From Macrostomum lignano (lineage: Eukaryota): DNA of 64,000 bases. Every line of letters starts with the position of its first letter. The stretch's first letter is position 1. Positions 1 through 64,000 of this stretch are shown piece by piece. The stretch is taken from the NCBI GenBank assembly GCA_002269645.1, contig NIVC01000082.1, positions 434,001-498,000 of the forward strand, in the 5' to 3' direction. The notes beneath the pieces are model-generated. The model was not told the DNA's origin. It saw nothing but the letters and a program-made list of their open reading frames with translations, and searched no databases. The translations under genes were made by a program, and so were the position numbers.

Positions 1-1859
1 TTCAGAATCAATGCCTTTGTTAGCTAGATTTTGTCAAATGTTTTTATTATTGCAAGATGCACTCTGTTGATCTAAGTGTCAAAGGCAATATTGTTGTCAA
101 TGTTGGGTGTCTTTAGCCTCATTGTCACAGCAGTGACTGTTGTCAGATGTGGTGTCAGCTGTATCACACCTGTCACTATGCCAAACCATTGGTATAGGTA
201 TCATAGGTGTCACAAATTATGTTCAAGTTTTATTTTTCATTTCATCTTATTGACTGGGTCAGTAAAAAAGAGATAAATGGTGGCAGTTCTTGTTCTAGCT
301 AGATGGACTATAGATTTTTTGCATTCTAATTCTCTCTGTTGTTTGTGGCTCCAAGTGATATCAATATTGTTCTCCTCTAATGCCAGAATGCTCTAAAATG
401 ATGTGCAATTATGAACAAATAGAAAAGCTTCAATTTGTGTTTTCTCAGTGACTTTTAATACATTACTAAATTATTAAACAATAATACAGTATTATTATAG
501 TATTATAAAAGTATATATAGTATATATAGTATAGTAAATATATAGTAAAGTATATATAGTATTATTAAATTACTAAAAAATAATACATGTATATGTCATT
601 ATTGTTTAGTCATTCAGTTGATAGAAATTGATATATCAAAGTTATAGCTTGATGAATAAAATATATCATTAAAGATAGATGTCTATCCTGAAATATAATA
701 ATAATAAAATTTGATAATTTGATCAAAGATCTGGATACCCAAATCTCATAGTATCATTGAGTTTTCCCCCAGTGATTCAAAAAGCAATAGTCATAGCCAA
801 CTCCATTACCCTATGCCCTTAGATTATTTTGCTTAAATATTCACATAAAGCTATTTGAATTCCAAGGCAATCCTCTGCAATAGGATTTGTGTAGTAGTTG
901 CATCAAAAAGTATTGTTCTTAAAGTTCTTTTGTTTGTCTTTCATAAAAAGAACTAGAAATTGCTCAATTTTCATTGCATGCTACTTATCATACTTTTGTG
1001 AGTAGTATATCACATTCGCTTTTTCAAAGTACATTTCGAGTGTCTACTGTGGATTTTTTCTACCCTAAAAGAAGAGCATCGAAGGGAAGGTCTTTGTGCC
1101 ACTGAGAAAACGCTTGACCAGCCTCAGCTGTTTAAATCAGTCTAGTTTTTTTTCTTGATTCGATAAAAATGGGCTATCTAAATTCTCTCGTACGTGTGTT
1201 TCTTTATTAGTTGCAAAATCTCAAATTTTATAATCTTTTAGTTTTCCCCCGTTTCTTTCTAGTTATTTTTCTTGCTGCTTCTCAGAGCTACCGAATGAGC
1301 CGTGCCCAGTGACAATGCCTATGCCTCTCTCAACAGAGGAGCACGATTTGTTTAATCAGCTGCCAAGCGAAACCTGCGACTTGTTTATTCTTTCATGCAG
1401 CTCAACAGGTTTTTTGGAGAAAGGATGAAAAATATACTGATCAAGAGATTTTCAGTAGCAAATCTGGCAGATGCTCACGTCCCAGTTGTATAGGGGCACT
1501 TGCTCTTGAGCGGCAAAAACCCTTTCTCAATGATAAAGGAATAACTCTCGTTTACCTTTGATTAAGCTCTGCCATCTGCAGCCTTTTTTTGGAGATTTTT
1601 CTTTTTCCCTACTTGTCTTTTAATCTGCGGCTCTTCCGCCTTCTTCGAGTATTCTTTGCTTTTGAGCTATCAATGGTTATGCGGGCTCTTTGGTTAGAAA
1701 AAACCGAAGCCGCTTTATAACAAATCAAGTCAATTTTCGAATTTGAAATATTCTTCAGGCCTCTTCAAGCTCCCCGCTCTTGAACTCATTGTTTTGGCTG
1801 CCTGCATCTCGACCTCGTTGACGAAGTCGCTTTGAATTTTCGCTTCTAGGTTGGACTGC

Positions 1860-2105
1860 CAGCCTCTGAGCCTCCCAGATCCTCTCAGTTGCTGGGCCAG
1901 CCTCCCAGATCCTCAATCTCTGAGCCACTAGCCTCCCAGATCCTCATTCTCTGAGTCACTAGCCTCCCAGATCCTCAGTTGCTGTGCTACCAGCCTCCAA
2001 GATCCTCAGAGTTGCTGGGCCAGCCTCCCAGATCCGCTCAGTTACTGGGCCAGCCTTCCAGATCCCCAGAGTTGCTGGGCCAGCCTCCCAGATCCTCAGC
2101 TCAGC
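1860..2105. repeat. 28-bp minisatellite (GTTGCTGGGCCAGCCTCCCAGATCCTCA), short upstream array
   Basis: About 8 degenerate units, the same unit as at 14700-15915. Confidence 0.9.
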
Positions 2106-2278
2106 TGCCAACTGCCAAGCCGCGAACAGACTTCCAGTTTATCAAGCTTCTAAGCTCGTAGTTAACGGTGCAATCGTCCATCCTAAATTCCAATTTACTA
2201 TCTAAGTATATTTAGTATTCAATATCAGTACATCATCTCTATGTTTATAAATCCTTCTCACTTCAGCCGCCATTGAAC

Positions 2279-5200
2279 ATGCCGTCAAATACGTTTCAAC
2301 GAGTTGTACAGTTGCTAGGCGACGCTCAGACTAGCTTCGTTGCCAAGGAGAAACTCGACTGTTTATCCCAGGTTCGCGAGCTGATCTTTCACCGCGAGCC
2401 ATCTCTGCTAGACAATTTCTTAGACGAATTCATGGACTTCCAGCACGACAAGCACGCCGAAGTGCGTCGGGCTGTTGTAGAATTCATTGAATTAGCCTGC
2501 AAGTACGACAACGATCATCTGCGCAAAGGTGTCGAACGGCTGTATCACATCATACAGAATGACAAGGAGAAGCTGAACGTTATCAAACGAGTGATCGGAG
2601 CGCACACTGTAGTGTACAAGCTCTGCCTATCGTGGCTGGCTAGGAGTAAAGGCGCTAACAAAGTCATAGTTGACACATTTGGCATCGCTTGCAAAATTAA
2701 AGAACGAATTTTAGCCCTACTGGCCAGCGATAATGAAGGTATTCGAGCATTTGTTATCAAGTTTCTCGAAGCGGTTGTGCTCACCCAGTCGCGCCGACGG
2801 CCGGACTCTGAAATTCCCAAAGCTCAAGAGAAAGACGTGTCGCTGGATCAAATACCATTGGATCATCGGACTTTGAATATTAAACGATTGGAAGACGAAG
2901 GCAAACGGTGCTTTGACGAGCTGCTAACTTTGGCTCACAGCGACTCTAGCAGTATCTGCCTACAGGTGGGCATGAATTCGCTGGTTAATATTGCCCTACA
3001 GAGGCCTCAGTTTATGGCTAGGGCTGTTGCCAGCTTAGAGACTTTGCACGTTAATCTGCCGCCACAGCTGGCCACGTCCCAGGTATGATTTGTATTTTTT
3101 CATTCTTTTTTAATGCATGATGATGGGACCTGATGCTGTCTCTAATTACAGATTTGTTGCCTGGATTATGGGATCTTTAATTAGGGATTTATTGGTCTGG
3201 ATTATGGGATCTCTAATTAATGATTTGTTGCCTGAATAATGGGATCTTTAATTAGGGATTTATTGGTCTGGATTATGGGATCTCTAATTAATGATTTGTT
3301 GCCTGAATAATGGGATCTTTAATTAGGGATTTATTGGTCTGGATTATGGGATCTCTAATTAATGATTTGTTGCCTGAATAATGGGATCTTTAATTAGGGA
3401 TTTATTGGTCTGGATTATGGGATCTCTAATTAATGATTTGTTGCCTGAATAATGGGATCTTTAATTAGGGATTTATTGGTCTGGATTATGGGATCTCTAA
3501 TTACAGATTTGTTGCCTGGATTATGGGATCTTTAATTAGGGATTTATTTCTCTGGATTATGGGATGTCTAATTAAGGATTTATTACCTGCATGATGAGAT
3601 CTATAATTAGGTACTTATTAACTGCATGATGGGATCTCTAATTAGGGACTTATTACCTGCATGATGGGATCTCTAATTAGGGACTTATTACCTGCATGAT
3701 GGGATCTCTAATTAGGGACTCTTTACCTGCATGATGGGATCTCTAATTAGGGACTTATTACCTGCATGATTGGATCTCTAATTAGGGACTTATTACCTTC
3801 ATGATGAGATCTCTAATTAGGGACTTATTACCTGAAAGATGGGATCTCTAATTAAGGATTTATTACCTGGATGATAGAATCTCTAATTAGGGATTTATTA
3901 CCTGGATTATGGGATCATTAAATTAGGGACTTATTACCTGGATTATGGGATCTTAAATTAGGGATTAACTATGAGTATCTATCGTGGATGAAAAATCTCT
4001 AATTAGGGATTTTTTAACTATATGATGAAATCTCTAATTAGAATTATCGGATTACCTGGATTATGACATCCATAATTAGGAATTAGGTTCACAAGGCACA
4101 GAGACTGTACATGCCGGACGATTTTAGTAAGTCAGGACCGCTTTGCACCCTGTGTGAGCGTTGTGTATGAGTGCGTGCCTTCCTGCTCAGGAATCTCAGC
4201 GTTGTTGTTTGTGGCTGCGGAACGATTTTGCCAAAAGCGTTGCACCAGGTGCTCACAGTCTTCCCTGCGACTAATGTTATTTGAAAGTAAACTGCGGTGG
4301 GAATACAGGCTGTGGGATTGGGAGTTGCCAAGCAAACACTGGGCAGTGTCAGCACGGCTGTACCAGCTGTATACACAGCTCTGTGAGCGCCAAGTCTTCT
4401 TGCCAACTAAACCAATTGGATATTACAGAAAAAATCGATGGAAGCTCTACAATCTGGCTTTTGTAAAAAAAACCATTGAACTTGGTTTTTCTCTTTGGAT
4501 ACCTGTCTCGAGAAGCCGTGGACTCAGTTAACGAAGTCGTTTACCTTCGTAAAGAATTCGACTGCATTACTTGAGTTCACAAGATCAAATTTGGCATCTC
4601 GTACGCTTTATCGCTGTTGTTTTCGAGTGTCTTATTGAGGTAGCGAGTCTGCCTACTTGCATGAGGAACGCTTAGAAAATGACAGAATCCTGTCAGAACT
4701 ACACTGTCAAAATCGATTAAGAATTTGTGCCGCTTATTGTCAAAAAGACTTCTCTTTCTGCCCACAGCCTTGTCGTCTCCTTAAGTTGCTACGGTTTCAA
4801 CTGCAATAATAGACAAGTCGCGTGACTTTTAATCTTGTATCTAAACGGGCAGTCACGTGACTTTATAATTGCGCCTGAACGGGCAGTCACGTGACTTTAA
4901 TTTGCATCTGAACGGGCAGTCACGTGACTTTATATTGCATTTGAACAGGCAGTCACGTGACCTAATTAATGTGTCTGAACGGGCAGTCACGTGACTTTAT
5001 TTTGTGTCTGAACGGGTAGTCACGTACGTAACTTTATATTGTCTGAACGGGTAGTCACGTGGCTTTATATTGCATCTGAACAGGCAGTCACGTGACTTTA
5101 TTTTGTGTCTTAACGAGTAGTCACGTGACTTTATATTGCATCTGAACAGGCAGTCACGTGACTATATTGTGTCTTAACGGGTAGTCACGTGACTTTATAT

Positions 5201-8200
5201 TGCATCTGAACAGGCAGTCACGTGACTTTATATTGTGTCTTAACGGGTAGTCACGTGACTTTATATTGCATCTGAACAGGCAGTCACGTGACTATATTGT
5301 GTCTTAACGGGTAGTCACGTGACTTTATATTGCATCTGAACAGGCAGTCACGTGACTATATTGTGTCTTAACGGGTAGTCACGTGACTTTATATTGCATC
5401 TGAACAGGCAGTCACGTGACTTTATATTGTCTGAATGGGCATTAACCAGGGGTCGGTAGACTTTTTTACTTCAAGGTCCAGATAAAGAATCAAGTTCATA
5501 GCCGCAGGCCAGATTAGAGGTAAGAAAAGAGAGAATAGAGAAAAGGAAAGAGGATATGGAATGAGAGAGTAGATGAGAGAAGTGAGATGAGACACAAACC
5601 TTGAGCGGGCCGGATTGCTATATTGTGAAGTTTCAGATGACCCAAGGGCCGGGTACACAACTTTCTTCTTGTCACGTGACTTAAAAGCTACAAGTACGTA
5701 TTTGGTAATCGTATTTGGTAAAAGTTCAAGAAGTCCCCCCCTACTTCTCGCCAGGTAACCTCAGTCCGCAAGTGCCTGAAGCAATGCCTGCTGTCAATAC
5801 TGCGCCATCCCAGCAGTTTGGATCACCAGCAGCAGGTTGCCACGCTACTGACAGACCTCGGCGCCACCCAAGCCGAGGTGGTCAAAGCAATGCCCAGAGT
5901 CGACGAAGCGACCCGGAAGCGTCGCCAACAGGAGGCCGCTGAACGGCTTCAACAGGCGGCCGCCGCAGCGGCTGCGGCTGCCTCAGGCGGCGAAAGCGGC
6001 GTCAGCAAGCGGCCTCGCCTTGACGACGATGCGGTCGGTTCTGGCGCCGGCGCGTCAGCCGCCTCCGCTGCTGCTGTCAGCGGAGCGCCGGCTTCTTCAG
6101 CTGCCGCCGCAGCCGCCGCAGCCGCCGCGGACGACTTTGAAGACGACGAGGCTGGCGAAGCGTCCGAGCTGGACAAAGCGGCCGAGAAACTGGTCGGAAA
6201 GCTGACACCGGCCAATGTGTCCGACCTGGTGCTGCTCAGCATGGTGATGCTGCCGGACTCAATACCGCCAGCCTTTCAGAGCACCTACACGCCTATTGCT
6301 GCTGCCGGCACCCCCGCTCAGGTTGGAGTCCTTGGGATATTTGCGAAATTGTCTATCTTAAATCCCCCAGATTCGACTCAAAATCTTCAATCCCCCAGAT
6401 TCGACTCAAAATCTTAAATCCTCAGATTCGAGTTCATAATCCTAAATGCCAAGATTCGACTCGGATTCTTAAATCCTCAGATTCGACTCGCATTCTTAAA
6501 TCCCCAGATTCGACTCAAAATCTTAAATCCCCCAGATTCGACTCAAAATCTTCAATCCCCCAGATTCGACTCAAAATCTTAAATCCTCAGATTCGAGTTC
6601 ATAATCCTAAATCCCAAGATTCGACTCGGATTCATAAAATCCCCAGATTCGACTCAAAATCTTAAATCCAAAATCTTAAATCTTAAATTGTGTCAGATGG
6701 GACTGTCAGCTGACATCTGTACTGACAGTCCCGTGTTTCAGGTGAGACTGTCAGCTGAGATCTGTACTGTGAGTCTCGTGAATCAGAGATATCAAAACTC
6801 TCCGTCTAAATCTTATGTCTAAATCTTAAATCTTAATCCAGCTGACTCAAAATCTTAAATCCTCAGATTCGAATCATAATCCTAAATCCTCAGATTCGAC
6901 TCATAATCCTAAATCCCCACATTCCCCAGTTTCAACTCATAATCCTAAATTCTCAGATTCGACTCAATTCTCAATCCTCAGATTCAACTCATAATCCTAA
7001 ATCCCCAGTTTCAACCCATAATCCTAAATCCTCAGATTCATCTCATAATCCTAAATCCTCAGATTCGACTCATAATCCTAAATCCTCAGATTCGACTCAT
7101 AATCCTAAATCCACAAATTCGACTCATAATCCTAAGTCCTCAGATCGCTAATCTTCCACTTACTCGGCCTATAATCCCACCTAGATCGGTCACCTGTCCA
7201 GACTGTTAGCTGCACAGCTATTAGCAGCCGGCCTCGCTCCAGACGGCTCGAAGTTGCCAGCTAAACGCGCGAGTACAGCAGCTGCTGCCGCTGCTTCAAC
7301 TGCCGCTGGATCCTCTGCTACCACGGCTGAAACGGCGACGGCCTCGGCAGCTCTGCAGCAGCAGAAGCCGGCCTTTCCCAACATACCAAGGCCGGACACC
7401 GCCATGTCCATTCCTATCCAACAAGCGCCATCGCGTCCCAGACAGCAATTCAGCTTGCACAAGGCTGTTACTCCGCTAACTAAAGAGACTCAAGCTCAGT
7501 TAGCTAGAATGGCTTTCGAACGATTGTTATATCCGGCTGGTCACGTGACCTCGCATCCGGGCCTGTCCATTGTTAGGCAGCGTCTGTTGTCTGGTCTGAC
7601 TGCGCAGTTTGGCGGCGACCTGTACCAGCTGTTGTTCGACTATGTTGTAGAGGATGTTCGAAGGCGCTGGGAGCTGCTAGTCATGCTGCTTTATCACGAG
7701 TATACAAGGTGAGTTTTAGCGGCGGCATCGTTTTCCATTATTAAGCTTCTCGTCTGTCGTTAAGCTCTGCAAGGGGCATTAAGACTTCCATGCGTCATGC
7801 AAGCTCTCCATGGGTCATGCAAGCTCTCCATAGGTCATGCAAGCTCTCCATGGGTCATGCAAGCTCTCCATGGGTCACGCAAGCTCTCCATGGGTCACGC
7901 AAGCTCTCCATGGGTCATGAAAGCTCTCCATAGGTCATGCAAGCTCTCCATGGGTCATGCAAGCTCTCCATGGGTCATGCAAGCTCTCCATGGGTCATGC
8001 AAGCTCTCCATGGGTCATGCAAGCTCTTCATGGGTCATTCAAGCTCTCTATAAGTCATACAAGCTCTCCCTGTGTCATTAAGCTTGCCATGGGTCATGCA
8101 AGCTCTCCATGAGTCATTAAGCTCTCTATGGGTCATTGAGCTCTCCATGGGTCATGCAAGCTCTTTAAGTGTCATTGAGCTCTCCATGGGTCATTAAGCT

Positions 8201-11200
8201 CTCTATGGGTCATTGAGCTCTCTATGGGTCATTGAGCTCTCCATGGGTCATTAAGCTCTCTATGGGTCATTGAGCTCTCCATGGGTCATTAAGCTTGCCA
8301 TGGGTCATAAAAGCTCTCTATGGGTCATTGAGCTCTCCATGGGTCATTAAGCTTGTCATGGGTCATAAAAGCTCTCTATGGGTCGTGTAAGTTTGCCATG
8401 CCATTAACTCGTTAAGCTAGCTCTCATAGGTCATAGGCCAGACCTCATGGTTCATTAAGTCAGCTCTTCATGTGTCATTTTAAAGCTCGCTCTCAGCCTA
8501 ATGGCTGTGGGGTTATTAAAACTGCTCCCATTTAGCCGAGCATTTTCTTTAACTTGAAAACTTTTGCGTGAAGCAAAAGAATGGATGCAAAAATGTAGGC
8601 AATGTAGTCTTCGTGTTTATCTACAAATCTCCTCGCTAATTATGACTTAGCATCATCACTACTGACTAATTACATGCCTTCCTGAACTTGTGCCATCTGC
8701 GTGAAATAAAAAGTTGCTGTCCTATCCTACAAGTATATACATTATTAATGATCACGCGCTACCTGTTACAACCTAAGGCCAGGCAGGTGTGTGATTGTAC
8801 GAAATTTGTTAGCCAAATCAAGGCAAATACACTAAGGGTATCTGTAGTAACGGTATGTCTAAAAACAGCTCATCTCAAGCTGGTCAGAGGCTCAGCAGGG
8901 GATTCTGATGCTTTAAGAAACCCCTTTGAGTCCCGGGAATATAATCCGCGTGGTTAATCCTCTCTAGTCGTGGCATTTATTTTCCCCCGATTGTCTGTCC
9001 TGGACATCAGTAGTCAACTTACCATTGTGTTTGGATCTTAAGATGTTTATTGTTATCTGAGCTGTGTAGCTTTGCTTAAATCTTTTGAGCTTGTCGTGGT
9101 ATTCTATGTGCCTTGGCTCCATCAGTCTCAGTGTGTCAGATAGGACTGTCAGCTGACATCTGTAACTGACAGTCTCAGTGTGTGTCAGATAGGACTGTCA
9201 GCTGACATCTGTAACTGACAGTCTCAGTGTGTGTCAGATAGGACTGTCAGCTGACATCTGTACTGACAGTCTCAGTGTGTGTCAGATGGGACTGTCAGCT
9301 GACATCTGTACTGACAGTCTCAGTGTGTGTCAGATAGGACTGTCAGCTGACATCTGTACTGACAGTCTCAGTGTGTGTCAGATGGGACTGTCAGCTGACA
9401 TCTGTACTGACAGTCTCAGTGTGTGTCAGATGGGACTGTCAGCTGACATCTGTACTGACAGTCTCAGTGTGTGTCAGATGGGACTGTCAGCTGACATCTG
9501 TACTGACAGTCTCAGTGTGTGTCAGATGGGACTGTCAGCTGACATCTGTACTGACAGTCTCAGTGTGTGTCAGATGGGACTGTCAGCTGACATCTGTACT
9601 GACAGTCTCAGTGTGTGTCAGATAGGACTGTCAGCTGACATCTGTACTGACAGTCTCAGTGTGTGTCAGATGGGACTGTCAGCTGACATCTGTACTGACA
9701 GTCTCAGTGTGTGTCAGATAGGACTGTCAGCTGACATCTGTACTGACAGTCTCAGTGTGTGTCAGATGGGACTGTCAGCTGACATCTGTACTGACAGTCT
9801 CAGTGTGTGTCAGATGGGACTGTCAGCTGACATCTGTACTGACAGTCTCAGTGTGTGTCAGATAGGACTGTCAGCTGACATCTGTACTGACAGTCTCAGT
9901 GTGTGTCAGATGGGACTGTCAGCTGACATCTGTACTGACAGTCTCAGTGTGTGTCAGATAGGACTGTCAGCTGACATCTGTACTGACAGTCTCAGTGTGT
10001 GTCAGATAGGACTGTCAGCTGACATCTGTACTGACAGTCTCAGTGTGTGTCAGATGGGACTGTCAGCTGACATCTGTACTGACGGTGTGTGTCAGGTGAG
10101 ACTTTCATCTGACATCTGTACTGTCAGTCTCAGTGTATCAGAGATATCAAAACTCTCCGTTAGTCGATCTGTCGGATTTTAGCTGGCCATCATAAATCAT
10201 ACAGCTGCATAGCAACTAACGGTACGCTAATTCCCACCTGTCGCAGGTACCTTGGCTACACGGTTGCCCAGCCGTCAGACGGTAGCAGCGCTGTAAAGCT
10301 CGGCTCGTACGAGTCCTACGATAGATTAATGAGCAGCCTGTGCAACAGTCTGCAATTACTGCCAACTAGCAAAGAGCTGTACTTTGCCAAGCTACTGGCC
10401 GAAGCGCCCCTAGTAACCGACTCGGCGTTCGAACAGCTGCGAACTCACTGCATGCGGCAGCCGGATCAGGGCTTGAAGCTGTTGCGCGATCTGGCTCTAA
10501 GCCGTCCGCAGCCCAGGTTTCTCATCGCTCTGCTTCAGTTTGCCGCCTGCGGCGAACGACCCGACCTTCGCGCGCCGGCTCTCGACATCGTCAAGGAGCT
10601 GTACATCGATGATAGGCACGATGAGATACGAGACTTCGCTTTGCAACGCTTGGAACTGCTGGTGACGGCGTTCGGCGGCTCCGCTGGCGCTGGCAGCGTC
10701 GATGGAGTCGACGATGTCGGCGGCAAGGATGCTACAGCTGAGGAGGCAGCGGCCACGGTGCCACCGCCTGCCGAGCTGTTTTGTTTGCCCGGACAGGTCT
10801 GGCTGATTGATTGATTCTTAAAATTTTGACAGGCCGTTTAAAAATCGTTTGTGCCGCTTCCTAATTCGAATGTGCCACTTCCTAATCCCAATGTGCCACT
10901 TCCTAATTTCAATGTGCCACTTCTTAATCCTAATGTGCCACTTCCTAATCCTAATGTGCGACTTCCCAATCCCAATGTGCCGCTTCCTAATCCCAATGTG
11001 CCGCTTTTTAATCCCAATGTGCCACTTTCTAATCCCAAATGTGCCGCTTTTTAATCCCAATGTGCCACTTCCTAATCCCAGATGTGCCACTTCCTAGTTC
11101 CAATTGTGCCGCTTCCTAATTCCAATGTGTCACTTCTCAATCCTAATGGGCCACTTCCTAATCCTAATGTACGACTTCCTAATCCCAATGTGCCACTTCT

Positions 11201-13948
11201 TAATCCTAATGTGCCACTTCCTAATCCCAGATGTGCCACTTTCTAACCAAGAATGCCGAGTTAAAGTGAAATATATAATATTTGTTTTTCTCATTATTTA
11301 ATAATTCCATATACTAAATTTCAAGGAAATGTTCCACCCCGACTTGATATGCAGGCTCCCTCGGTCGTATGGACAGACGACGCCCGAGCCAGCTGCCTGC
11401 ACCTGGCCGTGGGCCTGCTGCCGCTGGAGCACAGCCTGCTCCGCCAGCTGGCCTCAGCCTTCGCTCGGCTAAAAGAGCCGCAATCGAAGCGCCTGCTGCT
11501 GCGCCTGTTGGAAGGCCCGGCGGCCAGCGTTGGCCAGGCGTCGCCGGAGCTGCTCAGGCTGGTGCGCGGCGACTGTCCCGACGGTGCCGAGCCGATGCTG
11601 GTCCGCCTGGTGCAGCTGCTGGCTTCGAGCGGCCGGCCCGATCCCGGCCTGGTCGACGCCGTCAGGCAGTCGCGTAGTCGAGGCGGCGGCGACGCCCGCC
11701 TGCTGGTTGCCGTGCTGCCAGGTGAGCAGTCAGGATTATTTGCTAGTTTATTTAATTATTACGAGTGTACAATAGCAACCACATCACCTTAGCAACCATT
11801 TTAAGAATCACACACACACCTTAGCAACCATTTTATTAAGAATCACCTTAGCAACCTTTAAAATCGCCTTACCGACGAACATCTTGAGAATCGCCTTAGC
11901 AACAATTCTAAAAATCACCTTAGCAACCATCCTAAAAATCGTCCCAGCAATCTTTTTTTAGAATCGCCTTAGCAACCATCTTGAAAATCGCCCTAGCAAG
12001 CATCCTAAATTCTCCCTAGCAACCATCTTAAAATCAGCTTAGCAACCATCCTAAAAGTCACCTTAGCAACCATCTTTAAAATCGCTCTAGCGAACATCTT
12101 GAGAATCGCCGTAGCAACCGTACTATAACTTGCCCTAGCAACCATCTTGAGAATCGCCCTAGCAACCATCCTTTAAATTTCCTTAGCAACCATCCTTAAA
12201 ATAGCCCTAGCAACCGTTTTTGTGAATAGCACTAGCAACTATCAAGAATTACCGTGTAATAAACTGTACTAAAAATAGCCTTAGGGACCATCTATAACCT
12301 AACCATCCTCGGAGGTTTCAAGTTCTGTGCAAATCTTATTTTCAAAGACTAATCCAAAAGCCAATTGTATTCTTTTCTACTTACTTCTCTAGTACATGTA
12401 GCAAATTAACTTGTGTGTGCCAAAGCTCTAAGCGAGCTCAAGATTTCAGAGAACACAAAAAATCGAAGTTGAGAAACTACACTTGGCTTAGAAAAGTTTT
12501 ACTTTTTTTTAGTTCAGCTTATCAAGATTGAGCCGAAAGTTTTCGTTTATTTATTCCGTTGTGCTTTTTCATAAAGAGGTTTTTAGTCGGATGGGTCTTT
12601 TATGTGTTGCTTAAAATCAGCATTCAATATCGTATTTGACTCGTGGATTCCTTTTTAATCAGTCATATTCTAGTCATAAGGCACTCGTATTCTAGTCATG
12701 AGTAAGTCATTCTAGTCATAAGGCACTCCTATTCTAGTCATGAATAAGTCATTCTAGTCATAAGGCACTCCTATTCTAGTCATGAATAAGTCATTCTAGT
12801 CATAAGGCACTCGTATTCTAGTCATGAGTAGGTCATTCTAGTCATAAGGCACTCCTATTCTAGTCATGAATAAGTCATTCTAGTCATAAGGCACTCCTAT
12901 TCTAGTCATGAATAAGTCATTCTAGTCATAAGGCACTCCTATTCTAGTCATGAGTAGGTCATTATAGTATTATAGTCATATAGCAGTCATATTCTAGTCA
13001 TAAAGCCATCATATTCTGGTCATAAGGCGGTCATTTTATAGTCAGGGCGGTCATATTCTAGTCATAAAGCGGTCGTTTTCTAGTCCTCATTTAGCTGTCA
13101 TATTCTAGTCATATAGCAGTCATTTTCTGGTCATATAACAGTCATTCTATTCATAAAGCAGTAGCATTCCAGTCAGTAGTCATATTCTAGTCATAAAACA
13201 GTCATAAAGCGCTCATAATTAGCTAGTAAAATCCCCCTATCATGCAGGCATGACCAACGACGAGATCCTGGCCGCCCTGCCTCGGGTACTGGCCGCCCCA
13301 GACAAGCTGGCCCGCCTGGGACTTCAACGCCTCCTAGCCGATGGCCCGCTGCCGCCCGAAGATCTTCTAGTTGCCGTGCACGAGGCCGAGTTCTCGCCAC
13401 CAGTGCAGCTTCGCCAGTGCCTCCAGGCCAGTCAGCAGATCTTCGCTTCGACCTCGCCGGCGCTCACCCTGGAGTCGCTGGCCTCGGCGCTGAAACGGCT
13501 CGCCAACCCGTCCAATAGCCGGCTGCCAACTCTGCTATTCCGGAGCATGATGCAGGCGCACTCCATGTACCCCCGGCTGGCACAGCTGGTGCTGTCTCTG
13601 CTGCCCAGCCTGGCCAGCCATCCGTCCGTGCTGCGGGACTCTCCGGCTCTCTGGGAAGGCTTCGTTCGCTGTTGCGCCCGTTTAAAACCGGCCGGCTACG
13701 GAGTTCTGCTCACCTGTCTGCCAGCTGATCGGCTGGCCGATGCGTTTCGAATTTTGCCAGAGCTGCGCCAGGCGTTGTCGCGTCATGCCGCTAATTTGGC
13801 GCCGCAACAGCGCGCCACTTTGGCGCCAGCTGTCTTGGCGCTATTGGCGCCGCAGCAGCAGCTGGCTCACATTGAGGTGGCCGGATCGGCGGCGCCGTCG
13901 AGTTCGGACAAACTGGCCGCCGATCGCGAACGGCTGAAGGCCAATTAG
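2279..13948 (+). CDS. SYMPK: Symplekin, complete 6-exon CDS: 2279-3082, 5755-6321, 7185-7708, 10247-10796, 11355-11721, 13248-13948 (3513 nt, about 1170 aa)
   Basis: All five introns are GT-AG with compatible phases (SQ|VTSVRK, AQ|IGHLSRL, R|YLG, GQ|APSVVW, PG|MTNDE). The peptides match recalled symplekin motifs: LLDNFLDE, SDNEGIR, QRPQFM, LTPANVSDLVLLSMVMLP, EAPLVT, SPELL, YPRL, WEGFVRCC. An AG at 2265-2266 just upstream of the ATG allows an additional 5' exon. Confidence 0.95.
3142..4080. repeat. About 35-bp minisatellite in symplekin intron 1 (GGACTTATTACCTGCATGATGGGATCTCTAATTAG)
   Basis: 35-bp spacing is visible; the first half alternates two unit variants. Confidence 0.9.
4815..5425. 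repeat. 33-bp minisatellite with a GTCACGTGAC palindrome in symplekin intron 1
   Basis: Unit GTCACGTGACTTTATATTGCATCTGAACAGGCA, about 18 copies. Confidence 0.9.
6355..7145. repeat. About 27-bp minisatellite filling symplekin intron 2 (AATCCTAAATCCTCAGATTCGACTCAT)
   Basis: Degenerate tandem units, interrupted at 6689-6805 by a piece of the 48-bp family. Confidence 0.9.
7795..8400. repeat. 20-bp minisatellite in symplekin intron 3 (AAGCTCTCCATGGGTCATGC)
   Basis: 20-bp periodicity, decaying to about 19 bp at the 3' end. Confidence 0.9.
9125..10160. repeat. 48-bp palindrome-containing minisatellite in symplekin intron 3
   Basis: About 21 near-identical units; GACTGTCAG...CTGACAGTC is an internal inverted repeat. 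Confidence 0.95.
10845..11255. repeat. 21-bp minisatellite in symplekin intron 4 (TTCCTAATCCCAATGTGCCAC)
   Basis: Tandem 21-mers between the donor at 10797 and the acceptor at 11354. Confidence 0.9.
11785..12290. repeat. Degenerate 23-24-bp array (CCTTAGCAACCATCTTAAAAATCG) in symplekin intron 5
   Basis: Recurrent TAGCAACC core. Confidence 0.85.
12662..13195. repeat. 42-bp dimeric array (two ATTCTAGTCAT subunits) in symplekin intron 5
   Basis: Alternating 20- and 22-bp subunits. Confidence 0.9.
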
Positions 13949-14039
13949 TGTGCGCCAGTCTTCCCACGCACTGGCGATTCAAGACATTCGAGCAACGCTT
14001 GCATTTTATGGATTAACTATGTGTTCTATGCGCCTGAAT

Positions 14040-14245
14040 ACGTTGTTGCTAGGGAGTTGCTATGAATCTATCTTATACTGTTGCTAGGGAGTTGCTATGC
14101 GTCTAGCTTATACTGTTGCTAAGGAGTTGCTATGCGCCTAGCTTATAACGCTGCTAGGACGTTGCTATGCGCCTAGCTTATACTGTTGCTAGGGCGTTGC
14201 TATGCGCCTAGCTTATAGCGTTGCTAGGGCGTTGCTATGCGTCGA
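14040..14245. repeat. 35-bp array in the symplekin 3' UTR (TGTTGCTAGGGAGTTGCTATGCGTCTAGCTTATAC)
   Basis: About 6 units; the GTTGCTAGG core is the reverse complement of the intron-5 TAGCAAC core. Confidence 0.85.
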
Positions 14246-14513
14246 GACATGTTGGCTAAAGCGTTGTTATTCTCATTGACTCATACTTTTCAATGTTGGA
14301 TAGATGCAAGACCTATGAATAACTATTGTGTAATATTAAAGTAGTGGCAAACATTTGTCTATAAAACCGGTTTGGTTAGCTAATTATGTCAACGTTATAA
14401 TCACAATAAGGTAAAATATGTACATCACGTTCTTTTTGCCATATTTTGTTCTTGTTCAGCTCCTTTATACTGGTATTTAATGTAGTTTGTCTGCTTTGGC
14501 TGTTGCAAAAATT

Positions 14514-14519
14514 AATAAA
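14514..14519 (+). promoter_or_regulatory. Likely polyadenylation signal of symplekin
   Basis: AATAAA about 570 nt after the stop codon, in AT-rich sequence and just before the 28-bp array. Confidence 0.55.
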
Positions 14520-14699
14520 AATAATCTAAATATAGCGCGAACATCCCAGTCGCTTTTGCTAAAGAGTTCCAGCTGCATTAGGAACTCGCGACATTGAATA
14601 TTAAAATAGTGACAACACACAGGTATGGCAGGTGTCGGTGTTGCAGATCCCTTCTTATATTTGTGAGCTGCTCATTCCAAATCAGCCAACACTACCGCC

Positions 14700-15915
14700 A
14701 CCCTCTCAGATACTCATTTGCTGGGCCAGCCTCTCAGATACTCAGTTGCTGGGCCAGCCTCTCAGATACTCATTTGCTGGGCCAGCCTCTCAGATACTCA
14801 GTTGCTGGGCCAGCCTCTCAGATACTCAGTTGCTGGGCCAGCCTCCCAGAGTGTCAGTTGCTGGGCCAGCCTCCCAGAGTGTCAGTTGCTGGGCCAGCCT
14901 CCCAGAGTGTCAGTTGCTGGGCCAGCCTCCCAGATCCTCAGTTGCTGGGCCAGCCTCTCAGATACTCAGTTGCTGGGCCAGCCTCCCAGATCCTCGGTTG
15001 CTGGGCCGGCCTCTCAGATCCTCAGTTGCTGGGCCAGACTCCCAGATCCTCAGTTGCTGGGCCAGCCTCCCAGATCCTCAGTTGCTGGGCCAGCCTCCCA
15101 GATCCTCAGTTGCTGGACCAGCCTCTCAGATACTCAGTTGCTGGGCCAGCCTCTCAGATACTCATTTGCTGGGCCAGCCTCTCAGATACTCATTTGCTGG
15201 GCCAGCCTCTCAGATACTCAGTTGCTGGGCCAGCCTCTCAGATACTCAGTTGCTGGACCAGCCTCTCAGATCCTCAGTTGCTGGGCCAGCCTTCCAGATA
15301 CTCAGTTGCTGGGCCAGCCTCCCAGAGTGTCAGTTGCTGGGCCAGCCTCCCAGAGTGTCAGTTGCTGGGCCAGCCTCCCAGAGTGTCAGTTGCTGGGCCA
15401 GCCTCTCAGATACTCAGTTGCTGGGCCAGCCTCTCAGATACTCAGTTGCTGGGCCAGCCTCCCAGAGTGTCAGTTGCTGGGCCAGCCTCCCAGAGTGTCA
15501 GTTGCTGGGCCAGCCTCCCAGAGTGTCAGTTGCTGGGCCAGCCTCCCAGAGTGTCAGTTGCTGGGCCAGCCTCCCAGAGTGTCAGTTGCTGGGCCAGCCT
15601 CCCAGAGTGTCAGTTGCTGGGCCAGCCTCCCAGAGTGTCAGTTGCTGGGCCAGCCTCCCAGAGTGTCAGTTGCTGGGCCAGCCTCCCAGAGTGTCAGTTG
15701 CTGGGCCAGCCTCCCAGAGTGTCAGTTGCTGGGCCAGCCTCCCAGAGTGTCAGTTGCTGGGCCAGCCTCTCAGATCCGCAGTTGATAGGCCAGCCTCTCA
15801 GATCCTCAGTTGCTGGGCCAGCCTCCCAGATCCTCAGTTGCTGGGCCAGCCTCCCAGATCCGCAGTTGATAGGCCCGCCCGTCTTCCAGATACTCATTTG
15901 CTGGGCTTGCCTTTC
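14700..15915. repeat. 28-bp minisatellite, about 43 units, downstream of symplekin
   Basis: All three + frames are open (28-nt period, no stops); same unit as 1860-2105. Confidence 0.95.
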
Positions 15916-15992
15916 AGATCCCTTATTGATATTAATAATTAACAATAACGGCTTTTCTGTTGTCTAGACTATATTTGTGTGTAGAATTGGTA

Positions 15993-16163
15993 CAGTGGCG
16001 GACCCAGGGGGCCCAAACGGGCCATGCCTGCCCCCTTTGCCGTGGCCAAAATCATTTCAGCCATACCTTTTGCCTGTAACTTTGCATGTCGATTTTCTAA
16101 TATTGGGTTGTAGTTGCTTCGTATAGCTTGCCCCCTCTCAAAAATCTTCTTGGTTCACCCCTG
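15993..16163. mobile_element. Small hAT-like non-autonomous element (MITE), decayed
   Basis: Imperfect TIRs CAGTGGCGGACCCAGG ... CTTGGTTCACCCCTG; the 8-bp flanks do not match exactly. Confidence 0.45.
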
Positions 16164-17858
16164 CCTTAGTATTAGTACGAGCTATATTCATAATTGCCAA
16201 GACTATGAGTCGAGTGGGTAATTTTAGCTCGACGGACTGATTGAGGCAATTTTCTCTCACCGACGTCTATTAGGCTCTCCACTTTCGCCGCTTGAGTTTG
16301 CTCAGTTAACGTGTCATTGACAAACAGTGGGCGAAGGGAATTAGCCCGCCGTCTGTTTCTCCCGCTCCGCTCGACTTGCCTCAAAAGGCTTATTGTTTAA
16401 GTGCTATATGAGCCTCTACGAAAAACTCTGTCTTGTGTATCCAAGTTGTAGCAGATAATTCTATCAGTCTGCATAGTTCCCTTTGTTTCCACTTCTATAG
16501 CCTTGTCGTCTCTCTGCTGCAGAGATGAAGCAGGGAACTTGTAGTTTCTAACTTGTCTTTCCCCTTCTACTACTAATCCCCTCTCCCTACTTCCTGCTGG
16601 TTTGCCCAGCTGCATTTATTTGTTCATTTCTCTGTTCGCTTGTACGCGGCTTCAGTCCTGCTTGTATGGCTAAACAGTTCTATAGGATAGCGGATGCGAT
16701 GGAACCATGCTAGCTAGCCTTTTCAACCTAAAGACCAGATATACTGTAGAATCTGTAGAGAACCTTAGCGCATGACTGCGGTCTAGACGACAGGGAATAG
16801 AGAAGAGAGTAGAAATGATAGGAGAAAGGAGATGGGCGGGAGGAGAGATTAGAGAGAAGAGACACAAACCTTAAGCAGGCCGGGTTGCTAATGCTATTGT
16901 TATTTGACTCCCTTTAGTTCGTATTATAAATCGTCAAAAGAGGTTTTCAAAGAGGCACCGGACCTTTGGTGTGAAGTGAATCGCCCAAAAAAAAGCACAA
17001 GTTGTATAGTCGGTAATCCGATTGCACTACTGTGTAGAGCCATGCACTTGTTAAAAGTACAGTGTTTACATCATGCTATAGCCTTACTCGTAATTAAATG
17101 CGAATATTTCGCGCGTAATATGCAGATTCAGCGCTAACTCAGACTGTTTTGTGGCACTTGTGGCAGACGGGGGCTGGGCGGGATTACAGAGAGCTGTCTC
17201 ATTTTGATGGAGAAATATCGATGCGCGCTTTGCCTTGTCTCCTCGATAAATTCGATTCGAATGCTGCAAGAAATTTCCTCTAAGCTAGCAACATGCAGCG
17301 CAGAGACGGCGGTGCTCTGGTAGTGCAGATCTACGCTATTCGAAGATCCAAGCTGATTCCGAGTTTTATCTAGCCCCTATGATCGATCTCGCTAACAATC
17401 AGTCTCTCAATGCACAATGAAGCTGAACTGCATACTTATAACTACGTTATAAGTTCGGCTTCGCAGCTGTGTTTTATGATGACAACATCTATGTTTGCTC
17501 CTCATCAAAATACATGTATACTCATCAACATTAAGAAGTCGCCACCTTTGAGAGTGCGCAGTAAATTTGAAGACTCCTATTGAAAAAATTATCTAACCTG
17601 TGCTTATGCTGTTTTACTGCATTAACTGCATTATTTCAAACAGAGTTTCAATCAGCTTTCTGTGAATGATCATTTTCTGATTTAAATGGCAAAAATTATT
17701 TTACGACTGCTTTTTTAAAATATTTTCCCTCCCCACGGTCCCGATCCAATTCACCGGGGAGCATTTCTCGACAAGCTCCCCAGTGTCGTGTAGTCATAAA
17801 TTTAGTTGGATGTTTTCTGTAAGTGAAAAATTAATTTGTAAAGAAGAATTGGGTACAT

Positions 17859-18620
17859 GAAGAAGAAGGAGGAGGAGAAGGAGAAGAAGAAGGAGGAGAG
17901 GAGGAGGAGGAGAAGGAGAAGAAGGAAAAGGAGAAGGAGGAGAAGAAGAAGGAGGAGGAGGAGAAGAAGGAGGAGGAGGAGGAGGAGAAGAAGAAGGAGA
18001 AGGAGGAGAAGAAGAAGGAGGAGGAGAAGGAGGAGAAGAAGAAGGAGAAGGAGGAGAAGAAGAAGGAGGAGGAGAAGGAGGAGAAGAAGAAGGAGAAGGA
18101 GGAGAAGGAGAAGGAGGAGAAGAAGAAGGAGAAGGAGGAGAAGAAGAAGGAGGAGGAGAAGGAGGAGAAGAAGAAGGAGGAGGAGAAGGAGGAGAAGAAG
18201 AAGGAGAAGGAGGAGAAGAAGAAGGAGAAGGAGGAGAAGAAGAAGGAGAAGGAGGAGAAGAAGAAGGAGAAGGAGGAGAAGAAGAAGGAGAAGGAGGAGA
18301 AGAAGAAGAAGAAGAAGGAGGAGGAGGAGAAGAAGAAGGAGAAGGAGAAGAAGAAGGAGGAGGAGAAGGAGGAGAAGAAGAAGGAGGAGGAGGAAGAGGA
18401 GAAGAAGGAGGAGAAGAAGGAGGAGGAGGAGAAGGAGAAGGAGGAGGAGAAGAAAAGAAGGAGGAGAAGAAGGAGAAGAAGAAGGAGGAGGAGGAGAAGG
18501 AGAAGGAGGAGGAGAAGAAAAGAAGGAGGAGAAGAAGGAGGAGAAGGAGAAGGAGGAGGAGAAGAAAAAGAAGGAGGAGAAGAAGGAGGAGGAGAAGAAG
18601 GAGAAGGAGGAGAAGAAGAG
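17859..18620. repeat. About 760-nt pure purine tract of GAG/AAG triplets
   Basis: I see no C or T on the + strand across the tract; there are higher-order units of about 21 bp. Confidence 0.95.
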
Positions 18621-20374
18621 TATGAAGAAGAAGAAGTGGGAGTGGGTAAGTAACTTTTCAAAGTTTAAAAAGTTTTCAACAAACAGTCTAACAAAGAGTC
18701 TATAGGAGCTAGTTGCTCGCTATCTCTAAGCCTCTACATGTATTTTTGGACATTCACAAAAAACGAACTTCGGTCTTCAACGTTAGAGTGAAGCTCATTG
18801 TGAAATTCAATCTTTTGTATTTGTTGGAAACTCAAAGCCCTTTGTACTCGTATATGAGTTATAAATATTTCTGCATTGTCCTTATAAGAGAATTGTTTGG
18901 CGGAATGAAATCAAAGCAAAGCAGAAGCTATATTGAATATATTTTCGTTTTAATGCTAGCTTGCTCTTGGCTTTGTTGCTTTGAGGTACACAGAGCATGT
19001 ACTCGTACGGGTTCTACTTCTAGCTTCTAGCTTTTTAGTCCTCATTGTTTTACCCATTATTAGGTCCATCTGCTAAATCCATTTCCCTTAACCTAATTAG
19101 CTAAATATTCTGCAGCGTTAGAATATACGTAGACAGACAAGCTGTCAATTTTGACAGCTTATAGTTTAGCCTAATTGCAGAACTAAAGCTTATTACGAGT
19201 CTGTATTGCATGGCACAATTAGATCTTGCAACCGACATATTTGACAGGGAGAAATGCAAGCTCTTAGGTCTTGAATGTTCTACTGTTAAAAAAATATTTT
19301 AATCAGTTGGGCAGCCGAACAACAACGTCATAGGTAGGTAAAGATGGAGGGAAGGGCAGATTTGTGAAACAGCTGCAGTGGTAAAGAAATTGCGAACAAC
19401 TCATTGAAGCTCTCTTTCACTTTCACCTGAAGTGTACCGTAGTCGGAACTGGATCACTATTTCTTTCCTCTGTCCCTTCTCCTTTAAGCTCTCTTTTTCT
19501 TTGGCGTGTTCAATAATTCTCCCCAGCAATTACTATAATGTCTCTTCTAGTGCAAACTTTGAATTTAACGAACACTATTCTCAGAACCGCACTCGTATTT
19601 ATGATTGCAATTAGCGCTGAGCAGTCGTGGTTAAACACAAACTGCGGAAACTCTAGTATGCTTGTGCCTGAGTTCAGTCAGCTATTGATTTCTAATATTT
19701 TGATCGGCATAAAGCTACGCAGCTATGTTTAAAATATATATTTAAGCCCATTAGTTTAGGTTACTTTTAAAGGAAGTGAAGGATTTTTGCTGTCATTAAG
19801 ACGGCTTTGTAGTCGATAAAAATCTGGAGGTACATGTGTACTCCGGCCCGCGAAGCCTCTTTATCCGGCCCTCGGGTTCTTTGAAACTTCACAATAGCAA
19901 TCCGGACCGCTCAAGGTTTGTGTCTCTTCTCTCCCTTTTCTTCTCTTTAATGAAACGCATCATTTTGCAGAATTGTCACCTGGAATCTGTCCGACAAGTG
20001 CTTTATGAAATTTATGAAATGGGCCCTTGTTAAGCGCACATTGATAGCCACGCTCAGGAAATCAGGATGAATGCTCATTTTGCTCAGCATGCTCAAGCAT
20101 ACTGGTGTCTTCTTATGTCATGCGAACCACTGTAGCCCTACCAGATTAAGAACAGAAAATGATAAATATCAAAGAGAATGCTTTATAAGTCTTCATAGCT
20201 CGTAATGCCTCGAAGACCTGACAGGTAGGTCAGACCCAATTGTAGTTAGTTGACTAAAAAATATATAAAAAATCATTCGAAGCTTCGTTTACCGATGGCA
20301 TCAAAAGTCGTTACTAGGACCCGTATACTTTCTTACTGAAATATTGCTGTAGTCTCTTTTTCTCAACTTTGATT

Positions 20375-20700
20375 GCCAGACAGTCAAATGTCACTGCAGG
20401 CAACCAAATGTCACTGCAGGCAACCAAATGTCACTGCAGGTAACCAAATGTCACTGCAGGCAACCAAATGTCACTGCAGGCAACCAAATGTCACTGCAGG
20501 CAACCAAATGTCACTGCAGGCAACCAAATGTCACTGCAGGCAGTCAAATGTCACTGCAGGCAGTCAAATGTCACTGCAGGCAGCCAAATGTCAGCAGGCA
20601 GTCAAATGTTACTGCAGGCAACCCAATGTCACTAAACAGGCAACCAAATATCACTGCAGGCAACCAAATGTCACTGCAGACAGTCAAATCTCACTGGCAA
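20375..20700. repeat. 20-bp minisatellite (AACCAAATGTCACTGCAGGC)
   Basis: About 16 units. Confidence 0.9.
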
Positions 20701-21374
20701 AAGTCGAAGGGCAACTTGCGCTTGTCAAAGACAGTTAAGTATCGAAAAAGTTCACGTGCATGTAAATATCTCGTATATAGAAATCAGTTCCTAGGTGGTT
20801 AATATTTATTTAAGCACGAATTTTACACGAAAGCGTTATATTTTTAGAAAATTCGATAGACCTTCAAATTGTTTTTCTTGCACATATTAGTGGTGACTGC
20901 GCGTAAGCGTTTAAACAAAATCGTTATAACAAAAAGCATTCTCTTCAATTATTACTACATTATACTAATCATAATAGTTTACGGTTCAGTTATTATAGTA
21001 TTAATTACAGTATTAATTTATTACAATATTTTGTCTTTTTTAACTATATGAGAATATATAGTTAAATAGTTAAATAAATTGTTTAAGCTATAGATACAAT
21101 TAAAACATAGCAACTACTAGTGGCCGCTAAAGTCATTAGCTTGAATATGCGGATATTCTACAGAGAGAATCGATGCATATAATAAAGGGTCCATACATGG
21201 GAACGGGTGTCACAGTTGGTTCGAATTCTCTAGATTACATGTAGCAAGAGTGATTACACCAGCGCTGTTTTGTTAGATAGTCCGATAGCAGATTATATAG
21301 TGGGGTGTCAGAGTAGATAATCGAGTATCAGATTTACGAGCGTAGAGAATCGGTCGTCAGAATGGATAGCGGAT

Positions 21375-22175
21375 GTCAGATTAGAGAATCGGGTGTCAGA
21401 TGACATACCGGATGTCAGGTCAGAGAATCGTGTGTCAGATGAGATAGCAGATGTCAGATCAGAGAATCGTGTGTCAGATGAGATAGCAGATGTCAGGTCA
21501 GAGAATCGTGTGTCAGATGAGATAGCAGATGTCAGATCAGAGAATCGGGTGTCAGATGAGATAGCGGATGTCAGATCAGAGCATCGGGTGTCAGATGAGA
21601 TAGCAGATGTCAGATCAGAGAATCGGGTGTCAGATGAGATAGCAGATGTCAGATCAGAGAATCGGGTGTCAGATGAGATAGCGGATGTCAGATCAGAGCA
21701 TCAGGTGTCAGATGAGATAGCAGATGTCAGATCAGAGAATCGGGTGTCAGATGAGATAGCAGATGTCAGATCAGAGAATCGGGTGTCAGATGAGATAGCA
21801 GATGTCAGGTCAGAGAATCGTGTGTCAGATGAGATAGCAGATGTCAGATCAGAGAATCGGGTGTCAGATGAGATAGCAGATGTCAGATCAGAGAATCGGG
21901 TGTCAGATGACATACCGGATGTCAGGTCAGAGAATCGTGTGTCAGATGAGATAGCAGATGTCAGATCAGAGAATCGGGTGTCAGATGACATACCGGATGT
22001 CAGGTCAGAGAATCGTGTGTCAGATGAGATAGCAGATGTCAGATCAGAGAATCGGGTGTCAGATGACATACCGGATGTCAGGTCAGAGAATCGTGTGTCA
22101 GATGAGATAGCAGATGTCAGATCAGAGAATCGGGTGTCAGATGAGATACCGGATGTCAGATCAGAGAATGGGTTG
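21375..22175. repeat. 39-bp minisatellite (GTGTCAGATGAGATAGCAGATGTCAGATCAGAGAATCGG)
   Basis: About 20 units; the source of the RVSDEIADVRSEN repeat ORF. Confidence 0.95.
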
Positions 22176-22354
22176 TCATATTAGATAGAGGATGTCACAG
22201 ATAGACATTGCCGAGTATGTCTGAAAAAGCAGTGCAAAAGAGCTTATTGCCAACATTTTGAATCCTCCAACAAAAAGTATTCAAGTCAGTTATTGTCATT
22301 TGCCTTCATTGCGCCTATAGAGTCTGCATGCTTCTCAAGCGCCATTTTAATCTC

Positions 22355-23713
22355 TCAAACGGTAGTCTCGGTTTGGAACGCGCCAACCGCATCGTTGGAG
22401 GAGCGCTCGACTTCTCCGATAGCCAACGGCTGGGCGGCTTCGTCTCTGTCATTGCCCACGGGTTCCGGCCCGTTCCGGTTGCTGGCACCGGTTGTCTGGG
22501 TTGGCGAACTCTTTGGCTTACAATGATCACCTCCGGTGTCCGATCGCTTGTTCCTATTATTCATATTGTTGCCGGCGTCGTTGGACTTTTTGCATCGGCA
22601 TTCGAATAAATTGCAATTGTTGCAGCCGCACAGAGCCTTCTTAAAGTGCTGATCGTTGAAAAAGTAGATAAACACATTGACGGTTGAGTCGGCTAGGGAG
22701 AGGATCAGCGTCACCTGATAGATGTCCAGAAGACGAGCCGGGGATACCGATTTCAACAGCTTGTTAAACAAAAACACGAACGCTCTTGGCGACTCTAGCA
22801 AAGTAAAAGCCAACGAGAAGATGAACACCATTCTAGTTATGCGCTTGTTTCTCTCTGAGCTGTCAATCAGACTGTTGCTGCGAAGCGAATAGACTAGCAG
22901 AATGGACGAGGTGACAATGCAGCTCCAAGGTATGATCTGGCTCAGCGTTGTCCAAACCATGTTCACCGTTCGCCTATTGGCTTCCTGATCCTTAGTCACG
23001 TGAACAATCAATGTCCCTGGATTATTCCAGTCGCTAATGTTGCACACGTGAAATTCCCAATTGAAAATATTGCCAGCGTGGTTGATGCAGCTGCGAATAA
23101 GGCTAAGCGTGATGACGACTGATAGCAAAGCTACGAATAGGAGACTCACTCGGCGTGTGCTGTAGAGCTGGCTGACATTCACGTTGGTACGCCTGGTGGC
23201 CACATACCAGCGCAGCAGGGCCGTCATAGCAACCCAGGCATTCCTAATAAACTGAGACACAATGGACAGGTAAGCAGACAGCACTACCATACGATAGTAC
23301 AGAGTCACCAGCGTCCTACTCTCCGTTGGCAGGTAGATTGAAAATCGAAAATACGTCGTCGCCATCTCGTCGCCATCCAGGCCGGTCCAAGACAGGTTTC
23401 TAACTGTTCGCGAGTTGAGTATGTTGGCGTAGGTGACTCCGCTGGACAGGCAGAAGGCCACCTCGCAGGCGGATAGGAACACCAGAAAAATGTGGAAACT
23501 ATTTCGATTGTTCGGCTTTCGCAGCACCCGAAGGAACACGGAGAGGGACAGGATGTTCAGTAGCAGACCAGATGAGGACGCAATCAGAGTCAAGGCGTCC
23601 TTCACAGGCGACTGAGTTTGAGTAAAGTAGAGGCTCTCGTTAGCACCCGAGCACTGGCCTTGTAGCATTGCGCGGCTTTGTAGAGCAGGATATTGCAACA
23701 GTTGAGATGCCAA
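22355..23713 (-). CDS. Single-exon class A (rhodopsin-like) GPCR, probably of a flatworm-expanded peptide/chemoreceptor-like group
   Basis: Seven hydrophobic segments: GLLLN (TM1), LSACE (TM2), TALLRW at the DRY position, IIPW (TM5), LLESP (TM6), STVNVFIY (TM7), then the F-K-x-x-L helix 8. The first ATG is at 23668; an upstream spliced exon is possible. Confidence 0.85.
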   Translation of the reverse strand: MASQLLQYPALQSRAMLQGQCSGANESLYFTQTQSPVKDALTLIASSSGLLLNILSLSVFLRVLRKPNNRNSFHIFLVFLSACEVAFCLSSGVTYANILNSRTVRNLSWTGLDGDEMATTYFRFSIYLPTESRTLVTLYYRMVVLSAYLSIVSQFIRNAWVAMTALLRWYVATRRTNVNVSQLYSTRRVSLLFVALLSVVITLSLIRSCINHAGNIFNWEFHVCNISDWNNPGTLIVHVTKDQEANRRTVNMVWTTLSQIIPWSCIVTSSILLVYSLRSNSLIDSSERNKRITRMVFIFSLAFTLLESPRAFVFLFNKLLKSVSPARLLDIYQVTLILSLADSTVNVFIYFFNDQHFKKALCGCNNCNLFECRCKKSNDAGNNMNNRNKRSDTGGDHCKPKSSPTQTTGASNRNGPEPVGNDRDEAAQPLAIGEVERSSNDAVGAFQTETTV

Positions 23714-24479
23714 GCTTCCCTGGATAGAATGCTGGCATGAAGACTTATCTAGCCAGATATTTATTCCTTAGCCAAGAGAACCAAATGAGTGTAACATTCA
23801 GCTACGATTGGTTCCCGGCTAGTTTCAGCCTATGAGCCGCCTGCTGGAAAATCTTTAATCCTTTCTTTGTCCATGGCCGAGTGTTCGTGCACCGATTGGG
23901 ACACACTTATCGAACTTTTTGCTCTTGCAGTAATTCACAATGTGTACCTTTTGGAATCGACAGATTTAACTGTTTCTTAAGGCGTTTTTATGTAACCCTG
24001 GGCCTTCAGATAAATTCTAATGCATTAGAAGTGTTTTACAAATTGACCAGTATTAATAGTGATTCTTGGTTGCATGCTTGCAAGACAGAGGTGACGAAAC
24101 TAAAACAAAAATTTGCAGATCCTTGATGATACATCATGGTTACTGTAAGACAAGTTCAAATGCTGTCTGTGACTTATAAAAAGTATACTAATTCAGTATC
24201 CGTGATACGATATCCCCTGTACTGGTACGATTTCGGTTGTCCAGTACTTGCACTTCAGATGCGGGTACCTGTCTGTAGGTAAAACCCGAGCCATTGTGAA
24301 TCCGCGTTCGATTGTGAATCCCTAACCGTTGATGCATGGCTATAGCATCTGTCAGAGGCTTTGATATCGTGTGGGATGCCTTCTGAGGCGGCAGAGAAAA
24401 GTATTAACAATGGCAGACAAAATAGCAGAACAGAGCAACAGAAAGTTCGAGAAGGACGCAACACTCGAAATCTTTGGAA

Positions 24480-24950
24480 ATGTTTTGAAGGCCACTTTTC
24501 GCTGAAAAATACACTACGGAGATGGGAAGTTTTCATTTTTTCAGCACAAAAATTGTTATTTCTTTCGATAGGAGGCAGACCCAATGTCCATCTTTTTTGA
24601 TATGTTGTGCCTTTATTCTTATAGCTCTATTGATATTCATAAAGCTTTTCGTTCAGAAAATTAGGATAAAAGAGATTCATAAAACCAAAGATTGGAGCTG
24701 TGCCATGCATTTTAATGATTTTTGGTACTGCAAATGTACGTAGAATCAAAAATTAACATGAAATTCTAACTTTCTGAACGAGAAGCTTTATAAATATATC
24801 AATAGAGCTATGAGAAAGGCACAACATACATGTATCAAAAGATGAACATTGGGTCTGCTTCCTATCGAAAGCAATAACAATTTTTGTGTTGAAAAAAGAA
24901 AACTTCCTATATCTGTAGTGTACTTTTCGGCGAAAAGTGGCCTCCAAAAC
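24480..24950. mobile_element. Decayed foldback/MITE copy, same family as 43355-44045
   Basis: Arms such as AAATACACTACGGAGAT...GCTTTTCGTTCAGAAAATTAG recur in inverted orientation. Confidence 0.75.
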
Positions 24951-25754
24951 TTTTTCCATGAAACGTGATTGTCGCGTCCTGTATATAAGTTGCTTTGGTT
25001 TTCCTGGATTCGTATTCAAAAGGGTTCTTCATTTCACAGCAGCAATCAATTGAAAGTTGTTTAGCATTGACGATTTCGCAATGACCTTATTAGTCCGTGT
25101 TTCTTTCGCTTGCATATCGCGAATTAGCTTAGATTATAAGGGTCCTTCTTTTAATGGCCTCATCACTGTTGGGAGTCTCTGAATGTTAAAAAAATTGCCC
25201 AAAAAAATAGATTTCATCCAAGGATTTGATTGATCGTCAAATTAATATTTTCTAGCAGACTAAATCCAATAGGGAGACATCCGTTTCTTTTATATCCATA
25301 GGCATCGGTGTGTTTGCATCAATTATTCATGCTAGTTATAATATTTCTCGGGCGATGGCCTCGACCGGGGCATCACGCAGAGAGCCGCAGACGCTCAATG
25401 GGACGTCCGCGATAGTCTCCGGGGAGCCGTCTGGTCCTCCAGCCATTAATGGGAGGGGCCACGGCCCCCACCGCCTGGCAATTAAATAATCATTACAAAT
25501 TCGAGTTCTCGAAGCTGCAGCCACAGCCATCTGCTGCGTGTTTTTTTGTTCGGCGCGAATGCCATGGTGAACAGCTTTGTTTGCCGTCAAGAATTCGTTT
25601 GCTGCTTGACTATCGCCAGCGGCTGGTGTAGCTTGCAGTACTCTTAGCGCACCTGCACTCGAGGCGATTGCATCTTTCTCCAATGAGGGCCAACCCCCCT
25701 TCCAGAGGGCAGAGTGTGTCGTAGGGAATTTCTGAGATGTCAAATAACTCTCAT

Positions 25755-26030
25755 GCTACGGCTCATGGGGACTTACTGAGAGGTCATATGGCTCAGATGC
25801 GAAGGGCTCATGGGATATTACTGATATGAAAAATAGCTCAGATGCCAAGACTCATGGGGAATTACTGATATGACAAATGGCTCAGATGCCCAAGACTCAT
25901 GGGGAATTTATGATATGACAAATGGCTCAGATGCCAAGACTCATGGGGAATTTATGATATGACAAATGGCTCAGATGCCAAGACTCATGGGGAATTACTG
26001 ATATGACAAATGTCTCAGATTCCAAAGGCT
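25755..26030. repeat. About 44-bp array (GGCTCAGATGCCAAGACTCATGGGGAATTACTGATATGACAAAT)
   Basis: About 6 units. Confidence 0.85.
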
Positions 26031-26457
26031 CTTAATTACTGAAGTTCAATTGCGCGCATTGGTACTAACCGCAACAAATATTGCTTATAACTATCAGTTC
26101 TGCTTGCCTCGAAAGCGCTAACCTTATTTAGCTCCATACTTGATTGATTGGCTATGTGCATGTATAAGTTTACTTATAACAGGCACCCGCTATAATTTTT
26201 TGATTAGAGAAACCCAAAAAGGTCGGGAACGCCCGCACCGCAGTGTGGGACAAATAAACTTCAGAGATAGCTGGCTGGCCGACTGGGAGAGGGCCACGAA
26301 ATTAACCATTTTCCCTTAGTTATCATATCCCAATGTATGATTAGATCTGCAATAATCTGGACGCGGCAAGAAGTACATATGATACGTAAAATCTGGATTG
26401 CTGCTAAAATCCATGAGGCTAGCTTGAACTGTTTAAAGAATTGCATTTTGCCATTCC

Positions 26458-29400
26458 GGTCTGGATTCTACAAGAGTGACATATGGAGTTCGATTTAGCT
26501 ATCAAATCTGGATTCTACAAGAGTGACATATGGAGTTCGATTTAGCTATCAAATCTGGATTCTACAAGAGTGACATATGGAGTTCGATTTAGCTATCAAA
26601 TCTGGATTCTGCAGGAGTGACATATGGAGTTCGATTTAGCTATCAAATCTGGATTCTGCAGGAGTGACATGGAGTTCCATTTAGCTATCAAATCTGGATT
26701 CTGAGAGAGTGACATGGAGTTCGATTTAGCTATCAAATCTGGATTCTGCAGGAGTGACATGGAGTTCCATTTAGCTATCAAATCTGGATTCTGCAGGAGT
26801 GACATGGAGTTCCATTTAGCTATCAAATCTGGATTCTGAGAGAGTGACATGGAGTTCGATTTAGCTATCAAATCTGGATTCTGCAGGAGTGACATAGAGT
26901 TCGATTTAGCTATCAAATCTGGATTCTGAGAGAGTGACATGGAGTTCGATTTAGCCATCAAATCTGGATTCTGAGAGAGTGACATGGAGTTCCATTTAGC
27001 TATCAAATCTGGATTCTGCAGGAGTGACATAGAGTTCGATTTAGCTATCAAATCTGGATTCTGAGAGAGTGACATGGAGTTCCATTTAGCCATCAAATCT
27101 GGATTCTGAGAGAGTGACATGGAGTTCCATTTAGCTATCAAATCTGGATTCTGAGAGAGTGACATGGAGTTCGATTTAGCTATCAAATCTGGATTCTGCA
27201 GGAGTGACATGGAGTTCCATTTAGCTATCAAATCTGGATTCTGCAGGAGTGACATGGAGTTCCATTTAGCTATCAAATCTGGATTCTGAGAGAGTGACAT
27301 GGAGTTCGATTTAGCTATCAAATCTGGATTCTGCAGGAGTGACATAGAGTTCGATTTAGCTATCAAATCTGGATTCTGAGAGAGTGACATGGAGTTCGAT
27401 TTAGCCATCAAATCTGGATTCTGAGAGAGTGACATGGAGTTCCATTTAGCTATCAAATCTGGATTCTGCAGGAGTGACATAGAGTTCGATTTAGCTATCA
27501 AATCTGGATTCTGAGAGAGTGACATGGAGTTCCATTTAGCCATCAAATCTGGATTCTGAGAGAGTGACATGGAGTTCGATTTAGCTATCAAATCTGGATT
27601 CTGCAGGAGTGACATGGAGTTCGATTCAGCTATAAAATCTGGATTCTACAAGAGTGACATATGGAGTTCGATTTAGCTATCAAATCTGGATTCTGCAGGA
27701 GTGACATGGAGTTCGATTTAGCTATCAAATCTGGATTCTGCAGGAGTGACATGGAGTTCCATTTAGCTATCAAATCTGGATTCTGAGAGAGTGACATGGA
27801 GTTCGATTTAGCTATCAAATCTGGATTCTGCAGGAGTGACATGGAGTTCGATTTAGCTATCAAATCTGGATTCTGAGAGAGTGACATGGAGTTCGATTTA
27901 GCTATCAAATCTGGATTCTGAGAGAGTGACATGGAGTTCCATTTAGCTATCAAATCTGGATTCTGCAGGAGTGACATGGAGTTCGATTTAGCTATCAAAT
28001 CTGGATTCTGCAGGAGTGACATGGAGTTCGATTTAGCTATCAAATCTGGATTCTGCAGGAGTGACATGGAGTTCCATTTAGCTATCAAATCTGGATTCTG
28101 AGAGAGTGACATGGAGTTCCATTTAGCTATTAAATCTGGATTCTGCAGGAGTGACATAGAGTTCGATTTAGCTATCAAATCTGGATTCTGAGAGAGTGAC
28201 ATGGAGTTCGATTTAGCCATCAAATCTGGATTCTGAGAGAGTGACATGGAGTTCCATTTAGCTATCAAATCTGGATTCTGAGAGAGTGACATAGAGTTCG
28301 ATTTAGCTATCAAATCTGGATTCTGCAGGAGTGACATGGAGTTCGATTTAGCTATCAAATCTGGATTCTGAGAGAGTGACATAGAGTTCGATTTAGCTAT
28401 CAAATCTGGATTCTGAGAGAGTGACATGGAGTTCGATTTAGCCATCAAATCTGGATTCTGAGAGAGTGACATGGAGTTCCATTTAGCTATCAAATCTGGA
28501 TTCTGCAGGAGTGACATAGAGTTCGATTTAGCTATCAAATCTGGATTCTGAGAGAGTGACATGGAGTTCCATTTAGCTATCAAATCTGGATTCTGAGAGA
28601 GTGACATAGAGTTCGATTTAGCTATCAAATCTGGATTCTGCAGGAGTGACATGGAGTTCCATTTAGCTATCAAATCTGGATTCTGAGAGAGTGACATGGA
28701 GTTCCATTTAGCTATCAAATCTGGATTCTGCAGGAGTGACATAGAGTTCGATTTAGCTATCAAATCTGGATTCTGAGAGAGTGACATGGAGTTCGATTTA
28801 GCCATCAAATCTGGATTCTGAGAGAGTGACATGGAGTTCGATTTAGCTATCAAATCTGGATTCTGCAGGAGTGACATGGAGTTCGATTCAGCTATAAAAT
28901 CTGGATTCTACAAGAGTGACATATGGAGTTCGATTTAGCTATCAAATCTGGATTCTGCAGGAGTGACATGGAGTTCCATTTAGCTATCAAATCTGGATTC
29001 TGCAGGAGTGACATGGAGTTCCATTTAGCTATCAAATCTGGATTCTGCAGGAGTGACATAGAGTTCGATTTAGCCATCAAATCTGGATTCTGCAGGAGTG
29101 ACATAGAGTTCGATTTAGCTATCAAATCTGGATTCTGAGAGAGGGACATGGAGTTCCATTTAACTATCAAATCTGGATTCTGCAGGAGTGACATGGAGTT
29201 CGATTTAGCTATCAAATCTGGATTCTGCAGGAGTGACATGGAGTTCCATTTAGCTATCAAATCTGGATTCTGAGAGAGTGACATGGAGTTCGATTTAGCT
29301 ATCAAATCTGGATTCTGCAGGAGTGACATGGAGTTCCATTTAGCTATCAAATCTGGATTCTGAGAGAGTGACATAGAGTTCGATTTAGCTATCAAATCTG

Positions 29401-30725
29401 GATTCTGCAGGAGTGACATGGAGTTCGATTTAGCCATCAAATCTGGATTCTGAGAGAGTGACATGGAGTTCCATTTAGCTATCAAATCTGGATTCTGCAG
29501 GAGTGACATGGAGTTCGATTCAGCTATAAAATCTGGATTCTACAAGAGTGACATATGGAGTTCGATTTAGCTATCAAATCTGGATTCTGCAGGAGTGACA
29601 TAGAGTTCGATTTAGCTATCAAATCTGGATTCTGAGAGAGTGACATGGAGTTCGATTTAGCTATCAAATCTGGATTCTGAGAGAGTGACATGGAGTTCCA
29701 TTTAGCTATCAAATCTGGATTCTGCAGGAGTGACATGGAGTTCGATTCAGCTATAAAATCTGGATTCTACAAGAGTGACATATGGAGTTCGATTTAGCTA
29801 TCAAATCTGGATTCTGCAGGAGTGACATAGAGTTCGATTTAGCTATCAAATCTGGATTCTGAGAGAGTGACATGGAGTTCGATTTAGCTATCAAATCTGG
29901 ATTCTGAGAGAGTGACATGGAGTTCCATTTAGCTATCAAATCTGGATTCTGCAGGAGTGACATGGAGTTCGATTCAGCTATAAAATCTGGATTCTACAAG
30001 AGTGACATATGGAGTTCGATTTAGCTATCAAATCTGGATTCTGCAGGAGTGACATGGAGTTCCATTTAGCTATCAAATCTGGATTCTGAGAGAGTGACAT
30101 AGAGTTCGATTTAGCTATCAAATCTGGATTCTGCAGGAGTGACATGGAGTTCGATTTAGCCATCAAATCTGGATTCTGAGAGAGTGACATGGAGTTCCAT
30201 TTAGCTATCAAATCTGGATTCTGCAGGAGTGACATGGAGTTCGATTCAGCTATAAAATCTGGATTCTACAAGAGTGACATATGGAGTTCGATTTAGCTAT
30301 CAAATCTGGATTCTGCAGGAGTGACATAGAGTTCGATTTAGCTATCAAATCTGGATTCTGAGAGAGTGACATGGAGTTCGATTTAGCTATCAAATCTGGA
30401 TTCTGAGAGAGTGACATGGAGTTCCATTTAGCTATCAAATCTGGATTCTGCAGGAGTGACATGGAGTTCGATTCAGCTATAAAATCTGGATTCTACAAGA
30501 GTGACATATGGAGTTCGATTTAGCTATCAAATCTGGATTCTGCAGGAGTGACATGGAGTTCGATTTAGCTATCAAATCTGGATTCTGCAGGAGTGACATG
30601 GAGTTCGATTCAGCTATAAAATCTGGATTCTGCAGGAGTGACATGGAGTTCCATTTAGCTATCAAATCTGGATTCTGCAGGAGTGACATGGAGTTCGATT
30701 CAGCTATAAAATCTGGATTCTGCAG
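26458..30725. repeat. 4.3-kb array of 45-bp units with variant 47-bp units and higher-order structure
   Basis: About 95 units of GGAGTGACATGGAGTTCGATTTAGCTATCAAATCTGGATTCTGCA. Confidence 0.97.
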
Positions 30726-30759
30726 GATACTATAGACATAAAATCCAGAATCCATACCG

Positions 30760-31000
30760 ATGATATTCGACTTATAAGGTTTCCCTCTCCTGATCATTAT
30801 AGGCAATAGAACTCCATGATTCTTTAGCTGGCATTTTTGCGAGGATTGCCTGTCTCTTATGCACCTGTAGAGTGGCAGGCCGTTTTCTCGTGCGCATTAA
30901 AGATAACGGCCAGTAGTGGAATAGCATATAGCTCTGCTATATCGCTAATAACTTCTGAACATTTCTGCCGCCCTGCCTTCACGCAGCAATTTTACGAACG
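30760..31000 (-). mobile_element. Possible highly decayed LINE reverse-transcriptase fragment
   Basis: The minus frame reads ELYAIPLLAVIFN...STGA*ETGNP...GNLISRISSV, resembling the PL..IFN..G..P..WK.A...NYRPISL RT N-terminus; it contains stops. Confidence 0.3.
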
Positions 31001-31439
31001 CGTTGTGCTTCATCAATTAATCTTTGGTCAGTAGGGTTATTCAGATTCACCTGTTGGGAGTTTTTTCTGCCAAAAACGCGCTGGGAAAAGCTTTCCGCAT
31101 AGATCTACATGGATTTGTGTGCCGCGGTTCGATCCTACAGAAGTCTACGCGAGGATTAGTAGAAGTAATACATTGGATATTGTGGATTTCACTATCGCAT
31201 GTCTTGTAGTACCCACTTAATTTGGTGGGCTGTTTTGCTTAAATTATGCCTTTGTAATGCATTGTATTTGTTTTTTAGAACAAGCTCAATTTCTGAAGCA
31301 GTCATATGCTGATCTAGATCCGGCCAGCCGGATTTAAATTTAATTAGTTTGGCTATAGTTCCAAGCTTTGCCGAACGCCAGAAGAAACAAAAGAAATCGG
31401 TTTACAAGCTCTTGGCCTTGCTCTTGGCTTGCTCTTGGT

Positions 31440-32160
31440 TCTCTCTACGTCCAGTGGTCACTGGTGGTTTCGCTACCATTTCCCTTGTCATGTGAGCCAG
31501 TCACGTGACAGGCTCTGCTTTCTCGCAGTCCAAAGTACAGTAAACACCTTTACTTTACATTATGTTCGGTCCATGCGTATGGCAGAATCACATGTCTGGG
31601 GACCCTAATCTTCTCCGAGGCAAAAGTTGACGTCAGTTTCTAAAAACAGCTACTAGCTGTGTCACGCAATCTTGCGTGCTCTGGCGCGATGGAGGTCTTG
31701 CGTGCAATGCTACAATGCGATTCTTGCCACCATATAAGTATGGACCCCCCTTAACCAATTATTTCCACCAAGATTTTCAGTTGTTTTCCTCTCGATTTCT
31801 CTTTGTCCCGTGAGTGCCTGAATCTGCAATCTAGCATTGTCTCAACTGAAGGCTCAGCTAATCACAGGCAGACTCCCGAGTCTGCATGGGGCTAACATCG
31901 CCCTCCCAACCACCCACTGAGCCCGGCAGGAACTAACTGACCATCCGTCTAAATCGTAAATCTGCACGAAGTGCTGAGTTCGCTCGACTTGTTTCGATCG
32001 TTCTGAAAGGCGCTCGATCACCTCACCGAAGACTGGGACCTTGAGGGACTGGTGGCAGCACTAGAAAAGGCTACCGATCGAAGAAATACGAGGACAGAGA
32101 GCCTCCATGGTTTAGAAGTACAGATACGGCACAATCGATTAGACATTTTCAAGTCAACAG
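31440..32160 (+). mobile_element. Diverged solo LTR related to the LTR at 61588-62570 (boundaries approximate)
   Basis: Shared collinear blocks: TTCCCTTGTCATGTGAGC.AGTCAC.TGACA, TGACGTCAGTT.CTAAAAA and CTCACCTCA.CGAAG.CTG.GACCT.GA.GGA.CT.GTGGCAGCACTA. Confidence 0.65.
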
Positions 32161-35100
32161 TCTAGTAAATCGTCATCACTAGCTGATCTGGATCTCTCAT
32201 ATTCGCTCCACTATACATGTACATGTACAGCTTCAGCCCACTGGGTCCCTAGCCTCCTCACACCGGAGCTCAAGGCACAGCGAGTGAGTATATTGCGAAG
32301 TAAAACATCGAGTTCATTCAGAAGCAAGGTGGGTGGGATAACTTTAGCAAGCTGATGATCATGTCCGGTGAGGAAACATGGATCCTGCTCTTTGATCCTG
32401 AAGCAACTAAATCTCCGCTTCTCTTTACAAACGATTACGCAACTTCTGCAAACACTACCATGAATATATTCTCCATACATTGCAGAATTTTAATGTTTAA
32501 CCGCATTATAAATAATGTCACCTGCCTGCCCCCAATAACACCCATTTGGACCACCAATAATGTCCAGAACATATTTACCGTCAACGGCATTCTGACAATA
32601 GTTTCACATACAATATGTACATAGCCAATCCCATTTGCCAACTAAGAATACTTGTCAACCGTATGCTGGTCAATTTGAATACAACCGCTACAATGATCAC
32701 CAATAACCTTATTTGGCTAAATGATCATTGATCAAACAAAGAGCGATACCATACAAAATAGTTAAAACATTAGCTAACTGCTCATTGTATAGCCAGAAGG
32801 ATTTTGCATAGTTTAATTACTTGATAATAACTCTGCAATTAAGCTTGAATTTTTAATCTTCTTGTCCCATGCCAGGCAATGTTTTACTAATATCGTTTTA
32901 TTGGGTCTTGTCAAGGCTTACGGGGGAATAGCTGAGATGTCAAGCTCACGGGGGAATAAATGAGATGTCAAGGCTAAAGTCAGAAGCTACATGTAGTTTA
33001 TTGAAAACTTTTGATTACATTATTTGTTGGCTCCTCACCGGAGGGATCGCTGATAGAAAAAGCGTAATGTAAAAAATAAAATAAGCTTCATGTCGAAGTT
33101 AAGAGATTCATTTGGGAATCCCTACGATGTCGAGGCTTGCAGGGAATCGCTATAATGCTGTAGTAGTGCTATAATGACTCTTAGAGAGAATTACTGAAAT
33201 TTCAATGCTTTAGGGTTAGGGTTAGGGTTAGAAAGTAAACAGATTTTTTAAGATTTCAAGGCTTATGGGGGCATCGCTGAGATGTCAAGGGGGGAGTTGA
33301 TATGTTAAGGCTTGTGGGGGGAATTGCTGACATGTCAAGACTTACAAGGGACTGCTGGGGTAAAATGCAAAGAGACGCTACATGTAGTTTATTAAAACAA
33401 CTTGTACTGCATTTTTTAGGCTCACCAACGGGGGGCGCTGATTGCTAGTGTTTTACTAATATCATTTTATTGGGTCTTGTCCTAGCTACTGCAGTTTAAT
33501 TTCATTTTTTCTATATAGTTTAGTATATGGGATTCTGCCATTTCTTTTCTACATTGCCAGAACAATTTCAATTTCTACTCAAAGACTACACAGCTGTTGT
33601 CATTTGGACTAATTATTCGTATGCGATTCGCTAGCTTTATCAAAACTATTTTGCAGTCGTCAGTTCAATGGTGCTTTTAGCATTAATCAATTAAGGTATT
33701 CAGTACAGGCCTTGGTCTTCACGGTTTCCAAAACACAGGAAAACCCTTGCAGTCTTAAACTATATCGGCTCTTACGGTACAAAAAGCTTCACTGTAGAAA
33801 CTGTACTGTTAATAATAACAAAGGAATGAACTATACTTTTCGAATGGTAACCAGTAGCTTGTGTTTGTTATATTTGCAGAATAATATCCGCTTTTACGAC
33901 AAATTTGCAACCATTCGAGTGATTGTTATAATTTCCTGTGATTTCTTCTGCATGTTGAACTACTCGGCATACAGAGCAATCTCGGCGATATAGATCACCG
34001 GCTTCCAGGAATCACTGAAAATAGCAATCTTCAAGCATTTTACGTCAAAAGCAGAGCACTCGTGCACTGAGTACGGATTAAGAATATCGACTTTAGTTTT
34101 ACAATTTTTAATATGATTTTTATTAGAATCTTTTAGTATGATTTCCAGTGACGTAGAGTCAACTGGGTCGCCTTGCCAGCTGATAAGTCCTTTCACAGAC
34201 GCAACTTGGTCGAGTGTGTACTTGTAGTAAAAGCGAGAAATTACCGAACCACCGCCTTTATTACTTATACGTTCGCCATAACTCAGTCTACTGTACGTTT
34301 TCAAATCCTTATCAATAGATTTTTTACATTCCTTTAATAAAAAATCATAGTACCCGTATCCCTCGCAACTCATGTGCAGCTTGCCTGAAAAATTTTAGAA
34401 TAAATAAAAGCTATATAAAGGTAGTAAATAGAGTATTGGAAGTGCAACTACTTACGGTGACATTTCTCCGTGCCAAAGGTAAGCCCAGAGTCGGGGCATA
34501 GGTCACAGTGTGCCATTCCAATTCGGCGCTTTAGGGCGAAGTTCAAATCGCAGTCATGGCATTTTTTGGAACCGGATTCGCTGGCGTAGGTGCCAGCGGG
34601 ACATTTGGCGCACTCGCTGCTACCTGGGTTGAAGGAGAAAGTGCCAGCTGAGCACAAAGTGCAATTTACCGATCCCGAGCTAGGAGTGAACGAGCCTGCA
34701 GGGCACTTGGCGCACGGGATGCCCTCGGCTGGACTGAACTCGCCCCTCTTGCAGTTATTGGCGCAGCTCACTGAGCCCTCCTCACTCGACGTTCCAGCAG
34801 GGCAAGCAGTGCAAGATTTCTGTCCTGGCTTGTCGGCGAAGGACCCCGCAGAGCACAACTGGCACTGCGCCTGTCTCTCTGCTTTATTGAACTGTCCGAC
34901 TGGACATGGAGTGCACTCCGTTTGACCTCGCTGAGCTGCGAACAAGCCGGCACTGCAGGCCGCACACGAAGCAGATCCGTTAAACCTGCTTGCTGTTCCA
35001 ACATGGCACTGCTGGCACTGTACCGATCCTGGCTTGGAAGCGAAATTTCCTGGACTGCAGAGCATGCAATTCACAGTCGCTTGTGATGCAGAAAAAGTTC

Positions 35101-35377
35101 CAGGAGCGCATGACAAGCAGTGGTGATTTCCCGTTGTGTTCTTGAAAGTTCCTGGTTGGCAGGGCACGCACAGCTTTTCCTTGCTGTCACTCAGTTGGTA
35201 GCCAACTGGACACTCTGGTAAGCACTGCACTTTGCTGACTCTCCTGCCACCAATAGAATGCTTTAATTCAACGCGCACATTGCGACACTGGAAGCAGCTG
35301 GTGTCATCTTTTGCTAGATTGCAGTCGATGCACTCTTTGTGACAATCCAGCAAGCAGTGACCATCAACCAACTTGTA

Positions 35378-36723
35378 CGAGGTGTATTCAAAAAGTTCTT
35401 TTCGGTCCTTTGGCATTTATTTTTAAAAAGCCTTGTAAACAGAATTTTAGCGATTTCACCAAGTTATGTCTATGGCCTAAACGTTCCTAGGGTTTTAAGT
35501 CTCAGTTTGCAACTATGTTAGAGCAGCGAACATTTCTATCAGCTACCACTCAATTTCTTGGCCATGGCTGAATCATTTTCAAAGCAAGACGTTCGAAGCT
35601 TGATGAAGTTTCAGTTTCTGCAAGGAAAAAAGCCACCGGATATGTTTAGGGAGCTTCAGCAAGTGCTTGGCAAATGTGCACCAACTGAGCAGACAGTTCG
35701 AAAATGGTACCGGCTGTTCGCTGAGGGAAGAGAGAGCGTTGAGGACAATGATCGCTCTGGAAGGCCGATGACTGCAACCAACGAGACTGTTGTGAAGAAA
35801 GTGCAAGAGCTCCTGGATGATGATCGGCGACGGACTTGCGAAGAATTGGCAGAAGACGTTGGTGTGTCAGTAGGAAGCGTCCACACCATTCTGACGGAGC
35901 GTCTTCACCTGCAGAAAAAGTTTTGCAAGTGGGTGCCACACCTGCTGACAGGTGAGCAAAAGATGCAGCGAACTGTGGCTTCAAGCAGCCACCTGCGTCG
36001 GTTCCATCGAGAAGGGGAGGATTTTCTATCAAGAATTGTAGCTGGAGACGAGACGTGGGTTTACAGCTGGGATCCTGAGACAAAGGCCCAGTCTGCCGAA
36101 TGGCTTCCAGCACATTCTCCAAGACCTCAGAAGGCCATCAGGAAGCAGGGCGCGATGAAGATCATGCACGTCATGTTTTTTGATTCCCAAGGAATCCTGC
36201 TGAACTGGGCAGTCCCACAAGGAACCACCGTCAATGGGGACTACTACAAGTGGATTCTGCAGGAGAAGCTGCGCCCAGCAATACGAAAGAAGCGCCCTGA
36301 TCTGCTGGAATCTGCCGTGATCCTGCTGCACGACAATGCGCCAGCACATCGCAAGCACAACGTCGTGGAACTCCTGAGCAAATGGGGATGGGAAGTGCTC
36401 CAACATCCAGCCTATTCGCCTGATTTGTCGCCGTGCGACTTCTTCTTATTTCCATCTGTGAAGAAGCACCTTCGGGGCATTCGATTCGACAGCGTCGAGC
36501 ACATTGAGGCTGCATGCAATCAAGCTGTTCGCCAAACGGACGCGAGTGGTGTGAGTTCCGGAATCAGAGGCCTGGTAAATCGCTGGCAGAAGTGCAAAGA
36601 CATTGGCGGTGAATATGTTGAGTGACCGAATCATGTTAAGCAATCTAACAGTGTTTTCATAGTTCCAGTTGTTTTGTGTTCAGTTTTGTAGGGCACCGAA
36701 AAGAACTTTTTGAATACACCTCG
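35378..36723 (+). mobile_element. Full-length mariner (DD34D) transposon, 1346 bp
   Basis: Perfect 29-bp TIRs (CGAGGTGTATTCAAAAAGTTCTTTTCGGT) and TA target duplications at 35376-35377 and 36724-36725. Confidence 0.97.
35564..36625 (+). CDS. Intact mariner transposase (353 aa)
   Basis: WVPHLL, GDETW, HDNAPAH and YSPDLSPCD motifs; 34 residues between the second and third Asp; no stops. Confidence 0.97.
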   Translation: MAESFSKQDVRSLMKFQFLQGKKPPDMFRELQQVLGKCAPTEQTVRKWYRLFAEGRESVEDNDRSGRPMTATNETVVKKVQELLDDDRRRTCEELAEDVGVSVGSVHTILTERLHLQKKFCKWVPHLLTGEQKMQRTVASSSHLRRFHREGEDFLSRIVAGDETWVYSWDPETKAQSAEWLPAHSPRPQKAIRKQGAMKIMHVMFFDSQGILLNWAVPQGTTVNGDYYKWILQEKLRPAIRKKRPDLLESAVILLHDNAPAHRKHNVVELLSKWGWEVLQHPAYSPDLSPCDFFLFPSVKKHLRGIRFDSVEHIEAACNQAVRQTDASGVSSGIRGLVNRWQKCKDIGGEYVE

Positions 36724-39700
36724 TAATTATTGTTCAAACACTCCACCTGCGGCATCTCCTTGGTGAGGTGAATGTCCATCAGCGACACAGACTTCGAGCC
36801 CGCTCCGAACGTGTAGAAAGACAGGCGGCTGTACTGGCTGTCCGGTCGGAACTTGTACCCAGAGTAGACAGTGCCGATCTCGCTGTTCGAGCCCGCCTTA
36901 CCGAACTGCATTAGAACTGATCCATTAGCCTGGTTCACACACAAGAAGTAGGACTGGTATAAGTTCTTGTCTCCAAGTGTCCCCATTCCCTTTTGATAGT
37001 CTCTCTTTTGCGGCTTCATTGCTTTGTAGAATATCACTCCATCCATATTGATCTGCAGGTAGTACCATTTGTGTGGTCTCTTGGTATGGACGCGAATATA
37101 ACAAAGATGTCTCCAGCAGTCGCAGCCGTAAAGTAAAGGCAGTTTTCTTCCCTATCAGGGTCCAGCCTATGAGAGTTCAACCACCGAACGTTGCATGGAA
37201 TTGACGCCGCAGCAGTGGAGTTTGCGCCTTTTTGCCCTTCTATCCAAGAAGCCCTAGCAACCGTGGTACCCTCTATCCAGTCTGGAAGGTTTGGGTTGCG
37301 GCGCTTTGATGCAATAAAGTCCAGCGGATCGATATGGAAGAAGCCTGTCTCCTCCTCAAATGTGAGGATGATGCTCCAGATACAGATCTTAGTCTCAGCT
37401 GGCTTGAAGCCTTCGAGCTGACAGCCTTCGTACAAGTGTGCATGATGGTGCCCTGGCTCGGTCGCAAACCACCTGTCTTTTAGATACGTCATCACATACT
37501 TGGCTTGCGATTTCAACAAGTTCGGAATATCCTGGGGCAGATCAAAGGAAATTAAAAACGGGGCTTTCTTAAGCTGCAGAAACGTCAGTGTGTTGTTATT
37601 TGAGTTAAACACGTCGATCTTGGCCAGTGTAGAGCTCTCACAACCGGGTTGCCCTGCTTTCAACTCGTGGGAGGAGGTTGGGAAAGGACCTTCCGTCATG
37701 TACGCAGCTACGGCTTTCTCCAGTGAGAGTCTTCGTCTCTTTAGAGCGTTCTTAAAGTCTTCTTGGTTCTTGTATTTGCAGTAAATTTTAACCAGTTTAC
37801 TTTTTGTCTTATTGTTAGCAAAGTAAGTCTCCTCATCGAGGTAGTATAGCGACGACGAGTTTTGGGCTCCGTCAAAATATTCACTTTGCTTCCCGCACTT
37901 CCAATACAGCCAAAGTCGCGGTTTCCAGCCGGAAACAGGTCGCCCATGTTCATGTCGAACAGCTGATCGATGGGCTTCAGCTTGAACTCGAACGGCTTCA
38001 CATAGTCATTGATGGAGGCGATCCACCTGTGGTACAGCTCCTTGAATGCCGGAGTGTAAAAGTCAACGAGGGCTTCTGCGATCTCCGGAGTTCCTCCCTG
38101 AGCCTCCACGGTGGTCTGAGTGAACTCAGAGTCGCTAGAACTGTGAGACTCTTGATTACGTTCATTTCTTGTGCTCCTGTGCTGGCTCTCTGACTTTGCA
38201 CTGCTCAATTTTATTGTAGTCGGTTTCTTTCCGCCAAGACCCAAAAAGCCTGTCCGAGTGGTTTTCTGAGAATATTTTGACTGCAGTGAAGAAAACATTG
38301 ACTGGAACTCCGTCTCAGCCAGACTAGCAAACTCTTCCGACGACGCAAACTTGTTTGTCTTTGCTCTCTTTGTGATTTTTAGCTGACCGCCGAACTTTCC
38401 AGACCGGATAAAATGCGTGCCCCAGCGTACTGGTAGCAGAAAGTCTTGAAATTTGCTGGCAGCGCCCACTGAAAAGTAGGACTCTGGAAGACTCATGTAG
38501 TCTCTGAGCGCAGCGAAGTTGATGTTATTAGGCTTAATATCATCCAGTGAAATTTTGTACATGATTACACTTACATACATAATGGCAAAGAAATCGTCAG
38601 TAGAACCTTGTTTTCTTGCAGCCTGGGAATACTGTGAATTTTTTTAGGCTGATTGACTGCTAGTGGTTGATGACGAGCTGCCAGAGCTGTCTCCTGATCC
38701 AGATGAAAGTGAGCCACCCACCGCGCCAAGGCCGCTCCCGCAGGGCCACCCGCTATGGCTCCAATAGCACCACCGACGATTCCACCTATCGCACCGAGAT
38801 TGAACCCAGACGCCTTAGAAGTGCCGTGCTGGCGGGCCTCGCTCAAGAACAAATTTCGCTGCTCTGACAGACCGGCTTTGTCCCTGATGTATCTCATGTA
38901 CTCGTCCGCAGACTGGAAGGACTTGGTCTCAGCTGTTGTCTCGAAGATGCCAAACACGTTCATGGTGTCAGGCACGTCCTTGTCCAGGAAGGTGGCCATG
39001 CTGGAGCAGTAGCGCTGCATCAGACTGGCTTTACGGCTCTCGATCTTGTAGAATCCTCTTCCGTCGAAGCCGACGCCGATGTACGCGGCAGCGTCCAGGA
39101 GGTTCAAGCAGATTGTATTGCCCTTGCCAGGCACCTTGTTGGAGTAGCACTTGCTAGTCTTGGGATAGGATGCACCTGTGCACCCATTCATCAACACCGG
39201 ACCAACTCCCATCGGATAAACATATGTAGAGTGTTCTACCCCCCGTAAAAAAGGAAAAAGAAGTTAATCGTAGGAGGCTACTGTAAGTAAGTACACGCAT
39301 GCGCACTGGATTTTTGATTGAATCACGCTACCAGAAAAAGAGGTTACCAAGAAAAGACGCAATGAGCCATTTTCCCCTTTTAGCGCAACAACGTGAATTG
39401 TAATGATGCTATTTTGGACCGAAAATGCGCCTATAAATACAAGTGGTCCGAAGCGGACCAGGAGCCAACTCCCGACGAGAGGAGAAGCTCCGAAGAGGAA
39501 GCCTTAGGAGGACTTCCTGATCACCAAGTCAATCGAGACTCGGTCGAGTTCTTGCGGTAAGCCTTCCTTATTTGCGCCCGTTGTGTTAGAGACGTCTCGC
39601 TCAAGTCTAGTGTGACTTGAGTTTATTGAGTCTGTTGAGACTCTTGAGTCTGTTTAGACTCCACTGGTTGCAGTCTCCAGAAGGACTGCCCCTGATAGAT

Positions 39701-41780
39701 CTTAGAAGACTATCAGTGGTTTCCGGAGCCATACCCAGAGTGTATCGAGGCACTGCTAGAAGGAGGAGGCTTAATTCAAACCGCAGTTTGGCGCAGGGAT
39801 CCCATTGTTAATTTGGAAGCTTCCTATTGGTCCGAGGGACAGAATCCGGCCGGAACTATTTCTAAGAAGAAAAGAAGAATCGGACCCGACCTACGAACAA
39901 CAATCAGAAGTGACTACACGAGACCAACTGAGAGACTACAAACGAGATCTACACGTGGACACGCAGTCCGTGGACACAGCGGGGAGGCGAGGGTCGCCCA
40001 TTCCGCTAGCCCCTGAAGGCCCGCCGACAGGCAGAGGCGTGGGGCCGGTCAGGTAGGTCCGCTGGTCCGTCCTGCAGCGTGATCTTCTGTGGGGAAGAAA
40101 AAGTTGCTCGTCTTGTCACCCGAAGGAACTGGATGAGCCGTGGGATTTCTGTCGGGCTGGCAGCAGACCTCGTAATGGACGAGTTTGGCCCGAAATAGCC
40201 GGTCTCTGCATGGTAAAGAAAGGGCAGTGACAAACAAAGTACTGAGCATCTTCATTGTCGTACTCGCAAAAGGGTAAAAGTTCACTCTCGAGATAGCCTC
40301 GGAGGAAGCAGTGTCTGACCAGTAAAGTTTATGGCAAGGGCTCGAATATCCTGCCGATTTTGGTTCAGAGGGACGTTCTGAGCCAAGGACAACAACTTGT
40401 CCTTGTTCTGAGCTCGCGAGAGAGGCACGGAACGGCGGCACGAGATTGCCGGAAGTTTTTGGGTGCCCGGCCATCCGTTCTTGTGGAAGGAATCAGCCTG
40501 CAGTCATCAATCAGACGATTGATGACCGTCGAAGGGATAAGGACCACGGGAACAGGGCCAGAGAAAGAGCCAGAGCCGCCCCTCTTGTTGAGGGTGTCTG
40601 CCAGCTCGTTCCCCCGGAACCCTGAGCCCTGGGATCCACTTGAGTCTGACAGTATTGCTACTGGCCGGGAGGTTGAGGAGGAGGGAGAAATTGAAACGGA
40701 AACTGACGATATATATATATAAATGAAACATATTAATTCCCGTGCGTGAGGCCTAGGTTGGCCAACACATGGACCACGCGATGGACAGACAGCGAAAATG
40801 ACGGAAACAAATGCAAAAATGATTATAACAACGGATGGAATTTACACAAAACCAAAACTGGGTAGATAATTTGACAACAAGTGGACCAAGCTCGGGGCCA
40901 ACAAAGGGGAGTGAGGTCATAGGCCGGACCTCGGTTGGCCGCACAAGTGGGAATTCAGAAAAATGGCACAAATTTAATTGTTAAAAATTAATAGAAAATT
41001 TGCAATAATAATTAACCGTGGCAACCCTACTGCCACAGACGCAAGCGCTTTGTTTTTAAATAACTACCTACTACTTGAAATAAGTAATGTGAGAGTGAAT
41101 ACATACATGTACAAGCCCTGATGCTGACTGAATTTTATTTCTTACTTAGTGAATTAAAAGCCCAAAGAACAAGAAAAAATTATTTGATTTAACTTCCCAC
41201 TGCCTCCTATTTATACTAAAATTTCCTTCATTTTTAAACAAAATAACAGTATATAGAATATACAGAATATGCAAAAATTTTCTAATATTCATACAGTATA
41301 ACAAAATGGCAGAATTTTAAAACAGTACTTATTTTGTAGCCGCGTATCCGGAGTTCGAATTCTCGCCAACTATTGCAGACTTTATTAGTCGAAGAAACCT
41401 GATTTACTAGCTCGCCAGCTTGCTTGAATTTATAGACTGACCGCGATGGGGGAGAACAGGGTGAAAAAAACGCAGCTTAGTAAATCCAAACCAATCGGAT
41501 TTCGCCGACAGGGTAGGCACTAAGCACTCTATTGGTTAGGGTTCGTTATTCACGCGTTTACAGCCAATCAGAAACGAAAAGAAATTTCGCGAAAGACTAT
41601 ACGCAGCCGGGTGGGGTTGACGCAGGGCCGGAGAAAGAAAAAGAAAATAATAGAAAATAATAGAAGTGCACGCGAACTCAAATTGAGCACTATTACAATT
41701 TATAGAAACCTGATTTACTAAGAACAAAGCATATTTAATTTATGCTCTGCAGAAATTATGCTCTGCTCGCTTAATAAATA

Positions 41781-42085
41781 GTAATAAAATGAATGAGAGA
41801 ACAAACATTAACTTGTTTTTATTTACTTTAATTTAATTGCCAATGCATTTCGACCCTTGTAGGTCATTGTCAGGTCAGTAATAAAATTGAAAACTTTAAT
41901 AAACAGTTGAATAAATATTCCTGTAATAAGTTGATTACATAATATAAGTTAATATAGTTTTCAATTGAAAAATGTTCTAATAAATGGTGTAATAGCATAC
42001 ACTCCAAGCTAAAACACGCTGAGTTGGTAGCTGTCCCCCTATAGCTAGCTGGCAGTTTAGGCTTGGGTTCTGATCTTTGATGTGC
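41781..42085 (-). mobile_element. Penelope-like element 3' end / pseudo-LTR remnant
   Basis: Reverse complement of 45240-45570 with moderate divergence; carries a hammerhead-like core. Confidence 0.6.
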
Positions 42086-42375
42086 ATAGTCATAGGCCTA
42101 GTCTCTAAAAAAATTGGAAAAACTAAGTGACAGTTACAGTTACACTAGGGTCAAGGAGCACTGGACCAAAAGATCTACTATATAGGAGCACCTTCTCATA
42201 TACAACTCATGCTTTAACAGCAAACTGATTGATTTATACTCAGCAACAGTCAAAAGTTCCACCCTCCAAGCAAAATGATTTTCTTTAGTATTGCAAGTGT
42301 AGCAACAAAATTACTACTCGCGTGTAAAGCTTAATCGCCACTTGGGCTGTTTTGGGTCTGCTAGCTAAATGGTCC

Positions 42376-42640
42376 CAAGATGACACGCCGCCATACCAAG
42401 CCAATGCTGTTAGTCAACTGAAAGAACAGCTACAGCCACGCACTCTGTGCTTGCCTTCCTGATCCCTTGACATGAATCCCATTGAGCATGTTTGGGACTT
42501 CCTAAAATTCTGCATTCGAAACAAAAATTCACTAAAGCAGAATGTTGCGGAGCTGTGTCATGCCATGATGCCCTTGAAAATGCAATTGGCAGCAGCTTCT
42601 CTAGGACTTTTTGTGGCCCCCTCATCCTGGGGATGCACCG
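42376..42640 (+). mobile_element. Decayed Tc1-like (DD34E) transposase fragment
   Basis: Reads QDDTPPYQA...PS*SLDMNPIEHVWDFLK; the D-34-E spacing is preserved and there is an internal stop. Confidence 0.75.
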
Positions 42641-42726
42641 CAGAGTTGCCACACTTCTGCGTGAGAGGGGATCCTACACACGTTATAAAGCATCGCGATT
42701 CAAGCTAAATTTTGTAAAAAAATAGA

Positions 42727-43273
42727 CAGTGCTTATCCCCATGGTACCGCGCGTAGGAATAATTTCTGTATTATTCCAATGGTACCGTGGGAATAATTTT
42801 CTGCTTATCCGTACCCACATGGCACACTGACGAGATAGCTGCCCTATCTTCTACATATGCCGTGGAAATACTTTTCTGCTTATCCGCACAGCACACCAAC
42901 AAGATAGCTGGGCCATATCTTCTACATATATATGCTAGTACGTGAATAGTTTATAGCTTTTTGAAAGGGAATTTGAACTGAGGAGATACTAAGAAGCTGT
43001 TGATCTGGATCAACACCACGACCAGCGTTTTTTTTGCATAAAAAGGCCAATAAATAATCTTTACCTCTATTAAACAAATTGTCAAGCAAAGTTATGTTGT
43101 TATACTGCACTTGAACCGTAATACTAAACTAAATTATTCCCACGGCATATGTAGAAAATGGGGCAGCTAGCCTATCTCGTCAGTGTGCCGTGCGGATAAG
43201 CAGAAAATTATTCCCACGGTACCGTTGGAATAATACAGAAATTATTCCTACGGTACCGTGGGGATAAGCACTG
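42727..43273. mobile_element. 547-bp MITE/foldback with CAGTG termini and internally repeated inverted arms
   Basis: CAGTGCTTATCCCCA ... TGGGGATAAGCACTG; subterminal repeats are mirrored; no TSD visible. Confidence 0.75.
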
Positions 43274-43354
43274 CCAAAAAGAAAAGAAAATTGTTGATTT
43301 TGTGCTACTGACGTTTTTTATTGATTCAACTTTCCCTTCCTCGCGGCAGCCAAG

Positions 43355-44045
43355 GACGACTTAAGTAGAAGGACGGGAAACCTCGTTTCTTAGAAAAGTT
43401 TTGAAGGCACTTTTTCCCGAAAAAATACACTACGGAGATAGGAAGTTTTCATTTTTTCAGCACAAAAATTGTTATTGCGTTTGATAGGAGGCAGATCCAG
43501 TGTTCATCTTTTGATATGTTGTGCCTTTTTTATTGCTCTATCGATATTTATAAAGCTTTTCGTTCAGAAAATTAGGATTCTATGTTAATTTTTTATTCCA
43601 CGTATATTTTCGCGTGTCTTGTGCTTGAAATACATTAGAATGCCACGGCTCGGCTCTTTAGCTTCGTGAGTCTATTTTATCATTCTTACCCGACTGTGTA
43701 GCAAATATTTGTAACAGAGATGATAAAATAGGTTCATAAAACCAAATATTGGAGCTGTGTCATGCATTTTTGTGATTTTTAGATACAGGAAATATACGTA
43801 GAATAAAAAATTAACATAGAATCCTAATTTTCTGAACGAAAAGCTTTATAAATATCGATAGAGCAATAAAAAAGGCACAACATATCAAAAGATGAACACT
43901 GGATCTGCCTCCTATCAAACGCAATAACAATTTTTTGTGCTGAAAAAATGAAAACTTCCTATCTCCGTAGTGTATTTTTTCGGGAAAAAGTGCCTTCAAA
44001 ACTTTTCTAAGAAACGAGGTTTCCCGTCCTTCTACTTAAGTCGTC
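43355..44045. mobile_element. Foldback element with about 255-bp near-perfect inverted arms and a spacer of about 180 bp
   Basis: GACGACTTAAGTAGAAGGACGGGAAA ... TTTCCCGTCCTTCTACTTAAGTCGTC; the arms match almost base for base. Confidence 0.9.
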
Positions 44046-45180
44046 TGTGGCAGGCGGATGCCACTATTGATTTGAAGTTTGAAACGGTGACAAATTTTGC
44101 CTGTCGGAACTGCCCGTGTGGTGTTCCCTTGTTTGCCCTCCAGAGTCTGGATTTGCGTCCATTGCAATTTCCATTATATTTTCCACGCGGTGCGCGTTCG
44201 TTCCCAGGTGCTGATTCGTTTGTTGGAATGCGCTTCCCACGGTTTAATTTTGCTCGATCCAGCGCTGGTGCAGTGCGCATCCATTGCTTAGTCCCGTCAC
44301 TGCTCCAGCGGGAGAGCTACTTTTTTCTTTTATATAAACCCTACCTTTTGGTGCGATAATGTATGTGTTTTTCGTGTTCTTGTGTTTTCCCCTCTGCTCG
44401 ACTCTGGCTCTGTTTTAGACATTTTCCTCGCGCATTTTCTCTCGTTTAACCAGTTATAATTATCCGGCGCCGCCGACGAATCACACTCGCTCGTAGTCCT
44501 TAATATTTTAATAATAATTAGTAAGCCTGCTCAATTCCCTCTTAAGGAACATTTAATAAACGATAAACCCCTTTTATTCATTAAACTATAAGCCATAGTA
44601 TTTATTTGAGTCATTTGCCCGTGGGACGTAAAACAACCAAGTTCTCATCTCAAAGATAGCTCTGGGACTTATCCGTTCCGTAATACGTAAATTACGGTGG
44701 TGGCAGCAACTACCCTACTGAAAGTAACAAACTCAGCTATTCGACGCATTATTTTACGGAGTCAGGAATCTCCGATTACAGTGTTTCATCGATTTGAACG
44801 ACCTCGCCGCTACACGACCGCTCCGCTACGATTACGACTACCCTCCCCCCGGAACTTGAGGACCACGGCTGTCGGAGTAAATCAGGAGAAGAATTTTGTT
44901 GAGATTCGTCTGCGCGATTTTTCCGGTTTTATTCGTGCGAACTCAACATTCGGCGGCAATTCAAACGAGGAATCCGCCCCACCTCACTGGTGTTAGTAAA
45001 TTCTCAAAACCGACCAATCTTCCGAGAGGAGGAAAAACTTCTCCACCCCCACCTCACGTCCTTGGCGGCAGCTTTGTTGCGTAACTTGAGGGTTGAATTG
45101 TGAGTAAGAAGTTGTCGCAATAGTTGAGAAAATTTTCGTCTCGCTTGGAGGGTAAAACTTTTGTCTTTTGCTGAGTATAT

Positions 45181-45570
45181 TTAAGACTATCAATTCCTAC
45201 TGCCATGAGCACACTTTGAACATCTTAGAGGCAATGTACATCAAAGATCAAAACCCAATTGGCCAAGCCTAAACTGCTAGCTAGCTATGGGGGGTGCCAG
45301 CCACCAACTTAGCATGTTTTAGCTTAGAGTATATGCTATTGCATTATGTGTTAGAACTTGTTTCAATTGAAAACTAGATATATTACTTTATACTGTGTAT
45401 TTAACTTATTAGCTACAGGTAGGCCTATATTTATTCAATTTTCTATTAAAATTTTCAGTTTCATTATTACCCTAATGATGACCCACAAGGGTTGAAATGC
45501 AATGGCAATTAAATTAAAATAAATAAAGACAAGTTAATGTTTGTTCTCTCATTTATTTTATTACTATAAT
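45181..45570 (+). mobile_element. Penelope-like element 3' end (GIY-YIG C-terminus followed by the pseudo-LTR)
   Basis: Reads KTINSYCHEHTLNILEAMYIKDQNPI, like the L.ILE..YI...P end of PLE GIY-YIG domains, followed by TGATGACC.ACAAGGGT.GAAA. Confidence 0.6.
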
Positions 45571-46099
45571 ATTATATTTGTTTGATTGGCTAGGTTGAAT
45601 AATAGTTATATATGCCATTTTTTAATTTGCACATTGTCACTATTTTATTAGTATTTTATAATTCATTTCAAAATGCTTAATAAATATTTTTATAATTGTG
45701 GGTTTTAAAGACTTTTTAAGACCTTTCTATCTATTTTTAATTTTGAATAATTTGTATATAATTGTGAAGTTTTTACACTTACAGAAACTTTTGTTGTTCA
45801 CATAAACTTATAGCAATATAGGCCCTAAAGGATAAAATGGTAATATTGAAAATTTATTAGATTTTTTATTTTTATAGATGCCAGCTAATATCCTAGTTTC
45901 TACTTTGGTATTCTAAGTTTAGATCTTGAAATAACATCCACTTTTTAAAAAAATATATGAATTTTCTGCTTCTACTTAATAATGATCCTAGTTTATACTT
46001 GTCATTTCAATCATTGCATTATTTTGTGATAGAACCTATTGTAAATATAAAGCCTATAATCTCTTTTCAGATTTGAGCTTTGGTATTTAATGCAGCAGC

Positions 46100-49000
46100 A
46101 TGAACTATATAGTGGCACGCTGCACTTCGCCTAGTTCTGACTGCGACTTGAACAGTACAGATGCTTCTATTAGTATTGATCATGAGAATGGAAGATCTCA
46201 GACTAGACTTATGCCATCATTTTGCTCACGTCAACAGCTTGTACAAGAATTGAAGTTTACCAGATTACGATGGGATTTAAATGATATTAACTACTTTCTC
46301 TATTCACAGGTAAATGTTGTAATATTATATATTTTACTTGCAGAGCCATTTTTTGCAGAGCCATTTTATTTGCACAGCCATTTTTTGCAGAGCCATTTTT
46401 TTGCAGAGCCATTTTATTTGTAGAGCCATTTTATTTGCAGAGCCATTTTATTTGCACAGCCATTTTTTGCAGAGCCATTTTTTTGCAGAGCGATTTTATT
46501 TGCAGAGCCATTTTATTTGCACAGCCATTTTTTGCAGAGCCATTTTATTTGCAGAGCCATTTTATTTGCACACCTGTGCAAATAGTGCTGACACCTCCTG
46601 GCATCACAGCCAGATCATGAGGCTGTGGATGACCTCGGTTGGCTTGGACTGTTGGACAGCCGCACTTTGGCTGTGGCAGCAAAGTTCAGCACAGCAGGGA
46701 CTCGCAGAGGTCAGTGCAGCGCGCAACGCCGCACTGAGCGGCGGCGCGAGTGCAACTGGCGAGGGCGATTCCATAGCGCGGCCAGGCGCCTGTTGTCCCC
46801 AGTCCCTGCTACCTCAACTATGGATCCGCCGGGTGGCGCCAGGGACCATCTGGCCCCAGCTGTACCAGGTGGCCGCTTCAGGCTCGGCACGATGAACTGC
46901 CGAACTCTGAAGGCCCCCTGGTGTCGCACCATCCTTGTCCAGCTGGCCCACGACCTACAGCTGGACCTCGTCTCGCTGCAGGAGGTTTCTATCGTGGCTG
47001 AGCCGGGGCTCCACTATGAGAACCTCGGAGCCGGCTGGAGCCTCCTGTACACGTCGGCAGACAACTGCGGCCGGGGCGGTGTCGGCGTGCTGATCGGACC
47101 GCGCCTCCAGCAGAGCGTGCACTGCATCTCGCTGTCCCCGCGACTGATGCGGGTCGAACAGCATCCGGCTGTTCTGCGCGTATGCACCCACCGCTGCTCA
47201 CCCCGAGGAGGCTCGTGCCTTCTTCGACTTCCTGGCTGGGCAGCTGGAAGAGGTGCCAAACCGCGACACGCTGGCAGTGCTCGGAGACCTGAACGCAGTC
47301 CCGCGGAGGTCCGAGCGCTCGCCCTTTGTCGCGGGACGCGAGAACGCCAACACCGATGCGCTGGAGGACCTGCTTGACCGGCTGGACCTGGTGTCCGCGA
47401 ACACCCAGTTCCGCAAGCCCCCTGCCCGCCTGGTCACCTTTGCGGGCTGCAAGAGAAGGCGGAGGAACGCACGCGGGCGGAATGCCACGAGGAGACTGAC
47501 GCAACTCGATCATGCGCTGGTTCGCACTCGCGAGCACCGTCGCGTCACCAGCTGCGACACCATGGCTCCGCTGGCTCTCCGGTCAGACCACCGACTCCTG
47601 ATCTGCGACTTGCGGCTCCGCGACCAGCTCTACCGACCGCCAAAGCAGCGGCCACGGTGCTACTATCGCGCACTGTTGGACACCCGCGTGAAGCGTCAAT
47701 TCGCGGGTGCCTTCGTCGGCGCGCTTGGAGACCAGCGCGAGGCGGAGTATTCCGACATCAGCACCGCCGTTAGAGCCGCTGCAGAGCAGACGGTCCCGCT
47801 GATGCGGCCAGCGCAGAAATCGCTGCCTGTCTGGCAGAGCGACCCCACCATCAGGCAGGCGCGGCTCAACATCGAGCGACTCCGCAGAAACCGGAGGCCC
47901 ACAGGCGACGCCGAAGACGCATTTGAGCGCCTTCTTGACGAGCAGCAGCAGGCCGCTGTCGACGACGCCATTAGGTCCATCACTGCAGCCGGCCCCGATG
48001 TGAAGAGCCGCGCAGTGTGGACGGCCTTCCAGACTCTGACGGAGCGCAAAAAGCGCGTGGCGCTGAACCTGGCCAGCGACACCCCGGAGGAGCGCAGGAA
48101 TGAATTGCGCGACTTCTTCGCCGGCATTGTGAACGCGCCAGCGTCGCCGCTGCCCGCTAGCTTTGCGCTCCCACTGGACACGCCGCTCCCAGCTGAGGAG
48201 GACTTCTGCACCAGACCAGTCGCCACGGAAGACGTTGTGCTGTACGTTCGGAAAACATCAGGCGGCAAGGCGCTCGGCCCCGGTGAAGTCCCGGTCGAAG
48301 CGCTGCGGCTCCGCTGTGTGGCCTCCCAGGTCACAGGCGTCATGAACCGCGTGCTCGCCGGCGCTTCTGCGCCTACTGAGTGGACCGTCGCGCACATCGT
48401 GCCGATCCCAAAGAAGGCAGGGACAACGCGGAAGGAAGACCACCGCGGGATCTCGCTGATGTCCTGCACCGCGAAGCTCTTCAACCGGCTGCTGCTCGAT
48501 CGCCTGCAGTCGGTGCTGGACCCGTACCTGCGGTACGAGCAGAACGGATTCCGGCCGCAACGCGGTACAGTGACACAGATCCTCGCACTCCGCCGTGTCA
48601 TCGAGGAGGCGCGCATCCGCCAGTCTACGCTGATCATTGTCTTCGTTGACTTTCGAAAGGCGTTTGACTCGGTGTTGAGAGCCGCGCTTCCCTTTGTCAT
48701 TCGAGCCTACCGGGTACCCCGGCAGCTAATCGACGCTGTCATGGCGCTGGACGGCCTGTCTGACCTGTTCGATACTTCAGGGTGACACGCTAGCGCCGTT
48801 CCTCTTCGTGCTGCTGCTGGACTGGGTGCTTCGGACCGCACTCCCCTCGGCTAATGACGGCTTCCTGCTGCGCAGACGCATCGGTCGCCGCCACGGCGAA
48901 AAGCGCCTAAGCGTGCTTGGCTACGCCGACGACCTCGCCCTCCTGTCCTCGTCCGTTGAAGGCGCCCAGCGCCACATCGACAGGCTGGTCGAGGTGGCAT

Positions 49001-52000
49001 CGAGCGTCGGTCTGATCGTCAACACGCTGAAGACCGAGGTGCTGACTGTGCCGGCCGACATCCCAGCGGACCTGACGTGCTGCGGCGCAGACGGGCAGAC
49101 GACCAGGCTCGCACGCTGCCAGCGGTTCACCTACCTCGGCGGTCTGGTGTCCCACGTGGAAGAGGACCTCCGGCGGCGCAGAGGACTTGCCTGGACGGCC
49201 TTTCGTTCGATCCGAGCCTCCAGTCCTCCAGTCCGAAGCGCTGCCCGAACGCCAGAGGGCTCGGCTGCGATAGGCGGTGGTCGAAACCGTCCTGCTCTAC
49301 AACGCCGAGACGTGGACGCTGACGGCTACGCTAGAGCGGCAGCTGGACTCGGCGCACTCAGGGCTGCTCCGTGCGGCCTTTCGAGCTGACGAGAGCGTCG
49401 GGACCGAGGCCCTGTACGATCGGGCCAAGCTGCAGCGCCCGTCCATCATTCTGCGCCGGCGGCGACTTCAACTGGCGGGTCACGTGATCCGGGCCGAGGG
49501 CTACTGCCCCCAACCTGTTCAGGACGTCCTGCTGCTCACCTTGCAGGGTCCGTTCAGGCGGGGTCAGGCCCGAACCCGTCGATACGTGGACTGCCTGCTG
49601 TGCGACGCTGGGGCGCCCGACACTGCCAACGGAGCGGACTTCGTTCGCTCCAAGGCTCTGCGGCGCGCCATTTGACGCGCCCTGCTCTAACTGTGACTGT
49701 GCAGTGTGCATGCGGGGTCGCGTATTTTGTTGTTGTTGTTGTTGTATTATACAACTATGTCATATTCCACCAGATAAGTAAATGGGATGCAGAATCAAAC
49801 AATGAGTGAGTGCAATATAGTATTGGGCGATTAGAGAATCGCAGTGAAAAGATCTAGGAACAAGATAAAATAAGAGATTCGATGGACTGAGTGAGCAGAC
49901 TGGCAGATTCGATAGACTCAGTGAGCAGACTGGCAGATTCGATATAGACTGATTGAGCAGACTGGCAGATTCGATAGACTCAGTGAGCAGACTGGCAGAT
50001 TCGATATAGACTCAGTGAGCAGATTGGCAGATTCGATATAGACTCAGTGAGCAGACTGGCAGATTCGATATAGACTCAGTGAGCAGACTAGCAGATTCGA
50101 TATAGACTCAGTGAGCAGACTGGCAGATTCGATATAGACTCAGTGAGCAGACTGGCAGATTCGATATAGACTCAGTGAGCAGACTGGCAGATTCGATAGA
50201 CTCAGTGAGCAGACTGGCAGATTTTATAGACTCAGTGAGCAGACTGGCAGATTTTATAGACTCAGTGAGCAGACTGGCAGATTCAATAGACTCAGTGAGC
50301 AGACTGGCAGATTCGATATAGACTCAGTGAGCAGATTGGCAGATTCGATATAGACTGATTGAGCAGACTGGCAGATTCGATAGACTCAGTGAGCAGACTG
50401 GCAGATTCGATATAGACTCAGTGAGCAGACTGGCAGATTCGATATAGACTCAGTGAGCAGATTGGCAGATTCGATATAGACTCAGTGAGCAGACTGGCAG
50501 ATTTTATAGACTCAGTGAGCAGACTGGCAGATTTTATAGACTCAGTGAGCAGACTGGCAGATTCAATAGACTCAGTGAGCAGACTGGCAGATTCGATAGA
50601 CTCAATGAGCAGACTGGCAGATTCGATATAGACTCAGTGAGCAGATTGGCAGATTCGATATAGCTCAGTGAGCAGACTGGCAGATTCGATATAGACTGAT
50701 TGAGCAGACTGGCAGATTCGATAGACTCAGTGAGCAGACTGGCAGATTCGATATAGACTCAGTGAGCAGATTGGCAGATTCGATATAGACTCAGTGAGCA
50801 GACTGGCAGATTCGATATAGACTCAGTGAGCAAACTGGCAGATTCGATATAGACTCAGTGAGCAGACTGGCAGATTCGATATAGACTCAGTGAGCAAACT
50901 GGCAGATTCGATATAGACTCAGTGAGCAAACTGGCAGATTCGATATAGACTCAGTGAGCAGACTGGCAGATTCGATATAGACTCAGTGAGCAGACTGGCA
51001 GATTCGATATAGACTCAGTGAGCAGACTGGCAGATTCGATATAGACTCAGTGAGCAAACTGGCAGATTCGATATAGACTCAGTGAGCAAACTGGCAGATT
51101 CGATATAGACTCAATCAGCAGACTGGCAGACTTAAATAATTCTGCTTCCCCACCCACCCCACCCGCTGGAAATCGCAGCTGTGCTCAGTGTGGACTCTGT
51201 GGCTGGTCCGCCTCGGCCTCACAACCGCCTACGCTTTCACTCTAATCTACGTATGCGTCACCTCGGCATCCGTTGCCATCGAAGCGGAATACGACGAAGT
51301 GCCAAATCCGTTTGAAGATTGGACAGCGGATGGGGAGAGTTCGCCAGCTGATGGCGCCGGAAATGCCAGCCTTGCCAGCAGAGGTGCGACAGAGGCTGAG
51401 ACCCAACAAAAGCAACAGCCGTTTATCGTGTACTTGACTTATTGGAATTTTTTAGTGACCTGCATCTATCTGATTGGCTCCAGTGCTATTATGCTGATAG
51501 TGAAGCTGACTGATGGAGATGCCTATAGGCTTAATGATGGGCCATATCTGGTTGCTTGGGATCATAAGGTACGTAATTATGCTTTCATTACCTTAAGTTT
51601 ATATCAAGTTTTTAAAAACGATTAATGTATATGTTCTACCGAAGACGAAAGCAAAGAAATTGGCTTTGCAAAGTATTTATATACATATCGGTAATAACAT
51701 TTTATTAAGCTGATTTTTTGTGTGGATTCGAGGACTGGGGGAGTAGAATGGCAGATTCTGGGACTAAAAAAGGATGCAATGGCAGATTCTGGGACTAAAA
51801 GGGATAGAATGGCAGATTCTGGGACTAAAAAGGGATAGAATGGCAGATTCGGAGACTAAAAGGAGGTAGAATGGCAGATTCGGAGACTAAAAGGAGGTAG
51901 AATGGCAGATTCGGAGACTAAAAGGAGGTAGAATGGCAGATTCATGTACTAAGGGAGTTCAATAAACCAACCAATCAATCAACTAAAGAATAGCAAATTC

Positions 52001-52808
52001 TAATATTGAGGGAATGGAATGGCAGATTAGATTGAATAATGGAGTAAAATGGCACATTTAGAATGAGTGAGTGGAAGGGCAGTTCGAGAACTGAGAGGTA
52101 AAAGACAGACCTAAAAATAGCAACAAATGCTACTTTTTCTACTGTAAGTAGTTAACTTAAGGCATCATTTAAGTTTCATTAAAAAGCATTAATAAATTGC
52201 TAGCGTTAATTTCATATCCACTTACATGTAAATCTCTCCCCTCTCAGATGAAGCGTCGACCAATCAGCAGCCTGCCAGTGTGGTTCGCGGCCCACTGTAT
52301 CTGGCTGGCTATGCACACCAGCTACACCGGCTCCCTGTTAGTAACCTGCATCGGCCTATGGCACTCGTTAATTCGGCCAACCTATGCCCGACTGTTTATG
52401 CACGGCTGCAATAGTTTTTTAATGCTAGCCGATGCTTTCACAACCGGTTTACCATTTCGGCTGGCTTATTTAATCTATGTTGAATTAGCCGGTTGGTTGT
52501 ATTTGGCTTTCTCAGCCGTGTACTGGAGCTTCGATCCGTTTGGCAACGTGCTTTATCCGGGCCTGTTGGACTGGAATTCGCCCAGCTGGTCAGTAGCCGT
52601 GGCCTGTATTGTATCGCTAGTTTGTACTCCAACTCTGCACTGTCTCAGCTGGCTGTTTGCTGGGCGTTGGCGCGACTGGCTGGCCCGGCGAAGGCGCTTA
52701 ACCCGACAGCTGAATGATCCTAGCAGGCGGCAGTGTCTGATTGCACCGCCTGCGGCTGGGGAGACCGCTGCTGCTAAAATGACGGCGAATGCTGAAGATG
52801 TTTGTTGA
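46100..52808 (+). CDS. Rolling-stone-like multipass membrane protein; exons 46100-46309, 51179-51568, 52248-52808 (about 386 aa)
   Basis: Phase-0 GT-AG introns. The motifs ELKF...F..SQ, YLTYW, HGCNS..M..D, FRL and YP..LDW.SP match my recall of Drosophila rost-like proteins. Confidence 0.8.
46336..46572. repeat. About 17-bp array (GCAGAGCCATTTTATTT) just after the exon-1 donor
   Basis: About 14 units. Confidence 0.9.
46590..49745 (+). mobile_element. Decayed RTE-clade-like non-LTR retrotransposon (APE endonuclease + RT) in the rolling-stone intron 1
   Basis: GTMNCRTL, LGDLNA, LDH..SDH, EQNGFRP, FVDFRKAFDS, GDTLAPFLF and YADD (48922-48933). It has frameshifts and small in-RT deletions, and ends in a (GTT)n tail. 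Confidence 0.92.
49885..51130. repeat. 30/32-bp minisatellite (GACTCAGTGAGCAGACTGGCAGATTCGATATA)
   Basis: About 39 units, ending about 50 nt before the acceptor at 51178. Confidence 0.95.
51725..51945. repeat. About 31-bp array in rolling-stone intron 2 (AGAATGGCAGATTCGGAGACTAAAAGGAGGT)
   Basis: About 7 units sharing GGCAGATTC with the intron-1 array. Confidence 0.85.
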
Positions 52809-53699
52809 TTTGTTTGGGGGGGGGTTGTCTAGCAATGGTTGTTAAGAGGTCGCTAAAAACTGAATCCTACTTACTATCCAGGAAACCAAAATCGCAGGTG
52901 CCAAATCTGCATATCCCAGATTTTATATTCAGAGATCCCAAATCCCCAGATCATGTCAAAGATCCCATGCCAATTTGACAATCCCAGACACTGGCTTCTG
53001 TGATCCCATGTTTTCAAGGCTCCTATAGAACTCCCGAGAGTTTCAATACTCCAGTTGCACATCATCAAATGCATATCATCAGGTCTCAAAGAAGTCCCAA
53101 GGTCTATCTATTGATTCAAGTTTATATCCTTAGTGTTTGTTTTCTTCTCACAAAAATCTTGTTTCACAGACTGCAATATGCTTTCAATGCTTAGGTAATA
53201 AATATTGTGAGCTGTAATCTCACTGTTGTTGCACTTTGTTGCGTATTTGTTAAAATTCGTAATTTTTACGCATATCTTTACTGTCATTTTTTTCCACGCG
53301 TGTGCATACTACTTGTTTGTCAGTAGTTCGGTGTTTTTATCTACAGCTCAGTATTGGTTTTAAACGTAAACGTTTACTTTTTTAGCATGTATATACATGA
53401 AGGGTTCCAGGTTATTGGCGCAATTGACACTCGAGTCAATTTTCTATTTGTATATTTATAAAGGACCTCGTTTAATTCATGCCAATTGCAATTTGATTGA
53501 TCTATCATTTTCAAATTATATATACACTGCATATATATAATTTTTGTGTATTTATCATTGTGATAAAGTACATTGTAGTCTTGAATTATTAACGGTGCAA
53601 TTTTTGTTGTATTCATAAAAACGTTCGTTCGATACTTTATTTATACTAGCACTTAAACATGAACAAACATCTGAAAAGGCATAGAAATGACATTCCCTA

Positions 53700-54265
53700 A
53701 TTAACCGCACCTGAACAGCCACCTCATACTCAAACTAATTAAAGCACACACCCACCCCAATTATCCGCACCTGCACAGCCACCTCCTACTCAAACTAATT
53801 AAAGCACACTCCAATAATCCGCACCTGAACAGCCACCTCATACTCAAACTAATTAAATCAAGCACCCCAATTATCCACTCACCTGAACAGCCACCTCATA
53901 CTCAAACTAATTAAATAAAGCACCCCAATTATCCTCACCTGAACAGCCACCTCATACTACTCAAACTAATTAAATAAAGCACACTCCAATTATCCTCACC
54001 TGAGCAGCCACCTCATACTCAAACTAATTAAAGCACACTCCAATTATCCTCACCTGAACAGCCACCTCATACTCAAACTGATTAAATAAAGCACCCCCAA
54101 TAATCCGCACCTGAACAGCCACCTCAAACTCAATGTAATTAAATCAAGAACCCCAATTATCCGCACCTGAACAGCCACCTCAAACTCAATCTAATTAAAT
54201 CAAGCACCCTAATTATCCGCACCTGAACAGCCACCTCATACTCAAACTAATTAAATGACACACCC
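53700..54265. repeat. 50-58-bp array (CCGCACCTGAACAGCCACCTCATACTCAAACTAATTAAA...)
   Basis: About 10 units upstream of the RING exon. Confidence 0.88.
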
Positions 54266-54334
54266 AAATTATATTTATTTGCACAGATACTCAACCTGGG
54301 CCACGCTAGTTAATATCATCTGCTCTGTTTCCAG

Positions 54335-56317
54335 GCTACAGCTGCGGCAACAGCGGCCGCTGCGGCGGCGAGAAACGGCCGCCTTCATATTGGTCGCCAT
54401 CTTCAGCGCAGTCTGCAGCCGTCGTGGCCTCAGGCCTCAGTAGCTTCCTCTAACGAGTCAATCGACGAAAACGCCGCGGAAGCCGGTGACGGATCCATCT
54501 CGGCCTCGCCGCCAGAATGTCGAATCTGTCGCTGCTCGGCTGAGGAGCTGCGCGAACGAGCTATTAGCGACCGGCTCTATAGGGTGAAGTGCGCCTGCGC
54601 CGGCAGTCTGGGCTCCCTGTGCGGCAACTGCTACCGGATGTTTTATCTGGAGCGACAGCTGGACAGGTGACTGCCTGCATCATCCTCACCTGCACCATTC
54701 TCACTTGTACCCGCCTCACCTCCACCATCCTTATCTGCACCTGGCCTCATCACCTGCACCCACCTCACCTGCACCATCCTCACGTGCACCCAACTCACCT
54801 GAACCCTCCTCACCTGCACCCTCCTCACCTGCACCCTCCTCACCTGAACCCTCCTCATCTGCACCATCCTCACCTGAACCCTCCTCACCTGCACCATCCT
54901 CATCTGCACCCTCATCACCTGCACCCTCCCCACCTGCACCATCCTCAGCTGCACCATCCTCATCTGCACCATCCTCACCTGAACCCTCCTCACCTGCACC
55001 CACCTTACATCTTTGTTTTACCTGTTATAAAACCCTAATAGCAGTAAAAACCCTAGAATCATGAAATTACATCTCAGGCTTTACTATTCGCAGATGCGAG
55101 CTCTGCCAACAGCAGATCGGTATCAACGACGCCTCCACTCTGCTCCGGCTTCGCCGCTGGTGGCAGCAATGCAAACAATCGATGCCGTTTTTGAACTTCC
55201 GTCCGCCTAGTAGTACCTGCCGCGCCGGCGTCTTCCTGTGCTCAGTGCTGTTTGTATTGTTCCTGCTCGGCGTGTTGGTTGGCTTCACGATGCAAATTGT
55301 GAGTCAACTTCAGGCTATAGTCAGGCTGTAGTTAAGCTGCGCTTCAAGCTATAATCAGACTGTAGTTAGCTGCGCTTCAGGCTATAATCAGACTGTAGTT
55401 AAGCTGCGCTTCAGGCTATAATCAGACTGTAGTTAAGCTGCGCTTCAGGCTATAATCAGACTGTAGTTAGCTGCGCTTCAGGCTATAATCAGACTGTAGT
55501 TAAGCTGCGCTTCAGGCTATAATCAGACTGTAGTTAAGCTGCGCTTCAAGCTATAATCAGGCTGTAGTTAAGCTGCGCTTTAGGCTGTAATCAGACTGTA
55601 GTTAAGCTGCGCTTCAGGCTATAATCAGACTGTAGTTAAGCTGCGCTTCAGGCTATAATCAGACTGTAGTTAAGCTGCGCTTTAGGCTGTAATCAGACTG
55701 TAGTTAGCTGCGCTTCAGGCTATAATCAGACTGTAGTTAAGCTGCGCTTCAGGCTATAATCAGGCTGTAGTTAAGCTGCGCTTCAAGCTATAATCAGGCT
55801 GTAGTTAAGCTGCGCTTTAGGCTGTAATCAGACTGTAGTTAAGCTGCGCTTCAGGCTATAATCAGACTGTAGTTAAGCTGCGCTTCAGGCTATAACTAGG
55901 CTAAACTCCGGCTATACTTGAGATATTAAGAATACCTGGCTTCATGACCTATAAGTAGATTATATCTACTTTTAATCCAATCCAAATCTTTCGTCTGATT
56001 TGCAGGGTCACGAGCATTGTCGCTGTCGTTGGTTGACGCAAAATCAGACCTCATTGGTTTATCCGCTTACAACTCCTGAGACAGCTGTGCTCAATTCGTC
56101 GAATTCGCAGAAATCCAGCACCGCCTCTAGTAGTAGCGCTGCTGCCGGCTACGAGCCGCTGTTTCACGGTCCCGTATTGCCCGTATTGTCGGCCATGTGC
56201 GCTATGCTGCTCCTGCTAGTTGCTTACAGTCTGCGTCGATGCCTCACCCTAAGAGTTCGTAGGATGCAGCAGCGAGCAGATATTGAAGCTGCAATTGGCG
56301 GCGATCTGGGCGATTAA
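54335..56317 (+). CDS. MARCH-like RING-CH E3 ubiquitin ligase with two TM helices; exons 54335-54666, 55094-55298, 56006-56317; start exon not located
   Basis: Spliced sequence gives C-x2-C-x20-C-x-C-x7-C-x2-C-x12-C-x2-C (CRIC...[15 protein letters not shown]...RCELC), followed by two hydrophobic helices. Splice phases 2 and 0 are compatible. Confidence 0.8.
54678..55002. repeat. 15-bp intronic array (CCTCACCTGCACCAT / CCTCACCTGAACCCT)
   Basis: Lies between the donor at 54667 and the acceptor at 55093. Confidence 0.92.
55305..55900. repeat. 34-bp intronic array (AAGCTGCGCTTCAGGCTATAATCAGACTGTAGTT)
   Basis: About 17 units starting a few nt after the donor at 55299. Confidence 0.95.
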
Positions 56318-56554
56318 TTCAACGCTTGGGTTGCGTCATCATTAAACTAAATATCAATGCATTCGCTGATATTTTAACTTTCAAACCGATAATGAGAATT
56401 AACAAATAAAAGAAAAATTCTCAAATTTTTATAGTCGCTTGCCATTGAACTCTTTAAGTCCTTAACCTGTATCTGTCTGTCTGTCCTATTCGATGTACTT
56501 TTTGGCGGCAGTAACTTTGCAGATTTTTCCGTAAATATGGATGATTATTTCTCG

Positions 56555-57105
56555 TAGCCCTCATGCCGTATCTCTGAGTCTCATCACTCCCTATCTGCCC
56601 CTGTTAACCTCTGCCCCAATGTACACACGTAACAAACCCCCTATCTGTTCCTGCTATCCTCTGTCCCAATGTACACACCCCCTATCTGTTCCTGCTATCC
56701 TCTGCCCCAATGTACACACTTCCTATCTGCCCCTGCTATCCTCTGCCCCAATGTACACACCCCCTATCTGCCCCTGCTATCCTCTGCCCCTGTATCCTCT
56801 GCCCCAATGTACACACTCCCTATCTGTCCCTGTTAACCCCCGCCCCAATGTACACACTCCCTATCTGTCCCTGTTAACCCCCGCCCCAATGTACACACTC
56901 CCTATCTGTCCCTGTTAACCCCCGCCCCAATGTACACACTCCCTATCTGTCCCTGTTAACCCCCGCCCCAATGTACACACTCCCTATCTGCCCCTGTTAA
57001 ATCCCGCCCTAATGTACACACTCCCTATCTGCCCCTGTTAACCTCTGTCCCAATATACACACTCCCTATCTGCCCCTGTTAACCTCTGTCCCAATATACA
57101 CACTC
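56555..57105. repeat. 41-bp C-rich array (CTATCTGCCCCTGTTAACCCCCGCCCCAATGTACACACTCC)
   Basis: About 13 units. Confidence 0.9.
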
Positions 57106-57714
57106 CATCGTATTTTATTGGTTGATAATTTCCGTCTATCATTTTTGTTTTGATCAGGATTAAGTTTTTTATGAATAAATATACTCATAATATTCTCTTT
57201 TTAGTAGAAATTTCACGTCGTCGCTTGCGGATAGAAGTATGCAGTTTCTAATCGTATAGTAGTGTATTTTTGTAAGGCCTCCTATTTTTTTGTTTCCTTT
57301 GTTTTTTGGTTTCCGGATTCGAACCCATGTGCACACTTAACTATTTTGTTCAATATACATATTACAATAGTTTTCTGAATGAATTTTTTAAACTTTACTT
57401 TTTAGTCTAGTTACCTTAAATGTTTATTAGAGGACCTGTGTATTTTATAGAGATGCAAACATCATGGTTTGAATTTCAAGATTTAAGGTAAAAAAATAAC
57501 ATTTTCTTGTTGGCAAATTCTGTTTAAGGCAATCTTCAAGCAGCCGCTTAAATAACCAGTGGAGTAAGTACAGTAAAGAATAATTTGTGTTGCAATCTAA
57601 ATTACAGTTTAAATTAAAACGCTGCTTGCTCGATTAACCACAAAGATAATGTGCGTACACACTCATAGGTCCGTTTGTTTTCGTTTTAGTCTTCTTTTCC
57701 ATTGTTTACCACTC

Positions 57715-58345
57715 CACACCCCTCCTTACCCCCTGCTCCCCCAGTTAATGTACACTCTTCAATGGCCAACCCCCTGCTCCCCTAGTTAATGTATATTCTT
57801 CTGTGACCAACCCCCTGCTCCCTCAGTTAATGTACACTCTTCAATGGCCAACCCCCTGCTCCCCTAGTTAATGTATATTCTTCTGTGACCAACCCCCTGC
57901 TCCCTTAGTTATTGTATATTCTTCTGTGACCAACCCCCTGCTCCCCTAGTTAATGTACATTCTTCTGTGACCAACCCCTGCTCCAATAGTTAATGTACAC
58001 TCTTCAATGGCCAACCCCCTGCTCCCCTAGTTAATGTACACTCTTCTGTGACCAACCTCCTGCTCCCTCAGTTAATGTACACTCTTCAATGGCCAATCCC
58101 CTGCTCCCCTAGTTAATGTACATTCTTCTATGGCCAACCTCCTGCTCCCTCAGTTAATGTACACTCTTCAATGGCCAATCCCCTGCTCCCCTAGTTAATG
58201 TATATTCTTCTGTGACCAACCCCCTGCTCCCCTAGTTAATGTATATTCTTCTGTGACCAACCCCCTGCTCCCCTAGTTAATGTATATTCTTCTGTGACCA
58301 ACCCCCTGCTCCCCAGTTAATGTCACGATCTTCTCTCACCAACCC
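57715..58345. repeat. About 41-bp C-rich array (AACCCCCTGCTCCCCTAGTTAATGTATATTCTTCTGTGACC)
   Basis: About 15 units. Confidence 0.9.
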
Positions 58346-59070
58346 CAAGTATTGCTATCAGTACGTTGTGCATTGACTCCAAAAAATGTGAAACCTTTCT
58401 CACAATTAAGAAATGATACTATGAGAAGATTTTGGCGATGGCAAAACAAAGACATTTATTTGGCTGTGCTGTCACACTATCTGCTGCTACAACTTGCTTT
58501 AAGAAGCATGAACCATTGATATATAAATTATCCAATACGAGTAAGTGCTTAATTTTAGAAAATATTTAGTTATCAGGATTAATTAAAATTTACATTTTCT
58601 AATAAAGCTCAGCAAAGAACAAAATCTAGAAAATCGAAAGTCTTAAACGGGTTAAAAAATACTTCAAGTTTGTGTACACAGTTATTAGTACAAGCATATG
58701 CTATGAAGAAATACACTGTTCATACACGCCACTTAAACGACTCTATTTCTGGTGTGTGAAGCATTTTTGTGAAAAACGAAATTTGACGTTTCGTTTGTGG
58801 GAGTGTTTACCGGGTGCACTCTTGCACAGGTGACTGGTGGCGGCCGCGCCTCTGGTGTGTATACCTCTAAACAACTCGGGGGGCCCCTCTCTACTAGATA
58901 AAGGGATCTTAATCACAACGTCAGCTACCGCACCATCCAGAGGCAGACAAAGTCTAGGGGACGAGGCCTGGTGGCTGTACCTTTCAGCACTAAAGCCCAG
59001 GGGTTGCACAGGCGTTTTCATGCAGCCCGGGTTTACATGTACGTCACTATCTCATCCCTCGGTGACCCGA

Positions 59071-60747
59071 TTAAGAAGAGCCTGAATCAAGAGCATCAGA
59101 TAGTCTATTTTCAGGACGCGTCATGACCTTCATTTCCTCAGCTTCATCTTCAGATTCTCCGGCTGCATTTGAGCGTCTTGCTTTGGATTTTCGCTGGAGC
59201 AAGATTAGCGTTAGCACACAGTGATGAAAGATTTCGATCAGCTCGAACAAGGTGAGCACACTGCAGCCAATGTACAGGCCCAGCAGGCCGCCCGTGTCAG
59301 CCAGGAAATTCGACTTGATCGATGCTACGGATATCTTGACATTGAGCGTGGACTCAGCCACGTAGGTGCGAAAGACGCCTTCCAGCAGGTGAGCGGAGTG
59401 ACTGCCGCTATCGACCTGCTTTGCAGTGTCAATCAGCTGGTGAAGCGCAGGCGCCAAGTCCTTGCTAACTTGGGTGAAACCGGTCAAGTATTCGTGATTT
59501 TCGAAATCTGCAAAGAATTTTGCGGTTGAGCTGCCGAGCCCGGGCCACTTGCTGAATAAGAAGCTGGCGCTGTGCTCCGGACCGTAGACCGTACGGTATT
59601 CTCGCAGACCGTAGCTTCCAGTGAGGAACTTTTCATAGCCAGCTTTAGTCATTTCTGAGGCGTTCTCACATCGGGGAGCGTCCCGGTATCGCCATGGCAA
59701 CGGGTGCGGCATATTGGCGTGGCAGCTGCGAGCCTGTCAATCAAAACGCTGTTAATTTGTTCGTAGAGGCAGGCGGCGGTGCTGTAGTTGAATTCTTCTC
59801 GCCTTCGAGTCAGTGGGTTGGCAAAGACCACTGGCGATCGGTCGCTACGGCAGTGCGTGTTGTAAAGGTCTTCACTGCAGGAGTTCTCCAGCATGCTCAG
59901 CTTCACTATATACTCGTTGCCAGGTGCCATGTGGAAATTATTCTCGTATCTTAGCGACGGATAAGCACCTGGAGGGACGATTAGCATGGAGAAGCCGGAA
60001 GCTTTTAACTGGTTAATTATCTTAACTGGGTGCCAGTCCAGGAAGGAATAAGATTTGTTCTGCTCGTCAGAAATCGGCCGCACAGAGTAGCCAGAAAAGT
60101 TAAAATCTGGGAAATACGGGTCCGTCATTAGATGGATCTCAAGTACGTCACTGCAGTTGACCAACATCTGTTTGTGCTCGGCACTCAGAATCGGCTGAAA
60201 GCATATCACGTTCTTGGGGCTGTCGACTGTCTTCATTTCAACGTTTTTACCGCGAGTGCCTTGGCATACTGTGGCTCCCAGAATCGCTTGCTGCTTTTTC
60301 ACCAGAAGATACCTTTCAGCAGGTGATGAGGAAATGCCAACTGCACACCGTATGTCAAGAGAAATGCCCGCACAGGTGCGAATTTGGGTTTTGATTTGTA
60401 GCCAAAAAGCCTATCAACAACATCGATAAGCCGCTGCACTTCAGCATCTAGCAGGTCGGCCTCTGATTTTGTCAGCGTGAACGGGAAGCTGCCAGAGAAG
60501 GGGCTGCTCGGGCAGAAGTACAGGTCCGGAAACACAAACGGTACCTGATCCAAGTGGTACTCTTTCGTCAGCTTGTTCTGTCTGAGTTTGAGCACCAGAA
60601 CTAATGCCGCTGTTGAAAAACATGCCCATGCAGATGACGAACAGCAGAATCCACATCACGCGGACTGTTTTGCAGCGGGTGGCAGCCGCTCGGCTGAATG
60701 CCGTGCGCTGTACTGGAGGTGATGGCCTCCACTAGAACACCCGCCAT
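59071..60747 (-). pseudogene. DEG/ENaC (amiloride-sensitive channel family) gene, intronless CDS broken by about four 1-nt indels (pseudogene or assembly errors)
   Basis: STAHG pre-TM1 motif, TM1 VMWILLFVICMGMFF, FPDLYFCPSSP, a Cys-rich YSTAAC...C region and TM2 FLADTGGLLGLYIGCSVLTLFELIE. Shifts at about 60696, 60603, 60300 and 59730. Confidence 0.85.
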
Positions 60748-60807
60748 TGATAGCCTTTGACTAAGACTACCGCCTGCGTGAGATTGAACATATATTAACT
60801 GATACTA

Positions 60808-61261
<454 letters not shown>

Positions 61262-61587
61262 CAAACTATCTGCAGATAAACTTACTACTTTGCCGCTGAA
61301 GAGAGCTGCTCTTTCTTGCAAACGCTAAAATGACAACTGAATTTCAAACAGAAGCAAGGGTCGAGCTATTATATACGTCTACAGCGGGGCTGTCTCGCGG
61401 GGGTAGGTGCTAGTCTCAACGTTTTTAAAGAGTCGAAGAAGCAGTCAGGCTTATCCTAATTTGTATTGTGCTTTTGTCAAACCAACTATACGACCACGAG
61501 ATAGCTGCCCCAGACATGGAAAGCTACAGATAGCATACGCTCGTACTGGAACCTCTGCATTGCTTTTGTAGTGAGCCGCTAGTTTAA

Positions 61588-62570
61588 TGTTAGGCGTCAC
61601 CATTGTCAGCAGTTTCCCCGCCCGCGCCCTCCCCCTGGGTTGCTGTCTGCCGCTGGTCAGCTTCCCGCCTCCCCTTGTCCGTCTGTTTGCCGCCCTCTCC
61701 CCTTTTGCTGCTCGTTTTCTGTGCTCCGGTTCTCAGCCCTCAGCTTCTCTGCTGTGGGCTGTCCTTGCTTCGCTCCCGTCCCCTTTTCCCTTGTCATGTG
61801 AGCAAGTCACATGACAAGCCTTGTTTTCTTGGAGTCATAAAGTGCGGTAAACATGTTTACTGCACTCACTGGTCCTGTTTACGGGTGAATCACGTGCTCA
61901 GGGGTCTTGCCTTCTCTAAGGTAAAGGGTGACTTATGTTTCTAAAAATAGATACTGAGTCATGAGGCACTTTGCCCGCGGACCCTGCCTTCTGTAAGGCA
62001 GAGGGTGACGTCAGTTCTAAAAATAGATACTGAGTTACAGCCTGGCGCACTCTACCCGGAGACCTCAAGTGACGTCAGTTCTAAAAATAGAACAAGTCAC
62101 GAGGTCTGGTGAGCGCGGCTATAAATAGGACCCCTCTCCCCTTGTTTCCGTCAAGGATCCTTGTCAGAGTGTTTGTTGGCGCTGTTCGCTGTTAACCGTT
62201 TCCGAGTTCTGAGTCTGAGTTTGAACGTCCGTTCTCTGTCTGAATACATTGAGTTCCCTACTGACTGACACTCTACTAAAGCCAACCCCGAGCCTACGAG
62301 AGGCTATCACAGCCCTACCATCCGCCAACCAAGCCCAGCAGGTGCTGCTGACGAGACACCCTGTACGTTGAGCTGCAAATTTGCACGTTGTGCTGAGTTC
62401 GTTGAGTTTGTTATTTCGTTCCGACGGGAAGCTCACCTCATCGAAGCCTGAGACCTGAAGGAACTAGTGGCAGCACTACCTACGCTACTGAGAGTTAAGA
62501 AGGCTTCCGAGTGAGAAGACGGCGAGCCCAAAACACTGTGCTGGACAGCAGGAGAAGCACAGGTATAACA
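61588..62570 (+). mobile_element. 5' LTR (about 983 bp) of an LTR retrotransposon, probably Ty3/Gypsy, extending off the window
   Basis: TGTTA...TAACA termini (5' boundary inferred), TATAAA at 62120-62125, followed immediately by a PBS. Confidence 0.75.
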
Positions 62571-62571
62571 C

Positions 62572-62591
62572 TGGTGGCAGCGGTGGGATTC
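62572..62591 (+). promoter_or_regulatory. Primer-binding site complementary to the 3' end of tRNA-Leu
   Basis: TGGTGGCAGCGGTGGGATTC is the reverse complement of the recalled tRNA-Leu end GAATCCCACCGCTGCCACCA and lies 1 nt after the LTR-terminal CA. Confidence 0.85.
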
Positions 62592-64000
62592 AAAGACCTA
62601 CCAGGTCACCCGAGACAACCCTAAGTACTTCAATTTCTTAAAAGTACTAACGTTCTTGGACAGTAGAACTACCGAGAGGGGAAGCAGGTAGAATTCCCCC
62701 ACCCCTCCGCTTTCCAGTTGTACGGGCAGAAAAATGGCTTGTTATTTTTATTCCTACTGTTAATCAAATTGTTTGGCAGAAGTTTCGGGACAGGTTTGAA
62801 AAAAAACAAAGGAGCCAAGTCTCTGTAGCGATCGGACTTTATTTTTTTGTAGCGCTAATATAGAGTACTGAGGGAATTGCTAATTAAACTGCGCTTGACT
62901 GCTTTGCCACCTCACAGAAGCACGAACGTGCAAAATGGGGTAGTGTAATATATGGTGTACAATTACGTAAATAATTGAGGCGTGAAACGCGGTGGTTCGT
63001 TTGCTTTAATTTTCTTTGATTGTTTTCCGTGTGGAAAAGAATAGAGAGACTTAAGTAACTGCGTGTTAGGGTGCTGTATATTTATATACGTGTTGATAGA
63101 ACATTCCGGAATCCGAAAAGTTCGAGAAGCGGTTTTTAGAAAGGGGTGCGCGGGAGTTCAAAATACCAAAATATAGAAAGTGCGTGTTTACGCGGAAGTT
63201 TCTAGAATATAAGTAATTGTATACTTACTGTACGCCATCTTATACCGTATACGCGCGTTGTTTAGTTGAAGAAGCATGTTATAGAATATTATAGAAAATA
63301 GAAATACGCTACAATACTTATAATATAGTGAATACACTACAATGGTCTAAAACAATAGAGATTGTCTCTTTTTAAATAGAGATTGCGTCTTTTAGATGAG
63401 GACTACACTGTTGTTGTCGAAGGAGAGAAACGTTGTTGTGCTTTGGAATCATGGCCAGTCTCCTAACTCACGAATTCCTGGTGCTTATATTTTTTGGAGT
63501 CAATTCTTTCTTCTCTTTCATATCTAAGTTATATCAATAATTGGATTGCTCGGGAGAATGCAAAAATACGGAACTTTCAAAGTAGCTAGTTCATGTACGA
63601 GCGTACGTCGAAATATTGTAGGACTTTACCCATGCAACATTTCGATGCGCACCACATTTCGGACTGCTGTACAGGATAGGGACACCAAAAATGAACTTAA
63701 ATACCTCAGGGATGCCTTATATTGTTAAGCCATACGACCATTGCTACTTTTAAGTAGGCATGGCAAGATAATTTTGTTGAGTGGACTAGCTTATCACTCA
63801 ATTTTTTGCCAATTGGGTTACTCTAACTCATAGGAAAGCATTTCGTATGTCTGTAACCCGATTTCAAGGACTGCGAAGTAAAATCACTTTAGTGCTTGTA
63901 ATGGCATAGGCTTGAATTCATTAAGAGTGTTTGGTATATCCCTAGAACATTGGGAATATCAACGGAAGTCCGCTGCAGATTTAGGGCCTCTTAACCATAG

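Follow-up and report, generated by a model that had tools for sequence, protein, structure and literature searches.

A putative 5′-truncated pseudogene copy of a multidomain MACPF protein gene in Macrostomum lignano and its metazoan relatives

MACPF proteins act as toxins in some animals, and several animal members, namely astrotactins, BRINPs and Torso-like, make no lytic pores. The combination of a pore-forming module with a carbohydrate-binding module, which is also predicted for the family described here, is known from lectinolysin (fucose-binding domain) and from apple-snail perivitellin-2 (tachylectin partner). MPEG1 (perforin-2) is an animal MACPF protein in which, as here, the MACPF domain is followed by a beta-rich one. 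It is also multicopy in M. lignano, for which 13 copies have been reported (PMC10781884). The closest intact protein to the locus studied here is PAA55987.1 of the same species (BOX15_Mlig029702g1, 1,548 aa, annotated as "MACPF domain-containing protein"), which belongs to the same subfamily.

Coding pieces and lesions of the locus

Six colinear coding pieces were found on the minus strand between positions 33960 and 39236 of the window, the whole 64,000-nt stretch of DNA analysed. They are listed below in coding order, together with the intron, the mariner insertion and the lesions.

38724-39236, minus strand: piece A, N-terminal part, MACPF region; corresponds to residues ~140-282 of the intact paralogue P0136
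38700-38800, minus strand: frame change 1, from frame -3 to -2; compared with the paralogue, the length differs by a number not divisible by three
38644-38646, minus strand: in-frame TAA stop, where the intact paralogues have a sense codon
37876-38643, minus strand: piece B, MACPF core
37822-37860, minus strand: frame change 2, from frame -2 to -1
37067-37879, minus strand: piece C, post-MACPF linker, first conserved beta domain and first strands of the predicted ConA-like domain
37060-37075, minus strand: frame change 3, from frame -1 to -3, within the predicted ConA-like domain
36723/36726-37070, minus strand: piece D, remainder of the predicted ConA-like (possibly FAMeT-like) beta-sandwich domain
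35378-36723 (1,346 bp), plus strand: mariner element with perfect 29-nt terminal inverted repeats, inside a coding exon
34457-35377, minus strand: piece E, furin-like start, then Ephrin_rec_like (GCC2_GCC3-type) Cys repeats
34385-34455, minus strand: intron of 71 nt, GTAAGT...TTTCAG, phase 1
33960-34384 (coding piece 33963-34382), minus strand: piece F, last exon, encoding a 140-aa beta domain and then a stop codon

The ATG at 39212 was considered as a start codon and rejected; it is an internal methionine, and the intact relatives are about 140 residues longer at the N-terminus, with a signal peptide.

The DNA of PAA55987.1 (locus L003) is 94-95% identical to the window copy, and the amino acid identity is 90-97% over pieces A-D and ~85% over the repeats. 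Both have their domains in the same order and their single intron in a matching position; in the paralogue this intron is ~88 nt long. PAA55987.1 starts with 139 aa, signal peptide included, that are missing from the window copy. It also has ~160 aa more of Cys repeats, the array in piece E being ~490 bp shorter than that in L003. In the last exon the two are only ~32% identical, and the exon in the window is closer to another M. lignano sequence, the fragment P0149 (84% identity).

Along the window, the match to the intact paralogue runs through frames -3, -2, -1 and -3 and continues in frame -1 past the mariner element. The three resulting frame changes, near 38728, 37848 and 37068, correspond to frame-breaking length differences of 16, 2 and 1 nt, and a homopolymer run is present at none of them. 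The first sits in a Gly/Ser-rich segment, the expected site of the first membrane-inserting helix cluster, and at the second the relatives P0001, P0003, P0004 and P0136 are uninterrupted. Indels of one or two bases alone could be assembly errors; such an error is a much less apt account of a 16-nt difference, a stop, a truncation or a transposon.

The mariner in the main exon is a young element. It is flanked by TA target duplications (35376-7 and 36724-5) and contains an intact transposase ORF (35564-36625) with Pfam matches to HTH_48, Transposase_1 and DDE_3. All the hallmarks of a Tc1/mariner element were thus found, namely inverted repeats, the TA duplication, and a helix-turn-helix plus DDE-type transposase.

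The main features of the original prediction were recovered by this comparison: three shifts and one stop, a mariner within the coding sequence, a 71-bp intron and the lack of a C-terminal TM helix, as no hydrophobic 19-mer of TM strength occurs in pieces E or F. The reconstruction of one protein from several pieces also held, with a summed length of 1,261 aa in place of about 1,280 aa.

At the 5′ end, DNA homology to the paralogue starts abruptly at 39224. Piece A has no signal peptide, and the N-terminal 139 residues of the paralogue, including its signal peptide, were found nowhere in the whole window. For the gene to be functional, assembly errors would have to account for the frame changes and the stop, the mariner would have to be heterozygous or somatic, and a signal-peptide exon would have to lie undetected upstream. 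A splice-acceptor-like sequence (a pyrimidine run and AG near 39237) does lie just upstream of the homology start, but the intact paralogue has no intron there, with residues 1-1448 in a single exon, and the 25 kb upstream yielded no signal-peptide exon with similarity to the family. The low dN/dS relative to the paralogue (0.15-0.28) would also fit a functional gene, and the highly repetitive genome makes assemblies error-prone; however, no frame break lies in a homopolymer, one of them measures 16 nt, and five independent lesions occur together in one gene. We regard a functional gene as very unlikely.

The locus is therefore best read, from its sequence, as a broken, 5′-truncated pseudogene copy that would give no working product, and the secreted protein that had been expected from it is not borne out. 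It is very probably a paralogue that has lost its function and is decaying, derived from a large, secreted MACPF protein of M. lignano or a very close relative, and its intact kin are likely pore formers. The dN/dS value indicates that most of the divergence accumulated under constraint; therefore, the inactivation would be recent. The presumably dead copy itself is of little weight, and it mainly illustrates the quick decay of duplicates in the Macrostomum genome, which is rich in repeats and was duplicated recently.

Domains of the encoded protein

Piece B matches the MACPF profile PF01823 with 51.1 bits (E 2.5e-13) in a Pfam HMM search, for which the gathering threshold is 21.5 bits, and intact relatives score 55-79 bits. 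The signature (Y/W)-G-T-H-(F/Y)-x6-G-G is present as W-G-T-H-F-IRSGKF-G-G at 38424-38386, and its G-T-H and F-G-G are invariant in all 15 aligned family members, which come from five phyla. Gly/Ser/Thr-rich low-complexity segments are located at the expected sites of the membrane-inserting hairpins.

The MACPF domain is followed by a beta-rich middle region of ~330-390 aa, which consists of two domains and is conserved in the family. Piece D is 98-99% identical to the M. lignano proteins P0026 and P0045. In a fold search, a model of the middle region (mean pLDDT 76) matched legume lectins, SPRY and GH32 sandwiches, and the models suggest that the second half of the region is a ConA-like lectin beta-sandwich. 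A FAMeT-like fold had also been proposed for this segment. Only one of 19 family members matches PF12248 (Methyltransf_FA), with 22.0 bits (E 1.4e-4, HMM positions 3-127 of 140), below the gathering threshold of 24.2 bits; neither the window pieces nor M. lignano P0026, P0003 and P0004 match it, even at E 10. The proposal is thus backed by one near-threshold relative and not by the M. lignano sequences searched.

Piece E matches PF07699 (Ephrin_rec_like) with 120 bits (E 3.1e-35) in nine stretches. The repeats comprise 11 regular 17-residue C-x2-C-x2-G-x-[FYSA] units and about four degenerate ones. They match the rod of the mastigoneme protein Mst1 (8tx1, E 7e-39), and the term "stalk" is reasonable because the Mst1 repeats are rod-forming.

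The last exon has no match in Pfam, to a lectin family or to any other. It is 32% identical to the C-terminus of P0026 and aligns with the C-terminus of P0004 at E 0.02 (hhalign), which itself reaches F5_F8_type_C_2 at E 0.019 only. In a Foldseek search with a model of mean pLDDT 60, built from a four-sequence alignment, CBM32, fucose-module and lectinolysin structures were matched (E 5e-4 to 1e-2, TM ~0.45-0.5). With modest confidence, the last exon may be assigned a galactose-binding-like fold (F5/8 type C, CBM32, fucolectin).

Most of the modules foreseen in the original prediction are supported by these results. The MACPF domain, recognized there from WGTHF-x6-GG, scores above the profile threshold, and the furin-like segment and Cys repeats forming a long Cys-rich stalk agree with the Ephrin_rec_like and Mst1 matches. 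The lectin-like modules are plausible, given the ConA-like model of the middle region and the CBM32-like model of the last exon.

Metazoan relatives and putative function

More than 40 proteins, which represent five phyla, share the MACPF domain and the middle region in colinear order. P0136, P0003 and P0004, as well as proteins of amphioxus and Lingula, can be aligned with pieces B, C and D without a change of order. In MACPF proteins of Branchiostoma, Lingula anatina, Glandiceps talaboti and Nematostella vectensis, among which the named relatives include XP_035696659.1, XP_013392189.1, XP_077985079.1 and A7RF42, the MACPF domain and a middle region of ~330 aa are colinear with 30-38% identity. 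They share invariant Cys, Trp and Gly positions, and many also have Ephrin_rec_like repeats. The domain order had not been recognised in the original prediction from named perforins, complement or MPEG1; it occurs in public databases in uncharacterised proteins from several phyla. No paper naming the family was found in the literature.

Intact members begin with a signal peptide and a conserved stretch of ~140 aa, continue with the MACPF domain and the two-domain beta region, and end in a part that varies between relatives. Their most hydrophobic segment is the signal peptide at the N-terminus, and no other segment of TM strength is present. The variable C-terminal part contains recognition domains (F5/8C, SUEL, C-type lectin, SRCR, kringle or Sushi/HYR), EGF or Ephrin_rec_like modules, or none. 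In the subfamily of the window copy, this part is modelled as an Ephrin_rec_like rod ending in a small galactose-binding-like domain.

An origin of the gene in bacteria might be suspected because the best word-index match, P0001, is labelled as a protein of a Kangiellaceae MAG and because the M. lignano gene is almost intronless, with 1,448 codons in one exon. However, the contig that carries P0001 is 1,250 bp long and coding throughout, so that P0001 is most probably an animal fragment assigned to the wrong bin; the named relatives all come from Metazoa, and introns are present in the amphioxus genes, with a 364-aa product spread over 6.7 kb. We consider a bacterial origin extremely improbable and treat the family as metazoan.

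We infer that the intact members are secreted, bind glycans, form pores and serve in immunity; their likely role is that of lectin-targeted pore formers. After secretion, glycans on the target surface would be bound by the lectin-like head at the C-terminus, possibly together with the ConA-like domain, and the Cys-rich rod would serve as a rigid spacer. The MACPF domains would then oligomerise and insert their two beta-hairpin clusters to form a pore. Such a protein may act as a lytic effector of innate defence guided by pattern recognition.

A non-lytic role in adhesion, matrix assembly or signalling, with MACPF as a scaffold and the rod as a structural element, is an unlikely alternative to this pore-forming role. 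Some MACPF proteins of animals are indeed non-lytic, and among solved structures the repeats are closest to the filament protein Mst1. In M. lignano, one paralogue locus, L004, retains the signal peptide, the middle region and the repeats, but an in-frame loss has removed its MACPF domain. On the other hand, G-T-H and G-G are invariant across the aligned members, and the exchangeable C-terminal heads are recognition rather than matrix modules. The proteins could also be toxins for prey capture or against predators, released from epidermal or gland cells, since they appear to be secreted, have lectin-type heads and belong to a group with known animal toxins. This we judge to be unlikely as well; amphioxus, Lingula and an acorn worm, filter feeders without venom, have conserved the family, and the SRCR, C-type lectin and F5/8C modules with which it is combined there fit innate immunity better.

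A broader proposal is put forward tentatively. The intact relatives may represent an unrecognised, pre-bilaterian family of secreted MACPF effectors, in which a conserved core, made up of the N-terminal region, the MACPF domain and a ConA-like domain, is combined with exchanged pattern-recognition heads (a Cys-rich rod with a discoidin-like domain, SRCR, C-type lectin, SUEL or kringle) for a complement-independent mode of "recognise and perforate". It would have expanded in amphioxus and Macrostomum, whereas vertebrates and the classical model invertebrates would have lost it. The core of ~1,000 aa extends from cnidarians to cephalochordates, with swappable lectin or scavenger-receptor heads. 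If the members are indeed lectin-guided pore formers, they would provide invertebrate innate immunity with an additional lytic effector arm, and M. lignano is a tractable species in which this idea can be tested.

Comparison with known MACPF systems

MPEG1 differs from the family in its P2 domain, C-terminal TM helix and cytosolic tail, whereas the family has no TM segment; MPEG1 was absent among the 50 PDB fold matches and the 56 profile matches listed. The TSP1 and LDLa modules of the terminal complement components C6-C9 gave no Pfam match in the window pieces or the relatives, and C8 alpha and C9 match over the signature stretch only. Similarly, the ApeC domain of apextrin-type proteins was matched in none of the Pfam scans of the window pieces and relatives.

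The lectin domain of lectinolysin (3lek) superposes on the last-exon model with an rmsd of 3.2 Å over 99 columns. However, lectinolysin and perivitellin-2 belong to another pore subfamily, carry the lectin elsewhere, and have neither a Cys-rich rod nor a ConA-like middle domain. Mst1 is a flagellar hair filament protein without a MACPF domain, but its repeats are of the same type as those of piece E and support a rigid, disulfide-rich, elongated stalk in this subfamily.

The broken gene copy and its intact paralogue

Six long open segments (pieces A–F, 1,261 aa in total) follow one another across three minus-strand reading frames between positions 39236 and 33960. They are colinear coding segments of a MACPF gene copy and are arranged as listed below.

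Features of the MACPF gene copy
39236–38724, minus strand: piece A, open segment
38646–38644, minus strand: in-frame stop (TAA)
38643–37876, minus strand: piece B, open segment with the MACPF domain (PF01823)
38424–38386, minus strand: MACPF signature W-G-T-H-F-x6-G-G, in piece B
37879–37067, minus strand: piece C, open segment
37070–36723, minus strand: piece D, open segment whose frame continues into the mariner
35378–36723, transposase ORF on the plus strand: mariner of 1,346 bp between pieces D and E
35377–34457, minus strand: piece E, open segment with Ephrin_rec_like repeats, whose frame leaves the mariner
34455–34385, minus strand: intron of 71 nt (GTAAGT...TTTCAG) linking pieces E and F
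34382–33963, minus strand: piece F, open segment, last exon

The original prediction described this locus accurately; the MACPF domain, cysteine repeats, mariner, 71-nt intron, and TAA are all present. The pieces were searched singly, unjoined and unrepaired, and intact database proteins were substituted where a whole domain was needed. In Pfam, piece B matched MACPF with an E-value of 2.5e-13 (51.1 bits, cut-off 21.5). Piece E contains nine Ephrin_rec_like stretches (PF07699, E = 3.1e-35), and 11 regular 17-residue units of the form C-x2-C-x2-G-x-[FYSA] plus about four degenerate ones were counted in it. Pieces A, C, D, and F had no significant Pfam match, those of piece A being sub-threshold chance matches, and relaxing the Pfam threshold to E = 10 for A, D, and F gave nothing useful. 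No Rfam match was found in the window.

An intact counterpart of the broken copy exists in M. lignano as PAA55987.1 (1,548 aa), encoded at NIVC01002678.1:121322–126090 (locus L003). The protein aligns to the window with 90–97% identity in frames −3, −2, −1, and −3, and then in frame −1 beyond the mariner. Its residues 1–1448 lie in a single exon, which is followed by one short intron at a position matching the window intron. The shared intron position and the 94–95% identity between the two DNAs indicate that the window derives from M. lignano or a very close relative and that its gene is a paralogue of the L003 gene. Pieces C and D are 96–99% identical to two further M. lignano sequences, PAA74317.1 and A0A1I8JDZ1, while piece F shares 84% identity with an M. 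lignano fragment (P0149) and about 32% with the PAA74317.1 C-terminus.

Homology to L003 begins abruptly at window position 39224, which corresponds to residue ~140 of PAA55987.1. The window has no counterpart of the first 139 residues, signal peptide included, at thresholds up to E = 10, nor of the DNA upstream of the paralogue. Because the paralogue has no intron at the point where homology starts, the copy is truncated at its 5′ end rather than lacking a missed exon. One AT-rich candidate for a signal-peptide exon in the 39.2–43.5 kb region was rejected as a chance occurrence.

The three frame changes are length differences of 16, 2, and 1 nt from the paralogue, near 38728, 37848, and 37068, respectively. 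All three sites fall outside homopolymer runs, which makes assembly error a less likely cause. Short introns were also ruled out, since at each site the reading frame is uninterrupted and gap-free in intact relatives of three different sources, and in the paralogue this stretch is one exon. The mariner has perfect 29-nt inverted repeats with a TA duplication on either side, and its uninterrupted 353-aa transposase ORF is intact (HTH_48, Transposase_1, and DDE_3 in Pfam). The frame of piece D enters the element and that of piece E exits it; therefore, the insertion lies within an exon. This mariner may be a recently active element, and no second copy occurs in the window.

The three frame changes, the stop, and the transposon add up to five independent lesions. 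In comparison with the paralogue, dN/dS is 0.15 across the MACPF domain and the middle region (the conserved beta-rich stretch that follows it) and 0.28 across the repeats; dS is ~0.15. These low ratios indicate that most of the divergence arose while both copies were constrained, so that the decay is recent, with which the perfect repeats and intact transposase of the mariner agree. As a recent pseudogene, the window locus itself does nothing. The original prediction of a secreted toxin or immune effector is not borne out at this locus, as the copy is broken and 5′-truncated.

Surroundings and other copies in M. lignano

The window is eukaryotic; it contains minisatellite arrays by the dozen, a reverse transcriptase, and fragments of the Symplekin N-terminus and of an amiloride-sensitive sodium channel (ASC). 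The matches to the Symplekin/PTA1 N-terminus (E = 1.8e-36) and to the ASC end (E = 4e-7) are the size of exons, lie at 2273–3088 and 59071–59712, and represent neighbouring host genes. The arrays have periods of 15–237 nt and occupy 3139–30727 and 46331–61261; the largest (26460–30727) has 94 copies of a 45-nt unit. Long ORFs at 9229–10182, 14594–15967, 21393–22184, and 26596–29509 are minisatellite arrays, and their Pfam matches are artefacts. A GC-rich block at 46989–49389 (57–62% GC) carries a reverse-transcriptase ORF (RVT_1, E = 3e-14) and is presumably a retroelement. Downstream of the gene, a segment of ~550 bp (32909–33457) is 82–87% identical to L003 18916–20395 and to 16976–18444 of L004, the locus of PAA74317.1. 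It lies downstream of all three copies at differing distances from the stop codon, and represents either leftover synteny or a repeat common to them.

Other M. lignano copies appear to be likewise damaged. L004 (NIVC01000957.1; L004 9668–12890) retains the signal peptide, but residues 28–584, including the whole MACPF domain, were lost in frame; codons for residues 1–27 of PAA55987.1 are followed by that for residue 585 in the same frame. The middle region, repeats, and C-terminal domain are retained, and the copy could encode a MACPF-less secreted lectin-like protein or be another decaying one. The gene model of A0A1I8JDZ1 fuses a retroelement RT/RNase H to the second half of the family gene, and is either a further paralogue into which a mobile element has inserted or the product of a faulty gene prediction.

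The wider family and its domains

A word-index search returned two proteins for piece B and none for piece C; its candidate step missed a family that HMMER recovered. An exhaustive HMMER search with the intact fragment P0001, which shares 59% identity with piece B and 45% with piece C, gave 127 relatives. The MACPF domain and the middle region of ~330 aa are colinear in proteins of 900–1,900 aa from M. lignano (at least two subfamilies), Branchiostoma species (many copies), Lingula anatina, the hemichordate Glandiceps talaboti, Nematostella vectensis, and several metagenome or run assemblies. Cys, Trp, and Gly residues are invariant throughout the core in a 15-member alignment, including G-T-H and F-G-G of the MACPF signature.

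P0001 comes from a 1,250-bp contig (GCA_036350755.1, JAZBNS010001879.1) binned in a Kangiellaceae MAG; the whole length of the contig codes for a family member. A bacterial origin was rejected given the small size of this contig and because all named relatives are animals; for the latter reason, the contig is probably of animal origin and was binned with the bacterial sequences by mistake.

The part after the core differs among relatives in Pfam scans. Macrostomum and its nearest relative (P0004) have Ephrin_rec_like repeats with kringles or a discoidin-like end; amphioxus has F5/8C, SUEL lectin, SRCR, EGF, and Sushi/HYR modules and a weak Tectonin match; Lingula has furin-like and SRCR modules; Glandiceps has a C-type lectin; and Nematostella has nothing recognisable. 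All relatives are annotated as uncharacterised or hypothetical, and no published name for the architecture was found in the literature searched. The original observation of a MACPF multidomain protein is confirmed and its interpretation is supported in part; the domain order is already in databases from several phyla, though unnamed.

The middle region was modeled from residues 1–330 of intact PAA74317.1 using an alignment of 19 family sequences (mean pLDDT 75.8), giving two beta-rich domains. Foldseek matches in the PDB were legume lectins, SPRY, the C-terminal sandwich of GH32 levanase, GH16, and a thrombospondin-type L-lectin (E = 5e-5 to 1e-3), from which the second domain is predicted to be a ConA-like jelly roll. 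The farnesoic-acid-methyltransferase (FAMeT)-like fold of the original prediction is a weak candidate; one of the 19 members approaches PF12248 (positions 3–127 of 140, 22.0 bits, cut-off 24.2), but the M. lignano sequences tested had no match.

Piece F shows a weak hhalign match (E = 0.02) to the C-terminus of P0004, a segment that itself weakly resembles F5_F8_type_C_2 (E = 0.019) and matches a genuine F5/8C domain in an amphioxus relative (P0010). A last-exon model of moderate confidence (four-sequence alignment; pLDDT 60 overall, 70–80 in the core) matched CBM32, F5/8C, the pneumococcal fucose-binding module, and the lectinolysin lectin domain, with E-values of 5e-4 to 1e-2 and an rmsd of ~3.2 Å over ~100 columns. 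A galactose-binding-like domain is thus likely but unproven. For the cysteine repeats, the match is to the repeats that build the rod of the mastigoneme protein Mst1 (8tx1, E = 7e-39). Similarity of the family MACPF profile to solved C8 alpha, GNIP1Aa, C9, and perforin-1 is confined to the vicinity of the signature motif (E = 5e-5 to 0.02), which suggests that the family domain forms a distinct clade.

Possible function and comparison with known systems

Domain order and conservation of the MACPF signature are established in the family sequences. Intact members have an N-terminal hydrophobic leader and no other segment of transmembrane strength, and the many invariant cysteines point to an extracellular protein. 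The intact protein would be secreted, and its C-terminal head, possibly with the ConA-like domain, may bind surface glycans. The Ephrin_rec_like rod would keep the head apart from the core, and the MACPF domains may oligomerise and perforate the target membrane. Because the exchangeable heads (SRCR, C-type lectin, F5/8C, and SUEL) belong to types that serve pattern recognition in invertebrates, an immune effector is preferred here to a venom component. A real alternative is that the family is non-lytic, with a role in structure or signalling. The interest attaches to this unnamed family rather than to the window locus.

Membership of the family in MPEG1, complement, or apextrin was rejected in each case. 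Thirteen MPEG1 copies have been reported in M. lignano (PMC10781884); however, MPEG1 is a type I membrane protein with a P2 domain, and the family lacks both features. The complement-like C6 proteins of amphioxus have a TSP1-LDLa-MACPF layout (PMC11312191), which differs from that of the family. The family is akin to the lectin-coupled MACPF/CDC proteins, of which it is a variant.
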